Source: Gnetum montanum
Lineage: Eukaryota > Plantae > Gnetophyta
Assembly (NCBI GenBank): GCA_015680685.1
Contig: MNCI01001288.1
Coordinates: 1-64,000 of the forward strand
Direction of reading: 5' to 3'
Length of the DNA: 64,000 nt
Shown: one piece after another, positions 1-64,000 of the stretch
How the letters are laid out: every line of letters starts with the position of its first letter
How positions within the stretch are numbered: the stretch's first letter is position 1
Position numbers and translations under genes: made by a program
The notes under the pieces: generated by a model
What the model was told of the DNA's origin: nothing
Database searches by the model: none
The model's input: only the letters and a program-made list of their open reading frames with translations

Positions 1-1413
1 CACATCCCTAGAAGTAAGAATACCATTGCTGATGCACTTTCCACACTAGCCTTAAACATGACGCCTAAAATGTTTCATGCATTGCCTAGTTCTATAAACA
101 GTTGTGCCGAACCTATAATTAACACTCTAAATGAAGTACCTATAGCATCTGTTAGTACAACACATGTAATAGAATGGTATGATGACGTAAAAGAGTACCT
201 TCTAAAAGGCGAACCTCCACAACACTTGACAAATGCTCAAAAGGATGCCGTACGAAAACGTTCCCACCAATACACATTAATAGGTAACACTTTGTGTCGT
301 AAATCATATCAAGGTATTTTGCTAACGTGCGTTAGTAGCACTGATGGTCAAACGATTGTAGAACAAATCCACGAAGGACTTTGTGGAGGGCACATGGCAC
401 CTAAAGTAATGGCAACAAAGATTAGGCATTTAGGCTATTACTAGCCACACATGGAATACGATTGCATCTCCAAAGTTAGAACATGTGACATCTGCCAAAA
501 GCATGGTAATCTGATACATGTGCCACCTAATGAATTGCATATTGCACAAATCACGTGGCCATTCCAAAAATGGGGTTTAGACTTAATTGGACCAATAACT
601 CCATCATCTTCAATAGGCCATAGCTTCATTATCACTGCAACTGAATATTTGACAAAAAGGGTGGAAGCTATTCCTCTTAGAAAGACCACATCAAAACATG
701 TTTGCACCTTTATAATGGAAAATATTATAATCCATTTTGGTATTCCAATGACCATTGTTATCGACAATGGACCACAATTCAGCAGCACAGATACCAAAAG
801 CTTTTGTGAAATTCTGGGCATCAAACATGTGTTTTCATCACCTTACTACCCACAGAGCAACGGTCAAGTGGAGGCTACAAATAAAACTATCATCATGGTG
901 CTCAAAAAGATGCTGAATCAGAGCAAGAAATGATGGCATGAACAATTAGTCTACGCATTGTGAGCTTATAGAATGACACATCGAACATCCACAGGTAAAA
1001 CTCCATATAGTCTTGTATACAGATCTGAAGCTGTTTTACCTTTAGAATTGCAGGTTCCCTCATTGCGGATAACTCTCTCCAGTCTCCTTGATGAAAGTTA
1101 AAACAATGAATTGTGCATTGCTGACCTCGACAAAGTAGAGGAGGAATGTATATGGACTCTTGATCAAATTGAATGGTACCAGAAATAGCAGAGACAAAGG
1201 CACAAGCACGATCTCCACAAACGCCTGATCAAAGAAGGAGATCTAGTCCTTAAGGCCGTCCGAGAACATCCAAATAAATTCTCAGCCAACTGGGAAGGGC
1301 CTTATTTAGTCATCAAGGCATACAATAATGGAGCATTTAAACTTGCTGATATGGACGGAAACGAGTTCGCCGATCCTACCAACCACTTGTACTTGAAGAA
1401 GTACTACGTCTGA
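1..1413 (+). pseudogene. pol C-terminus: RNase H end, integrase zinc finger, rve core and C-terminal GP(Y/F) region
   Basis: One frame (+1) with in-frame stops, e.g. at 442, 931 and 961. Motifs IHEGLCGGH..CDICQKH, WGLDLIGP, IDNGPQF, YPQSNGQVE, NWEGPY; ends LKKYYV*. Confidence 0.95.
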
Positions 1414-1431
1414 CAAACTTGAGGTACGTCG

Positions 1432-1653
1432 TAGTCCTGGATCATGACTTAAAACTGATACCACAAAATAGTCCTGGATCATGATTTAAAACTGATACCA
1501 TAGAATAGTCCTGGATCATGACTTAAAACTGATACCATAGAACAGTCCTGGATCATGACTTAAAACTGATACCATAGAGTAGTCCTGGATCATGACTTAA
1601 AACTGGTACCACAGAATAGTCCTAGATCATGACTTGAAACTGATACCACAGAG
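1432..1653 (+). repeat. Tandem array, 6 x 37 bp (TAGTCCTGGATCATGACTTAAAACTGATACCATAGAA)
   Basis: Units start at 1432, 1469, 1506, 1543, 1580 and 1617, just after the pol stop. Confidence 0.95.
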
Positions 1654-1870
1654 TTTTGTTTGGTATGACACTAAACTGCTACATTCGTCCACCATGACAT
1701 GAAACTAGCATTCAGAGTCCACTAAGACTATAAACTAGTTTGCCTCTTCATAGTCCGCTATGACTATAAACTAGCAATGCACCATCTGCTACAACGCTAA
1801 ACTAGCACCATCCAAGGGGTTATGACATGAAACTAACCCACGATAGTCCGCTAAGACTATAAACTGGTGA
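1654..1870 (+). repeat. Degenerate continuation of the array: about 7 copies of an ATGAC-N3-AAACT core with unrelated spacers
   Basis: Cores near 1664, 1694, 1724, 1760, 1791, 1822 and 1853 (period about 30-36 bp). Confidence 0.8.
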
Positions 1871-2992
1871 CATCATCGATGTCCAGGAAAAACTTGAAAA
1901 GCTCTATTGTTGCAATTGGTTGTTCCTATTCCACAGAGACTTGTTGCATGATTCATCCCATGGGGCCTAATGAAACTGATGCTGTTCATGATTCTGTTTG
2001 CTTTGAAAGTTGCACATGGTGACTCCATCTCCTTATTTAAAGTGTTTAGCTGACTGTTTCATTTGTGGTTTTCTTGTCTTCTTGGAGTTGTTTTTGCAGG
2101 ATGACACTTCTGAGGCATTCATGCATAGATGCACTTCATCATGATGATAAGGTATCACATTTTTCCTGACACATGCGACTGGTTTAATCAATCAATTCAT
2201 AAGTACATTCCTGACTCCCGATGCATCCCCTATCTCCCTATCATGCTCCCCTTAGCCTATTCAATTACACTCCCCTGATACATTCTGCTCACCTCGAAAC
2301 TCTTGATACACTATTGCACATTGTAACTCTCTAAGCAGTTGCAACGCAAAATATGATACACAATACATGATGCAAAATGCAAGTGTTCATACACAAGCAC
2401 AGCAAAAAAAGCAAGCTCTTTCAAAAAAAAAGAAAAAAAAAGAGAACAAACAAAAAGGTCAAAAAGCAAAATGCACAGAAAAGGTCTTCATGACCCCATT
2501 GATATCATAAACAAAAGACTATTGGCCATTCTCATACAAGCCCTAGGCGAGAAGACAATTGTCTTGAAAAATAGTTACACTTGTGTCTCAAAGAGACCAT
2601 GTTACACATCATTATGTGGCTTTGGCTGTTTACAACGGGCCCCGCAAATACTCTATAAGAGTCCCGTTTCTCCAAAGAACGCACTTCCTATGTTTTGGCT
2701 CCAAGTCTGCTGAACATTAGCTATGGACGAGGACCAAAATACAGCTCATTTGCATGAGAGCACTCATCTCCCACAAATCCCAGCAGTAATCATAGCCCTT
2801 AACCTCCTAGCTTCCCTGGTTATAACAAATCCCTTGCATCTTGAACCACATTCCCTCAATCCCATGTACTTTTTGAAAATGGTGCTATAATATCTAGCCA
2901 AAGGCTAATGGTTAATGTTTGGTGCTTTGTTGCTCATAGTGTTTTGCACTTCTTTGTCGACGCCTCTCCGATAGATTCCTCCAAACGTCAAC

Positions 2993-3001
2993 AAAGAGGG
3001 G
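2993..3001 (+). other. Polypurine tract
   Basis: AAAGAGGGG followed by CCAA and TG at 3006. Confidence 0.7.
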
Positions 3002-3100
3002 CCAATGAAATACCACTAATTTCAGCCTAGCACTTTGAATTGAAAATGACTCAAGCCCTTTCAAGCATTCGGAAAATTATCCAGATCATACACAGGGGAT

Positions 3101-3416
3101 CACTACGCACTGGTGCAAGAAGAGGAGTTTATTAGGAATCTTAAAGGCCCCAAGGACATGAAGGATTTTTTTGTTTTATGCTGTGTTTTCAAGAAAAATG
3201 GATTCCATGTAAAAGATGATGGGGACGTGAGCAAACCAATTCCAGATTGCATTCTTGCTTTGGTCAGCAATAGCGTGACTGCTGAGGATTACTCCAAAGA
3301 AAGCTTATCTCCTAATAAAGATGATTGTGCTGAGACAAAGCCAACGTTGATAATAGAAACACCTAAAAGTATCAAAGATGTTTAAGAAGATATGTTCTCC
3401 CTAGAAGAATGGTAGG
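3101..3416 (+). pseudogene. Captured fragment of a NAC transcription factor (end of subdomain D, subdomain E and start of the C-terminal region)
   Basis: HYALVQEEEF...KDFFVLCCVFKKNG matches NAC D-x-FVLCRVFKKNG; the C for R is TGT, consistent with CGT deamination. Confidence 0.75.
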
Positions 3417-3673
3417 AAATCTGCATTTGCAAGTCCTCATTCTCCTTCGTCTTTACGCTGAGCAGGTTCTGGAGCTTGCCGATCTTGGGAACCAGAAACG
3501 CAGAAATGTCCAGCTTCCTCTTGTTCTGCTCTTACAGCATTAGAGCTCTGTGCCTGGCCACCATTTTCGAGATCTCAGCCAAGCCCAACCACGTTTCCAC
3601 GTCCTGCTAAAATGCGTGCAACACCCGAAGGCGCAAGGCAGGTGAAGCATGCGTCAATGTCGCAGAGAGTCAC
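3412..3673 (-). pseudogene. Captured fragment of a type I (M-gamma-like) MADS-box gene, antisense
   Basis: Minus strand reads TLCDIDACFTCLAP (MADS domain end), then after one frameshift DVETWLGLAEISKMVARHRALML*EQNKRKLDISAFLVPKIGKLQNLLSVKTKENEDLQM, resembling the AGL80/PHE1-type EVWP..V..F..EQ.KK....FL...I.K.....KEN region. Confidence 0.75.
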
Positions 3674-4204
3674 GCATGCCTAGATCCAAATTCCAGAAGC
3701 CTGTGCATGGTTGACGGAGGTTTTCGAAGGTGCGGTAGTAGAGAGAGAGACTGTCTATATTCATGCATGTGCATGAGATGATGTAAAGACAAAAGAATCA
3801 TCAAGCCAGGCGAGTTCGAAGGAGCCACTACCTTGCGTGATGGCGTATATCAGTAGCTTCTTTTGGCAGGCCGTGCCTGTACAAATCATTTTCACAGATA
3901 AAAATGACAAGCACATGAGCAAGTTTACTGACACGTGTGAGAATGCGGAACAAAGCTTGCAGGGCTCCTCCATAGGCTATGAAATGTTCCGACTCGCTGT
4001 TGCAGGAGCTATAGTTCCAGATTTTGTTCGAGGCAGTCACAGGCGAGTTTCAGCAACAGAAAACCAATGTGCCTGTACCCAGTGGCAGAGATTTCTCAAT
4101 GGTGGCAATTGCTGGAGCAAGCAGACACCATCAGCACCAAAAATGGATGCCCTTTTCTATGCATCATAGACATTGCCAAAGCCAAGGGTTCCCTAGTGAA
4201 TGTT

Positions 4205-4622
4205 GAGTCGGGGGTGTCGGAGGCAGAGCAACGGTGCGGTCGAAGTTGGCAGCCGGCCCAGCTTGTAAAGCAACAATCATGGTCGAGCGATAGCAAGGTG
4301 CAATGGTAGCTACGTAAGAGTAAGAACTTGACTGATGAGGACCTGGACGAGCTCCGTGGATGTATCGACCTTGGCTTCGGCTTCGACCTCCGTAAACAGC
4401 ATCCTGATTGCCACCTCTACGACATCCTCCCTGCCCTCGACCTCTACTATGCCGTCAACCACCACTTCTTCAACAATAGCTTCAATTTCAATTCCAATCC
4501 CAATCTAAAGTTCTCCGGCACCACCGTCGCCGTTGACAACGAGAGCTCCTCCTCCTGCTGCGGTTGCCCTGATGACTCTGACAATTCCACTTCCCCCCGT
4601 ATCGCGGATCATCTCCAGCCTA
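4205..4622 (+). pseudogene. Captured fragment of a DUF1685 family gene
   Basis: LVKQQSWSSD..W*LRKSKNLTDEDLDELRGCIDLGFGF...LYDILPALDLYYAVN in one frame with a single stop at 4307; RIISS (cf. WRISSPG) after a frameshift. Confidence 0.9.
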
Positions 4623-5272
4623 GATTATTCTAGGTTCCTGGCATTCATGGGTGCAAGGGTGTTCCAGGCCACAATGATGTTGGCTGCTACTGAGCTGATG
4701 AAAATAATCCTGGTCTCCGTAGATCCCGCTGCATCGTGGCATCATGCATTGCGCAGGGTTTGGAGTAGCTCTGTCAGCGGTTGCATCTGAGACAGTGCTT
4801 GCTCTGTCTTTCTCTGGGACACACTCTTCGCCAACGACATATGTAACCATGCCAAATTTTTGGAATTGGTTTAGACATCGATTTAGGATTTAAAATTTAT
4901 GAATGTTCATAGTTCAGAAAACTGGGACGTTGAATTTATTTTAATCAAAACAGAGATTTTATTAGTGGGAGATGTTGAAATTATACATACATGTAATCTT
5001 TCAAGCGGGCCGGAACCGGAGCTAATCTTCCTAAGATTTCTTTAAATTTTTATCGTTGGAGGGATTGTTTTTCTAATTTGTTTATATCTTCATGGGCTTG
5101 AATGACCCACAAATTGTAAAATACATTGAATCTGGTCAAAGAAGGCAAATTGCCAACACACATCCAACTCGTGCCAACTATTCATGGGACACATGTCACT
5201 AGATCTATTTTCCTCTTATCTCCCAACCATTGATTCCATTCTTGAAAACCATAGCCAAACCCTAGCCCAACC

Positions 5273-5281
5273 CTATAAATA
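5273..5281 (+). promoter_or_regulatory. LTR TATA box
   Basis: CTATAAATA followed by a purine-rich R-like region. Confidence 0.6.
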
Positions 5282-8200
5282 CCCTATCAGTTCACATAAA
5301 CAAGAGGGTAGCAAGAGAGAAGGCAAGGAGGAAAGGAGAAGAAGAAGGAGATTGGAGGAGGCAAAGATTGGAGAGATTGACAATTTTGAAGTAAGACAGA
5401 ACTTGCAATCCTTGGGCGCTTGGCAAATATGATTGTTGGCTTCCAAATATTTTCTCACATTCATCCCATTTCATCGTTACATCATCGTGTCATATAATTC
5501 TGGGGCTAGGTGTTTGACTTGCCATCCACACATGTGCAACTATGCTTTGACCGGTGCATATTCCTGTTTGAACAATACAATACAGTCTCATTATTGCCTC
5601 CCATTTACATTTGTTTAGTTCTGTTTATGCTTTACAAATATAACTTTGTTTATGCTTTATTCTTAATTTAGTACGCTTTATTTACATTTCGTATCGTTGT
5701 TTACATTCTGTTTACATCCTGTTTATGATAACCCCAGCGCTAGCCGTAGCTTACGCTCAGGGAAGTCCTTGGTTGATTTGTGTGCAAACCATCCAAGGCA
5801 CTCTACCTTCGTTTACTTTTCCAGCTTGCCCTCGGGTGAAGGCAGGGTCAGCTGTGGCTGCCCGACGATCTCTCGGTGTCTTTTTCCTTTCTAGCCTTAC
5901 ACCGACAATTTAGGTTAGTACACTTTGGTTGACATGTGTGAACATGTATTTGCTTGTGTTTGGTATAGGCCTAACTTTACTTTTCTATTTTTTTAGGTTT
6001 GTAATTGATAACATTAGTTTTGTATTAGTTTCTTGGATATCATTTTGGATTGTTAGTGGTCCAATGTCTTGATGTAATTTTTGGATATTATATTATTTTA
6101 TATCATTGTTATAATAATGTTTTGAATATTGCGTATAATTTTGGCTTGAGTATTAGGAGCAATGAATTGTTATTTCTTAGTGAACATGTTAGGTTTCCTA
6201 TGCAAGGGCTATTGATATTGCACTTTTATATTTAACCTTTTTCTAATTTTTGTGCTCCTTTGCACCTATTATTCGGATACCTACTACTTTGTTTATTAAT
6301 TTTTTTTGCCATCCTAACCATTTTTATTATGTTATGATTTACTTTTCTAAGTAATACCTTTCTAACCTAAGTTTAGATCAGGAGGTGCTACAATGCCATA
6401 CTCTTCCAAGCTCAGGACATGGAGACCATTGACAAAAGATACATCAGATAACCTCAAGGATAGGAATTTGTAGATTTGGTCCAATGTAATCACATTGCCT
6501 CCTATGAACCAACCATCCTTGGACATACAAAAGAATGACTAGCATCAGAATCAAAACTAAAAAGCTTAAAATCGTACTTTCTACATTTAATAGAATGTTG
6601 GGTTGCATGTCCACTGGCTAGTCAATGAGAGTGTATATACGACCCTAGGTCCTAGGACTTGCACCACTAGTCAGATTATCTTTTGACTTGCCACCTTATT
6701 GGGAACCACCATTGCTTGAATGCTACAGAGAACTAGACCTCTTATGATCCTATTGGCCATAAATAAAATAGTTGGGGCACTCCCTTTTGAGATGTCCAAC
6801 CTTTGCATAAATGAAGCAAGATGAAGGACCATGAATGGTTCCACCACCTATAGAATGTTGTTGCTTGAAAATTTTCTAGTGAGAATGTGTTCCATTGTGT
6901 CTCTAGTTAGGATTTATCATCTTCATGTTGTATACCTTGGAGTCTATGTGGTCCATGTGGCTAGGTTCATTTTTGTGCACCAAAAAACATTGAAAAAATA
7001 ATGTGAAAATTAAGTGTGTAAAAACAAAGTAGTGGGTAGTTCATGTGTTTAATATCTTGTTGTGTTGATAACATTGTGGAAGTAAAGATGCTCAAGTGGT
7101 TTTAGTGGCATTTATGACCATTCGTTGTGGAGAGGTGGAGTGCTCATTCATGAGCCTCAATGATTAGTGGAGTGATGGCCTTCATTGCCCAATCCCTTTA
7201 ACTTGTATAAATTGGTGCTCCATTTTGTTGCTAGAGCTAAGAGAGGCATAATTCTTTTGAAATTTTTGTGTGTTTTTCATCTCCATTGTTGTGTTGAAGT
7301 TCCATTAAGTTCAATTCGCTAGTCCTCTTTCTCACATTCTCATAATGAAAAGTTTATAATGTTGAAGATCCTCATAGTTGCTCACATTCTCACACTTTAG
7401 TTCTCATTCTTAGATTGAAGTTTACAACTCCTCATCCAACTCACATTCTTTCTATTTCCTCTCATTTTCTCAATTATCTTAACACACTTACATAAATTTC
7501 TCACATTTCTTAGTATCAAGTGTTTTAGGGGTTTTTGCAAGTTTGAATGATTTTAGTTGATTAATGAAGTGTTTTGGTATTTTCCTTTAATTTAAGCCTC
7601 AATGATCATGTTTAGAGGCCATATGATTTGTTTTCATACTTGTTAGGAAGGTTGAAGTCTATATCTATGTCTAGATCTAAGTCAAAATTTCTCATTTGCA
7701 CTATTCTATGTTTTTCTACAATCCCATGACCTCACCATGACTTCACCATGATCCATGATGAATGCATTTTAAAAGTTTTTGTAGGTCACAACTTGTGGTT
7801 AGATATTTTGTAGACCATAACTCATGACTTTCTTTTAATTTATCATTTTGATCACCACGACTCATAAATGACCTATGATCTATATTTGAAGTATAAGAAA
7901 GGTACAAGAGATTTAGAATGGCTATCACGACTTGACCATAACTCATGATCAACTCATGGTTTACACAATGGATTTTTCTTTTGTTTTACAAGATTACAAC
8001 CTGTGAAAAAACAATACGATCACATCATGACCTAATCACAACCTATGGTCAAACACCATGACCTATGGTGAAATTCAACAACTCATGATTTAACATCATG
8101 ATTGAGCTTTGACTCATGGTAATGCTCGTGGTTCAAAAATTTGTAAAATTTGAGGTTGAAAGTTCAAAGATAGAAAAATCTTGAGGATCTTATTCCATTG

Positions 8201-8697
8201 CACAACTCTAACATTATTGACTATTCCTACTAAACTTGGTTCACTTAGGCCCACTTGACTTGCCCTTAAAAGGATGAATTCTCTTTTGAAAACAATCATG
8301 ACATGCTACCTTGACTTGTTGATTGCACTCTAGATTCACTGTATGAACATGAACATTTTCATACATCTTTAGGTAATGAGGAAGCATGTGTTTATTAATG
8401 AAAATGTATACTCCATAGATGAAGCACTTAGTTCAAGCCACATCATTTTTCTAAATATGAGGTACATACATATTCAACTTAGATAATTTGGTATCATACT
8501 TTGGAATGATCTTGGATGGGTTTAGGATTCATGACCAGCTTGCTATGCCTAACATTTGCATTCTTGCCTACCCAACATCCTCATCTATCACCTGCTGTTG
8601 CTAAACATAAACTACAGTCCATCAAAGTGTTGACAAATCTACATTTTGACATCAAGTTGTAACAGCTTTTCACCTAACCTAAGAAAGAGAACATTAT

Positions 8698-9678
8698 TGA
8701 TGAATTGTGGTTTGTCAGGTGCTTATATCAGACCCTTGATATCAAACCCTTGTTAACTAGGTGCTGATATCAGACCCTTATTAACTAGGTGCTGATATTA
8801 GACCCTTATTAACTAGGTGCTGATATTGGACCTCTGTTATCAAACCCTTGATTTTTGATTAGTCTTGATATCGAACCCCCGATATCGAACCCTCGATATT
8901 GGGTATCGCGGCCTGGCTAGTGATATTAGATACGCGATATCGTGGTTTCTGTGTGAGCCTATAAATACAAAATTGGGTGCATGGGAAAGTCATAGAAAGT
9001 TAGTGTTAGAGTAGGATATTTTTGTTAGTTTTTCCTCTCAACCCTTTCCCCAGTGCATGCCCACAGTGTGATGATTGTAATTGTATAGAACCTTTATTCG
9101 AGTGTGACCTACTTGGACATGCACATGATCGACAATAAAGATCGAGATTACTTCATCATTGCAGCATTCACTTAGTTTTAATTGTTATTTATTACTTTCT
9201 TAATTAATATTTCTCTACCCTCATCTCTTATCCCTATTATTACATGCAAAATGAGTACGACTAAATCACGAGCTTATAAGTGTGACTACTTGGTATCCCA
9301 GTAGTGTACCTAGGACATGCGGTTGGTAATCTCAGTAGTAGTACATGAGGTCCAAAATGTGTACGGATGATTAAGGACGGATGCTCATCGCACTTAGGCT
9401 AGCTTAGATTCTCTTCCCCCATTCTCTCTTAGCTTAATTAAAGTTATTTTCCATTGCCTCTAGGAGTAGCACTAGTTTAGGACCACATCATACACCTCAC
9501 TTTGGACTAAACCATACATGACAAAGCAAATACTAGTCCAGGTGGGAAGACAACGAACTGCGATCAACGAGTAACTATCTAGATACCACAACTAGTCCGT
9601 TTGCAAAATTCAACCAGATCGTGCATGAACACTCGTATTCGTATGGTTGAGTGTAGGGGTACCTCCTCCACAACATCA
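8698..9678 (+). repeat. E1 5' LTR (981 bp)
   Basis: Direct repeat of 14041-14928; GATATC cluster then CTATAAATA near 8959. Confidence 0.95.
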
Positions 9679-9679
9679 T

Positions 9680-9697
9680 TGGCGTCGTTGCCAGGGA
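9680..9697 (+). other. Primer binding site, tRNA-Asp type
   Basis: TGGCGTCGTTGCCAGGGA versus the Athila PBS TGGCGCCGTTGCCGGGGA. Confidence 0.85.
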
Positions 9698-9812
9698 TGT
9701 TGCTAGTTATTTAGATTAGTTATACCATACAAGATCATTGTAACAAAGTATTAACGACATATCTTTCAGACAAAGAAATTAAATTCAATTAAGTCACACA
9801 CAATTCACAATA

Positions 9813-11890
9813 ATGTCTCTTTCACAAGACAGTGATAATGCAACATCTAGCGAGGCAATTCATTGGGGGAACCAATGAAGAAGTTTGGAGTACTCAATCT
9901 TATGCAAGAGTTTTATATGTTCATAGACACCTCAACGATACTCAAGAACTTTTGTCATTCAACTCAGATACCCCTAGTGAAGATGGGGCATCCCATGGAA
10001 TGAGGGGGCCCGTAAGGCCTAGGACCTTCTCAATAGTTAACAAGGATTTATCTAGGGATGATTGGAAGACCTACAAAAGTCATGACGAGTCTTCCAGTTC
10101 TTCCTCTTCCTCTACTCCTTCAACGTTAGGTTGTGACACGGATGACTGTCTTTTAACGGATCAGCGTAGAAATAAAAATCAGCTCCACGGGCAAAGTCAG
10201 AAACAGCAACATGAACAAAGACAACATCATCCCAACTCTCAAACTCATAACCTACCTAGTGACGATGAGCCCCTACTGGCCACTAAGAGCCTAATGCATA
10301 TACAAGAGGCTGTTCAAATATCCCACAGGAATCATAAGGAAAGTTGTCTACCCAAGCTTGATTTCAATAACTTTCCCAAATTTTTAGTAGGCTATGATTT
10401 AGATCTGCAACATCATCTACAAGCCTTCCATGATGCTTGTGTATGAAAAAATATTGATAATGGGTGGCAAAAAATTAAGCTCTTTCCTACAACACTCGTT
10501 GACCAAGCAAAAGTATGGTACAGGTCCTTAAGACCAAAATCAATTCGATGTTGGTTGACAATGGTAGAAATATTCAATGAAAGATATCAAACCTATGCAA
10601 GAGTGTCAGCCTTGAGGAAACAAATCCAAGAGTGGAAACAAGTGCAACATGAACCCTTGGACATGGCCTTAGAAAGATATTATGCATTGATAAACAATTG
10701 CCCAAACCATGGATTTTCCGAGGAAAGGCTAATGTACCACGTCATGGATGGGCTCTGTAATGAAATAAGGGAGACCCTAGGGATGTATGCCCAAGGTTAA
10801 CTATACGAGCTATGAACCCACCAACTCCAATAGATTATTAAGCAGGTAGCAAAAGAAGAAGGAGAAATGGCTAAATGGGAGAATGTTGAAAGCTCTCAAT
10901 AGGACCAAAATCTTGAATTAGCAAAGGTCCATGATCATGAAGAGGAGAAATCAACTCACCTCAAGGAGGTGGAATCATCTTTGCCAATACTACAATCACT
11001 AGATGAAATTGAGGCAAAGATCAATAAGATGATGGAATGGATGCATGAAAAATGTGGAGAATATGCCAACATTATTAGAGGTAGAACCATGATGAACCAA
11101 GAAACAAAGAAGGGTTGAACAGAATAAGGATAAGAACTCAATTGCTAATCATACGTATCAATGTAATGTTTGCCTGTATGATAACCCCAAAGGTCAATGC
11201 CCAATCTTGTTACATTTACATGAACATTGGGGAAGAATGTTACATCTAGAGTTCGTACAAAAATATTGTGTTCAATCACAGTGGCAAAAATCCTAGTTGT
11301 GGGGGAAGCCATCCCCAAACTGGTTACACCCTTCCTATCATCCGAACCTAAGTGCTTATCAAGTCCAACATCCTATTTCCCCAACCAGGTCAACGTCCTC
11401 TATCTCACCACATTATTATCATTCTCCTGAATACTATCAACCCATATCCTATCCAACACGATCACCACCTCATGTGCCTCACACTTCTCCTCACTCTCAA
11501 TATTCTCATCCTTCACCTCCTTCTACATTGCCACCAATAGTACCAGAAGGTTTTGCACCACAACACCAACCCACAAACATTACTTGTGCTGCTACTGTCA
11601 ACTGCAGTGGGAATCCTTCACAATGTTAAAAACATCCTTTCTTTAGGCATGACTGTAGAAAGGGACATCATAGTTCCGAGACCATTGCATCCTCCCACTT
11701 AGCACAAGTTCAACACTATGGTGCATCTTTCTCCTTGAACCCAATGCCTCGTGTTACCTTATCAGGGCCACCAATCAACACTCCAACAACCATGCGACCT
11801 AATGAATATAGCTATGTGGGGAGACATGTCGATCCTTGCATACCATCTTACGGTCAAGGGTGCCATAGTGGGTCAACTCCGTATTAATTA
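9813..11890 (+). pseudogene. E1 gag (retrotransposon gag domain, Cx2Cx3Hx4C-type knuckle, Pro/His-rich tail)
   Basis: FPKFLVGYDLDLQHHLQAFHDAC..KIKLFPTTLVDQAKVWY..F.ERY..NCPNHGF; CNVCLYDNPKGQC; multiple stops. Confidence 0.85.
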
Positions 11891-13426
11891 AACTCATCTT
11901 CTAACTTGCCCCACTATGTCAACTTTAATACAGTGTGTGCACCCCAATTTGGNAACAGAATTAATAAATGTTTTTCCTTTTCTTTAATTTTACAATTTTT
12001 TGTTTTCCAGTTTTTCATCTTTCAATTTTTGTTTTATCTTTTTATTGGTTGGTTCATCTTTTCATTTATTGTTTTGTCTTTTTATGGGTAATCTCATCTA
12101 TGAATAAAACACTCATGTGACTTGTTGGTTGAGGTGTTGTTCTATGCTATCAAGTCTCAGGTGACTAATTACTTGGACAATGAGCCCATCACATCCACCC
12201 AACCATTCTAATAATAAGAGGTTCTACTCTGGGTATGATGATATTCTTAACAACATTAAAACTTAAAGTAATTTTCTGCTCATTATACCCAGAGCGAAGA
12301 AGGATGGACCAAGAAGGAATGGCCAAGGTGTGACATCAAGGGGACTTGTGGATTCTCTTTGGTGACATCTGTAGGAGTTACCATGTAGCCTGGGTGTACT
12401 AAGATCCTTGTAGATCTAATGAAAAATGGAAGTAAGAGTAATAAAGGCACTCAATAAAAAAAATAAAAAAAAGAAAAGAAAGAAAACCCCAATGCTATTT
12501 TAGGGGATCCCACTAGAAAGACATGCACCCATGCCTGAAGGTAGGCACCTTCTCTAGATTACACACCAAAAGGAAAAAGAAAAAAAAAAGGCAAGAAGAG
12601 TGTGCCAAAGTGGCCACACAAAAAGAAAAAAAAGGAAAAGATCAAGATCAAAGTGCCACAAAGCAATTCCAAATCACTCCTCCCTTGAACAAAACGCCAA
12701 GTGATCGTATGACTTGCTGTTATGGTGCTCTTATGGCTATCCATCATTGGATGAAACAATGCGATGTCACTGATCGGAAGAATAGACTTGGTCTTGATTT
12801 TGGAGCGACGGGCTAATGACACATTAATCACATCCTACACTCAAAATTCATTGTGCCCTGGGTCAGTTACCTCATGTCCCAATCTCTGCAATCCCTTCTA
12901 CAATTCGCGTCATCTCACTGTTCATGTATTTGTGACTTGTGTCTTGTATAGCATTGAATGCATACCTCATCACGATAGTATCAACATGTGTGTGTTTTGT
13001 TGCATCAGTGTAGATTACATTTAACCCTTCTAGTGCCTACGGACATTTTAAGGTGTGGTTACGCAAAGGCATTATAGGTTGAAACTTGCTTTGGGGAGGA
13101 TCCACTTGTGTGACTTTTGTAATTTGTACTTTTTGCACATCATGACACCATTTTGTACCCTCCGAGTTCTTCATTGTCAAATCTATTCTTTCCTTTATCA
13201 TCATTTTATCAAACATTCCTCAAAACCATTACATATCCTTTGATGTGTCACCTAAACAAACTAGTTCTAACATTAAACTTTTAGGGAAACTTCCTTGAAA
13301 AAATTTCTAACTCTAAAATCACACTAAGCAAAGAATTCAACATTTACTAAAGGCAATAAGTAAGGTATGAAATAATTGAACTTCTTTCAATAACCTTACT
13401 AACAATTGATCTTTGTGTGATTATAG

Positions 13427-13880
13427 ATGGCCCCTAAAAGAGGACAACAAGGAGGACCTTCTCAAGGTGCAACTAAATGCCCAGGAGGAGGTCGAAGCCA
13501 AGGACCTCATGTAGAACATGCGGAGTAGGAGGCACTATCATTCAACATCCATCAAGGAACTCCTATCACTACACAATCTAGCCAAGTAAAAGGTGGAGAG
13601 GTTAGGGCTCAAGCCTATGAAGAGGAATGATAGCTATTTGCGGCATGGCATGTCAAGGCCAATCAAGTGTTCCCGTAGCTATCGTGTCCATGGAAAGTGT
13701 TGACTCCATCAAACATTGGAACCTCAACATAGACGACTCATAATCCTTGGATAGAAGAGGCGAAACATCAGGTGCTTCTTCAACGGTATTAATCCCAAAG
13801 CTTGGAGCACAAGACAAGGGGAAGAGACCCATGGAGGAGCCACTGCCACCAGGAACCACGAGTTCCAATAAATTTTGTAA
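13427..13880 (+). pseudogene. E1 accessory ORF2, internally deleted
   Basis: N-terminus MAPKRGQQGGP joined near 13600 to AYEEE..FAAWHVKANQ..QDKGKRPMEEPLPPG; both ends match the full ORF2 of E2. Confidence 0.8.
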
Positions 13881-14040
13881 TTGTGTCTGTGTCCCAATTT
13901 TGTTGTATTCAATTCTCCACTATGGCATGAATAAATTTCTAGTTAGTCAATAATCCCATACCTATCCACTGTGTTATCAATTAAGCTTGTTCCTCACTTT
14001 CTTTGACTTGAGGATGAGTTGTTATCCAATTATGGGTGTA

Positions 14041-14928
14041 TGATGAATCCTGGTTTGTCAGGTGCTGATATCAGACCCTTGTTAACCAAGTGTTGATATT
14101 GGACCCCTGATATCTGATGAGTCCCGATATCAGACCCTTGATATCGGGTACACGATATCGCGTCTTGGCTAGCAATATTAGATACACGATATCGTGGTAA
14201 ATGTGTGAGCCTATAAATACAAAATTGGATGCATGGGAAAGTCATAGGAAGTTAGTGTTAGAGTAGGATCTTTTTGTCAGTTTTTTCCTCTCAACCCTTT
14301 CCCTAGTGCATGCCCCTAGTGTGATGATTGTAATTGTACGGAACCTTTATTTGAGTGTGATGTATGTGGACATGCACATGACTGACAATAAAGATTGAGA
14401 TTACTTCATCATTGCAGCATTCACTTAGTTTTAATTGTTATTTATTGATTTCTTAATTAATATTTCTCTACCCTCATCTCCTATCCCTATTATTACACAC
14501 GGAATGAGTACGACTTAATCACAAGCATTTAAGTGTGACTACTTGGTATCCTAGTAGCATACCTAGGACATGTGCTTGGTAATCCCAGTAGTAGTACGTG
14601 AGGTCTAAGATGTGTATAGATGATTAAGGACGGATGCTCATCGCACTTAGGCTAGCTTAGATTCTCTTCCCCCATTCTCTCTTAGCTTAATTAAAGTTAT
14701 TTTCCATTGCCTCTAGGAGTAGCACTAGTTTAGGACCTATCATACACCTCACTCTAGACTAAACCATATGTGACAAAGTAAATACTAGTCCAGGTGGGAA
14801 GATAGCGAACTACAATCAATGAGTAACTATCTAGATACCACAACTAGTCCACCTGCGGAATTCGACCGGATCGTGCTTGAACACTTGTATTTGTATGGTT
14901 AAGTGTAGGGGTACCTCGCCACTCATCA
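14041..14928 (+). repeat. E1 3' LTR (888 bp)
   Basis: Direct repeat of 8698-9678. Confidence 0.95.
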
Positions 14929-17324
14929 ATTATGTATAGTCAAATTCCTAAGAAGCACATGGGTATGGGAAGAAACACTATGGCTAAAATAAAAAAAATA
15001 CTAGTGAAGCATGATAAATCATATTAACATGACCAAATAAAAACATCGATCAAGCATGTTCATATAAAATGCACCAATCTCATAAAGGAAATAATTGCAA
15101 ATTAATTAAACATACTTAATCCAGGATCCATGAATATAAAATATGCCATTTATTAAGATCCATTAATATCCAGCAAGCTAGAATCCAAGGAAAAAATTAC
15201 ATAATACATCAACTCTATGCATGAAAAAATCCAATATCCATAATCATAGGAATGTAAAACAATCTCTACTGTATTAAGGAAAATATATCAAAATCATAAC
15301 CATGAATCATCTTAGCTAATTCTATGATTCTCTAACTTCTTCTAGCCCTGGTGACTTTAAAATAAAAGGGAGTTACTATAATTGAATAGGAAACATTGGC
15401 ACTTCCTCTTGATCAACTAAGGACAAGCACCATGGATGAGAGCTAGGCATCAAAATTTTGACTTACAAACACATGTTAGTATTCAATGCACATCATACAA
15501 GCATCATGTATCTCACACTTCCATGTAATCAAGAAAACATAACATATAACCAACCATCCTCCCCAACCATCAACCAACCACACATAAGGAGGCTAGCATG
15601 CATCACACTCAGTGCGAAATGTGGTATTGTTGACATGTATATTTAGCCAATAATCATTTATCAAACTACCATATGCATGGATTTATTAATTTTTCTTAAC
15701 TATCAAACAATCATTAATCAAAATTGGTGCTAAAAGTGTTAAACATCCCTTCTAATGTTTTGAAGGTAAAAGGAACTAGTGGAGGAATGAACACTCCCTC
15801 TTTCTTGTAGAATGGAGTCCATGATAAGAGCCTTACTAATGCACCCTAGTAGGGGTTAGAGAAACCACTATAGGGTGCCCATCACTAATCAATTTCTCAA
15901 CTTAGTGCTAGCTATCATCAAACACAACGATACATCAAAGGATCATATCATCACAAAACCAACGTTGATGGTGGAGGATAGCACATACTAAACACAATCG
16001 AGTCCACATGAATAGAACCCCCATGGCTTAATCCAATGCACAATAAAATTAGGTATACAAACTAGACTAAGTATAAACCATTAGTCAATTCATACTAAGA
16101 ACCCAAAACTCATCTTCAATGGCTTAGATTATATAAAAACCAAGAAAACAATAATACAAGAGAGCATGACCTTGCTATGACACCACCATGACCCATGGCC
16201 ATGCTTAGATTCCAAACATCAAAAGAAAATTAGCATAATGATAGAGATAATAATGTATCATGACTAGACCATGACCCATGGTATACATAGAAAATCAAAT
16301 GTTTCAAGAAACCAAAGATGACATTTTTTAGTCTCAAGACTCACCATGACTTGACCATGATGAGTGGCGAGGTACCCCTACACTCAACCATATGAATACG
16401 AGCATTACATGTGCGATCCCGTCGAACTCCGCAGAAGGACTAGTTGTGGTATCTAGACAGTTAGCCTTAGGTCACAGTTCGTTGTCTTCCCACCTAGACT
16501 AGTATTAACTTTGTCACATATGGTTTAGTCTAGAGTGAGGTGTATGATGTGTTCTTTAATCTAATGCTACTGCTGAAGGCAATGGAAGATAATATTAACT
16601 AAGCTAAGAGAGAAAGGGTGAGAGAGAATCTAACTAGCCTAAGTGCGATGAGCATCCGTTCCTTGATTATCCGTACACATCTTGGACTTCGTGCATGACT
16701 ACCATTGGGATTACCAAGTGTAGGTCCTAGGTACACTACTAGGTTACCAAGTAGTCACACTTAAATGCTCGTAATCAAGTCGTACTCATTCCGTGTTTTA
16801 ACATGAGTTTAAGGGTGAGAAGAGATTAACTAGGAAAGCAGTAAATAACAACTAATTAAATGATTAAACTAAGTGAATGCTGCAATGATGAAGCAATCTC
16901 GATCTTTATTGCTGGTCATGTGCATGTCCAAGTACGTCACACTCAAATACAATCACCACACTACGGGCATACACTGGGAGGAAAAGGGTTGAGAGAAAGA
17001 AATTAAAACACTTAAACTAAAACTGACTTACTTCCTACTTTTTTACTTTTGATAACTGACTCCTCTTATTTATAGATGAGGAGACAGACTATGATATCGC
17101 GTATGCAATATCACGGTTGGGCTACGATATCACGTACGCGATATCGTGATCGCCCAAATGATGACTCATCATACCCCCATGACTGAATGAAAACTCATCC
17201 TTGAGTTACAGTGATTACACAGTGGATAGGTATGGGATTATTGGATGGTGAAAATGGGGTTATGCCGCAGTGTAGAATGAAGACAAAACAAAGATACAAC
17301 ATAAAGAATGTTCTACAACTACAA

Positions 17325-20069
17325 AATTTGTGGAACTCATGTAGTTCCTGGTGGTGGTGGCTCCTCCATTGGTGCTTTCCCTTTGTCTTGTGCTCCAGGT
17401 TTTGAGACTTGATGGTGTTGGAGTATGCCTGGAGCTTCTCCTCTTTGGTTTGGGGGTCCTATGCAGTCCATGCTAATGTTTTGATGCTTGATGGAGTTAG
17501 CACCTCCCATGGGTAGGGTAGTTGCAGAAACATTTGATTGGCCTTGACATACCAAGCCGCAAACACCCAACGTTCCTCTTCATAGGCTCTGGCTTTATCT
17601 TTGTATTCTTGGAAATCTGCAAGCCATTGAGCCAAATCTGTTGCAACACCTTTTTGTTCTTGGTAGCTTGCTTTCACCACCTTAAGTTTAGAATTTTCTA
17701 TCTCTACTTTTTCCAATAACTTCTTGCATTCTGCAAATTTTGCTTCATATTTGACATAGGTGGTAGCTACCTGTTGCTTGAGCTTTGTTCTAGGGCACCC
17801 TACTATTAACATGGCAAGGTTGGCAAACTGTAGCTTTGCCAACTCTATGTATTCTATCAGATCCTGAATCTGCAGGTCCTGACTCTTAACTTCTGCTTGG
17901 TAGGCAAAGGCATATGTGTCCAATATGGCCCGCCAGTCAATGTGTTGAGCACTGATAACGTTGATGTGGGCCTTGACCATATGGATCTCCTTCTCCAGGA
18001 TCTATTTGTACATTCCCACCTGGTCTCAGAAGTGCTCCTTTAGCTTTTCATATCGTTTAGCCTCATTTTACCGTGCGCTAATTTCGATAGCTGACTTTTG
18101 GCGAATAGCGCGTACCTCCTCCATTGAGAAGGTTCGATTCTCCCTAGCTAAATGACTCATGTCTTGGTTGACCCGAATGAATTGTTCTCGCAATTGATGG
18201 AAGTGTTCCTTGAGAACATTCTTTTGCTTCTCCACAGTGGTCAATTAAAGGTTGTTAGCAACAAGCTATTTATTTTCCTCCTGTAAGGCATTGAGTGCTT
18301 TGAGATGCGCATGAGTTTGCGCCTATGCTACAGAGGCATCCCAAACAGCCTTCTCTTTTTTTTCAGCCACCTTTTTATTCTTCGTTAATAGCTTAGTTAG
18401 TTGCTCAGTTTTGAAGCTATCCAGCTGGTCTATGGGAATGAATTGCAAAGGATCCTACTATGCTACTTATAGGACCACGAGCTGCTCTTGTAATTTCTGC
18501 ACCTCTGCTTCAGCATGCTTGGCCCTCACTTCTATTAAAACTAGCTTCCCCTTCGTGGAAATGAGGTCTGACTGAATTATCGTAACATCCTAAGGGATGT
18601 CAAACAGGGACGTCATTACTTGTCCTGTTTGTAGTAATCGATCAAGCGTGTCCTCATGTTCTGCAGGAGTCATTGAGGTTCTGGCCAAAGTTTGAGCATC
18701 CTGTGCTCCTGTGAGATCTGCCAGTGGTACAACAAGTACGTTGAATAATTCCTTGATGTGGTCTATGACCACTTTTGCAGCTCCCACGACATCCTTATGT
18801 TGCATGACCACCACAATGGCCCCTTCACCAGTTTCTAATTGCACTTGGAAAGATGCCACATTTCCTAAGATCTGTTGTGACCAAGTACTTTCCCCTCCTC
18901 CTGTATGAATAGACACTTCACCCCTTGTACGATCCAAAGAAACTATGGGCTGCATGACATCATCAATGACATGGAAGAGATTTGCGTCATCACACCTTCC
19001 CCAACTGACCGTCTCAGCGATGGCCCTGATATGGCTCATCGACGATCTGTAATCTTGCGGTGGCAGCGGTTGATCCTGGCCTATGCTATGCCTTGCTTCC
19101 TATTGTTGGCTGGGTTTTGTACTTGGAGGTTGGCTGGGTCCTGCAAGTTGAGCTATAGTTGGTCCAGCCATCAGTTCTTCTTCTTCTTCTAGCCCCAGCA
19201 TCTCACCAGTGATTTTCCTTGGGGCTGGTGGCTTTAACAGTTTTTCATATGAAGCATTTTGGGCTTTTTGAAGGACATCGTTGGTGTACCCCCTGATACC
19301 AACATGTCGGCAAAGCTTTCTGATAAGACAAGGGAAGGGCAACGCCATCTTCCCTGTCTTTCATTCCTCGAACCGCCTTAGGATCTCCCATCAGCACTGC
19401 ACATCCTCTTGTTGCATACATTGATATTCTTTTTAAGCCCTTCATGGGAATTTAAAGTAGATCCTCTCCTTCGTTGTCAACTCACCAAATGTCTTATCTC
19501 TACCATACGTCCTTTCCAACGAATCCCGTCGCACATCGGGGTTTGAACGGGTGGATAATTGAGCAATCTTGGGCCCTGAATTTGAAAGGTTTAATACTTC
19601 CAAAATGGCTTGCACGGAGAAATCAACTGACACGCCACAAATATTGACGGTGGTGCCTTGCTCCCTATTGTGTGAGAATTGGTACGTCTCCCCTAGGTAC
19701 TAGGCACCGCTTTCGGAGAGGGTAGGCCATAAGGGAGACCCTTTGAGGTGATCCCTAATAGCCTCAGGAGAAAACTCTACAAAAGATTCAAAGTCTAATT
19801 CCACAATCATCGCAAAGAATGTGCACTTTTCGTGGATGGCCTGAACACAATCTTGGGGAAACATGAGATGTTGTCCCTGTTCAGGTGCAGTAGTAGCTCC
19901 TCCTTCTGCCTACCTAGACTATACGGTAGGAGGGTTCCTCTTGATGAATACTAAATGATTGTTCCTCCTATTCTGCATGTTGTCTAGCAGGATCTTGTCT
20001 TCCATCTCTCCTAGGTCATTTGCTTCCACCTTGAGCAGGACCTTCCTTTTGTCCACGTTTCGGGGCCAT
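17325..20069 (-). pseudogene. E2 accessory (env-like/ORF2) protein: Athila-ORF/Transposase_32-like N-terminal domain plus long coiled coil
   Basis: Starts MAPKRGQKEG; VNICGVSVDFSVQAILEVLNL and LPFPCLIRKLCRHVGI motifs; coiled-coil ORF pieces at 17459-17980; ends QDKGKAPMEEPPPPG. Several stops and frameshifts. Confidence 0.75.
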
Positions 20070-20549
20070 TTGCAATCACACAGGGTCAAAGCGTTAGTAA
20101 GGTTATTTTTGAAGTTAAGTTATACCTTACTACTTACCTTAATTAATTAATTAATTTAATCTCAGTGTGATGTTTTCCAAAAGATTATAATAGTGGGTCC
20201 TTTTTACTTAGGTGGTTTTTCAATTTTAGTTTCCCGGTATACCTAGGGATAAAATTATTTTCAGCACAATTTATTCTTAATGTTATAGCTAATTACCCTG
20301 GATAATGTCCTTTGGGTGATGATAAATTCCAAAAAATTTAGGCATTATTTGATAGGTGTCCCTCCCCCATGACTAAGCTGAACACTCCGGGTTCAAGCAG
20401 GTTTAGATGGAATTAAAATTGGAGTACCAGCGAGCGAGATATCAGTAGGAAAACAAGGGTGTCACACTTGCAAGTCTTAGAGAAAAATTCGAAAAACTCC
20501 CCCGCGTGAATGATGAAAAATGATGCTAAGTGTTCCGGGGGGGATCACC

Positions 20550-20591
20550 TATTTATAGGTTTATGGGACACGATATCGTGTACGGGATATC
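20550..20591 (-). promoter_or_regulatory. Putative internal promoter of E2 ORF2
   Basis: Minus strand GATATC...ACACGATATCGTGT...CTATAAATA, the same layout as the LTR promoter, about 480 nt upstream of the ORF2 ATG. Confidence 0.55.
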
Positions 20592-21659
20592 ATGACCCTA
20601 GTGACATTGGGCACAACAATAAAATACCAAATTTTTGAAGATTTTCTTGAAATCAACGGTGTAACTTAGGACATTGGGCTATTATGAAGGGGTTCTAAGG
20701 TAATTAGATGGTTTTGAAGGCATGAATAATGATTTGTGGTTTTATCAATGAGGACTTTGGGTGGTGAGTGAGAGAAAAAGGTCATGTAATGGTACATAGG
20801 AATGTTGATTCGGAGGGATAATAATAATAGGGAAAGAATGTTATTAAAAATAGGCTGAGGGTAATAAATGGTGGGTGTGATCTGTGTCATGAGTGAAGAT
20901 TACAAAAGATTACATAAGTGGATCCTCCCCAAAGCAGGTTCCAACCTATAATGCCCTTGTGTAACCACACTTAAAGTGTCCGTGGGCACTAGAAGGGTTA
21001 AATGTAATCCACACTGATTCCACAAAACACACACATGTAAATATCACCGGAATGAGGTAAGAATTCTATGTTACACACGACAAGAGCTACAATTACACGA
21101 ATAGTGAGATGAGACGAACTATAGAAAGGGATTGGAACATGAGGTAACTGACCCAGGGCACAGTGAATCCTGCATGTAAAGCATGATTAAGGTGTCTTTA
21201 ACCCATTGTTCCAAGATCAGGACCAAGTCCATTCCTCTAATCAGTAACATCGCATTGTTTCATCCCATGATGAGAAACTATGAGAGTACCATAACAACAA
21301 GGCGTACGATCACTTGGCGTTTTGTTCAAGGGAGGAGTGATTTTTGTTTTATGGCACTTCCTTTGTTTTTTTTTTGACTACTGAATCCAGAGAAACTGCC
21401 AACCTTCAGGCATGGGTGCATGTCTTTCCAGTGGNNNNNNNNNNNNNNNNNNNNNNNNNNNNNNNNNNNNNNNNNNNNNNNNNNNNNNNNNNNNNNNNNN
21501 NNNNNNNNNNNNNNNNNNNNNNNNNNNNNNNNNNNNNNNNNNNNNNNNNNNNNNNNAGCGTAAAAAGATAAAAAGACAAAATGATAAAACAAGAAATTGA
21601 AAATCAAAAAACTGGAAAACAAAAAAGTTGTAAAATTAAAGAAAATAATAAGTGGTTAT

Positions 21660-23527
21660 TAATCCTGCTTGTTACTAGAATGGGGGGTATCCCCCATAAC
21701 TAAATGGTTGAGGATGGCAAGGATTAACAAATGGAAGATGAGGATCCTTGCATGTTGGAAATATTGGGACCGAGTCATACTTACCCCATTGGGGTTCACA
21801 CACTTGATTATAGTAAACATAGTGGGGCAATCTATGAGATGTCGTTCCCAAATAAAGAGTTGACCCACTATGATGTTTGTGACTGTAAGATGGTATGCAA
21901 GGATCGGGATGTTACCTTCCATGCCTGTGTTCATTGGGCCGTATGGTTGTTGGAGTGTTAATTGGTGGCCCTGATGAAGTAACATGAGGCATTGGGTTCG
22001 AAGATAAGGGTGCACCACAGTGTTGGGCTTGTGCTGAGTTGGAGAGTACAGTGGCCTTGGAATTGTGTTGTCCCTTCTTACGGTCATATTTAAAGAAGGG
22101 ACACTTTTGATGTTGAGGAGGCCTCCCACTGTTGTTGGCAATAGTAGCACAAGTAACGTTCGGAGGTTGTTTTTGTGGTGCAGACACCTTAGGAACAGTT
22201 GGTGGTGATGTAGAAGGAGGGAAAGAATGAAAATGTTGAAAATTAGGAGAAGTGTGTGGTACACAAGGCGGTGGTTGTGTTGAAGGCATGGGCTGATAGT
22301 GTTGAGGAGAATGATAATGCAGTGAGATAAAGTATGCTGGCCCAATTGGAGAAACAGGATGTTGAACGTGATAAGCATTTGGATTCGGATGATATGAAGG
22401 GTGTCTCCAGTTTAAGGGTGGTTTCCCCAAAGACTGGGATTGTTGCCACTGTGATCGAACATAGTATCTCTGTATGAACTCTGGATGTAACGTGCTTCCT
22501 CAATGCTCATATAAATGTAACAAGATTGGGCATTGACCCTTGGGATGATCGTATAGGCAAATGTTGCATTCATATGCATGATTAGCAGTTGAGCTCTTAT
22601 TTTCTTCATTCCTTCTTTCTGAATGTCTAATGATATTTTGTCCTGCTTCTTGGGTTGTCAAAACTCTATCTCCAATAATATCGATATATTCTCCACACTT
22701 TTTATGCATCCATTCCAACATCTTATTAATATTTGCCTCAACTTCCTCTAATGATTTTTGTACTAGCAAAGATGGTTCTTTCTCCTTATGACAAGTTGAT
22801 TTCTCCTTTTTGTGATTATGGACCTTTGTTAAGTTGAGATCCTGGTCCCATTGATGTTTTTCAACACTCTCCCATCTAGCCATTTCTCCTTCTTCTTTTG
22901 CTACCCNNNNNNNNNNNNNNNNNNNNNNNNNNNNNNNNNNNNNNNNNNNNNNNNNNNNNNNNNNNNNNNNNNNNNNNNNNNNNNNNNNNNNNNNNNNNNN
23001 NNNNNNNNNNNNNNNNNNNNNNNNNNNNNNNNNNNNNNNNNNNNNNNNNNNNNNNNNNNNNNNNNNNNNNNNNNNNNNNNNNNNNNNNNNNNNNNNNNNN
23101 NNNNNNNNNNNNNNNNNNNNNNNNNNNNNNNNNNNNNNNNNNNNNNNNNNNNNNNNNNNNNNNNNNNNNNNNNNNNNNNNNNNNNNNNNNNNNNNNNNNN
23201 NNNNNNNNNNNNNNNNNNNNNNNNNNNNNNNNNNNNNNNNNNNNNNNNNNNNNNNNNNNNNNNNNNNNNNNNNNNNNNNNNNNNNNNNNNNNNNNNNNNN
23301 NNNNNNNNNNNNNNNNNNNNNNNNNNNNNNNNNNNNNNNNNNNNNNNNNNNNNNNNNNNNNNNNNNNNNNNNNNNNNNNNNNNNNNNNNNNNNNNNNNNN
23401 NNNNNNNNNNNNNNNNNNNNNNNNNNNNNNNNNNNNNNNNNNNNNNNNNNNNNNNATATAGTTTGCTGGTTCTCCAATGAACTTCCTCACTAGGTGTGGC
23501 ATTATTATAGTCTTGTAGGAGAGGCAT
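21660..23527 (-). pseudogene. E2 gag (capsid core lies in the N gap 22907-23455)
   Basis: MPLLQDYNNATPSEE start, VAKEEGEMARWE, CNICLYDHPKGQC and Pro/His tail, all collinear with E1 gag. Confidence 0.8.
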
Positions 23528-26500
23528 GGTTGTGAAATTGTGTGTGAATTTATATGTGACTTTTTATAATTATTTTTTTTGTAAAAGATATATCGTTAAG
23601 TCCTATACAATGACCTTGTATGATATAACTAATCTAGATAACTAACACCATCCCCAGCAATGGCACCAATGATGAGTGGCGAGGTACCCCTACACTCAAC
23701 CATACGAATACGAGTGTTACACATGCGATCCGGTCAAACTCCGCAGGCAGACTAGTTGTGGTATCTAGACAGTTAGCCTTAGGTCACAGTTTGTTGTCTT
23801 CCCACTTGGACTAGTATTAACTTTGTCATGTATGGTTTAGTCCATAGTGAGGTGTATGATGTGTTCTCTAATCTAATGCTACTCCTGAAGGCAATGGAAG
23901 ATAATATTAACTAAGCTAAGAGAGAAAGGGTGAGAGAGAATCTAACTAGCCTAAGTGTGATGAGCATCCGTTTCTTGATTATCCGTACACATCTTGGACT
24001 TCGTGCATGACTACCATTGGGATTACCAAGCATAGATCTTAGGTATGCTACTGGGTTACCAAGTAGTCACACTTAAATGCTTGTAATCAGGTCGTACTCA
24101 TTCCGCGTTTTAACATGATTTTAAGGGTGAGAAGAGATTAACTAGGAAATTAGTAAATAAAAACTAATTAAATGATTAAACTAAGTGAATGCTGCAATGA
24201 TGAAGTAATCTCGATCTTTATTGTCGGTCATGTGCATGTCCAAGTACATCACACTCGAATAAAGGATGTCGTACAATTACAATCACCACACTATGGGCAT
24301 ACACTGGGAGGAAAAGGGTTGAGAGAAAGAAATTAAAACACTTAAACTAAAACTGACTTACTTCCTACTTTTTTACTTTTGATAACTGACTCCTCTTATT
24401 TATAGATGAGGAGACATACTACAATATCGCGTATGTGATATCGTGGTTAGGCTGCGATATTGCGGACGCGTATCGCAGTTGCCCAAATGACAACTCATCA
24501 GACCACAACTTGTGATTATGTGATCAAGACTTGACCATGACTTATGATTAAGCTTGACACATATACCTTAACTTGTAGTGAACTCATGGTTATGGCCAAA
24601 ATGCTAGTTTGTCTAAAATCTAGCTTAAACTAATGCCTAGATGTTTTGAGATCATTGAATGATCAAGCCAACAATTCCAAAATGGTGTAATGCTTAGCTA
24701 TGAGCTGCTAAATTGAAGGAGAAATTCTTGCAACCCAAAATGAAAATAATAGAAACCTCAATCAGCATAAAAAGATAGAACCTTAAGAACAAAACACAAA
24801 CTACTTACTATTACAAAAAGCCCAATGTAATAATTGAGAATGCTATCCATCATTACTCAAAATCCACATGGCCACAATAATTGCTAATTGCAAATTTAGT
24901 ACAAAACTCTCATAATTACATAATATTATTGCTCACAATAAAGACGTGCATAAAAGACATGGTTGAAATTATAAATAAAAATTGTACATCGCTGCCCATA
25001 AATATGATAACTCAACTAATTACATTTATCATATATTATATAGAAAGCCAAAGTTTCATAAAACCCATTTCCTACTAGAAACACATTAACTTGTTGAAAT
25101 AGTGAAATAAAAGAAAAGGCCAAGATGGACACATGCACAACTACACAACAAATCATGCACTCACATGAACACATGAAATCATAAGCACATGAGCACCACC
25201 ATGAGTCTCCAATCTAGTAGAGCTTCCCCATCTAGTTGATGGATGCTAGCAATGACCAATGGAAATGGAGTATGAGTTTTTAGTAACAAAAGTATGTCAA
25301 ACCTAACTTGAAACCAAACTTTCTCTTTCTAAAAGAAAACTCAAGAAAAATCCAATCTAATTCATAATGTCATCTTATGTAAATCTCTTAATAAAACCAA
25401 TAAAAATACTAGACTCACCATTTCATAAAATTAAGTGATAAAATATTAACCGTTCAAACTCTCAAATGTAATTGCAAATATTGATCCAAAAAACATCAAC
25501 TAAAACTATTTACAAATATAAAACATGACTAACAACTGTCACTAGGCACAAAACCCACAAAACTAGTAACTCCTACAAATAATAAAGGACTCTAACCAAG
25601 CTAAACACTATACCACATGGTACACAACACACTAGTGTTAACCATGAATTGCCAAGGTACATAGCATATAAAGCACTCTTCCAACACATGTAACTAAGGT
25701 TGCCGAACTATACCCATGCCATACCGATACCCATAACACATATATAGCATAAGCGTACATAACACACTACTCCATAGGTTACGAGTGTAGTGAGTATGCC
25801 TCATGAAATCATATAAGCAACATTACCAACATGACACATACACATGCAACCACAGCAAACACAAGCAATAACATGAGATATTATTCTCCTAGAAGAGCTA
25901 AGAAGCATTCTTATTCTAATGCATCTAGCCCTAAGCTCCACTTTGAAGATAAGGACGATGGCTCGAGTATTGAAGTTGAAGCTCCTCTACAAGCCTACAT
26001 ATCCTCTTGTCACATTGCACAAAGGAATCAAGGTCATGTAATTCTTTAGTGATGGTTGTGATAGCATGGAACCTGTGAGAATCTCCACACTCCTTTGACC
26101 TCCATTTTGGAGGGAAATAACTTTCGATCCATCAACAAGGCATGTTTTCCTATACTCTCCCCCACTTTAAAGAAGAGACATTCTTAGAGACTAAGTCTTT
26201 GTTTGTATGCTTTGCCAAATATGAAGAGCCATATGGATATTGAGGGTATTGAGCAACTCAAAGCCCATCCAACAATTATAGATAATAAGGTTTAATGACT
26301 AGGTTCATCGATCCTAAAGCACGAATGTTAAACTAAACTTGACATCTAATTAGTCAAACAAATGCTCAGGAAACCTAGGTTAAGGAAGAAAAGGCTTGAC
26401 CTCTTTCATGCAAATGGTACCAACCTTTCTACTTGGAGTGAGACTCGTGTAAAATGCAAACCATTTTCCTACACTTGCAGGGATACAAATGTGTAGTCTT

Positions 26501-26529
26501 CCTGAGGCACTCATTCCTCCATTTCAAAC

Positions 26530-26702
26530 TTGTGCTTCCTACTTAGAGTCATAATCCTATGCTACCTGCTTGGAGTCATAGTCATAATCTTGTGCTTCCT
26601 ACTCGAAGACATAGTCTCAATCTTGTGCTTCATACTCAAAGTTAGTCACAATCTTGTGCTCCCTGATCGGAGTCATAGTCACAATCTTGTGCATACTACT
26701 TG
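26530..26702. repeat. Tandem array of about 5-6 degenerate ~33-bp units (GAGTCATAGTCACAATCTTGTGCTTCCTACT)
   Basis: Repeated AATCTTGTGCTTCCTACT cores in the 3' region of E4. Confidence 0.8.
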
Positions 26703-27299
26703 AAGAAAAAATCAAGAACCTATACAACCTACTCAATGACACCATTAAAAACATGTACTCATAAGAATTGATTCATGAAGAAGCAATGACACTAGGCTGA
26801 TCACATTTCAATCCTCTCAATACCTGCTACCCCATTTGAACATTAGATTCTCCACCTTGTCCTAAGGTGGTTAGGCCCTCATATACCCACTACATGGAAC
26901 TCAAAAGTCTCATTTCTTGCTCTTGGTCATCCCCATTGGAGATCATTAACAGAGCACGAGGCTAGTGCTTAATTGTATTCAACCTACAATTCTCATTTGA
27001 TCCATGACCACCACTTTTGAATCAAACATTAGAAGAACATTCTCAAGCATAATGCTATTCATAATAGATGCAACATTTTAAACCTTGATTCCTTAGAAGA
27101 TATTTAGAGAATCCTTCAAAACATGATTGCTTGTTTCATGATTCATTCTGCTCTTAAGACATTTGAGATTTTCCATACCCCAAGGAAGAGGTTTGTTTAC
27201 CTAGAGTTGGATCAATATATGAGCATTTGAATCCACCAGAATTTTCATATCCATCCCCTCTCCAAGACTTATTACTCTTTTTCTTACTCTCAAGTAGCT

Positions 27300-28470
27300 G
27301 CTCCACTTCACCATTATCTTTCTTTTCCATTTTGTAATCAGTTAAACTACCATAAACCTAGATGGCCTTCCTAAATCCTGTGATTTTGTGAGTTTTGAGC
27401 TCACATTGAATCCAAGGTTTGAGGCCATTAAGAAACACTCTATATTTGTTGTCCTTATCCATATTCAACATTTGTATGATGATATTTTGATATTCATGAA
27501 TATACTCTAGTTCTCCCATGTGTTGAATCTCCTTTCGGTTTATCCAGGCTTTATCAATGAAAGTGCTTGGATGAAAGTTCTCAATCAAGGCTTAAATTAT
27601 TCACAATTCTTAATGGGTCTTTGAATCCCTACTTTCTCTTCTTGAAGAATGCCAAGCCACTAGGTTTTTGTTATTTCATCCAAGAATTGGGTAAAAATGC
27701 GAGCTTATTTTTCTATAGCACATTCATATATCTCTAGGAACTCTTTTGTCTCAAAGAGAAAAATGTAAATCACAACATCATCCCTATCGCCTTCATAGAT
27801 CTTTGGTTCCTTTGCTCAAAACTTAGAAATCAATCATCTCAGTCTTGATGCGAATGCCCTTGCTTGCACAACTAGTTGATCTTTCACAACCCTAATCTCA
27901 TCTACTGATTGCTTTTTCAAAGCCTAAATCTCATTTTATTGGCTCTTGAACAAGGCTTGTTGGTTTTCTAACAATGATTACAACTTCTATTTTTCATCTC
28001 AAAGCTCCTAGTTGGCAAGTTGAAGATTATTAACAACTTCTCCAAGTTGTTCCATCTAATTCCTTAGCAAAACGTTTTGAGTTGGGGCAAGTTTGTGTTT
28101 TGTGCTAGAGCCCAACTTTGGAAGGAAAGGAATTTCCATTAGATTAACCAGCTCTTGAATCATCTAGGTCTTTTCTACTGTGGGAAGACTACACATGATG
28201 ATGATGTCTACTTGCAACAACTAGGCCCATAGTTTGTTCATGCATCTTTTTAGGGGATTCAGCTATATCCCTCTCACTAGTCATTTTCACATCCTTATTC
28301 TCATGCACATCCTTAACATATTCACATTGTCATGCACCTCCTCGTGCACATGACTACTTTGACTACCATGTCCAACTAGTTCATTGTGGAGATTGGGATT
28401 GGGAGGAGTATTGTTAAGATTTTGATTCTCTTTGCTCTTCTTTTTGTGTACCATAGTAGCACATGATTCA
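27300..28470 (-). pseudogene. E4 gag remnant
   Basis: KEPKIYEGDRDDVVIYIFLFE and FLNGLKPWIQCELK motifs, heavily degraded. Confidence 0.65.
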
Positions 28471-29975
28471 TAAACAACAAATGAGGATCATGAACCATCA
28501 CCAACCTCGAACCACAAACCACAACTTTGATACCAAGTGTAATGAAATTGCTTTAGAGAAGCACAATTCGACACCACTATTGTGTCCAAAGGTAGCTAAG
28601 TGTCCTAGAGTGGATCTAAGATGGACTATGCCTCAACGTTTACAATAGTTGCACATACAACATAGGCATGCAGAATATGTTAGTCTATAGGTTAGAAGTG
28701 TAGCAAGTACACCTCATGAAATCATATAAGCCATAGGACCAACATGAGACACATACGCGCAACCATAGCAAGCACAAGCAACAACATAAGAGATACCATT
28801 CCCCTAGAAGAGATAAAATACGCTCCTATTTTAATGCATCTAGCTCTAAGCCCTACTTTGAAGCAAACGATAGCGCCCCAAGCATTGAAGCTATAGTTTC
28901 TTTACAAGTCTACATATCCATGTGTTGTAGTATATAAAGGAATCAAGGCCATGTAGTTCTTTGGTGATAGTTGTGATAGCATGGAACTTGTAAGATCTTA
29001 ACACTCCTTCGACCCCTATTCTAGAGGGATACAACCTTTGATCCACCAACAAGCTATGTTTTCCTACAGCTTGTACTTCTTGAATATAACAAGTTGGAAG
29101 GATATGGGGCCATACTCATAATGTATTTGCTAATTTTAGAATTAGCTTATGATGCTTCTATTTTATAATAAAAAAATTATTTGCATTATTTTATATTTTT
29201 TTAGCATGTGATGGATATGTCGAACCCTTTTTATTAGAACCATGATTTTATCTCAAAAAGGTATTTTGGGAGATTTAAATCCAACCTTGGGGTTGTAGCC
29301 CATGCTCTCTTGCAATATTTGGTATTTTTGTTAGCCTAGTGGTAAGACACCTAATTTGGAAGCTCAAAGATTCTAAAGTTCTAATTTGACTATATGTCTT
29401 AGGGGTAAATATTGTTAAAAAGAAAGCTTTAGGCACACTCTACTCTCCCTAGTTTTGTTATTAAAAAATAGAAAATTATATTTTTATAATATTTGATAGC
29501 ATATCTTATTCTATAACATATTATATTCTCTTTGGGATTTAACCTCAATCTTCATGTTGAACCTATGTGACTAACTCAACTATGGAATTTTACCCAATTT
29601 ATTTTATTATTATGTTTTAACCAATTGCTGCTAATAAAAGCCAATCAAGCCTAGCTATCCTCCTTATATCAAATCAAATCCATGTGTTTCTTTCTCACAC
29701 TCTCCTCACATTCATGCATTGGAGATTTGAGACCTTAGTAAAACTAAATTGCATCAAGCCCTTACATCTTGGATTGTGGAGCTTGTTCTTGCCCAAGTAA
29801 AGTCTGCTAAGAATTTGGTGTATTTTATTAGTTTAGCATTCAAAATAAGGTCTATATATAGTAACACTGTGAACTTGAGTTTATACTGTGACAGTGACGT
29901 TTGATATTTTAATATCTAACAATTAGTTTCTTTACTAATTTTTTTTAATTATTTTATTAATTTCTATTAACTATT

Positions 29976-32900
29976 TGATACGTGGAGAGGTACACCTACG
30001 TCCAACCATACGAATCACAAGCGTTCATGCACGATCCGGTCAAATTTCATGGATGGGACTAGTTGTGCATCTAAATCATTATGCCTTCATAGTTTGCTAT
30101 CTTCCCACTTAGACTAGTGGTAGCTTTGTCACATATGGTTTAGTCCAAAGTGAGGCATATGATGATTGATGTTGTTCAACCCTAAGCTATTCCTAATAAT
30201 GATAAAGAAATTACTTGTTTAATCTAATTAACAATGGAAAGTAAAGTCTAGACTAGCCTACATGTGATGAGTGTCCATTCCTAGCTTGCCATACAAATCT
30301 TGAACCCACGTATCCACGACTGGGATTACCAAGTGCTATGTTGCTAGGCAAACCAAACAATAACGTTGCTGGGGTTACCAAGTGAGTACATGTTTATGCT
30401 TGAAACTGGTTGCCCTCATTTCGCCAATTCATTAACATGCATGAAAATGTCAATATTAACTAAGTACATGAAAAGTAAATTGCATGGAAAGTAAATATAA
30501 TTTAATTCAAAGTGCTATAATGAATAAGAATTAATTTTGATCTTATTATTGTTCATGGAATGTGTCCAAGTACATTGCCACTCGAATAAGACTCCATACA
30601 ACTAACTCAAATCTACTATGCGGGCACTCACTGACTGTTTTGTAAGATTACAAAATAAAATTGCAAGAGTTTAGCTACTCTATCGACTAACTTATGAGAA
30701 AAAATCATACCCAAACCATGTACCCCAGCACTATATTTATAGGCTGACACACATGCCATGATATTGGATATTCGACATCGGTTCTGGGCCCCAATATCGG
30801 GTATCCAATATCGAAGCCACGCAAAACATGGTTCATCATACCCCCATGACTGAATGAAAACTCGTTCTCAAGTGAACAATAGGGGGAACAAGTCCCTTAC
30901 ATAATATTGGGAAGGTATGGGATTATTGACTGACATGTAAACTACTAACTGACTTTGAGTGCCACATTATAAAATTTTATTTGAGTGGATGCATAAAAAA
31001 TGATAGAGTGACAAAAAGACTGGATAAACATTGAAGATTACAAAATTTACAAAGGTCTTCAAGAATCTACTAAAGATGATTCTTCTTGTTGCCGCTAGTG
31101 GTGGTAGACTTTTAACCTTGATTATTATGTCAATGCTTCTTTGGTTATGCAGAGCATTCTTGAAGGATGGACTAAAAGTGCTTCTCATCGTTCCATGGAT
31201 CTACCAACTTGCGAAGCTTGAGCTGCTATCTTGTATGTGCTACGATTTTTCCATGGGCATATCCTCCGTTGTCTCCCTCTTGGCTTCATTTTTGTGCTTG
31301 ATAAAAGACCTTCTTCCTTAGGCGTTTCTTTTACCATCACCTATAGTCGTCAAAGGATCAACATTAGTTTTGGTAAATTTTTCCTTAATAATAAACCCTT
31401 TTTTGGATCCCTTAGTTTGCATTCAAGCACAAGGTGATGACAACAAACTATGCACAAGGCTATGAGGTAACTCAAATCATCAAGTTCTCATTATTTTGAT
31501 CAATTACTATTAGTTACCATGATGTTCGAAAATAGGATGTTAGAAAAATTTCAAAGCAGACATTCCTAGCCCCCATGACTAATAAGCGTAACTTTAGAAG
31601 GAAACAAGTTTTTGAACAATTGAAACCAAAGGTCTAATTCAGAAGATGACCAAGAAATATTAATGGATATGGAAATAGAAAAGTAGGAAAAATTAATGAA
31701 ACAGATGAGAAGTAATCCCAAAATCATGCATAAATTCAGAGAAACCATCACTGATGTTCTGGAAGATGTGAAGGTTAGTTTAAAGCCATGATCAACAAAA
31801 GTTATGCGAGTGGGTCCTCCTCAAAGCAGGCTCTTGCCATAATGCTCTTGCATAACCACTTCTATAAATGTCTATGGGCACCCGAGAAGTTAAATGTAGA
31901 TCTTGCCATTGTTTCGAACAACGCACAACTGCCGTGGTTGGGATGTTGCACTATGCTACACAAAACCAAAAGGCTTGTAATTGCATGCAATAGTGAGGTG
32001 AATAATGAAATGAGAAGGGATTGCAGAGATTAGCATGTAAGGTACTTGACCATGTCCACAATAGGTTCTTGTGACAAGTGTGATTAAAATGATTAACATA
32101 CGTATCCATCCAAGTTCAGACCAAGTACATACCATGAATAGTGACCTCACATTGATGTGTTCCTCCTGCCAACCACCATGAGTCCGCAAACACCACAAAG
32201 AACAATCATCAATTCAAAAAGAGAAGAAAAGAGAAGAAGAAAGAAAGGGCCTTGGTTAGAGAGGTGCCTTCAAGCATGGGTAACATGTCTTTCCAACCCC
32301 ATAACCAGTGTTTGTAGCCCATTATTGTGTGTAAAGGATGTGCTTTGAATTCCCATTATTGTTTATTATTTTTTCTTTTTGTCTTTTTCCATTTTTTTCT
32401 TTTCTTTTTTTTTCTCTATCTTTTTTGGATGGGAACCACACCATGCAAAGACAAAGCTTCCTTTTTATTGGTTGACGACAAAGTGATGATACATTCCAAG
32501 AGGAGTTATAAACCACATGAAGGAAGTTAAGAAGAGAACCCAACAAGTTCCCTTGAGGTCATACCCTTTGCCATTCCCNNNNNNNNNNNNNNNNNNNNNN
32601 NNNNNNNNNNNNNATGACTTGGTAATATTATTAACAAAAACATAAAATACATTCATGAAACATAAAGAGAATGACTCAAGAAAGGAGAAAAATATAAAGA
32701 AAAGAAAAATATTTAAAAATGAAAAACATATGAAGAATCAAAAAATTCTAGAACTAATAAGCAAATCAATTACTTCCATGCATCTTTGAAACAGTTTTAT
32801 ATTCTCATTTTCAAGCCACTGGGTGTGTTCTGATTTAGTGGCTACTACGTAGACTAGCTTTTGCTCACACACTTGCTTTTGAAGTTTATGGTGGGTCAGT

Positions 32901-35900
32901 ATAGGGATTGTGTTAATATTTTGAACTTTTGGCCCACAATTGCATCCCTTATCATTATTGGTGATTCATGAATTCTTTTCTCTATTTACAATGATAGGTT
33001 TATCGTTTATTTCTTGTGTTAGAGTGGTAATGGGTGTTGACTTTTGTGTATGATTAGGAAACAGTGGTTGTGGAAAGGGAGGCATTGCACTAGATTGGCA
33101 TGGTGTTAGTTTGGATAATGTGGTTGGTCCATCAGTGTTTTGCTTCTACCTGCGGCCTTTCCTAAAGAAGGGATGTTTTCGAGTTTACAGTAGGGACCTA
33201 CCAGTATTGACATGTTTATGCACATTTGCAGCACAAGTGGCATTCGTTTGTTGATGTTGTGAGGTTGAACCTTCTTGTATTGTTGGAGGTGACATATGAT
33301 AGAGGTATGAGAATATTGAGGATATGATGTAGGATGAGAGGTGCGAGGTGGTGATCTCATATAAGATTTTGCGGGATGATGATATTCAGGAGAGTGTTCA
33401 TAGTGATTTGAGGTAGAGGAAGTAGAACTAGTTTGGGAAATAGCTTGTTGAACATAATATCCATATGGGTTTAGTTGGTAGTAAGGGTAGGGCTAGTTTG
33501 ATGATGGCCTCCCCCACGACTGTGGGTTTTGCCACTGCAGTTGATAGTAGTTTTAAGGTTGCTAAGAAGTCCCACTAGGATAGTATGGTTGGTTGTAGGA
33601 CTATCTAAAATTACCTTGTGGAAAAGAAAATCTCCTATTGTACAAACTTTAGATTTAATGCCCCTACCCAATACTCATGTAGATGCAACAAGACCAGGCA
33701 ATGGTCCTTCGGATGATCATATATGTAGATGTCACATCCATTATCTTCATCTGTGATTGAGTCTATAGCCTCACTTCCTTTAGCTATTTTTCTTGTTTGC
33801 TGAAAAGTGTTCCTAGTTGTTTCTTGGTTATGCTTCCTTCGTTTATTGTGATTGCTTGGTTCATTTTGCATTACCTTCTCCTCTACGATTTCTAGGCAAG
33901 TTTTAACTTTCTCATTCATCAATTCTGACATCTTATCCAACTTTGCTTCAAGCTCAACGAGAGAATTTTGTATTGGCAAGGTTCGTTGTAAAATCATCTC
34001 ATCAAGAGTTGCCTCTTTTTCCTCATCATAGATATGGACCCTTTTCTTTTTAAGGGTTGGATCCTAGTGTTTTCCTCTACGTTCTGTTGTTTACATAGCT
34101 CTCCTTCTTCTTTCGCCACTTGCCCAATTAGCCTTTGTATTTGATGGGCTTTTCATTCGTATAATTAACCTTGAGCATACATCCCAAGGATCTCTCTCTT
34201 TTCATTACGAAGCCCATCTATGATGTGGAAAAATTTCTCTTTTTGAGAGAAATCATGGCTAGGACATCTATGTAGTAGTGAATAGTATCTATCCAAGGCC
34301 ACTTCCAGGTGTTCATGATTTTCTTGCTTCCACTCTTAGATTTGTTTTCTTAGGTTGGAAACTCGTATAGGTTTTGTATTTTTCATTGAAAAGTTCTAGC
34401 ATTGTGGACCACTGGTGGATGGAACTTGGTTCCAACGATCTATACCAACTTTCAACTTCGTTGATTAGTGTACTAGGAAAGAGCTTAAGCTTTTGCCATC
34501 CACTTTCAATGTTGTATAAGGCACAAGCATCATGGAAGGCTTGTAGATGATGTTGTGGATCAGAATCATAACCTTCCTTGAACTTAGGGATATTATTCAT
34601 ATCAAGCTTGGGTAGAAGACTTTCCATGCAATGCCTGTGAGATATCTTAACTACCTCCCTAATCTACATTAGGATCTTAGTGGCCAACAAGGGTTCATCA
34701 TCATCAGGCATGTTGTGATGAAAATTTCTATTTCTATTCGTTTGATTGTGATGATCTTGTCTATGCTCATTGTGATGTCTTTGATTTTGCCCTTGGATTC
34801 GATTTCTATCTTTATCTTAACCTTGTAGTAAAGCTCTATCTCTATACCTACGTTCATCTTCGTCAGAACTAGACATTGAAGATGAAGAGGAAGATGATGA
34901 ACTAGGAGAATCATCATGGCTCCTATAGTTCACCTTTTGGTCCTTTGATTTATCTTTTCTAAGTTTTGAGAAGGACATAAGCCTTGAGGCCCTCCTTGAT
35001 CTAGGACTTACTCCATCTCTAGGATTTTCTACACCAATTGGATGTAGTCTTTAAGTGTAGTAAGGGTCTAAATGAGTGTAGGAAACCCTTGCTTAAGGTT
35101 GTTCACTTCAATTCTCTTTAGTATATATCCTATCATTTCTTCTACAAGTGTCCTCATCATATAATGCATTATTGATCCTATGTGAAGAAGACATGGTTTT
35201 ACTTGATAATGTGTGTGACTTAAAATATTAATATTTTTTAAAAGATAGATCATTAATACATTTGTAGCGATTATGTATAATATAACTAATCTAGATAACT
35301 AGCACCATCCTTAGCAACGACGCCAATGATGAGTGGCGAGGTACCCATACGCCCAACCATACGAATCACAAGCGTTCATGCATGATTCGGCTAAATTCCA
35401 TGGATGGGACTAGTTGTGCATCTAAATCATTATGTCTTGATTGTAATTCACTATCTTTCCACTTAGACTAGTGGTAGCTTTGTCACATATGGTTTAGTCT
35501 AAAGAGAGGCACATGATGATTGATGTTGTTTGGCCCTAAGCTATTCCTAATAATGATAAAGAAAGTACTTGTTTAATCTAATTAACAATGGAAAGTAATG
35601 TCTAGATGAGCCTACGAGCAATGAGTGTCTGTTCCCAGCTTGTTGTACACATCTTGAAACCACGTATTTCCTACTGAGATTACCAGTGCTATGTTGCTGG
35701 GCAAACCAAGCAATAACAGTGATGGAGATACTAAGCGAATACGTGTTTATGCTTGAAACTGGTTGTGCTCATTTCGCCAATTCATTAACATGCATGAAAA
35801 TGTAAATATTAACTAAGTACATGGAAAGTAAATCTAATCTAAGTCAAAGTGCTACAATAAATAAGAATCAATCTCGATCTCATTGTTGTTCACGGAATGT

Positions 35901-36064
35901 GTCCAAGTACATTGCCACTCGAATAAAAAATCATACCCAAACCATGCGCCCAAGCACTGTATTTATAGGCCAACACACATGCCATGATATCATATATCCA
36001 ACATTGCTTTTAGGCCCCGATATTGAATACCCGATATCGAAACCAGGCAAAACACGATTCCTCA
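29976..36064 (-). mobile_element. Complete non-autonomous Athila-like LTR retrotransposon (E3): gag plus ORF2 remnant, no pol
   Basis: LTRs 29976-30838 and 35327-36064, TSD CTATT (29971-29975 / 36065-36069), PBS 35308-35325, PPT at 30839-30847 (minus). Confidence 0.92.
32780..35194 (-). pseudogene. E3 gag
   Basis: PKFKEGYDSDPQHHLQAFHDAC..LKLFPSTLINEVESWY..F.EKY (ORF 34313-34627); degenerate knuckle CDIYIYDHPKDHC. Confidence 0.85.
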
Positions 36065-38370
36065 CTATTCATCATGTCCATTTTTCAACCAGAATGATAA
36101 TTTCCTCACAATTGTATATACTTCTTATTCCTATATGAAATATACACCCACATTTTGAGATTAACTAATCATTTAGGTATAGATCTTAGTCCATGTTTGA
36201 TATCTTTGATACACTTTTATCACTTTGAATGCTAACTCCATGATGAACATGATATTACGATGGGATTAAATTATTAACAATTCATTATTGATAGTCAACA
36301 TAATCAATTACTAGTTTTCTTGGACCTTGTGATTGTTTCATTGCAAGACTTAACAAAGCCTAGAACTTGGTTAAGGTAGAGGAAATTGATTCTTATTTCT
36401 ATTTTTAAGATCCTAATTTATGTTGTTTGTTTTTAATGCCTTGTTTCCATGCCAAAATCATGCTAGATTCATAACTTGTTTCATACGCCTTTATTCTTTG
36501 CTTGAATCATGAATTTGTGTAAGTTTTGTTTGTATTTTTTACATTAAAAAAACAAAAATTAAAGAAAAATAAAAATTGACATGTTTCAAGGTGGCAAAAG
36601 GTAGAAGTGACATGCATTAGAGAACTTAGTGTGACAAGTGGTGATATGAGGCCTCGTTTGTTATGTCAATAATTTAGTTGGGTTAGCATCTAAAATTTTA
36701 ATGATGTTGAGCTTAGGAATTACTAAGTATGCTATTGTTTGGCCATGGCAATTGCACTTTAGCTTCATTATGGTACTTGATCTGACCCTTTATGATGTCT
36801 TAACTTTCTTTGATAGTTGAGGACATCTAGGTTTGTGGGTGTGCATGGCTTAGGATTGCAAGCTTTCATGGTAGGACAATTTTGGCAAGCATTCAGGTTT
36901 CATTAATTGATATTGTGATTAGAAGTCTTATCCTTGGGTAGTCATGAATTTAATTGAACTAAGGGATCTTGAAGGTTGATGTTTTATGATTCGCAATGTT
37001 AGGAAATAAGGCATCTATAGGATTGGCACTAAGCTTAGTTGCTTAGCCTAAAAGAGAATGAGGAATTAACTCCAAGAGATTTAACCTAGATGGATAAGGA
37101 TTAAGCTCAATAGATCCTAATGGTAGCTTTTGCCTAGTACTATTATGGTTGCATTACATTTCTAGCATTTTTGTTTGATATCATGGTTTGGATGGCAAGT
37201 AATGCTAATTATAACATTTGAATGCTTAAGATTATGGAATTAAGATAACAATGTTGAAGTTGTGACCCTTCTTTTGGCTTTGCTCTTAGTGGCACTAAGG
37301 TTGTTCCCGTCTACTTGAAAGTGTTCTAGCCCTTTTTGCCTGTGTTCCATGCAAATAGTGTTGGCAGCCAAGGATGAAGGTAGGACCTTACTAGATATGA
37401 CCAAGCTCAATGATATTGAAGATTATTTATGTTGATGTTTTTATTTATCTCTTTGATGTAACTTTGGGTAGAGCTCCTAAATAGACAAATTGTATTTGAA
37501 CTTCTCAAAAAAATTTGTATTCAAGCATTGATGTATATATGCTTCCTAGACATATTTACCTCTAATTATAGATTTTTAAGTCTTTTAATGACCTATGATT
37601 TCAAGTTAATGGTTTTGGTTTAAGTTTTTCACTTTCACGTTGTAAGCATTTAAGGATCACATGCCCCTTTAAGCAAGTTGAGTTAAAATAATTTTATTCA
37701 CAAAATTTTTTAGGAATTATTTTCAAGGGCATGATAATTGTTTTTCAGGATCACCTCTCACCATGATAAAGGGAGTGATTTGCCTAGATTCTTGCTTATT
37801 GCTAAGGCAATCCATATTCCATACACAATGTCATTGGGCAAGATATTTTGATTTGACATAACATTTGCTTCCCTCAATGATTCTAACTGTGAAATGGAAA
37901 TGAGTCCATCAATTTTGTCTAGGGTATTGTTGCTTTATGAAGCCCTTGTTTGTAGGAGCTCCATTATGCACAGGTGCTTGTGGTTGTTAAGGACTAGGCC
38001 TTAAAGAACACATGAAACCACTAGACTTTTGACTCCTCTCAGCTACCACGTTAGGATAAGCATCCTTGCAAGGGCCCTTCTTAACGATACAACACCAAAC
38101 TGCTTTTGCCTCCTCACCAAGCTGAGCCACAACTGGGACTGGAAATTAGTCACGGGATTTAGTTGCATAAGGCTAGGGAAGATACTAGCAAGGTATTCTT
38201 CATTAGAAAACTTGTATTTTTGATATCATGGAGATATTACATAACACCTTTATTGCCCAAATCAAGAATAAATTGAAGAAGCTAAGAATGATCACTTATT
38301 CAGATAACAGTGGTAATCTACAATATTCCAAGATGCTCTTTAAGGTCTTAAAAGGAGGCCAACAATGAGA

Positions 38371-38465
38371 TGTTAGCCTAGTGTTAAAGGTCTTGGCCTT
38401 GTAACCTCTGATTACAGGTTTGATTCTACTAGGTAGCATTGAATTATAAATTAAAAACAAAAAAA
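38371..38465 (+). mobile_element. Possible degenerate tRNA-derived SINE
   Basis: A-box-like TAGCCTAGTG, B-box-like GGTTTGATTC and an A-rich tail; no TSD found. Confidence 0.35.
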
Positions 38466-39154
38466 TTCTGTAAAAAGGAATTCTAAAATTGGTCCGAAAG
38501 ATCTATGGGTCTCCAAGGACATGAAAAATTAAAGGTTTCAGTTTCATAAACATTTTATCATATGCTAGAAGCTCTTTGTTGCTCTAACAATTTGATACAA
38601 TAACAATTGGAATAAGACACCTTGACTGTAACACCTCCTAATCAAAACTAGGCTAGAAGGCATCTCATAGGGAAACACTAATACACACAAAAATGGCACT
38701 ATAGATTAAAGAGGGTTCTACAATTTCTGCTCTGCTACATTCAAAATATACATTTGTAAAATCAGTTATATCCAAACATTTCACATAATTGGAACTTCAT
38801 TTGGTCAAATTAATAGTGTAAATCATTCCCCCAAGAGTGAAATTTGCCGAGGTAAGTGTGCCTTTGTCACTCTTTGTCATAGGATCATTCACAGTACATG
38901 CTAAATATTATATTTATGAAAATACATTATACTGTTACAGAAAAATTACATTGTTTCAACAAAATAATTGCACAAAATCAAGGAGAGAGATTTACAGAAA
39001 CAATGTCAAAACATCCAAAAGGCATCCAACACTCATCAGCTTTTACAATTGGGAAAATTTTATTTAAAGAACTAATTGCAATAGGATGTACATTTTTGAA
39101 ATTCTAAAAGCTTGAAACAATGTTATAATGTAAATCGCATCAACCTTCCTGGTG

Positions 39155-39241
39155 TCATGCCTCTTGCTTTCTGCGCTTGTATCTTAACTGGGGAAATAAC
39201 AGTTGACGAAGTTGCCTTTCAGCCGCAAATTCAGACGTTGC
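39155..39241 (-). CDS. Terminal exon of an At3g49140/At3g59300-like protein (FMN-binding split barrel/DUF2470-type)
   Basis: CAG acceptor with pyrimidine tract, then ATSEFAAERQLRQLLFPQLRYKRRKQEA*, matching the family motif ATSE..AE.Q...LLFP. Confidence 0.88.
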   Translation of the reverse strand, partial: ATSEFAAERQLRQLLFPQLRYKRRKQEA

Positions 39242-39464
39242 CTGGAAATCCGGCATAAAGAATAAAGAATACTAGTTAAAAGCCTAACGAATGAATTCAC
39301 AGCTGTCTGCATGACATTTATGATTAAAAATATGTTTATATCATTGATTACTGACAAGGATTTTCAAACAAGCATCAAAGCCTCAGCATATGTCATGGTT
39401 ACTGTTTAATGATGTCTTCTAGGAATCTAGTAATTAACTACACTAAATATACTTATTATCAGCG

Positions 39465-40236
39465 GAGAAGTGTGTGGGCTGTGCAGGTTATTCAGGTGTG
39501 CACTGCTGGGGAACAGGGGGAGCAAGGTGAGAGTTTGAAGGCTAGAGGTAACACTTGGGAGGAGACCCCTGGGTCTTTTCGCTGGACAGAGTGGAAGGGC
39601 TGCTTAGGTACTGCTGAGCTCAAGGAGCTGGTCAATAAGGCTTGCCTGATTGCGGCAGAGTAGGCACGGGCCGAGGAGAGGGCTGTGTGGGAGGTGCAAT
39701 GGACAAGGAGGCAGACGGAGATTCAAATAGAGGCGGATCAATTGTGGGGTGGGGGATCTTCTGGAGCGGCAAAGAGCAGAGCTACTTTAGCTGATGGAGT
39801 CACACCGGGAACGGCAAGAGAGTATTGAGATGTTGAAGGATCTGTGGGAGCCAATGCAGCCTCTGTGTGTGGATCAGGCTGTGGATGTTGAGTAGGGGCC
39901 TGCATCCGGTGCGGTTGATTGACAAGGGGTTGCAACAAAGAGCATGTGGGAGGTGTAGGGTTGGGGTTGCTATGCGTTGTTCCGGCAACTTTTGGTTGCA
40001 AAGCTGGGGATCTGGCCATGGGGAAGGTTTGGGGGATTAAGGTATGTTGTATTTGAAGCCTGGGGTTCTGAAAATGGATTTCGGGGTAGTGCCCGGCCCT
40101 AGGCTGGGGTGGTTGGCTATGTTTGTGGGGGGTTTTCGGGGAGGGATCTGTTAGAGGTTGGGAGGTCTCTTTTTGGGCTTTGTGCCCTTGTACATTTTTT
40201 TTGAGTTAATATATCTCGACATGTTCTAAAAAAAAA
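39465..40236 (+). mobile_element. 5'-truncated LINE 3' end in the last intron of the host gene
   Basis: G-rich island ending in an A run (40228-40236); encodes R.EE...WE..W and RAELL motifs shared with 47867-48740. Confidence 0.6.
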
Positions 40237-40850
40237 GTGGAACAATCATATAAATATGTTATATATAACAAAATAAGAGGAAATAGAAGTGAGTTCATAA
40301 GAACAAAAACATAAACTTTCCTAAAAGACAAGCATATCCCACCATGTTCCAGTGGTGATGAGATGCACATTCAGAATGGCGAAATGGATCGCCAGACATG
40401 CTTGTTTTGTTAATAGTCATACATTGCATGACTTCTATACAAGGCATAGTGGCATAGTGTGCAGGGTATGTTAGACTATATCAGAGCTAGGAAAGTTATC
40501 TTATTGACTTGCAGACAACATAGTTTCTTTTATGAATATGTAAATAGTTTATATATTAAATGATCAAATTTAGATTAACCTACAACCATAAATTCTTTGG
40601 GATCCTACACATCAACCAGAAAACATTATTAATAACCCTTTACGCATGCAGCTATTCTTAAAATAGATATAACTTAAAATAGCAGCAAACCATCAATAGA
40701 ACAAATTAAGAGACATCTAAAATCAGCAAAACATTATACAGTCGCTTCAATTGATTAGGCATTCTACAGAACCAGCATTCTTATAGTATTCAAGGACTAA
40801 ACGCAACACAGTCGCTTCAATTGATTAGGCATTGTTATTACAGGTTATAC

Positions 40851-40946
40851 CTCCCTGTCAAATGCAAATCGAAGAGTTTGTAGTTGAGTTTCAAAGAGAA
40901 TCCTGACATCAATTCCAAGCCTATCAATTCCAATAAGAGTTGCCTC
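40851..40946 (-). CDS. Penultimate exon of the same At3g49140/At3g59300-like gene
   Basis: AG...GT bounded, phase 0, EATLIGIDRLGIDVRILFETQLQTLRFAFDRE; splices in frame to 39241. Confidence 0.9.
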
Positions 40947-41288
40947 CTGCATAATAGTATTTCCAGCATGCAATTTGCTTCATAAGAATACAGTGCTACA
41001 TGAGGTAAAAAACCAATGTTTAGAAAGATGGATTTCTTTTGAAACAACCAATATAAATGCCCAAACAGTAAGCTGGGATATTGTAGGTAAAAGTCAAAGT
41101 ACAGAAATTTAAGGTTCCAAATAACAATTTCACATCAGAAACGTGCTAATGCCTATTAACAGTGTCTTTATCCCAATAATTTTGGGGTAACCTGTTCTAG
41201 TAGGCTGGCGATTTAAGGATGGTTTGAATGACTAGCTGTATACTTGACACTGACTTAAACATATATTTTTATTGTATCCTTAACTACC

Positions 41289-41330
41289 CATCATCATCTG
41301 AGCCTTGTCCCAACAATATGGGTCTACTAT
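41289..41330 (-). mobile_element. Short 3'-end remnant of an RTE LINE / Au-type SINE
   Basis: CATCATCATCTGAGCCTTGTCCCAACAATATGGGTC is the reverse complement of the ..TGGGA.AAGGCT..(GAT)n tail. Confidence 0.5.
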
Positions 41331-42756
41331 ATTGTATTCCCAACTGATTCACACTATTCCCTGTAATGACCCATTCTTCTTAGGTTTTTATCTTGATGTT
41401 TGTGGCAATGTTGGTGAGTCTACTTTGTTATGAGGGAATGTGTGGTTCATGTTGATTTGTAGAGCTGTCTATAGTTTATGACTGTGATAGATATAGTGTT
41501 ACCAATGTGCTTGTGTTGATGATTTGTATAATTTGATGATAACTTGTCAATCCACCTATGATGTCATAATTGAGATGGACTTGAGTGTTTTGATGTGCTC
41601 ATGACTTATGTGATGGATAGCACCTTTATATGGACTGGTTGAATGATGTATTGATGATTCACTAAACAACCAGTTATTCTTCTTTGTGATTAATTTGAGT
41701 TGTGCTGATGTGTGTCAGGTATTATTAGATGCAAAGTACTAAGCACGTACTACTGACTAATTCAGCATATATTTATGGAATGAACGGAAGGAATGCTGAG
41801 TAGAGATGAAACTAAAATGTTGATTTATTTGTCAGGTTGTTACTATGCTTTGATTGTTCCTATGTTGTATGGCATGTGCATTAAAATGATTCCTTAAATT
41901 GATTAGAATGTTTCATTGTGAATCAATGTGGGTATCTCATGTACATGCTATGTTTTGGATCTGTTGTCCATAAATGCAATTGCACAAATGCTAATTATTG
42001 AGCAAACAAATTTGGAAAGAAAAAGGAAATAAAGAAAAGATTCCTTATATAATGCCTTGAGGGTTGAAAGAGGTATGTTTTGCTTAGCATGAATGATTCT
42101 TTTAAATATATACATATACACCTGTTGTTGGGGAACTTGACTAATTAATCAAGTGGAAGGAACCTGACCTATGAATCAAGAATATTATTTGTATCATAGT
42201 TGTGTTATTTTAATAATGAACATGTAGAATGTTGTGTGTGTTGTTGATGCACTATTCTTAGAATTTTATCGGTTAATAGAGTATAAGTACCCCCTTTATG
42301 GCTGGAGAAAGGTAGCACAACGACCTTTCAAGGCATCATAAGACAATGCAATAATAAGTTATGAACATAAAATGGAAACTTTTGCATTGTCAATGGCTTG
42401 AAATAGAAGGTGTTTCATTTAGTTTTACGTCTTGGACTTGCACTTTTTCATATTTTTAGTTTGAAACATCTACCATTGCACCTTATGACTTGATTTCTAA
42501 GAAAAAATGTTGTTGGAAATGAAGCACAACTACATATTTATTGATAATAGATTTAGAAGTGATATGTAATTAAGAAAAAGAAGGAGAGATGGATATTATG
42601 TTTGAATGTTTTATGCATATCAATTTTCTGTTATGTAAGATTAAGAAGAATTGAACCTGACAATATGCCAAAAGTAGAATTTCAAAATACTGAAAATTGC
42701 AAATCAGGGAATTGAACCTGCAACCTGTTAGAATATATTTTTATTAATTTTGAACA

Positions 42757-44087
42757 ATGATCATGGAAAAAATCAGCGGGAGTACAAAAGCAGGAGCAGG
42801 AGTGGGAGGAGTGGTGTCGATCGACAAGGATAGCGAAGGAGGGTCCAACAGCTACAGAGGTAGATTTGAGAACTTGAGCGTTGGTAGGGTGATTGGCGGA
42901 GAGGATGGGTCAGGAGGTGGTACTGGGGAGGAGATGGCAGAAAGAACGGAAGTGATGGGTTGGCATCCTAATGATAGGGGAATCAAAGCTTGTACACAAC
43001 ATGAGTGCACCATAAGATTGTAGGTTTGGTGCACCATGAGACTGTAGGTCCAACACCCACCTAATTAGGGCATGTAGACAATGGAACTCAGCCTTATTGG
43101 CAAATTTGTCTCCACGGGTCCTCGACCCAGGATGGACCTTATCAAGAAATGGGTAGCAACGAGCTAGGGTTTGATGGATGTTGACATTTGTAGTCTGTTA
43201 GAGGAGCTGTTGCTCTGTCTTTTGTTCAGCTACCGATCGAGATATAGTGCTTCTAGGGGGGTCTGTGGTTTTATGGTGCTTGGGGCTTGGTACTTACACC
43301 ATGGTGGCCTGGTGTGCACAAAGATGCTAACCTCTTCTCTCAGGCACTGGTGTGGATTTGGGTCTTAGGCATTCCTTGGGAGTTATGGATTGCTGATTTC
43401 TTAAAAATCCTAGCTAGATTCTTTGGAGAGTTCAACATGTTTGATTGGTTCATAGAATTGATGGAAAGAGTGGGATACACTCACTTTTGTGGATGGCGTT
43501 TGTTGGGCTCTAGGGACCTAGTTCAGGAAGTGGTCCTGGATCTTCCAATGGGGGAGGACACACCTTGTGTTGAATATGAGAATCTACCCACTAATAAGCC
43601 TTGTGCAGAGGACACGACTACAAGTGCGCATTGCACAATCTGTGGGAAGGCAAACCACATGGTAGCTGATTGTCATGTCTGTGCCAAAGCACCTGCACCT
43701 AAGAAGGGAGGGGACGGATGGAGGTTGGTAGGATTGCGGGGGTGGCTTGTGCCAAAGCCCGTGCATGCATTAGATCCTGGGCAACTCAATCCTCAAGAGT
43801 CACTTCCCCAAAAGCCCAACCTACAAATCCTGATAGGGTTGGGGGTGATCTCCCCTCATTGGGGGATTGGGTTGCAGTTGTGAGAGGTTCATTGGTTCCA
43901 AAGATGACAGAGATTTTGGAGGCTGCTGAGGCAACTCAAGGGGGATTTCAAATTTCACCGAAGCTTGGGAAGGTTGGTAGGCCTCACACTAGTGGCTTGG
44001 AGTAAAAAAACACAAATGGAGGTAGACATGGGATTATAGCCGACCTTGAAAGAGGTCTTCAAGAAACGATTGGCTAGTAAGCCATGA
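42757..44087 (+). pseudogene. LINE ORF1 (DUF4283 and zinc knuckle)
   Basis: LIGKFV, VLTPWWPG, VWIWVLGIPWELW, VEYENLP, CTICGKANHMVADC. Confidence 0.85.
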
Positions 44088-47000
44088 AAATCTTATCATG
44101 GAATTGTAGGGACCAAGGTACACCCTATAAAAGAAATACCCTAAAATACATTGTAAGGAGAGAGGACTATGATGTGGTGTGTTTACAAGAAACCAAGCTA
44201 CAACCTATGGAGACCCACTTTATCAAATGGGATGGGTGGCATGTGCAGTTGGTTGCTAGTTGAGGTCAGGTCGAAGGTCTGGCAGTATTGGCACAGTTCT
44301 ATACCCTGGTAGATTCCTCTACCTGGAGTATTACTATTCTTATGATTGATGCTAGTATCTGGCTCACAAACTTCTATGGAGCTCATGCCTAGGAGGTAAG
44401 GTTGGAAGAGCTTAGTAGGATTGCATAGATGGTACTAGATAAATGGTAGTGGGTCGTGGTTGGGGATTTCAACCAATGCTTGCATCCTTGGGAGAAATTT
44501 GGGGATGACACCTTGGAGCCACATGGTAGTCAATAGTTCTTGACTTTCATGCAAAACCATGACTTGGTGGACATGGACATCGCAGGTTGCTATTTCACAT
44601 GGAGTAATAGATCCTGGGAAAGGACCATGTTCTCTCTAGGATTGATAGAGTCTAGGATAGTACCAACATCCTAATGAATTCTGAGGTGCAGGTGTACGAG
44701 AAAGAGAGGCAAGTGTCAGATCATTGTTCTATCATCTGCCATGTGAGGCAGGCACCACGATAGATGGCTTACCCCTTTCGCTTTGAACAATTGTGGCTGT
44801 TGAAGCCTTGGCTCAGGTTGTTAGTGGCAGCAATCTGGGTTGATTATCCTTTGTAGGTTGATCTGCAGGACTTTCTTAAAGAGGGCCTCGGCTACCTTAA
44901 GAAAGCCATACACTCTATAAGAACAGAAGAGAAGTATTCCTTTAGAACCAACAGAATGACACTACTTAAATGACTTGCAGAGTTCCAAGCTCTGTAGGAA
45001 ATAGGGGAGTTGGTGAAAGATGTTGAATAGGCGGTCTTTAAAGAACTACAAATCCTCTTTGAAGAAGAGGAAGTCATTGGAAACAACATGCACAAACTAA
45101 GTGGCTAAAGGAAGGAGATAGGAATACAAGGTTTTTTTTTGCTACTGCAAAGTCCAATGGACACACTAAAAGTATCAACTTGATGTAGGAAGGAGTCACT
45201 TTGATCAATGCCTAGGAGATTGCATAGGTGATGCATAAATATTGGGCCAATATTTGGGGCAAGAAAAGCACACTTCCAATGTCTATTCCAATGCAGTTAG
45301 TGATTGGTGCAGTGGAGAATAGTAGACTACTGGAACCTTTTACTTGGACGAAGCTGGAAGAAGCGTTGGCATCTATGAAATCAGACAGGGCCCTTGGCCT
45401 TGATGGTTGGCCGATGGAATTCTTGTAGGTGTTTGCTGATGTTATGGGGAGGAATATCTTAGATGCTTTCAACTTGATGCTCCAATGGCAACAAGTTCAC
45501 CAAGAAAATAATTGCTCTAGAATTATTCTCATTCCCAAATTGGCCAATCCTTTCAATTTTGTCCAATTGGGGTTTGTAACACCTTGATCCGCCTGTTTAC
45601 TAAGATGCTAGTATGCTGAATAGTGCTACTGATGCCACACTTGGTGGGAAGCAATCAAATCAAGTTAAGGGTCATTTCCTCCAAGACCAGATTATTTTGT
45701 TGTAGAAGATCATTAACTCGCTACAGAACATCGGGTACCTAGGTATGTACATCAAACATGATATTACCAAGGCTTATGATACAATTAGCTAGGAGGCTTT
45801 GATGAAAATAATGTTACCAAAAGGGTTTGATCCTAGATTTGTCAATATGTGCATTCAAATACAAACTTCAAGGGCTTATTCTTTTGATATAGATGGGAAG
45901 CTTTGGGGGGTTTTCCTCCCCTGAATGGGGTCTGAGGCAAGGGGAGCCTCACTCCCACTACCTATTTATTATCGCAATGGACACCTTATAGTCTTATTGC
46001 AAGATGGAAGGTGTCAGAGGGATGGAAATTGCGGGAGTTGATTGCCTAGCAGAACATTATGCTAATGATACCATTCTGTTTTCGCATGTGTCTGCACCAT
46101 AGGCCCATGCAGTTAATAGCGTACATGGCAAGATGGCTCAAGAAATTGGACTAGAAATTAACTAGGAGAAGTTTGCGCTACACCTAACTAACACAATGGG
46201 GTGCATAAAGGGGAGAATTTCTCAGCTTCTAGGGATACTCCCAAGTACTGAACATGACTCCTACTTGGGCCTACCCATTTATGCTTGGTGAAGAAAAGGC
46301 ACTTGGTTTGTGTTGATACAAAAGCTACAACAACGTATTGGGCATTAGACCACATGTTTTCTCACTAGGAAAGGTAGAATTGTTTTGGTGACTTTGGTAC
46401 TTTCAGCTATTGCCAGATTTACTGCGTTAGTGGCTTCCCATCCCTTGGGCATTATCCACAAGGTGGATCAACTTATTAGAAACTGTCTGGTCAAGTGGTA
46501 AAGGAAGTGAGCATATGCATATGGTTGGCTAGGATATTGTGGCAAGGCCTTGGGAGGCTAGCGGACTGGGCTTTTAAAATTTCAAGATGTGATTACTATG
46601 GGCTGCCAACATCTCACAAACTAGCTTCTATAGTCTGGTGATACCTCCGTGCAGTGGGTTCATATCATGTAGACGAAATATCAACAATGGAAAGCAGTGA
46701 ACTGTGATTCACATATATGGTGTACCATATGTAATCATGCTAATGTGATGGAACTTGGAGGTATGCTGGGGGTGCCACCTCAGGACATTATTAAAACCAA
46801 ATATACCCCAGTTGAAGGCTGGTGAACTATTTGGAAAGGCAGGCTCATTGCGAAGACTAAGGTTTTTCTTTGGTTAATAAATCATGATGCATTGCTAGTG
46901 TAGGCTATACTCCAAGCGCAAGGATTAAACTTGAATGATGCTTGCCCATTACGTACAAGAGTCCCGAAAACAATAAATAATTTCGCTTATCAATACACTA

Positions 47001-47750
47001 ATTCCATGGACACTTGGTAGGTTGTGGTGCTTCCACTTTTTGTTAATTTGAATGAGGATTCTTTAGCAACGATGGTGGTATGGGCCTTGTGGAAAATGTG
47101 CTACAATTTGATTTTTCGTTCAAAGCCACTTCTTCCACTGGCATAGGTAGCAACACTTGGGGTTAAATGGTGGCAAGAGGCATAAGTGGCAATGGGAAGA
47201 ACGTTAACATTTGAGTCATCCTACTCAGTCTTCTAATCGAATCAGGTGTTGTGGGGGCTTGTGTATCATGTGGGATGGGCATATGTCCTTGTGATGCTTG
47301 AGGGGGAGCTTGACCTCGCAGACAACTCCTTTCGCAATTGGATTGCCAATTCCACAACTTTTAGCGTTGTGCCCATTCTTCTCATTGAGGCCTCGTTGGC
47401 GAGCATGCTGGGGGTCTCAACCATGGGAGAGGTCATCCTTCCTGTTGGTCGTGGGTTGCAAGAGGCGGTGGGGTTTTCCCAAGGCCCATGCCAAAGACAG
47501 GAAGTGAGCAAGTGCTAGAATTGTCCCTACTTTAGTTGTGGCAAGAAGTTGTAGAATTGGTGGACAAATTCTTCATACAATCAAGCAATGTCCAGAAGCT
47601 GTAGGGTGTACACTTCTTCATGAAATGGTTGTGACTTGGCCATGGTGTTAACTTGCTGAGATTCTTTGTGGCAGCGCTTCAATGGCATAGATAGGGCCAT
47701 CACTCAGGTCTAATTTTCGCCCTTAAGAGGTCGGTTTGGCCGGTAAGCCC
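44084..47750 (+). pseudogene. LINE ORF2 (endonuclease, reverse transcriptase, zf-RVT, RNase H-like)
   Basis: MKILSWNCR, CLQETK, GDFN, SDHC, DITKAYD, GLRQG, HYANDT (decayed YADD), YLGLP; many stops. Confidence 0.9.
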
Positions 47751-47866
47751 AAATTGGTCAAGGCCTGAGCCTCTTGTTGTTTACAGCCATCGGCCAACAG
47801 GGGGGGGGGGCGGGGGTAGGTGTTGGGTGAGAGGCTTCTCAAGCCTAACATTTGCAAGAAATATCA

Positions 47867-48740
47867 ATGTAGGAGGAGGAGGGTCAGACTTCTAGGCCAT
47901 AGCCCTCTGGGATGCAGGAGGTTCGACGGTTGCCTTCCCTGAATGAGGTAAGGTTGATGCGTCAAACAATGCTCAAGGTGGAATTGGCTAAGGCCATGGT
48001 AGAGGCCATAGAGAAGGACACAATGGTGGTGGTAGAAAAGGCGGAGGCAGAGGAAATGGTGAATGTTGTGGCAAAGGCAATGGAGAAGGCCACAAAGAAG
48101 GTAGTAGTTGATGCAGCAAAGTGGATCCGCAAGGAGGAATGTATCTTGTGGGAGGCAAAATGGTAGGCCAGAGGAGGAGTTCCAACGGCTGACAGCTCAA
48201 CCAAAAAGGAGATTCGTTGAGATGGAATGCAAAGCCAAAAGATGATGGGACTTGGAGGCTACGGAGACTAGGGTGGTGCTAGAGGATGTGTCGTGTGTGT
48301 AGATTCGTGCAGAGCTACTCCAGGAGGAACAACAGAAGGCAACACAAGAACAAGCAGAAGAGGAGAAATGGGCACAGGATCAGCAAGAAGCTAGAGAGCT
48401 GCAACAACAGCAGGATCATGCACATGAACAAAACACACAGTGTTGGCTCGAGGATGGGAAATGCCCCTATGTCATTATGGACATTAATTGTAATACCTCC
48501 TAGTTGGCTTTGCGCTGACACATTAGGAGGACAACCGTGAGGCTCTACTTGGATGGGACCGACAATGAGGCAGAGTGTGCCTAGAAGGAGGAGACTTTCA
48601 AAGAATTCTAGCAAGCTATGGTGTTTGTGGACATAGAAAGACACTAGGTGGTTTTCAAAGCCATTCATGCCCAGAAACATGTGACCTACCATTGTATAAG
48701 CCTTCCTAGACATTTGTAGACTTTGGGCCTTTCTTAGTGG
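47867..48740 (+). pseudogene. Putative LINE ORF3 (Glu/Gln-rich coiled coil)
   Basis: ATG 47867 in frame with ORF 47912-48166 through two TAG codons; RAELLQEEQQKATQEQAEEEKW segment; homologous to 39465-40236. Confidence 0.45.
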
Positions 48741-49504
48741 ATAGGAAGGGGTTCTCATTTGTTGGATGTTGTTTTTTGGACTTTTTTTTGTCTCTCGCGC
48801 AATGTATGATCTGATCTGCCAAGAAAAGGGGAATTTTCCTAAGGATGGGCTTTAGGTTCTAACCATTCCACAACTGAGTGGATATTTTGTTTTAATTTTT
48901 TTGATTTGTCTCTAGGGATGGTTTGTTTTAATTTTAATTAAAAGAAAATTAAAGCTAAGCAGCAATCCAACATTGCAATTAATTGTTTTTGCTAAGTAAA
49001 AAATCTGAGTAAGATGGTAAGATGAATCCTTCTGTTGCTATTTGTGATAAATAGCATTGCCTGATTATCTCAAATTTTGAGCTCATCTCCTTTCTTAGGT
49101 TTGAATATCTTTTTATTTATGAGTCAACTTTAACAAGATTTGTTGTTAAGATCTTGTGATGAATCCTTGATTTTGTTGTTGGATCTCTCCACCTGTCCTC
49201 AGCACTCTTAGGCCTAAATGACTTGGATGAGAGTTCTTTTGGTAACAATTCAGAAACACCCATAATGATTTGGGACATTTTTGGCATAAACATTCTGTTG
49301 GAAAAAGTTAGAGTATCCTTGGGCCCATGTCCATTTTGTAATTTTAGAATTTTTGATGGTGTGGTGGTTCCTTGGAATCCCCAATCCAAGCCCTCACAAG
49401 TTGCAACAATCCTAAAAAATACCAAATTGAACAAGAAAAGGAAATGCAAACTTTATTTTTGCCTAGCAAGATGAGCACGATGGCTTTGGGTCATGATTAT
49501 TGCT

Positions 49505-50380
49505 TGATGAGCAGCAGGTATTCCCTACACCCAACCATACGAATCACTAGCGTGTACGCACGATCCGGTCGGATTCCATGGACTTTATTTACCGAAGTGG
49601 CTGATATTCCTAGACAGTGAAATCTGTAATTGTTAGTCGTTTTCTTCCTAATCAACACTTGTGTTAATCTGTGTAGGGTTAAATGTGTTTGAAGCATAAG
49701 ATCTGTATTTTTATGCTTTTTATTATTATTTTCTTTGCTTGCTAAATAATTAAGTAAATAAAGATTTAATATTTAAATTAACTAATCAATTAACTATTGA
49801 ATTAGTTAACTAGCCTAACATAGAGTATCCATTCTGACTTTCTATATACATCTTAAATGTATATTTATGCTGCTAGGCAACCAAGTATATACTAGTGGGT
49901 GTACAATGTATCAACTACTGAGATTACCAAGTGTTAATATATTCTACTTGAAGTGGCCATACTCATGTTGCTTACAAATGATAATATTATTTGCTTAATA
50001 ACAGAAAAGTAAATTTCTGAAAAGTAGATTTATGCTAGTCCAAGTGCTACAAGGATACAAGAAATCCTGATCTTATTTCTGCTTATGCAAATGTATCCAT
50101 GTACATATGCACTCGAATAAAATGTTGTACAATCACTTGAATCCACGTTGTCGGCACTCAGAGGGAAAATATTGTAACTTCTATGAAAAGGAACTACAAG
50201 AGTTCAACTAAGGTAATGACCAGAAGGTACCATAAATGCTAGGGGCATGTGCATTTATATAGGCAATGCTTGCATCAATGTCGATGTACTTGCATCAACG
50301 TCGATGTACTTGCATCAACGCATCCTAAGATATGTTGACAGGGCTGCATTGATGCAACCTATCTTATTAATGTTTCATCA
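49505..50380 (-). mobile_element. Solo LTR related to E1-E3
   Basis: TGATGA...TCATCA ends, U5 end similar to the E2/E3 LTRs (CAACCATACGAATCAC..CGATCCGGTC), flanks TTGCT/TTACT (TSD with one mismatch), TATA near 50255 on minus. Confidence 0.85.
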
Positions 50381-51761
50381 TTACTTAAAGGAAATAAAAT
50401 ACAATGCACAAAGGAAGCAAACACACTCTGAAGGATCAACAATCATTTAATCAAACCCTCATACCCTCTCACAATACAAGCTTGACCATCAATAGATGAT
50501 CAATCACTCAAAATGCTTTAAAAAATCTCTCTTTCTCAAACAAGCTTTTTAATCACAAACATCATTAGGCTAGCATTAGGCATCTTCTCTTATGTCACCT
50601 TGGCCTTGTACCTTTTGAAGTGGCCCTTAATCTTCCCCAACTATTGGACTTCCTTGAAAATTTGTGCCTTCTCCCAAAAAACAAATTTTAATGAGAATGC
50701 AAGTGATTGCAACTCACAGCTCCCTTGCAGTAGCCATCCTACAACTGGACTACGGCTCACACCATGCTGTATCGGTAAAATCTGAATATTTTGGGCATTG
50801 TTTCTTTGCTAACAGCAACCCCACTATGACTAGCAATTTTGAGATTGCAACCTCCTATGACTTGTAGGTCCTTGCAACTCTCTCAAACACTTGGAAATTA
50901 CCAAAAACAACTTATTGTGATAGACTACAACTTGACCATAACTCATAGCATACCTGCAGTTGCTTGCCTAGACCATCAAATCCATGCAAATGACTTCAAA
51001 CAAAGAACCAAACACAACCACAACTCCCACCATTCCTAGGATAGTTTGAGGATAAGAATTACCTCAAAGAGTGTGTTGATGTCATCCTCAATTCAATTCT
51101 CGATCTTTGGTTGGGAATTGGCTTGATGAACACCCTTGAATGCTTATTCCTTGTATTTGAATTTTAATTCTTATTTGTGTACCTTCTCAAGTTTGATTTT
51201 GTTATCTTTCTGAGTCCAATGGAGTAGAAGAAATCTAGGATGTGAACTTATGGCTGCTAAATATTAGTGAAGTTAGTTCATGGCTATTATGTCAATGATT
51301 TCTCTATTCTCTATTGTTTGTAGATTGGATAGTTAGATTAAATGTAGTGGCATACATTATATTATTTCAGGTTAGAAGAGTCAAATTGAAATGACTTTTA
51401 TTGTGAAGGTTTTCACAAGAAACTAAAATAGTATTATTCTGCAATTGAATGGATTTGAAATTAGTGATTTATATATTTCTTGTGGCCAACATTTAGGTTA
51501 AACAAATCTGTTGATGAATAGTATGAGATATATTTTTTATGGTATGAGAAAAATCAGAATTTGATCTATAAGTAAAAAAAATATCATATATGTACATCGT
51601 ATCAAAGGAATCTTGCATAGATTTTTTATATTGCTATTTACCTTCATGGTTGTCTTTTATCAGAAACTATGCTTAAGGAGCATTAGTATTTATTCTAAGT
51701 TTGGTTCAACCCTTATGTGGTTGTCCATTAGAAAATTTGAATTCATTTATTTATTATCATA

Positions 51762-53310
51762 AGCAAAATCCAAGGCCAATAATATCCAAGAACTCTCTGA
51801 AGAACTCAACAAGCCAACCATCTGATGTAGGAGCACTCCCAGCCTTCATCAAGTCCATAGCTACAAACAGCTCTGCCGCAAATGTGGGGTCAACCAAAGG
51901 CATATTATCCTTGTTGTTGAGCACCTATTGCACTCTAACTATCAAAGTGGAGGATTCTCCCCTAGCCAACACAACATTCCAAAAGGTCTATATCTCCTAG
52001 GCAATTTCCTGCAGCTGGTGGACAAACGCAAAGCCCTTGCTCAAAGACGTGATTTGCTTCCCATAGCAACTAGCCTTAGCAACCATGAAGAAGAACCACG
52101 TGTTCTTGTCCTCGTCCTTGAGCCATCAAACCCTCAACCTCTCCCGCCAATAAACTACCTCCTCCCCCACAAATGCATGTAGCTCCCATAAAAGAGATTG
52201 TTCCTCCTCAACCAATGCCTCCCCCTACTCCTACCTACATTGAACATTAGCCAACTAAGACTAGAGCCTACACTAAGATGCTCTAAAAGGGTACTTCTGA
52301 TCCAAAGGCAAGCCTTTGATCATCATTTTTAGGGAGTTGAGACCTAATTTTAGGAAATCCCTTAGGTCTAGAAAGGACACCTCATACCTATCCTAGATGC
52401 CTTCAACCATTGCCCATAGCTAGGGCTTTAGCAACCAGGCCCTTTCGAAACAGAAAGGAACTGGTGGCGGCTTCTAGGAGAGCACACAACAGCCCGATGG
52501 TCCGAAGCTTGTCGAGCTTTGTAGGTGAGCTACAACTCAAAAACCTGAAACATTTCAACATGAACCCAAGCCCAATCAATCCTAGACATCACCTTGCTCA
52601 TCCCACTCCATCTATTGCTCCAAGTAAATTGACCTCCTTGGAGTTTAAGATCAACCAAATTGTATTGCTGGAAAAACAGAAGAAACTCCTCACTACCAAG
52701 GGGAGAAATCAAATCCGACCCGCCTCTGAAGCTAGCCTTCTCCCAAGAGTGCAGCTGTTGATTAAAATCACCAATAAGGATCCATTTCCGTAGGTCTGAC
52801 ACCCTTTGAACCACCCTCATCAGTTCATGTAACTGATCTTGCCAACATTGAGGCCCATAGAAATTGGTAACCCATAGGCCATGCAAAGGAAGAAACACAG
52901 TGAGACTCTAGGGAGGCTCATCCATCAACTAAAATAGATGAAGCGACAACGTAGACAAGCCACCTGGCCTACCACAGCAATGCACAAAGGAACAATGCCA
53001 TCCCTGCCATCTGAGAAGGGAACAGTTTGATGCATTTAGTTTGGTTTCTTGAAGTCAAACCAACTCACAATTTTCCTCATGTACCAACTCCTTCAGGGTA
53101 TTGCACTTGTATGGGGTACCCTGGCCCTTGCAATTCCATGATAAAACTTTCATGGTTTGCTAGCAGACCTCTTAGTATAAACCTCCTTAAGGGTCTTCTG
53201 TGACCCAAGGTCAATCTCCAGCCAAGTCTTCTTATTCCATTGTTAAGAGTTTCAATAATTTGATTTATGAACCATTGTTGCATAAGATTCTTGTGCTTGC
53301 TGGCCACCTA
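51762..53310 (-). mobile_element. Fragment of the same L1 family (ORF1 end and ORF2 endonuclease to pre-RT linker)
   Basis: ATG 53153 MKVLSWNCKGQGTPYK, TNFYGP, WILIGDFNQ, FTWSNR, SRIDW, DGWLVEFF. Confidence 0.88.
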
Positions 53311-53399
53311 TTTGTGTAAACAAGTTTATTAATGTGCACTGTCTAATTTCTGATTTTTTCTTCTTGCTGAACCCTGAATAATATATCATTGACAATAAT

Positions 53400-54529
53400 C
53401 ATAGATTAAAATTGTAGATCAGAATCATGAGCTAAACGATTCCTAATCCTGATCCAAGAAAAAATGCATTGAATCATATCATAATCGCAATCTCATGTGT
53501 ATCATGATTCATAGAAAACTACACGTTTCAAAATCATGAGTTTAGAATCAGATCTACATGGTTCCACAATTCTGTACTCTGTTATCATGACCTATCATGA
53601 GTTTAGAATCAGATCTACATGGTTCCACACTTCTGTACTTTGTTATCATGACCTATCTGCATGTATGTCATCCTGCAATCAATTTCATCCAACAAAACCA
53701 GCCAACTTGAGTGAAACATGAATGTATATGGTGGTGTAAGTGCTTCAAGAAGTGCATCAATGATTTTGACACCATCTGCAATTGAGTTGGTAGCATAACC
53801 ATGAAGATTCTCAGAATTTAGCACTGATGATAGTTCTTTGATTCTTACTTGGCAGTTTGGGCATTCATAGGCAGTGCAACATGAGTATGACTATGGATGC
53901 CTAGCAATGTTGAAGCCTTTAGCTAGAACAATGACACAGATATTTAACATCATTACTGCTAGTCTGCCATAGTTGTCAATGCAATTTATGTATACCCTAC
54001 CCATGTGTGAAACCTTTAATGGATTCCACGTTGCAAATGAGGCTGCAGTAGCATGAAAACAAGAAGTCTTACCTCCCTCACTTGTGCAGATGCACTTGCA
54101 CACACACATTTACTTCATACTTTACTCTTCAGCATTGTGTTGCCTATTGGGCTGGATTTTGTGGGCATTTCTCTTCTTGATGTGTTTGCTGCATGAAATT
54201 GAGGCCTATATTCTAACACTTATACTCTTTCTTGTTTGATCTCTCGATAAATCATGAGCATGCTGAGACTAAACAAAAATTTCTCATTTTCAACATTGTT
54301 GAATTATCGATGGTGGTTTTGGTAGGTACTTGATTTCTTACTGTATCTTTTTTGAATATTTTTGTTAACAAAAGTGTTTGTTATTGTAAAAATACTTAAA
54401 ATCTTTGTTTTAAATTGTTTTCTACTTGTACAATTCTACGTGATTCCAATTATGATTCTAAGTGATCCATGATCCAGAATCTTTTGCTTAAAAGACGATC
54501 CATGGTCTGATCTGCATTTTTAATCCATG
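53400..54529. mobile_element. Non-autonomous hAT DNA transposon
   Basis: Imperfect ~24-bp TIRs (CATAGATTAAAATTGTAGATCAGA / reverse complement CATGGATTAAAAATGCAGATCAGA) and a perfect 8-bp TSD ACAATAAT (53392-53399 / 54530-54537). Confidence 0.88.
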
Positions 54530-55799
54530 ACAATAATATATTGTGAATAAATGAAGAAACTGCTACATTATTCTATATTTGAATTAGCAATTTGTCAAGT
54601 ACATGAATATATGTTTCCCTTCAGTTTGACTTTCCATATGACTGATTACATTTTGGTTGTGCATAATTTCAGTTTGCTAAAGTAAATTGATTTAATTAAT
54701 TAACCTCTTGCTGAGGTAGATGGTTATCAAGACGATTTTGTGTTGTAGATGTTTTGACATTTGTTTAGCACCTTGGTTGCATAGTGTATTAAGAGATGTC
54801 AATCATCATATTGGCATTCTCTTCCTATTAGATCCTTGATCCATTCTTTGCATCATATAATTTTCCTTGTGTTGGCACAAGATTATGACCCTGGCCAGAA
54901 CAGTTTGGATTGCTCGTTTTAGGTAGTTGCTTGCTGGTGGCTCCACCAAGGCACAGATACCTCCAAATAGTTTTTGCTGTTTTAATGAGCTAATTATGGC
55001 TTTGATCTTATATTCTCAAGTTGGTTCCTATAGATTAAAAGTAGTATCTTTATTTATAATTACTAATGATGAGCTTCCTCTTCTAGTTATGCCAATAAAC
55101 AGACAATTTTATAGAATTCACACTCTAGAAATTTGAGCTATCTGCTAACACACTTCCCAAAAACTATATTTTCACAAAAGTAATGCTCCACAGAACCGAA
55201 ATCTTAGATTTACTGATTATTCATAAAGCTCAAACTTATATTTATAATGACAACAATTCCACACTAAAACTCATTAAGAACCAATACTTATGAAAGCTAT
55301 CTCATTCAATGAGTGTAACAAAAATAAGCTAAAGCTTCATGATTCAAAAAAATAGCTTATTCCAAAATTTTCATTTATTGAAACATAGCTATGTACAGAT
55401 TTAGCTAAACAATTAAAAATTTATCTAAAATAACAAGATAAGAGAACAGACAAAATAGGAAAGCTGAACTTGTTTTAGAAGGCTATTACAAAAACCATCT
55501 TTACATGCCTTTTTCCAAAAAATTGTTTCACCCCCTCCCAAAAAGAAAAAAGAAAAAAGAGCCTAGTCTTATCCCCTTAGAGCTTTATATAGTAGCTCTG
55601 AACGGTTACAATAGTTACAAAAAATCAGGGCTTAAATAAATTTTACGGTTTCCTCATATAGTTGTAAACCGTTAGACAGTTGCTGAGCTGTCTCAAAAGC
55701 TATTTTAATTTTTTGAATTTGTTGGCCTTCTATTGGTAGCTGCTAGGAGATTTGGCCATAATTGCACAGGACTCTAATAGCTTGATTCAGTGTATTTGG

Positions 55800-58434
55800 C
55801 TATGATTGATCTAGCCCTTTTATTCTCTGATCTACCTCCACCTCACTAGCTCCCAATTCAGTTAACAAATTAATTATCTCATTCAGAGCTACTCTTGCCA
55901 AAGAACAAGCCAGCTCCAATTTTAGCTTCTTTTGATTAATTTCAGTCATTATCCTTGCCACTGCCATCATGGAGTTGTCTAGAGAATCCCTCTTGAATGA
56001 TGGCAGTTTTTCTCTCATTTTGGTGGCTGTTCTCACTAAATCTTGAGCTCTTTGGTCAATCTGTACAAATATTGCTTGATTTCTTTTAGCTGCTTCAATT
56101 TCTGCTTGAGTCTTTTTTTAACCATTCTTTTTTGAAATTGATTTTAGTCATTAGCTCTTGAAAGCTTTGCTGTAGGAGGTAGGCATGGTCTGAAACTTTC
56201 AATTTCTTGGCTTCTTCTAGCTCCACGCTTACAATAGCTGATCTCTCTTCTAACTCCAAGCTAGCTTGTTCTTTATTTTTCAGCAGCAAATCTTTGATTA
56301 TGATTGTGGCCTTGAGTTGTTCATTTAAATCATTGGAATTCTTGAGCTCTTCGTTGAACCTTTTTATTTCTTGTTTGTTTTGCACTAAGAATTCCTTTAG
56401 CTTTGCTATTCTATTATCAACCACTTGCCCCATGTCTCTGATTAATGTAGCTATTATTTCTGACCTGTCTTAATGTGTTATTATTAGCTTTTGTCCTCCA
56501 GTTAGAGGGTCATCTTCTTTATACGGAAAAATAACGTTCATTTTAGTCTCTGGCTTGGTTTGAAATATCTGGCTTAAAATGATTCTCCCTTCTTTTTCTT
56601 TCACTTTGAAGGGCCTAGTTTCTCCTTGCATCAAATATCTAGAAGGGAAGTATAGTGTAGTCAAAACTAGTGATGAGCTCTTAGTGTCTTTTTGTTGTTC
56701 TTCTTGGTGCTGCTGTTGCAGCTCTAATAGCTTTTGCTACTACTCTAGTAGCTCCTTTTGTTGTTGTTTTCGTAGCTCCTGTTGTTGCTTTTCTTTATTA
56801 GCTCTTATTCTTTCAATCCTGATTTTCTTGGCTCCTTGAGCTCTTGCATATTCAGCACTGCTGGGTGGGAATTTTTCATCCGATATAGCTTCCTTAGGGT
56901 TATCAAGCTTCTAAGAAAAATAGTTCTCTTCCATATCAGCCATGTATTCTTATAGAAAGTCTTGGGCTAAAACATAGTCTACTCTCTATCCATTTGTGGG
57001 CTTCTATAGTAGGTTGATCACATGAGGATGCTGGGAGCTTCATCGACAAGCTTCTTCTTAATGTCCTTGTGCTTCATTTTTGACTTGATTCACTCCCCAG
57101 TTTGAAGCTCTTTGATATACCACATTTGTCTCATCGAGTTAATGCACCTTGCTGGTTCTTGTGGCTAAATAGATTCTTTTGGGAGCTACTAGAAGATCAC
57201 ATTGCTCTTTATATCTCTTGGCCATGCATTTAAGGTGTCCTACATTATTAAACTCCCAAAAGTCAAAAATAAAAGGAAAAACCTCCTTGTGTTTATAATC
57301 ATGCCTGAGTGGGTTTTCCCATATTTGTCTTCCTACTTCCAATGTTGCCAAGTATGGAGGTACAAGTCTTGGGAGTTTATAGGCCTGGCCTTCAAATCCT
57401 ACTATTAAAATCTGGGTATAATGGGCATGAAGAAAAACAGCTCCATGGCACTTATATTTGTTGGTCCATTCTATGTGAGAGAGCTTCTAAAATGAACTTG
57501 AACAAATGGGATTACACACAATTCATCAACAATTCCAAGGCCTGAACATCAAAATAACTTTGGCCAAGCTCTTCGCTGCAAGCTATACCCAACAAAAATT
57601 GATGTTGTACATTCTAGCTTTGGCACATCACTCAACATAGTCCATGAGAAATGAGCTTAAACTTAGTTGAGTTCCTTGTTCATGAATTTTGGACAAGCTT
57701 TCTTGCAGAACATCATTCATATATTGAACTGGAAAGAAGTTTCTAGCATATGTTAAAGCTACCCAAGCTCAAACATGATAATCCCCAGCAGAGTTAATTT
57801 GCTAGCCTATACAGAAATTAAAAACTAAAATGAAAATTCTGTGAGGGAACCTGAGCTCATTTGCCTTTGGGATGGTATTTCTATATCCCCATGCCTTCGC
57901 AAGCTATGCCAGTGGAAGCTTCACAACCTTTCTTGTGTGTAGATGCGACCAAAATCTGTTGCTAAGCACCTCTTCATTAAACTGTTGAGCTTCTCCTTCG
58001 CTAATATCAAGCTCGATGATGCCATAAAGCTCATATGCCTTTCTAGCAGTGATGTCAATAAATCGCTCTATGTTTCCTTTAGAACAGAGTTTATCTTTCT
58101 CATAGACTATTTTGGCTATCAAGCAATTAATAACATCACTTATCAAATTTGCTCTTGATATGAATCCAAGCTTGTGAAGCCCTATTTTCTCATAGACATT
58201 ACACTAGTCCTCCTTAGTCTCCAAACTTGCAAGCCCTAATTTTTCAACTAGGTCATATTCCTTATCTAAGTCAAAGAATTCTCATTCATCTTGCTCAAGC
58301 TGTAGATGTGTGATGTCTATCCATTGATGCAGTTGAAAAATATTGAGCTTGAATGGCTGCAAGTAATTTGAGAAGCTAAAAGTGTCCACATCTTAGAACT
58401 TCTGTGGAGCTTCTTCTCTCTCTTTGTGGGACAT
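55800..58434 (-). pseudogene. Retrotransposon accessory protein, plant-mobile-domain-like N-terminal half plus C-terminal coiled coil
   Basis: GLHKLGF..ISDVINCLIAKIVYEKD..IDITARKAYELYGI; SSFLM; YTQILIVGFEGQAYKLPRLVPPYLATLEVGRQ; coiled-coil ORFs 55800-56433. Domain name is inferred. Confidence 0.6.
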
Positions 58435-58929
58435 GTTTGAAACTAAAATTCTTTGAAATGGCTTGAACTGAAAATCCTCTTGCAGTTTAAAATGCTAAGT
58501 CTCAGCTTCACAATGTAGCTCTTTCTTTGTTCTGTAACTATGCTCTGTATTAGCTTTTGTGATTCAAAACTTAGCATAGCTCTATCAATTAATACTTGTA
58601 AGCTTCAGTCCTGATTCACTTGCTTGGAGGCAAGTTGTTGGAATTAGTAATTGATATCTGTTTCAAATTTCTGCATATTCTTAAATTTACTGAGCTACTC
58701 CTTTGATACCATTAATGTCCACGAGCCTTTGGTATGAATAGCTTTGCTTTTAGTTTCCAATGCTTAATCTAGCTTTCATCAATTTGGCTCTTTTCTTTGT
58801 CTTAAGATAATCACGCATTAGTAAGAGCTAATGAGCTGATGTGTCATTGTGAGTAAAAAGATTTTGTAAAACTAAATTTGGTTCCACATACTAAGCTTTT
58901 CAGTTTTCCTTTTTACTCACATAATGTGC

Positions 58930-61900
58930 TGATGTGGTTCATAGAACCAATTTTATAAGCTTTTTGTAGCTTGCATGGCTTTTTAAATTATTTTCATAAT
59001 ATATATTCAGCTCAAGTCTTTCAAAATCTTGTTTATGTTGATCTTTGTTTGGCTTTAATTTGCTGAGCCAGATTCAAATCACAGTTAAGCATGTGTGCAA
59101 ATCATGCTTATTACTTCATCATGGGCCCCATGTTTGTGGCGTAGAATTTCAGCTTTCAAATAGAACTCTTTTAGGGTTCTACAAGCTTACGTGGCTTCTA
59201 GAACCAATTTGTAGAACCTCTTTTTGGTTCTACAAACTTCTCTTTTTGGCTTCTAGAACCAATTGTAGAACCTCTCTTACTAAGTGCTAACGTGATTCAT
59301 AGAACCAATCTAGAGCTTGCTCATTGACCTAATTTTTGGTTATACAAACCACTCGCTACTTCTGAGCTTACATGGAAAATGAGACAAACTTCATTCCTAG
59401 AACCTTTTTTTTTTTTTTTCTTTTGAGAAAGTAGTCGGGATTATATTACTGAAAAACACAAAATACGTTACAAGAGATTACAAGTGGTGGGCCATCAAGA
59501 ATGGCCCGTCCAAGAGAGGGGATGAGCCCCAAATTAATCAATACATCTCCCAAGACAGCAAAAACAGTCCCTGGCAAGATATTCAAAACTTGTATCACGC
59601 GGTTTTTAACTTGTTCATCCACATTAATGAAGTGCGGCAATAGTGTTGCATTAAGTCCATGGCGATGATGAAGAGGAGGGGTGAGAGCGGGTCCCCTTGC
59701 CTCAACCCCCGACCAGGGGTGGACCCCCCACCCCACATCAAAGGAAAAACCGGCCGAGGACTGCAAGTGAATGCACAATTGGATGAACTGCAGATCAAAC
59801 CCCTTCAGGTGCATAATGGATTGCAATGCCTCCCAGCTGAGCGTGTCATATGCCTTAGTGATGTCAAGCTTGAGGCAGAGCCCGGGGAAGCCCAAATCTC
59901 GAAGCAAATGAAGCACCTCCTACATAAGGAGGATCTGGTCCTAAATGGCCCGTCCTTGCACAAAACCCGCCTAGTTGATCCCCGCAAGCCTGGGCAGGAG
60001 CGGTACAAGCCTATGCACCAGCAACTTAGAGAAGATCCGGACGAGCACATTGCAAACTCCGATAGGGCGGAAGTGCTCAGGGCGGTGTGTGTCAGACTGC
60101 TTCGGAATGCACACAATATGGGGGCAGTTGAGTTCCCTTCGGATTTGTCTCCTGGCCAGCATGATGTTAAACGCATCTAGAATATTGGGTCCCACAATAT
60201 CTAGAAACATCTTTAAAAATTCAAGGCTCCAGCCGTTAGGACCAAGTGCTTTTCCTCCCGGCATGCTATTGATTGTAGCCGTGAGTTCCTGCCAAGAGAA
60301 AGGGGCTAGCAGCCATACGTTGTCATGCCCGCTCAGCACTCGCAGTACGTGGATCGAGATTGGCCTGGTGGGGCGCTTGGCCCAGATCCCACTCCAGTAT
60401 TGCGTCAGCTCGTGTGCAATGTGCTGCAGATCATCAATTGTCTCCCCATCCTGGCTACGGAGACATCGTGGCTGACTCCCCCCCCCCCCCCCCNNNNNNN
60501 NNNGAAGAATCTGGTTTGTCTGTCTCCCTCCCTGATCCATCGGACCCGGGAGTGTTGCCGCCAGTATGTCTCCTCTTCCCGATCAAGGGACTAAAGCTAA
60601 CGCAAGGTGTGCTGCTCCTCCGTGTGCAGGTCCTCACCTACCTCCTGCCGGGTCTAAATCCGGCCAAGCTGGTCACAGAGCATCCGCAGGCCCATTCGAA
60701 AGGAGAACTTATCATCCACAGGTAGGGCCCTGATGGCCCACTTCAGCCGAAGTAAGGCCTCCCTAAGGAAGTTCCATGGGTCCCCCTGGCCAGGCTAATA
60801 GTCCGCCCAGATCTCCTCCACCAACGGCCTCAACCACAGCTTGGCTAACCAAGCCGCTTCGAAGCGGAACAAACGTGGGGCCCTGGGTTTATCCGGCCTG
60901 ATCGAACAAGTCAGCGAACAGTGGTCGGAAGCGACCCTCTCCTGCCCCGAGACACAAATAGAGGAATGAAGGAGGAGGTCAGCGCTGACGCAAACCCGAT
61001 CAATTCGGGTGAGGATGTAGTCTGGGCCTTTTCTTCGATTACTCCACGCGAAACAGCAGTTCTCAATGGGCAGGTCGACCAGGGAGAAGGTTGCCAAAAA
61101 AGTTTGGAATTCAGTCGCTCCCGGTGGAAGGGGGGGTAGCCCCCCCAAACTTCTCCCAAGGGTGGAGGCGTTGGTTGAAGTCCCCCACCACCATCCATGA
61201 TCGATGGTCTAGAATCAGCGCCGCCACCTGGGTCAACTCGTGTAGCCGCTGCTCCCAGTTCTGTGCCCCGTAAAAATTAGTCAACCAAACCCCTTGTGAG
61301 GGGAGCTAGACAGTGATGGCCCATTGCGATGCATCTATGAGATTCATGGCGCAGCGGGCTAGAATGGCGAGGCCATCGGCTCGGCCCAAGCAGGGGTGCA
61401 CGTGGGCGGTCCACCCTTCCCAGTGGAGGAAGTGCAACTTCGTTGCCTGCAGCTTGGTCTCCTGGAGACAGACAATATCACAATCTTCATCGCGAACAAT
61501 TCTGCGCAGGGTATTTCTTTTGTAGGGAGTACCCTGTCCCCTGCAGTTCCAACTGAACAACTTCATGGGAGACTGGGGGTGCGGCGCTAGTAAACCTCCC
61601 GAAGGGTCTGTTGGAGCCCCATGTCGATGTTCCGTTGGGTCAGCTTGTCTCTAGCCAGATTCTCGGTCGGCCGCCCAGGGCAGCCTTCGCCACCGCACAT
61701 CACCAGGTTGCATGCAGGTTCTTCGGGTGTGGTTGCTGGCCCCTATTGCCTACGGGGTTTGGAGCTCCCCCGCACCACATTAACCCATTCGCCAAGAGGG
61801 GGAGTTCAATCTCGATTTCTCTTGGGGTGGTGGGTAATGGCGACCGGGGGGGTTCGGGAGGGGTCTGGGGTGGTGTTNNNNNNNNNNNNNNNNNNNNNNN

Positions 61901-63862
61901 NNNNNNNNNNNNNNNNNNNNNNNNNNNNNNNNNNNNNNNNNNNNNNNNNNNNNNNNNNNNNNNNNNNNNNNNNNNNNNNNNNNNNNNNNNNNNNNNNNNN
62001 NNNNNNNNNNNNNNNNNNNNNNNNNNNNNNNNNNNNNNNNNNNNNNNNNNNNNNNNNNNNNNNNNNNNNNNNNNNNNNNNNNNNNNNNNNNNNNNNNNNN
62101 NNNNNNNNNNNNNNGGGGGGGCTGGGCTTGGGGGGCAGTGTGTTGGAGGTCAGGCGTATCTGGCCCTTACGGCCCATGGTGATCCATGCGCCCCCTTCGA
62201 ACAGTTGTCTGGCCTGGGCCCTTGGTTTTTGTGGCTACGGCCCCTGCACCCGACAAGCCGCTTCCTGATGGCCAGGGTTTCCACAGCGCACGCAACCGGT
62301 TGTGTGGTTTCCCTAGGTTGTAGGACTATGTTTGGGGCCCGCCGCCGCCTCCAGGTTCTCAAACTCAACCTGGAGTTTTTCTTCCCCCTTGGGGAGTTCC
62401 AAGACAACCTCACGAATAAGGTCCTTCTCCAGCAACCGATGCCAAATGCAGAAGCGGGCGAAGCCCATGTGTTCCATTGACTGTGTAACCCGGTCGAAGG
62501 CGATGAATTCGCCAAAGAATCCTGCGATAGAACTAATACACGCTTTTGGGTAGAATTGCCTTTTTGGTTTTATAAGCTCACTTTACATCGACACCTAAGC
62601 TTGCTCGTAGAACCATTCTTTTAACTTCTTTGTAGAACCATTTTTCGGTTCTACAAACCTTCTTCAATATTAGGAGCTAACGTTGTAGAACCGATTTAGA
62701 GCTAGCTTGTAGAACCAATTTTTTTGGTTCTACAAACCACACTTTAATTTTAAGCTTATGTGGCTTCCAATGATATGAACAAGCTTCTTCCTCATAGAAC
62801 CTAGCTTTTCACTTCTGCTAGATCATAGCTAGCTAACGTGGTAGAACCAAGAATGAGCTCATTCTACAAGTTTGAACTCTATGAACTTACGTTTCTTATA
62901 AAAATGAATTATACTTTCTCATAGAGCTAAGTTTTTGGCTCTACAAAGCTCATCTTTTTTATGGTAGATGTCTTGAGCTTTTTTAAGAATCAATTATATT
63001 CCTCCTTATAGAACCTAATCTTTGGTTCTATAAACCAAGCTTCCATTATTCAATCCGTGTGGCATATAATATGAGCTTTACTTGTAGAACGGATTTGGTG
63101 TTCCCTTATAGAACTAAATTTTGGGTGTTCGAACCTTCATTAATAAGGCTTGCAATGACGTGGAACTGAGCTTCAAGCCTTTAGTCAATTGACATGGTAG
63201 AATTGATTTTTGGTTCGTTTGTAGAACTGATTTTTGATTCTACAAGCTTACCAATTCCATGAGCCAACGTGGTTCATAGAACCAAATTTAAAAATTTGTG
63301 ATTTTTAATAGAGCCAAGTTTTGGTTCTACCAAGCTTTTCTTCTCTGAATCCAATGTGGCAAATAACATGAGCTTTCTTTGTAGAACCAATATTTGGTTC
63401 AATAAGCCTTTTTAGATATAGCTCATGATGGCGTGGATCAATGCTTTTTCACTTAAACTTTGTAGAATAGAAATTTAAGCCTTTCGTACTTAAGCACCCA
63501 TGTAAATATTGACACATCACTAGCTAACATAGTAGAACTGAATTTAGGTTTGTTCGTAGAACCGATTTTTGGTTCTATGAACCTTTCATTAAAGGAGATT
63601 CTTCCTTCAAGCTATACTGGGCTTCTGATCTCATAAACTTTCTTACTGCATAAGCCAACTTCTGTTATCCGATATGGCAATTCGTCCTTAAAATCAAATT
63701 ATAAGTCTGCAAGATCTTTATTTTAACAAATGCTCATCAGATTTTTTAAAAAAAAACTGATTAAGGTGCAATCTTTTCTATTTTCAGCCTAAACATATTA
63801 TCTTAAATCCGACATGGAAAAAGGCAGAACCAAAGGAGCTTGAACCGAAATCTGGTTCTAAG
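58930..63862. repeat. Dispersed array of AGAACC-N7-GGTTCT palindromes and half sites, interrupted by a LINE
   Basis: Examples near 59213, 62634, 62711 (N9), 63010 (N8), 63310, 63383, 63558 and 63841. Confidence 0.85.
59405..62550 (-). mobile_element. Young GC-rich L1 copy, 5'-truncated and internally deleted
   Basis: Poly(T) at 59405-59420; ORF2 ATG 61566 MKLFSWNCRGQG; LKLDITKAYD, GLRQGDPLSPLLF; partial ORF1 up to 62550; possible TSD TAGAA(TTG)CCTTTT. Confidence 0.92.
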
Positions 63863-64000
63863 CTTAAACAAATGGGCCCATCAGAAAATAAATATACTTA
63901 ACTGAACAATAATTTTTGGGATCCACTAAATTAGATAATACCCATAGCTGCAAATTGATCCCAGGACCTTAGCTTGATTAAACAGTCTCTTTGTACTAAT

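Follow-up and report, generated by a model that had tools for sequence, protein, structure and literature searches.

The window analysed here, i.e. the whole stretch of 64,000 nucleotides from Gnetum montanum (contig MNCI01001288.1, positions 1 to 64,000), opens with the 3' part of an old Ty3/gypsy pol gene. This is followed on the same strand, about 1.6 kb beyond the pol stop, by a GC-richer block of 1.75 kb (3101-4850) which contains remnants of two or more unrelated host genes, including one for a NAC transcription factor and one for a DUF1685 protein (Table 1). Both fragments lie on the pol strand and both carry in-frame stops, with two or three unassigned blocks located between and after them. 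Transposable elements are densely nested across the window.

Table 1. Features of the retroelement and of the adjoining mosaic block (window positions).
Feature	Position	Strand	Basis or remarks
pol, 3' part	1-1410	+	Integrase zinc-finger region, rve core and C-terminal part; frame-1 translation
37-bp tandem repeat, ~8 copies	1396-1689	+	Repeat search; end of pol into start of tail
PPT-like AAAGAGGGG (2993-3001), 4-nt spacer and TG (3006)	2993-3007	+	LTR start according to the earlier note
Putative att-side start of the 3' LTR	3006-3100	+	95 bp, AT-rich; unique in the window
NAC transcription factor fragment	3143-3412	+	Single homologue and tblastn; pseudogenised
GC-richer block, type I MADS piece of the earlier note	3417-3679	-	Six-frame translation; composition
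Block without homologue	3680-4204		Holds a 130-codon stop-free frame, 3777-4166 (+)
DUF1685 gene fragment	4223-4618	+	Pfam, tblastn; one in-frame stop (4307); no start codon
GC-rich block without homologue	4623-4850		GC 0.50; holds a 76-codon antisense ORF, 4620-4850 (-)
AT-rich stretch, putative promoter-proximal U3	4851-5281	+	Ends in TATA motif
Putative R-U5	5282-5920	+	GC and CpG drop to an AT-rich, CpG-poor flank at ~5920-6000
Purine tract, 27 nt, uninterrupted	5325-5351	+	~45 nt past the TATA motif

The assignment of the element comes from pol, whose integrase (rve) core at 451-930 (Pfam E-value 9.4e-15) lies at the 3' end of the gene, upstream of the block and sense to it, which places the element within the Ty3/gypsy group (Metaviridae). 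Frame 1 is kept throughout, interrupted by five premature in-frame stops (442, 931, 961, 1099 and 1186) before the natural stop at 1411. Within the window pol begins at the integrase, the positions of the reverse transcriptase, the RNase H and the 5' LTR being upstream of it. Concerning the lineage, the visible traits are tandem repeats in a long non-coding tail and the lack of a chromodomain-like end, a combination that Athila displays just as Tat/Ogre does. Tails several kb long are common in non-chromovirus gypsy lineages.

The block is heterogeneous in composition. GC content and observed/expected CpG amount to 0.39/0.35 in the NAC sub-block, 0.52/0.74 in 3417-3679 and 0.55/0.89 in the DUF1685 sub-block, the whole-window values being 0.39/0.36, while the CpG ratio of pol, 0.43, is well below that of the DUF1685 block. 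These sharp contrasts between sub-blocks fit a mosaic. Nonsense density is similar in the element and in the fragments (5 stops in 470 codons for pol, 2 in ~105 for NAC and 1 in ~135 for DUF1685), which fits a single shared age.

The NAC fragment was identified from a stop-free frame at 3050-3382 (+), which retrieved one match only among 1.84 billion representatives, with an E-value of 1.2e-5: a 618-aa transcript product of Welwitschia mirabilis (P0023), carrying the Pfam NAM domain at residues 7-133. When this protein was compared with the window by tblastn, its residues 139-226 aligned to 3143-3412 with 41% identity, crossing the 3383 stop and extending as far as an EEW motif directly before the stop at 3413, with a weak possible 5' extension to 3101. 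The fragment comprises the VLC..FKK strand, with which the NAC domain closes, and ~75 residues beyond it, collinear with the domain end of its significant homologue. Judged by these alignments the homology is statistically solid, and the predicted parent is a NAC factor of the membrane-tethered type. The fragment itself gives no Pfam NAM match because it holds just the last strand of the domain, and a metagenome scan retrieved no relatives of the ORF. The piece had been claimed at 3101-3416 (+), and the Welwitschia homology bears this out, the 5' boundary being good to ~40 bp. According to exon lengths of maize NAC genes (PMC4219692), intron 2 falls close to residue 139, where the alignment begins, possibly exactly at an exon border, which makes the NAC piece uninformative on splicing.

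The DUF1685 fragment matches PF07939 with 76.5 bits, the gathering cut-off being 21 (E-value 1.4e-21), and tblastn with 22 homologues, all 22 of which contain this domain, covers 4223/4262-4618, corresponding to residues ~10-138 of proteins of 148 aa. The fragment therefore spans almost all of a short coding sequence, and by profile and alignment scores the homology is statistically solid, in agreement with the piece proposed earlier at 4205-4622 (+). Metagenome gene callers predict the homologues as full-length single ORFs (e.g. P0017), so that DUF1685 genes look intron-less, which makes the contiguity of this piece uninformative on an RNA route.

The remaining part of the block is less telling. 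The earlier note had read a type I MADS-box piece at 3412-3673 on the minus strand, a reading that requires one frameshift and has stops inside. Searches of frame pieces of 24-49 aa from this region gave no match to Pfam SRF-TF (PF00319) up to an E-value of 10 in any of them and no MADS match in the PDB, while two ESM Atlas searches returned coiled-coil look-alikes or nothing. The MADS identity is a resemblance noticed by eye and should be considered a lead. The mixed orientation attributed to the pieces depends on this lead, the NAC and DUF1685 pieces being both on the plus strand. Neither a homologue nor a Pfam family was found for the frame at 3777-4166 (+) or for the antisense ORF (4623-4889, -). 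Ten ORFs from the region gave no exact match (0/10) in the protein collection, and neither Rfam families nor tRNAs were detected in 1-9000. Overall, what stands of the proposed host-gene capture cassette is two pieces, NAC and DUF1685, beside a Ty3/gypsy element.

The location of the block with respect to the LTR was analyzed through the motifs around it. The layout described previously holds, with the block beginning 95 bp past the TG at 3006 and a strong TATA motif, TATAAATA, at 5274-5281, past the block and ahead of the putative R-U5, where it is a candidate promoter element. The PPT-like sequence with its TG (2993-3007) and the TATA (5274) flank the block in the arrangement predicted for a U3. 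Against a U3 position, PPT-like plus TG motifs occur 53 times on the plus strand of the 64-kb window, i.e. at a chance rate of ~0.8 per kb, which makes the one at 2993-3007, taken by itself, weak evidence for an LTR start, and a longer purine tract, which may be either leader sequence or a rival PPT, is found downstream of the block. By self-BLAST and nhmmer, neither the putative ends of the LTR nor the tail or the flank had a second copy within the window. For the 3' end of the LTR, a search for inverted termini yielded just a 6-bp ATTTCA at 5473, with no matching CA end. A comparison of the flanks of the block (2940-3110 with 4850-5120) for a duplication gave a score of 18, reached in 83 of 300 shuffles, and was therefore ascribed to chance.

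Weighing these data, we infer that the mosaic most likely resides in the U3, and to the complete proposal, namely a mosaic in mid-U3 of the element's own 3' LTR acquired by template switching, we assign a probability of roughly one half. On one side the mosaic would adjoin a short 5' stretch retained for integration, and on the other an AT-rich promoter segment with the TATA box. Reverse transcriptase would have switched from the element RNA to co-packaged host mRNAs and then back, and the block thus inserted into the U3 would then have appeared in each of the two LTRs of the new copy. The fragments themselves would be passengers, since in-frame stops, the lack of a start codon and a decay rate like that of pol lead us to expect no protein function. 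We infer the RNA route of capture, as we would any small-RNA effect. An antisense MADS piece, if real, would have an orientation that simple minus-strand template switching leaves unexplained. It is also possible, though rather doubtful, that the block represents the variable middle of a 'Pack-LTR', a family whose U3 centre accepts stitched pieces of host mRNAs that are re-dealt at reverse transcription; the mosaic enclosed by the fixed att and promoter ends would then differ from one copy lineage to another.

An alternative, which we consider unlikely, is that the mosaic belongs to the internal non-coding tail that separates pol from the true PPT, with the 3' LTR starting downstream of it, e.g. 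after the tract at 5325-5351 or near 4976, in which case the block would not be duplicated by the LTRs. The internal tail is the classical site of genes captured by LTR retrotransposons, and in non-chromovirus gypsy lineages it is often several kb long. Furthermore, the 27-nt tract far exceeds the 9-nt run at 2993, and a stretch of purines followed by TGAAAT at ~4968-4981 resembles the site at 2993-3011, PPT-like plus TG motifs being frequent. However, a TATA box so close to a PPT, only 45 nt before it, would be in an unusual position. In addition, GC and CpG are LTR-like over 4851-~5920 and then drop, which fits a unit with its end near 5920, but an LTR starting at 5353 would be left with just ~570 bp.

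To a similar degree improbable is a separate mobile unit, made of the block with or without its flanks, which landed within or next to a 3'-truncated gypsy element unrelated to it, so that its adjacency to pol would be coincidental. This could be a solo unit of the 'Pack-LTR' type reaching from 3006 to ~5800-5920, or a gene-carrying transposon of the Helitron or CACTA type. The dense nesting of transposable elements and the contrast in CpG between the DUF1685 block and pol are in line with such an origin, as are several terminal look-alikes, although the latter do not rise above chance level. A CACTA-like pair (CACTAC at 3101 and TAGTG at 4963-4967) shares 5 bp and lacks a 3-bp target duplication. 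A Helitron-type pair (A/TC at 3099-3101 and CTAA/T at 5022-5026) has no hairpin before its CTRR and was also judged to be chance, and the GCCAA and TCCAA flanking 3006 and 5791, a 4/5 match for a target duplication, are expected by chance among ~200 CA sites. Inverted matches of 12-20 nt occur around the block at chance level, none of them bracketing it, and in the best inverted repeat, of 12 bp (3233-3244 and 4861-4872), one of the arms falls within the NAC coding piece. In the scan of 2900-6100 no Helitron 3' end, that is, a GC-rich hairpin ahead of a CTRR, was found on the plus strand, the sole Helitron-like site being a 5-bp stem on the minus strand, inside the block. The block hence has neither terminal inverted repeats with a target duplication nor Helitron ends of its own, which the earlier note had named as the signs of a secondary insertion, and the shared nonsense density of the fragments and pol also argues against a separate unit.

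A chance juxtaposition of ordinary decayed pseudogene remnants, or of filler DNA left by the repair of double-strand breaks, with a truncated retroelement, involving no capture by a transposable element at all, is very improbable: two pieces only are verified and three other blocks have no homologues, but two unrelated coding fragments within 1.5 kb, on the pol strand, without introns or flanking gene structure, are contained in a sharply bounded GC-rich block whose surroundings are transposable elements only.

The mid-U3 proposal can be compared with several known systems. In retroviruses, the part of the U3 that separates the att end from the promoter tolerates coding sequence that is accessory or derived from the host, as in MMTV sag, and acutely transforming retroviruses gain host sequence via read-through and template switching. 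In these viruses the sequence is expressed and functional, whereas here dead fragments are found, in a plant host. In plants, template switching is documented to have generated the chimeric LTRs of BARE-2, derived from BARE-1 and Wis-2, and of long Veju TRIMs, where, as proposed here, sequence from a co-packaged RNA enters the LTR region and is inherited by both LTRs (PMC13317346). The donors there, however, are other retroelements or sequence of unstated origin and not strings of host protein-coding mRNAs. Pack-MULEs, Pack-CACTA elements and gene-carrying Helitrons likewise hold serial mosaics of unrelated host-gene fragments between conserved ends, but the block described here has no terminal inverted repeats, target duplication, Helitron 5' TC or 3' hairpin-CTRR, and adjoins pol.

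Gene-fragment capture by LTR retrotransposons, including that of several fragments per element, is of an already published kind, and in maize Bs1, maize Sireviruses, the captures of rice and sorghum and those of gymnosperm giga-genomes the host coding fragments are pseudogenised too. Among Sireviruses with captures 15% carry at least two fragments, with unbiased orientation (10.1101/777037), and the corresponding figure for capturing transposable elements of vascular plants is 13.7% (PMC13477047), whereas in maize Baucom et al. found no LTR element with pieces from more than one gene (PMC2774510). Compared with the single-gene pieces of the latter, the present block contains at least two genes, perhaps five blocks, abutting one another. 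Published surveys tally captured fragments and do not describe their anatomy; they give no specific U3 location for them, whereas here a placement within the LTR is possible, and a full-text literature search found no description of U3-located gene fragments in plant retrotransposons. The ideas of siRNA cross-talk ('epigenetic conflict') and of shielding, both raised in the earlier note, have already been published as hypotheses for gene capture by transposable elements (10.1101/777037; PMC13477047).

On present evidence the outcome is an ordinary one, two dead pieces of host genes carried by the 3' non-coding portion of an old gypsy element. If the mosaic does lie in the U3, each retrotransposition would copy it twice and solo LTRs would retain it, so that one LTR family could spread thousands of regulatory-gene pieces across a giant genome. 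This would feed siRNA cross-talk with the donor genes, exon shuffling and pseudogene mis-annotation, and would give LTR retrotransposons a mode of capture comparable to those of Pack-MULEs and Helitrons.

As far as composition can show, the block at 3101-4850 is a mosaic, with GC climbing to 0.45-0.56 over its length and afterwards falling to 0.33-0.41 (see Table for its parts). Two of these parts could be assigned to host genes. For the NAC part, a search with the stop-free frame 3050-3382 among 1.84 billion representative proteins, unrestricted in length, gave a single match (E 1.2e-5). This is P0023, a protein of 618 aa encoded by a Welwitschia mirabilis transcript, whose NAM domain spans residues 7-133 and whose C-terminus carries a hydrophobic anchor. 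Such a relative hints at a gymnosperm, perhaps gnetophyte, source; a metagenome scan yielded no relative of this ORF. In tblastn, P0023 aligns to 3143-3412 with 41% identity, crossing an in-frame stop at 3383, and the last shared motif (ED.FS.EEW) stands directly 5' of the stop at 3413. Since the alignment spans residues 139-226 and ends before that stop, the piece is an internal coding fragment, consisting of the final NAC-domain strand and the beginning of the variable region. The DUF1685 piece is recognized by Pfam (PF07939, 76.5 bits, E 1.4e-21) and by 22 homologues aligning across 4223/4262-4618 (tblastn), the best length-matched of which are 47-62% identical (Typha, Tasmannia). It covers residues ~10-138 of 148-aa proteins, that is, nearly the entire small coding sequence, without a start codon and with a single in-frame stop at 4307. 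The NAC coordinates of the earlier note are accurate.

Features of the block and of the surrounding DNA
Feature	Position	Strand	GC	CpG o/e	Remarks
37-bp tandem repeat	1396-1689				6 register copies listed, ~8 units
NAC block	3101-3416	+	0.39	0.35	
Candidate MADS piece	3417-3679	-	0.52	0.74	
Block part	3680-4204		0.46	0.50	
DUF1685 block	4205-4622	+	0.55	0.89	
Block part	4623-4850		0.50	0.48	
TATA box	5274-5281				
Purine tract	5325-5351				27 nt, uninterrupted
Degenerate motif run	7700-8130				short ATGACC/ATGATC-like motifs; AT-rich, CpG-poor; between putative LTR and next element
LTR pair	8698-9665 / 14041-14917				88-91% identical, 5.25 kb apart, start TGTCAGGTGCTGATATCAGACCC; GATATC-rich ~28-bp repeats upstream of TATA at ~8960
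Same LTR family, inverted	16357-17140; 23669-24470				
LTR pair	29976-30838 / 35327-36064				81-90% identical, ~5.3 kb apart
ORF	43287-43880				partial DUF4283 match, E 8.5e-6, just below Pfam cut-off
GC-rich region	59400-62600	both	0.44-0.56		long overlapping open frames, longest 289 aa (61611-62480)

The type I MADS-box piece is a by-eye lead without support from any tool. It consists of a TLCDIDAC-like stretch followed, past a frameshift, by a coiled-coil-like stretch, reminiscent of the second half of a type I MADS box and of the part that follows the box. These candidate pieces gave no SRF-TF match in Pfam up to E 10, nothing in the PDB and generic coiled-coil families or nothing in the ESM Atlas, and at 24-49 aa they fall below the size accepted by the length-restricted protein search. 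The two verified fragments share the strand of pol; hence a mixed orientation of the block, as previously proposed, would come solely from this candidate. No homologues were obtained for the 130-codon open frame at 3777-4166 or for the antisense ORF region at 4623-4889, the other blocks matched no Pfam family in any frame, and an exact look-up found none of 10 ORFs of the region in the protein collection.

The window is TE-dense plant DNA (overall GC 0.39, CpG o/e 0.36) and starts inside the pol of a Ty3/gypsy element, whose frame 1 is open to reading from base 1 and reaches its natural stop at 1411 without frameshift. It encodes the zinc-finger region of the integrase, the rve core (Pfam E 9.4e-15) and a C-terminus typical of integrases, and its translation contains five premature in-frame stops. 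The 37-bp repeat sets in just 5' of the pol stop codon and extends into the non-coding tail, which continues for ~1.3 kb 3' of both. Nonsense density in the gene fragments (2 in ~105 and 1 in ~135 codons) is close to that of pol (5 in 470), which fits their having aged together with the element. Elsewhere, several elements located at 10-35 kb have internal regions that resemble one another in inverted orientation (71-83%), and the open frames of the GC-rich region belong to no Pfam family.

Our best reading, to which we give a probability of about one half, is that the mosaic occupies the U3 centre of the 3' LTR, having arisen by template switching and then been written into both LTRs. Reverse transcriptase would leave the element RNA for co-packaged host mRNAs and later return to it, and the switched product would be copied into both LTRs, so that the mosaic is flanked by 95 bp of att-side end and by a promoter segment of ~420 bp. 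That both verified fragments are in sense orientation agrees with this route, whose RNA step is itself a proposal. DUF1685 genes appear to be intron-less, since prokaryote-style gene calls yield full-length ORFs (e.g. P0017, a metagenomic homologue), and the contiguity of this piece is therefore uninformative on the route. Residue 139, at which the NAC alignment begins, is near the expected position of the conserved second NAC intron, judged from exon lengths in PMC4219692, so that splicing is not readable from the alignment.

Placement in U3 depends on where the LTR begins. The proposed start comprises a 9-nt purine run (at 2993), a 4-nt spacer and TG, a motif type occurring 53 times on the + strand of the window, so that one within the 1.6-kb tail is expected by chance. 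The purine tract ~45 nt 3' of the TATA box is far longer than that run and may be either leader sequence or the actual PPT; in the latter case the block would be internal, as in a capture into the internal tail with the LTR beginning 3' of the block, which we regard as unlikely. The drop of GC and CpG near 5920-6000 suggests a unit of ~2.9 kb; no CA end whose termini form a matching inverted pair could be singled out as the LTR 3' end, the 5' LTR lies upstream of the window, and no portion of 1480-8690 occurs again within the window.

That the block is instead a separate mobile unit adjoining a truncated element seems improbable. The earlier note had named TIRs/TSD or Helitron ends of its own, together with a 5' LTR and other copies lacking the cassette, as evidence against an LTR-borne cassette, and no sign of a secondary insertion was found: inverted repeats around the block are chance-level 12-20-mers, the sole perfect one (12 bp) having an arm within the NAC coding fragment, no GC-rich hairpin followed by CTRR occurs on the + strand, the flanks are not duplicated, and no tRNA or Rfam family is present. 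CACTA-like and A|TC...CTAA|T look-alike ends were rejected, with at most five shared bases and no target duplication. An origin without any TE-mediated capture is very improbable.

BARE-2 and Veju are documented cases of LTRs remodelled through template switching (PMC13317346). That plant LTR retrotransposons capture gene fragments is established. In maize, none of 425 elements with gene fragments combined pieces from two or more genes (PMC2774510), and 3% of 6,200 surveyed Sireviruses captured fragments, 15% of these holding at least two, with no orientation bias; siRNA cross-talk with donor genes was also examined there (10.1101/777037). Gymnosperm genomes contain ~400,000 captured fragments each, and across 23 vascular plants 13.7% of capturing TEs carry at least two (PMC13477047). 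A U3-specific mosaic is described neither in the last three studies nor in anything returned by full-text literature search.

It is possible, if doubtful, that the locus belongs to a family with U3 'Pack-LTR' mosaics, in which the U3 centre would accept stitched host-mRNA pieces that differ between copies while the ends stay fixed. With the fragments dead, an effect could arise only through RNA, hypothetically as siRNA cross-talk. What is demonstrable here adds one more case to a known kind of capture, on which a U3 'Pack-LTR', if the reading is true, would be a new variation.
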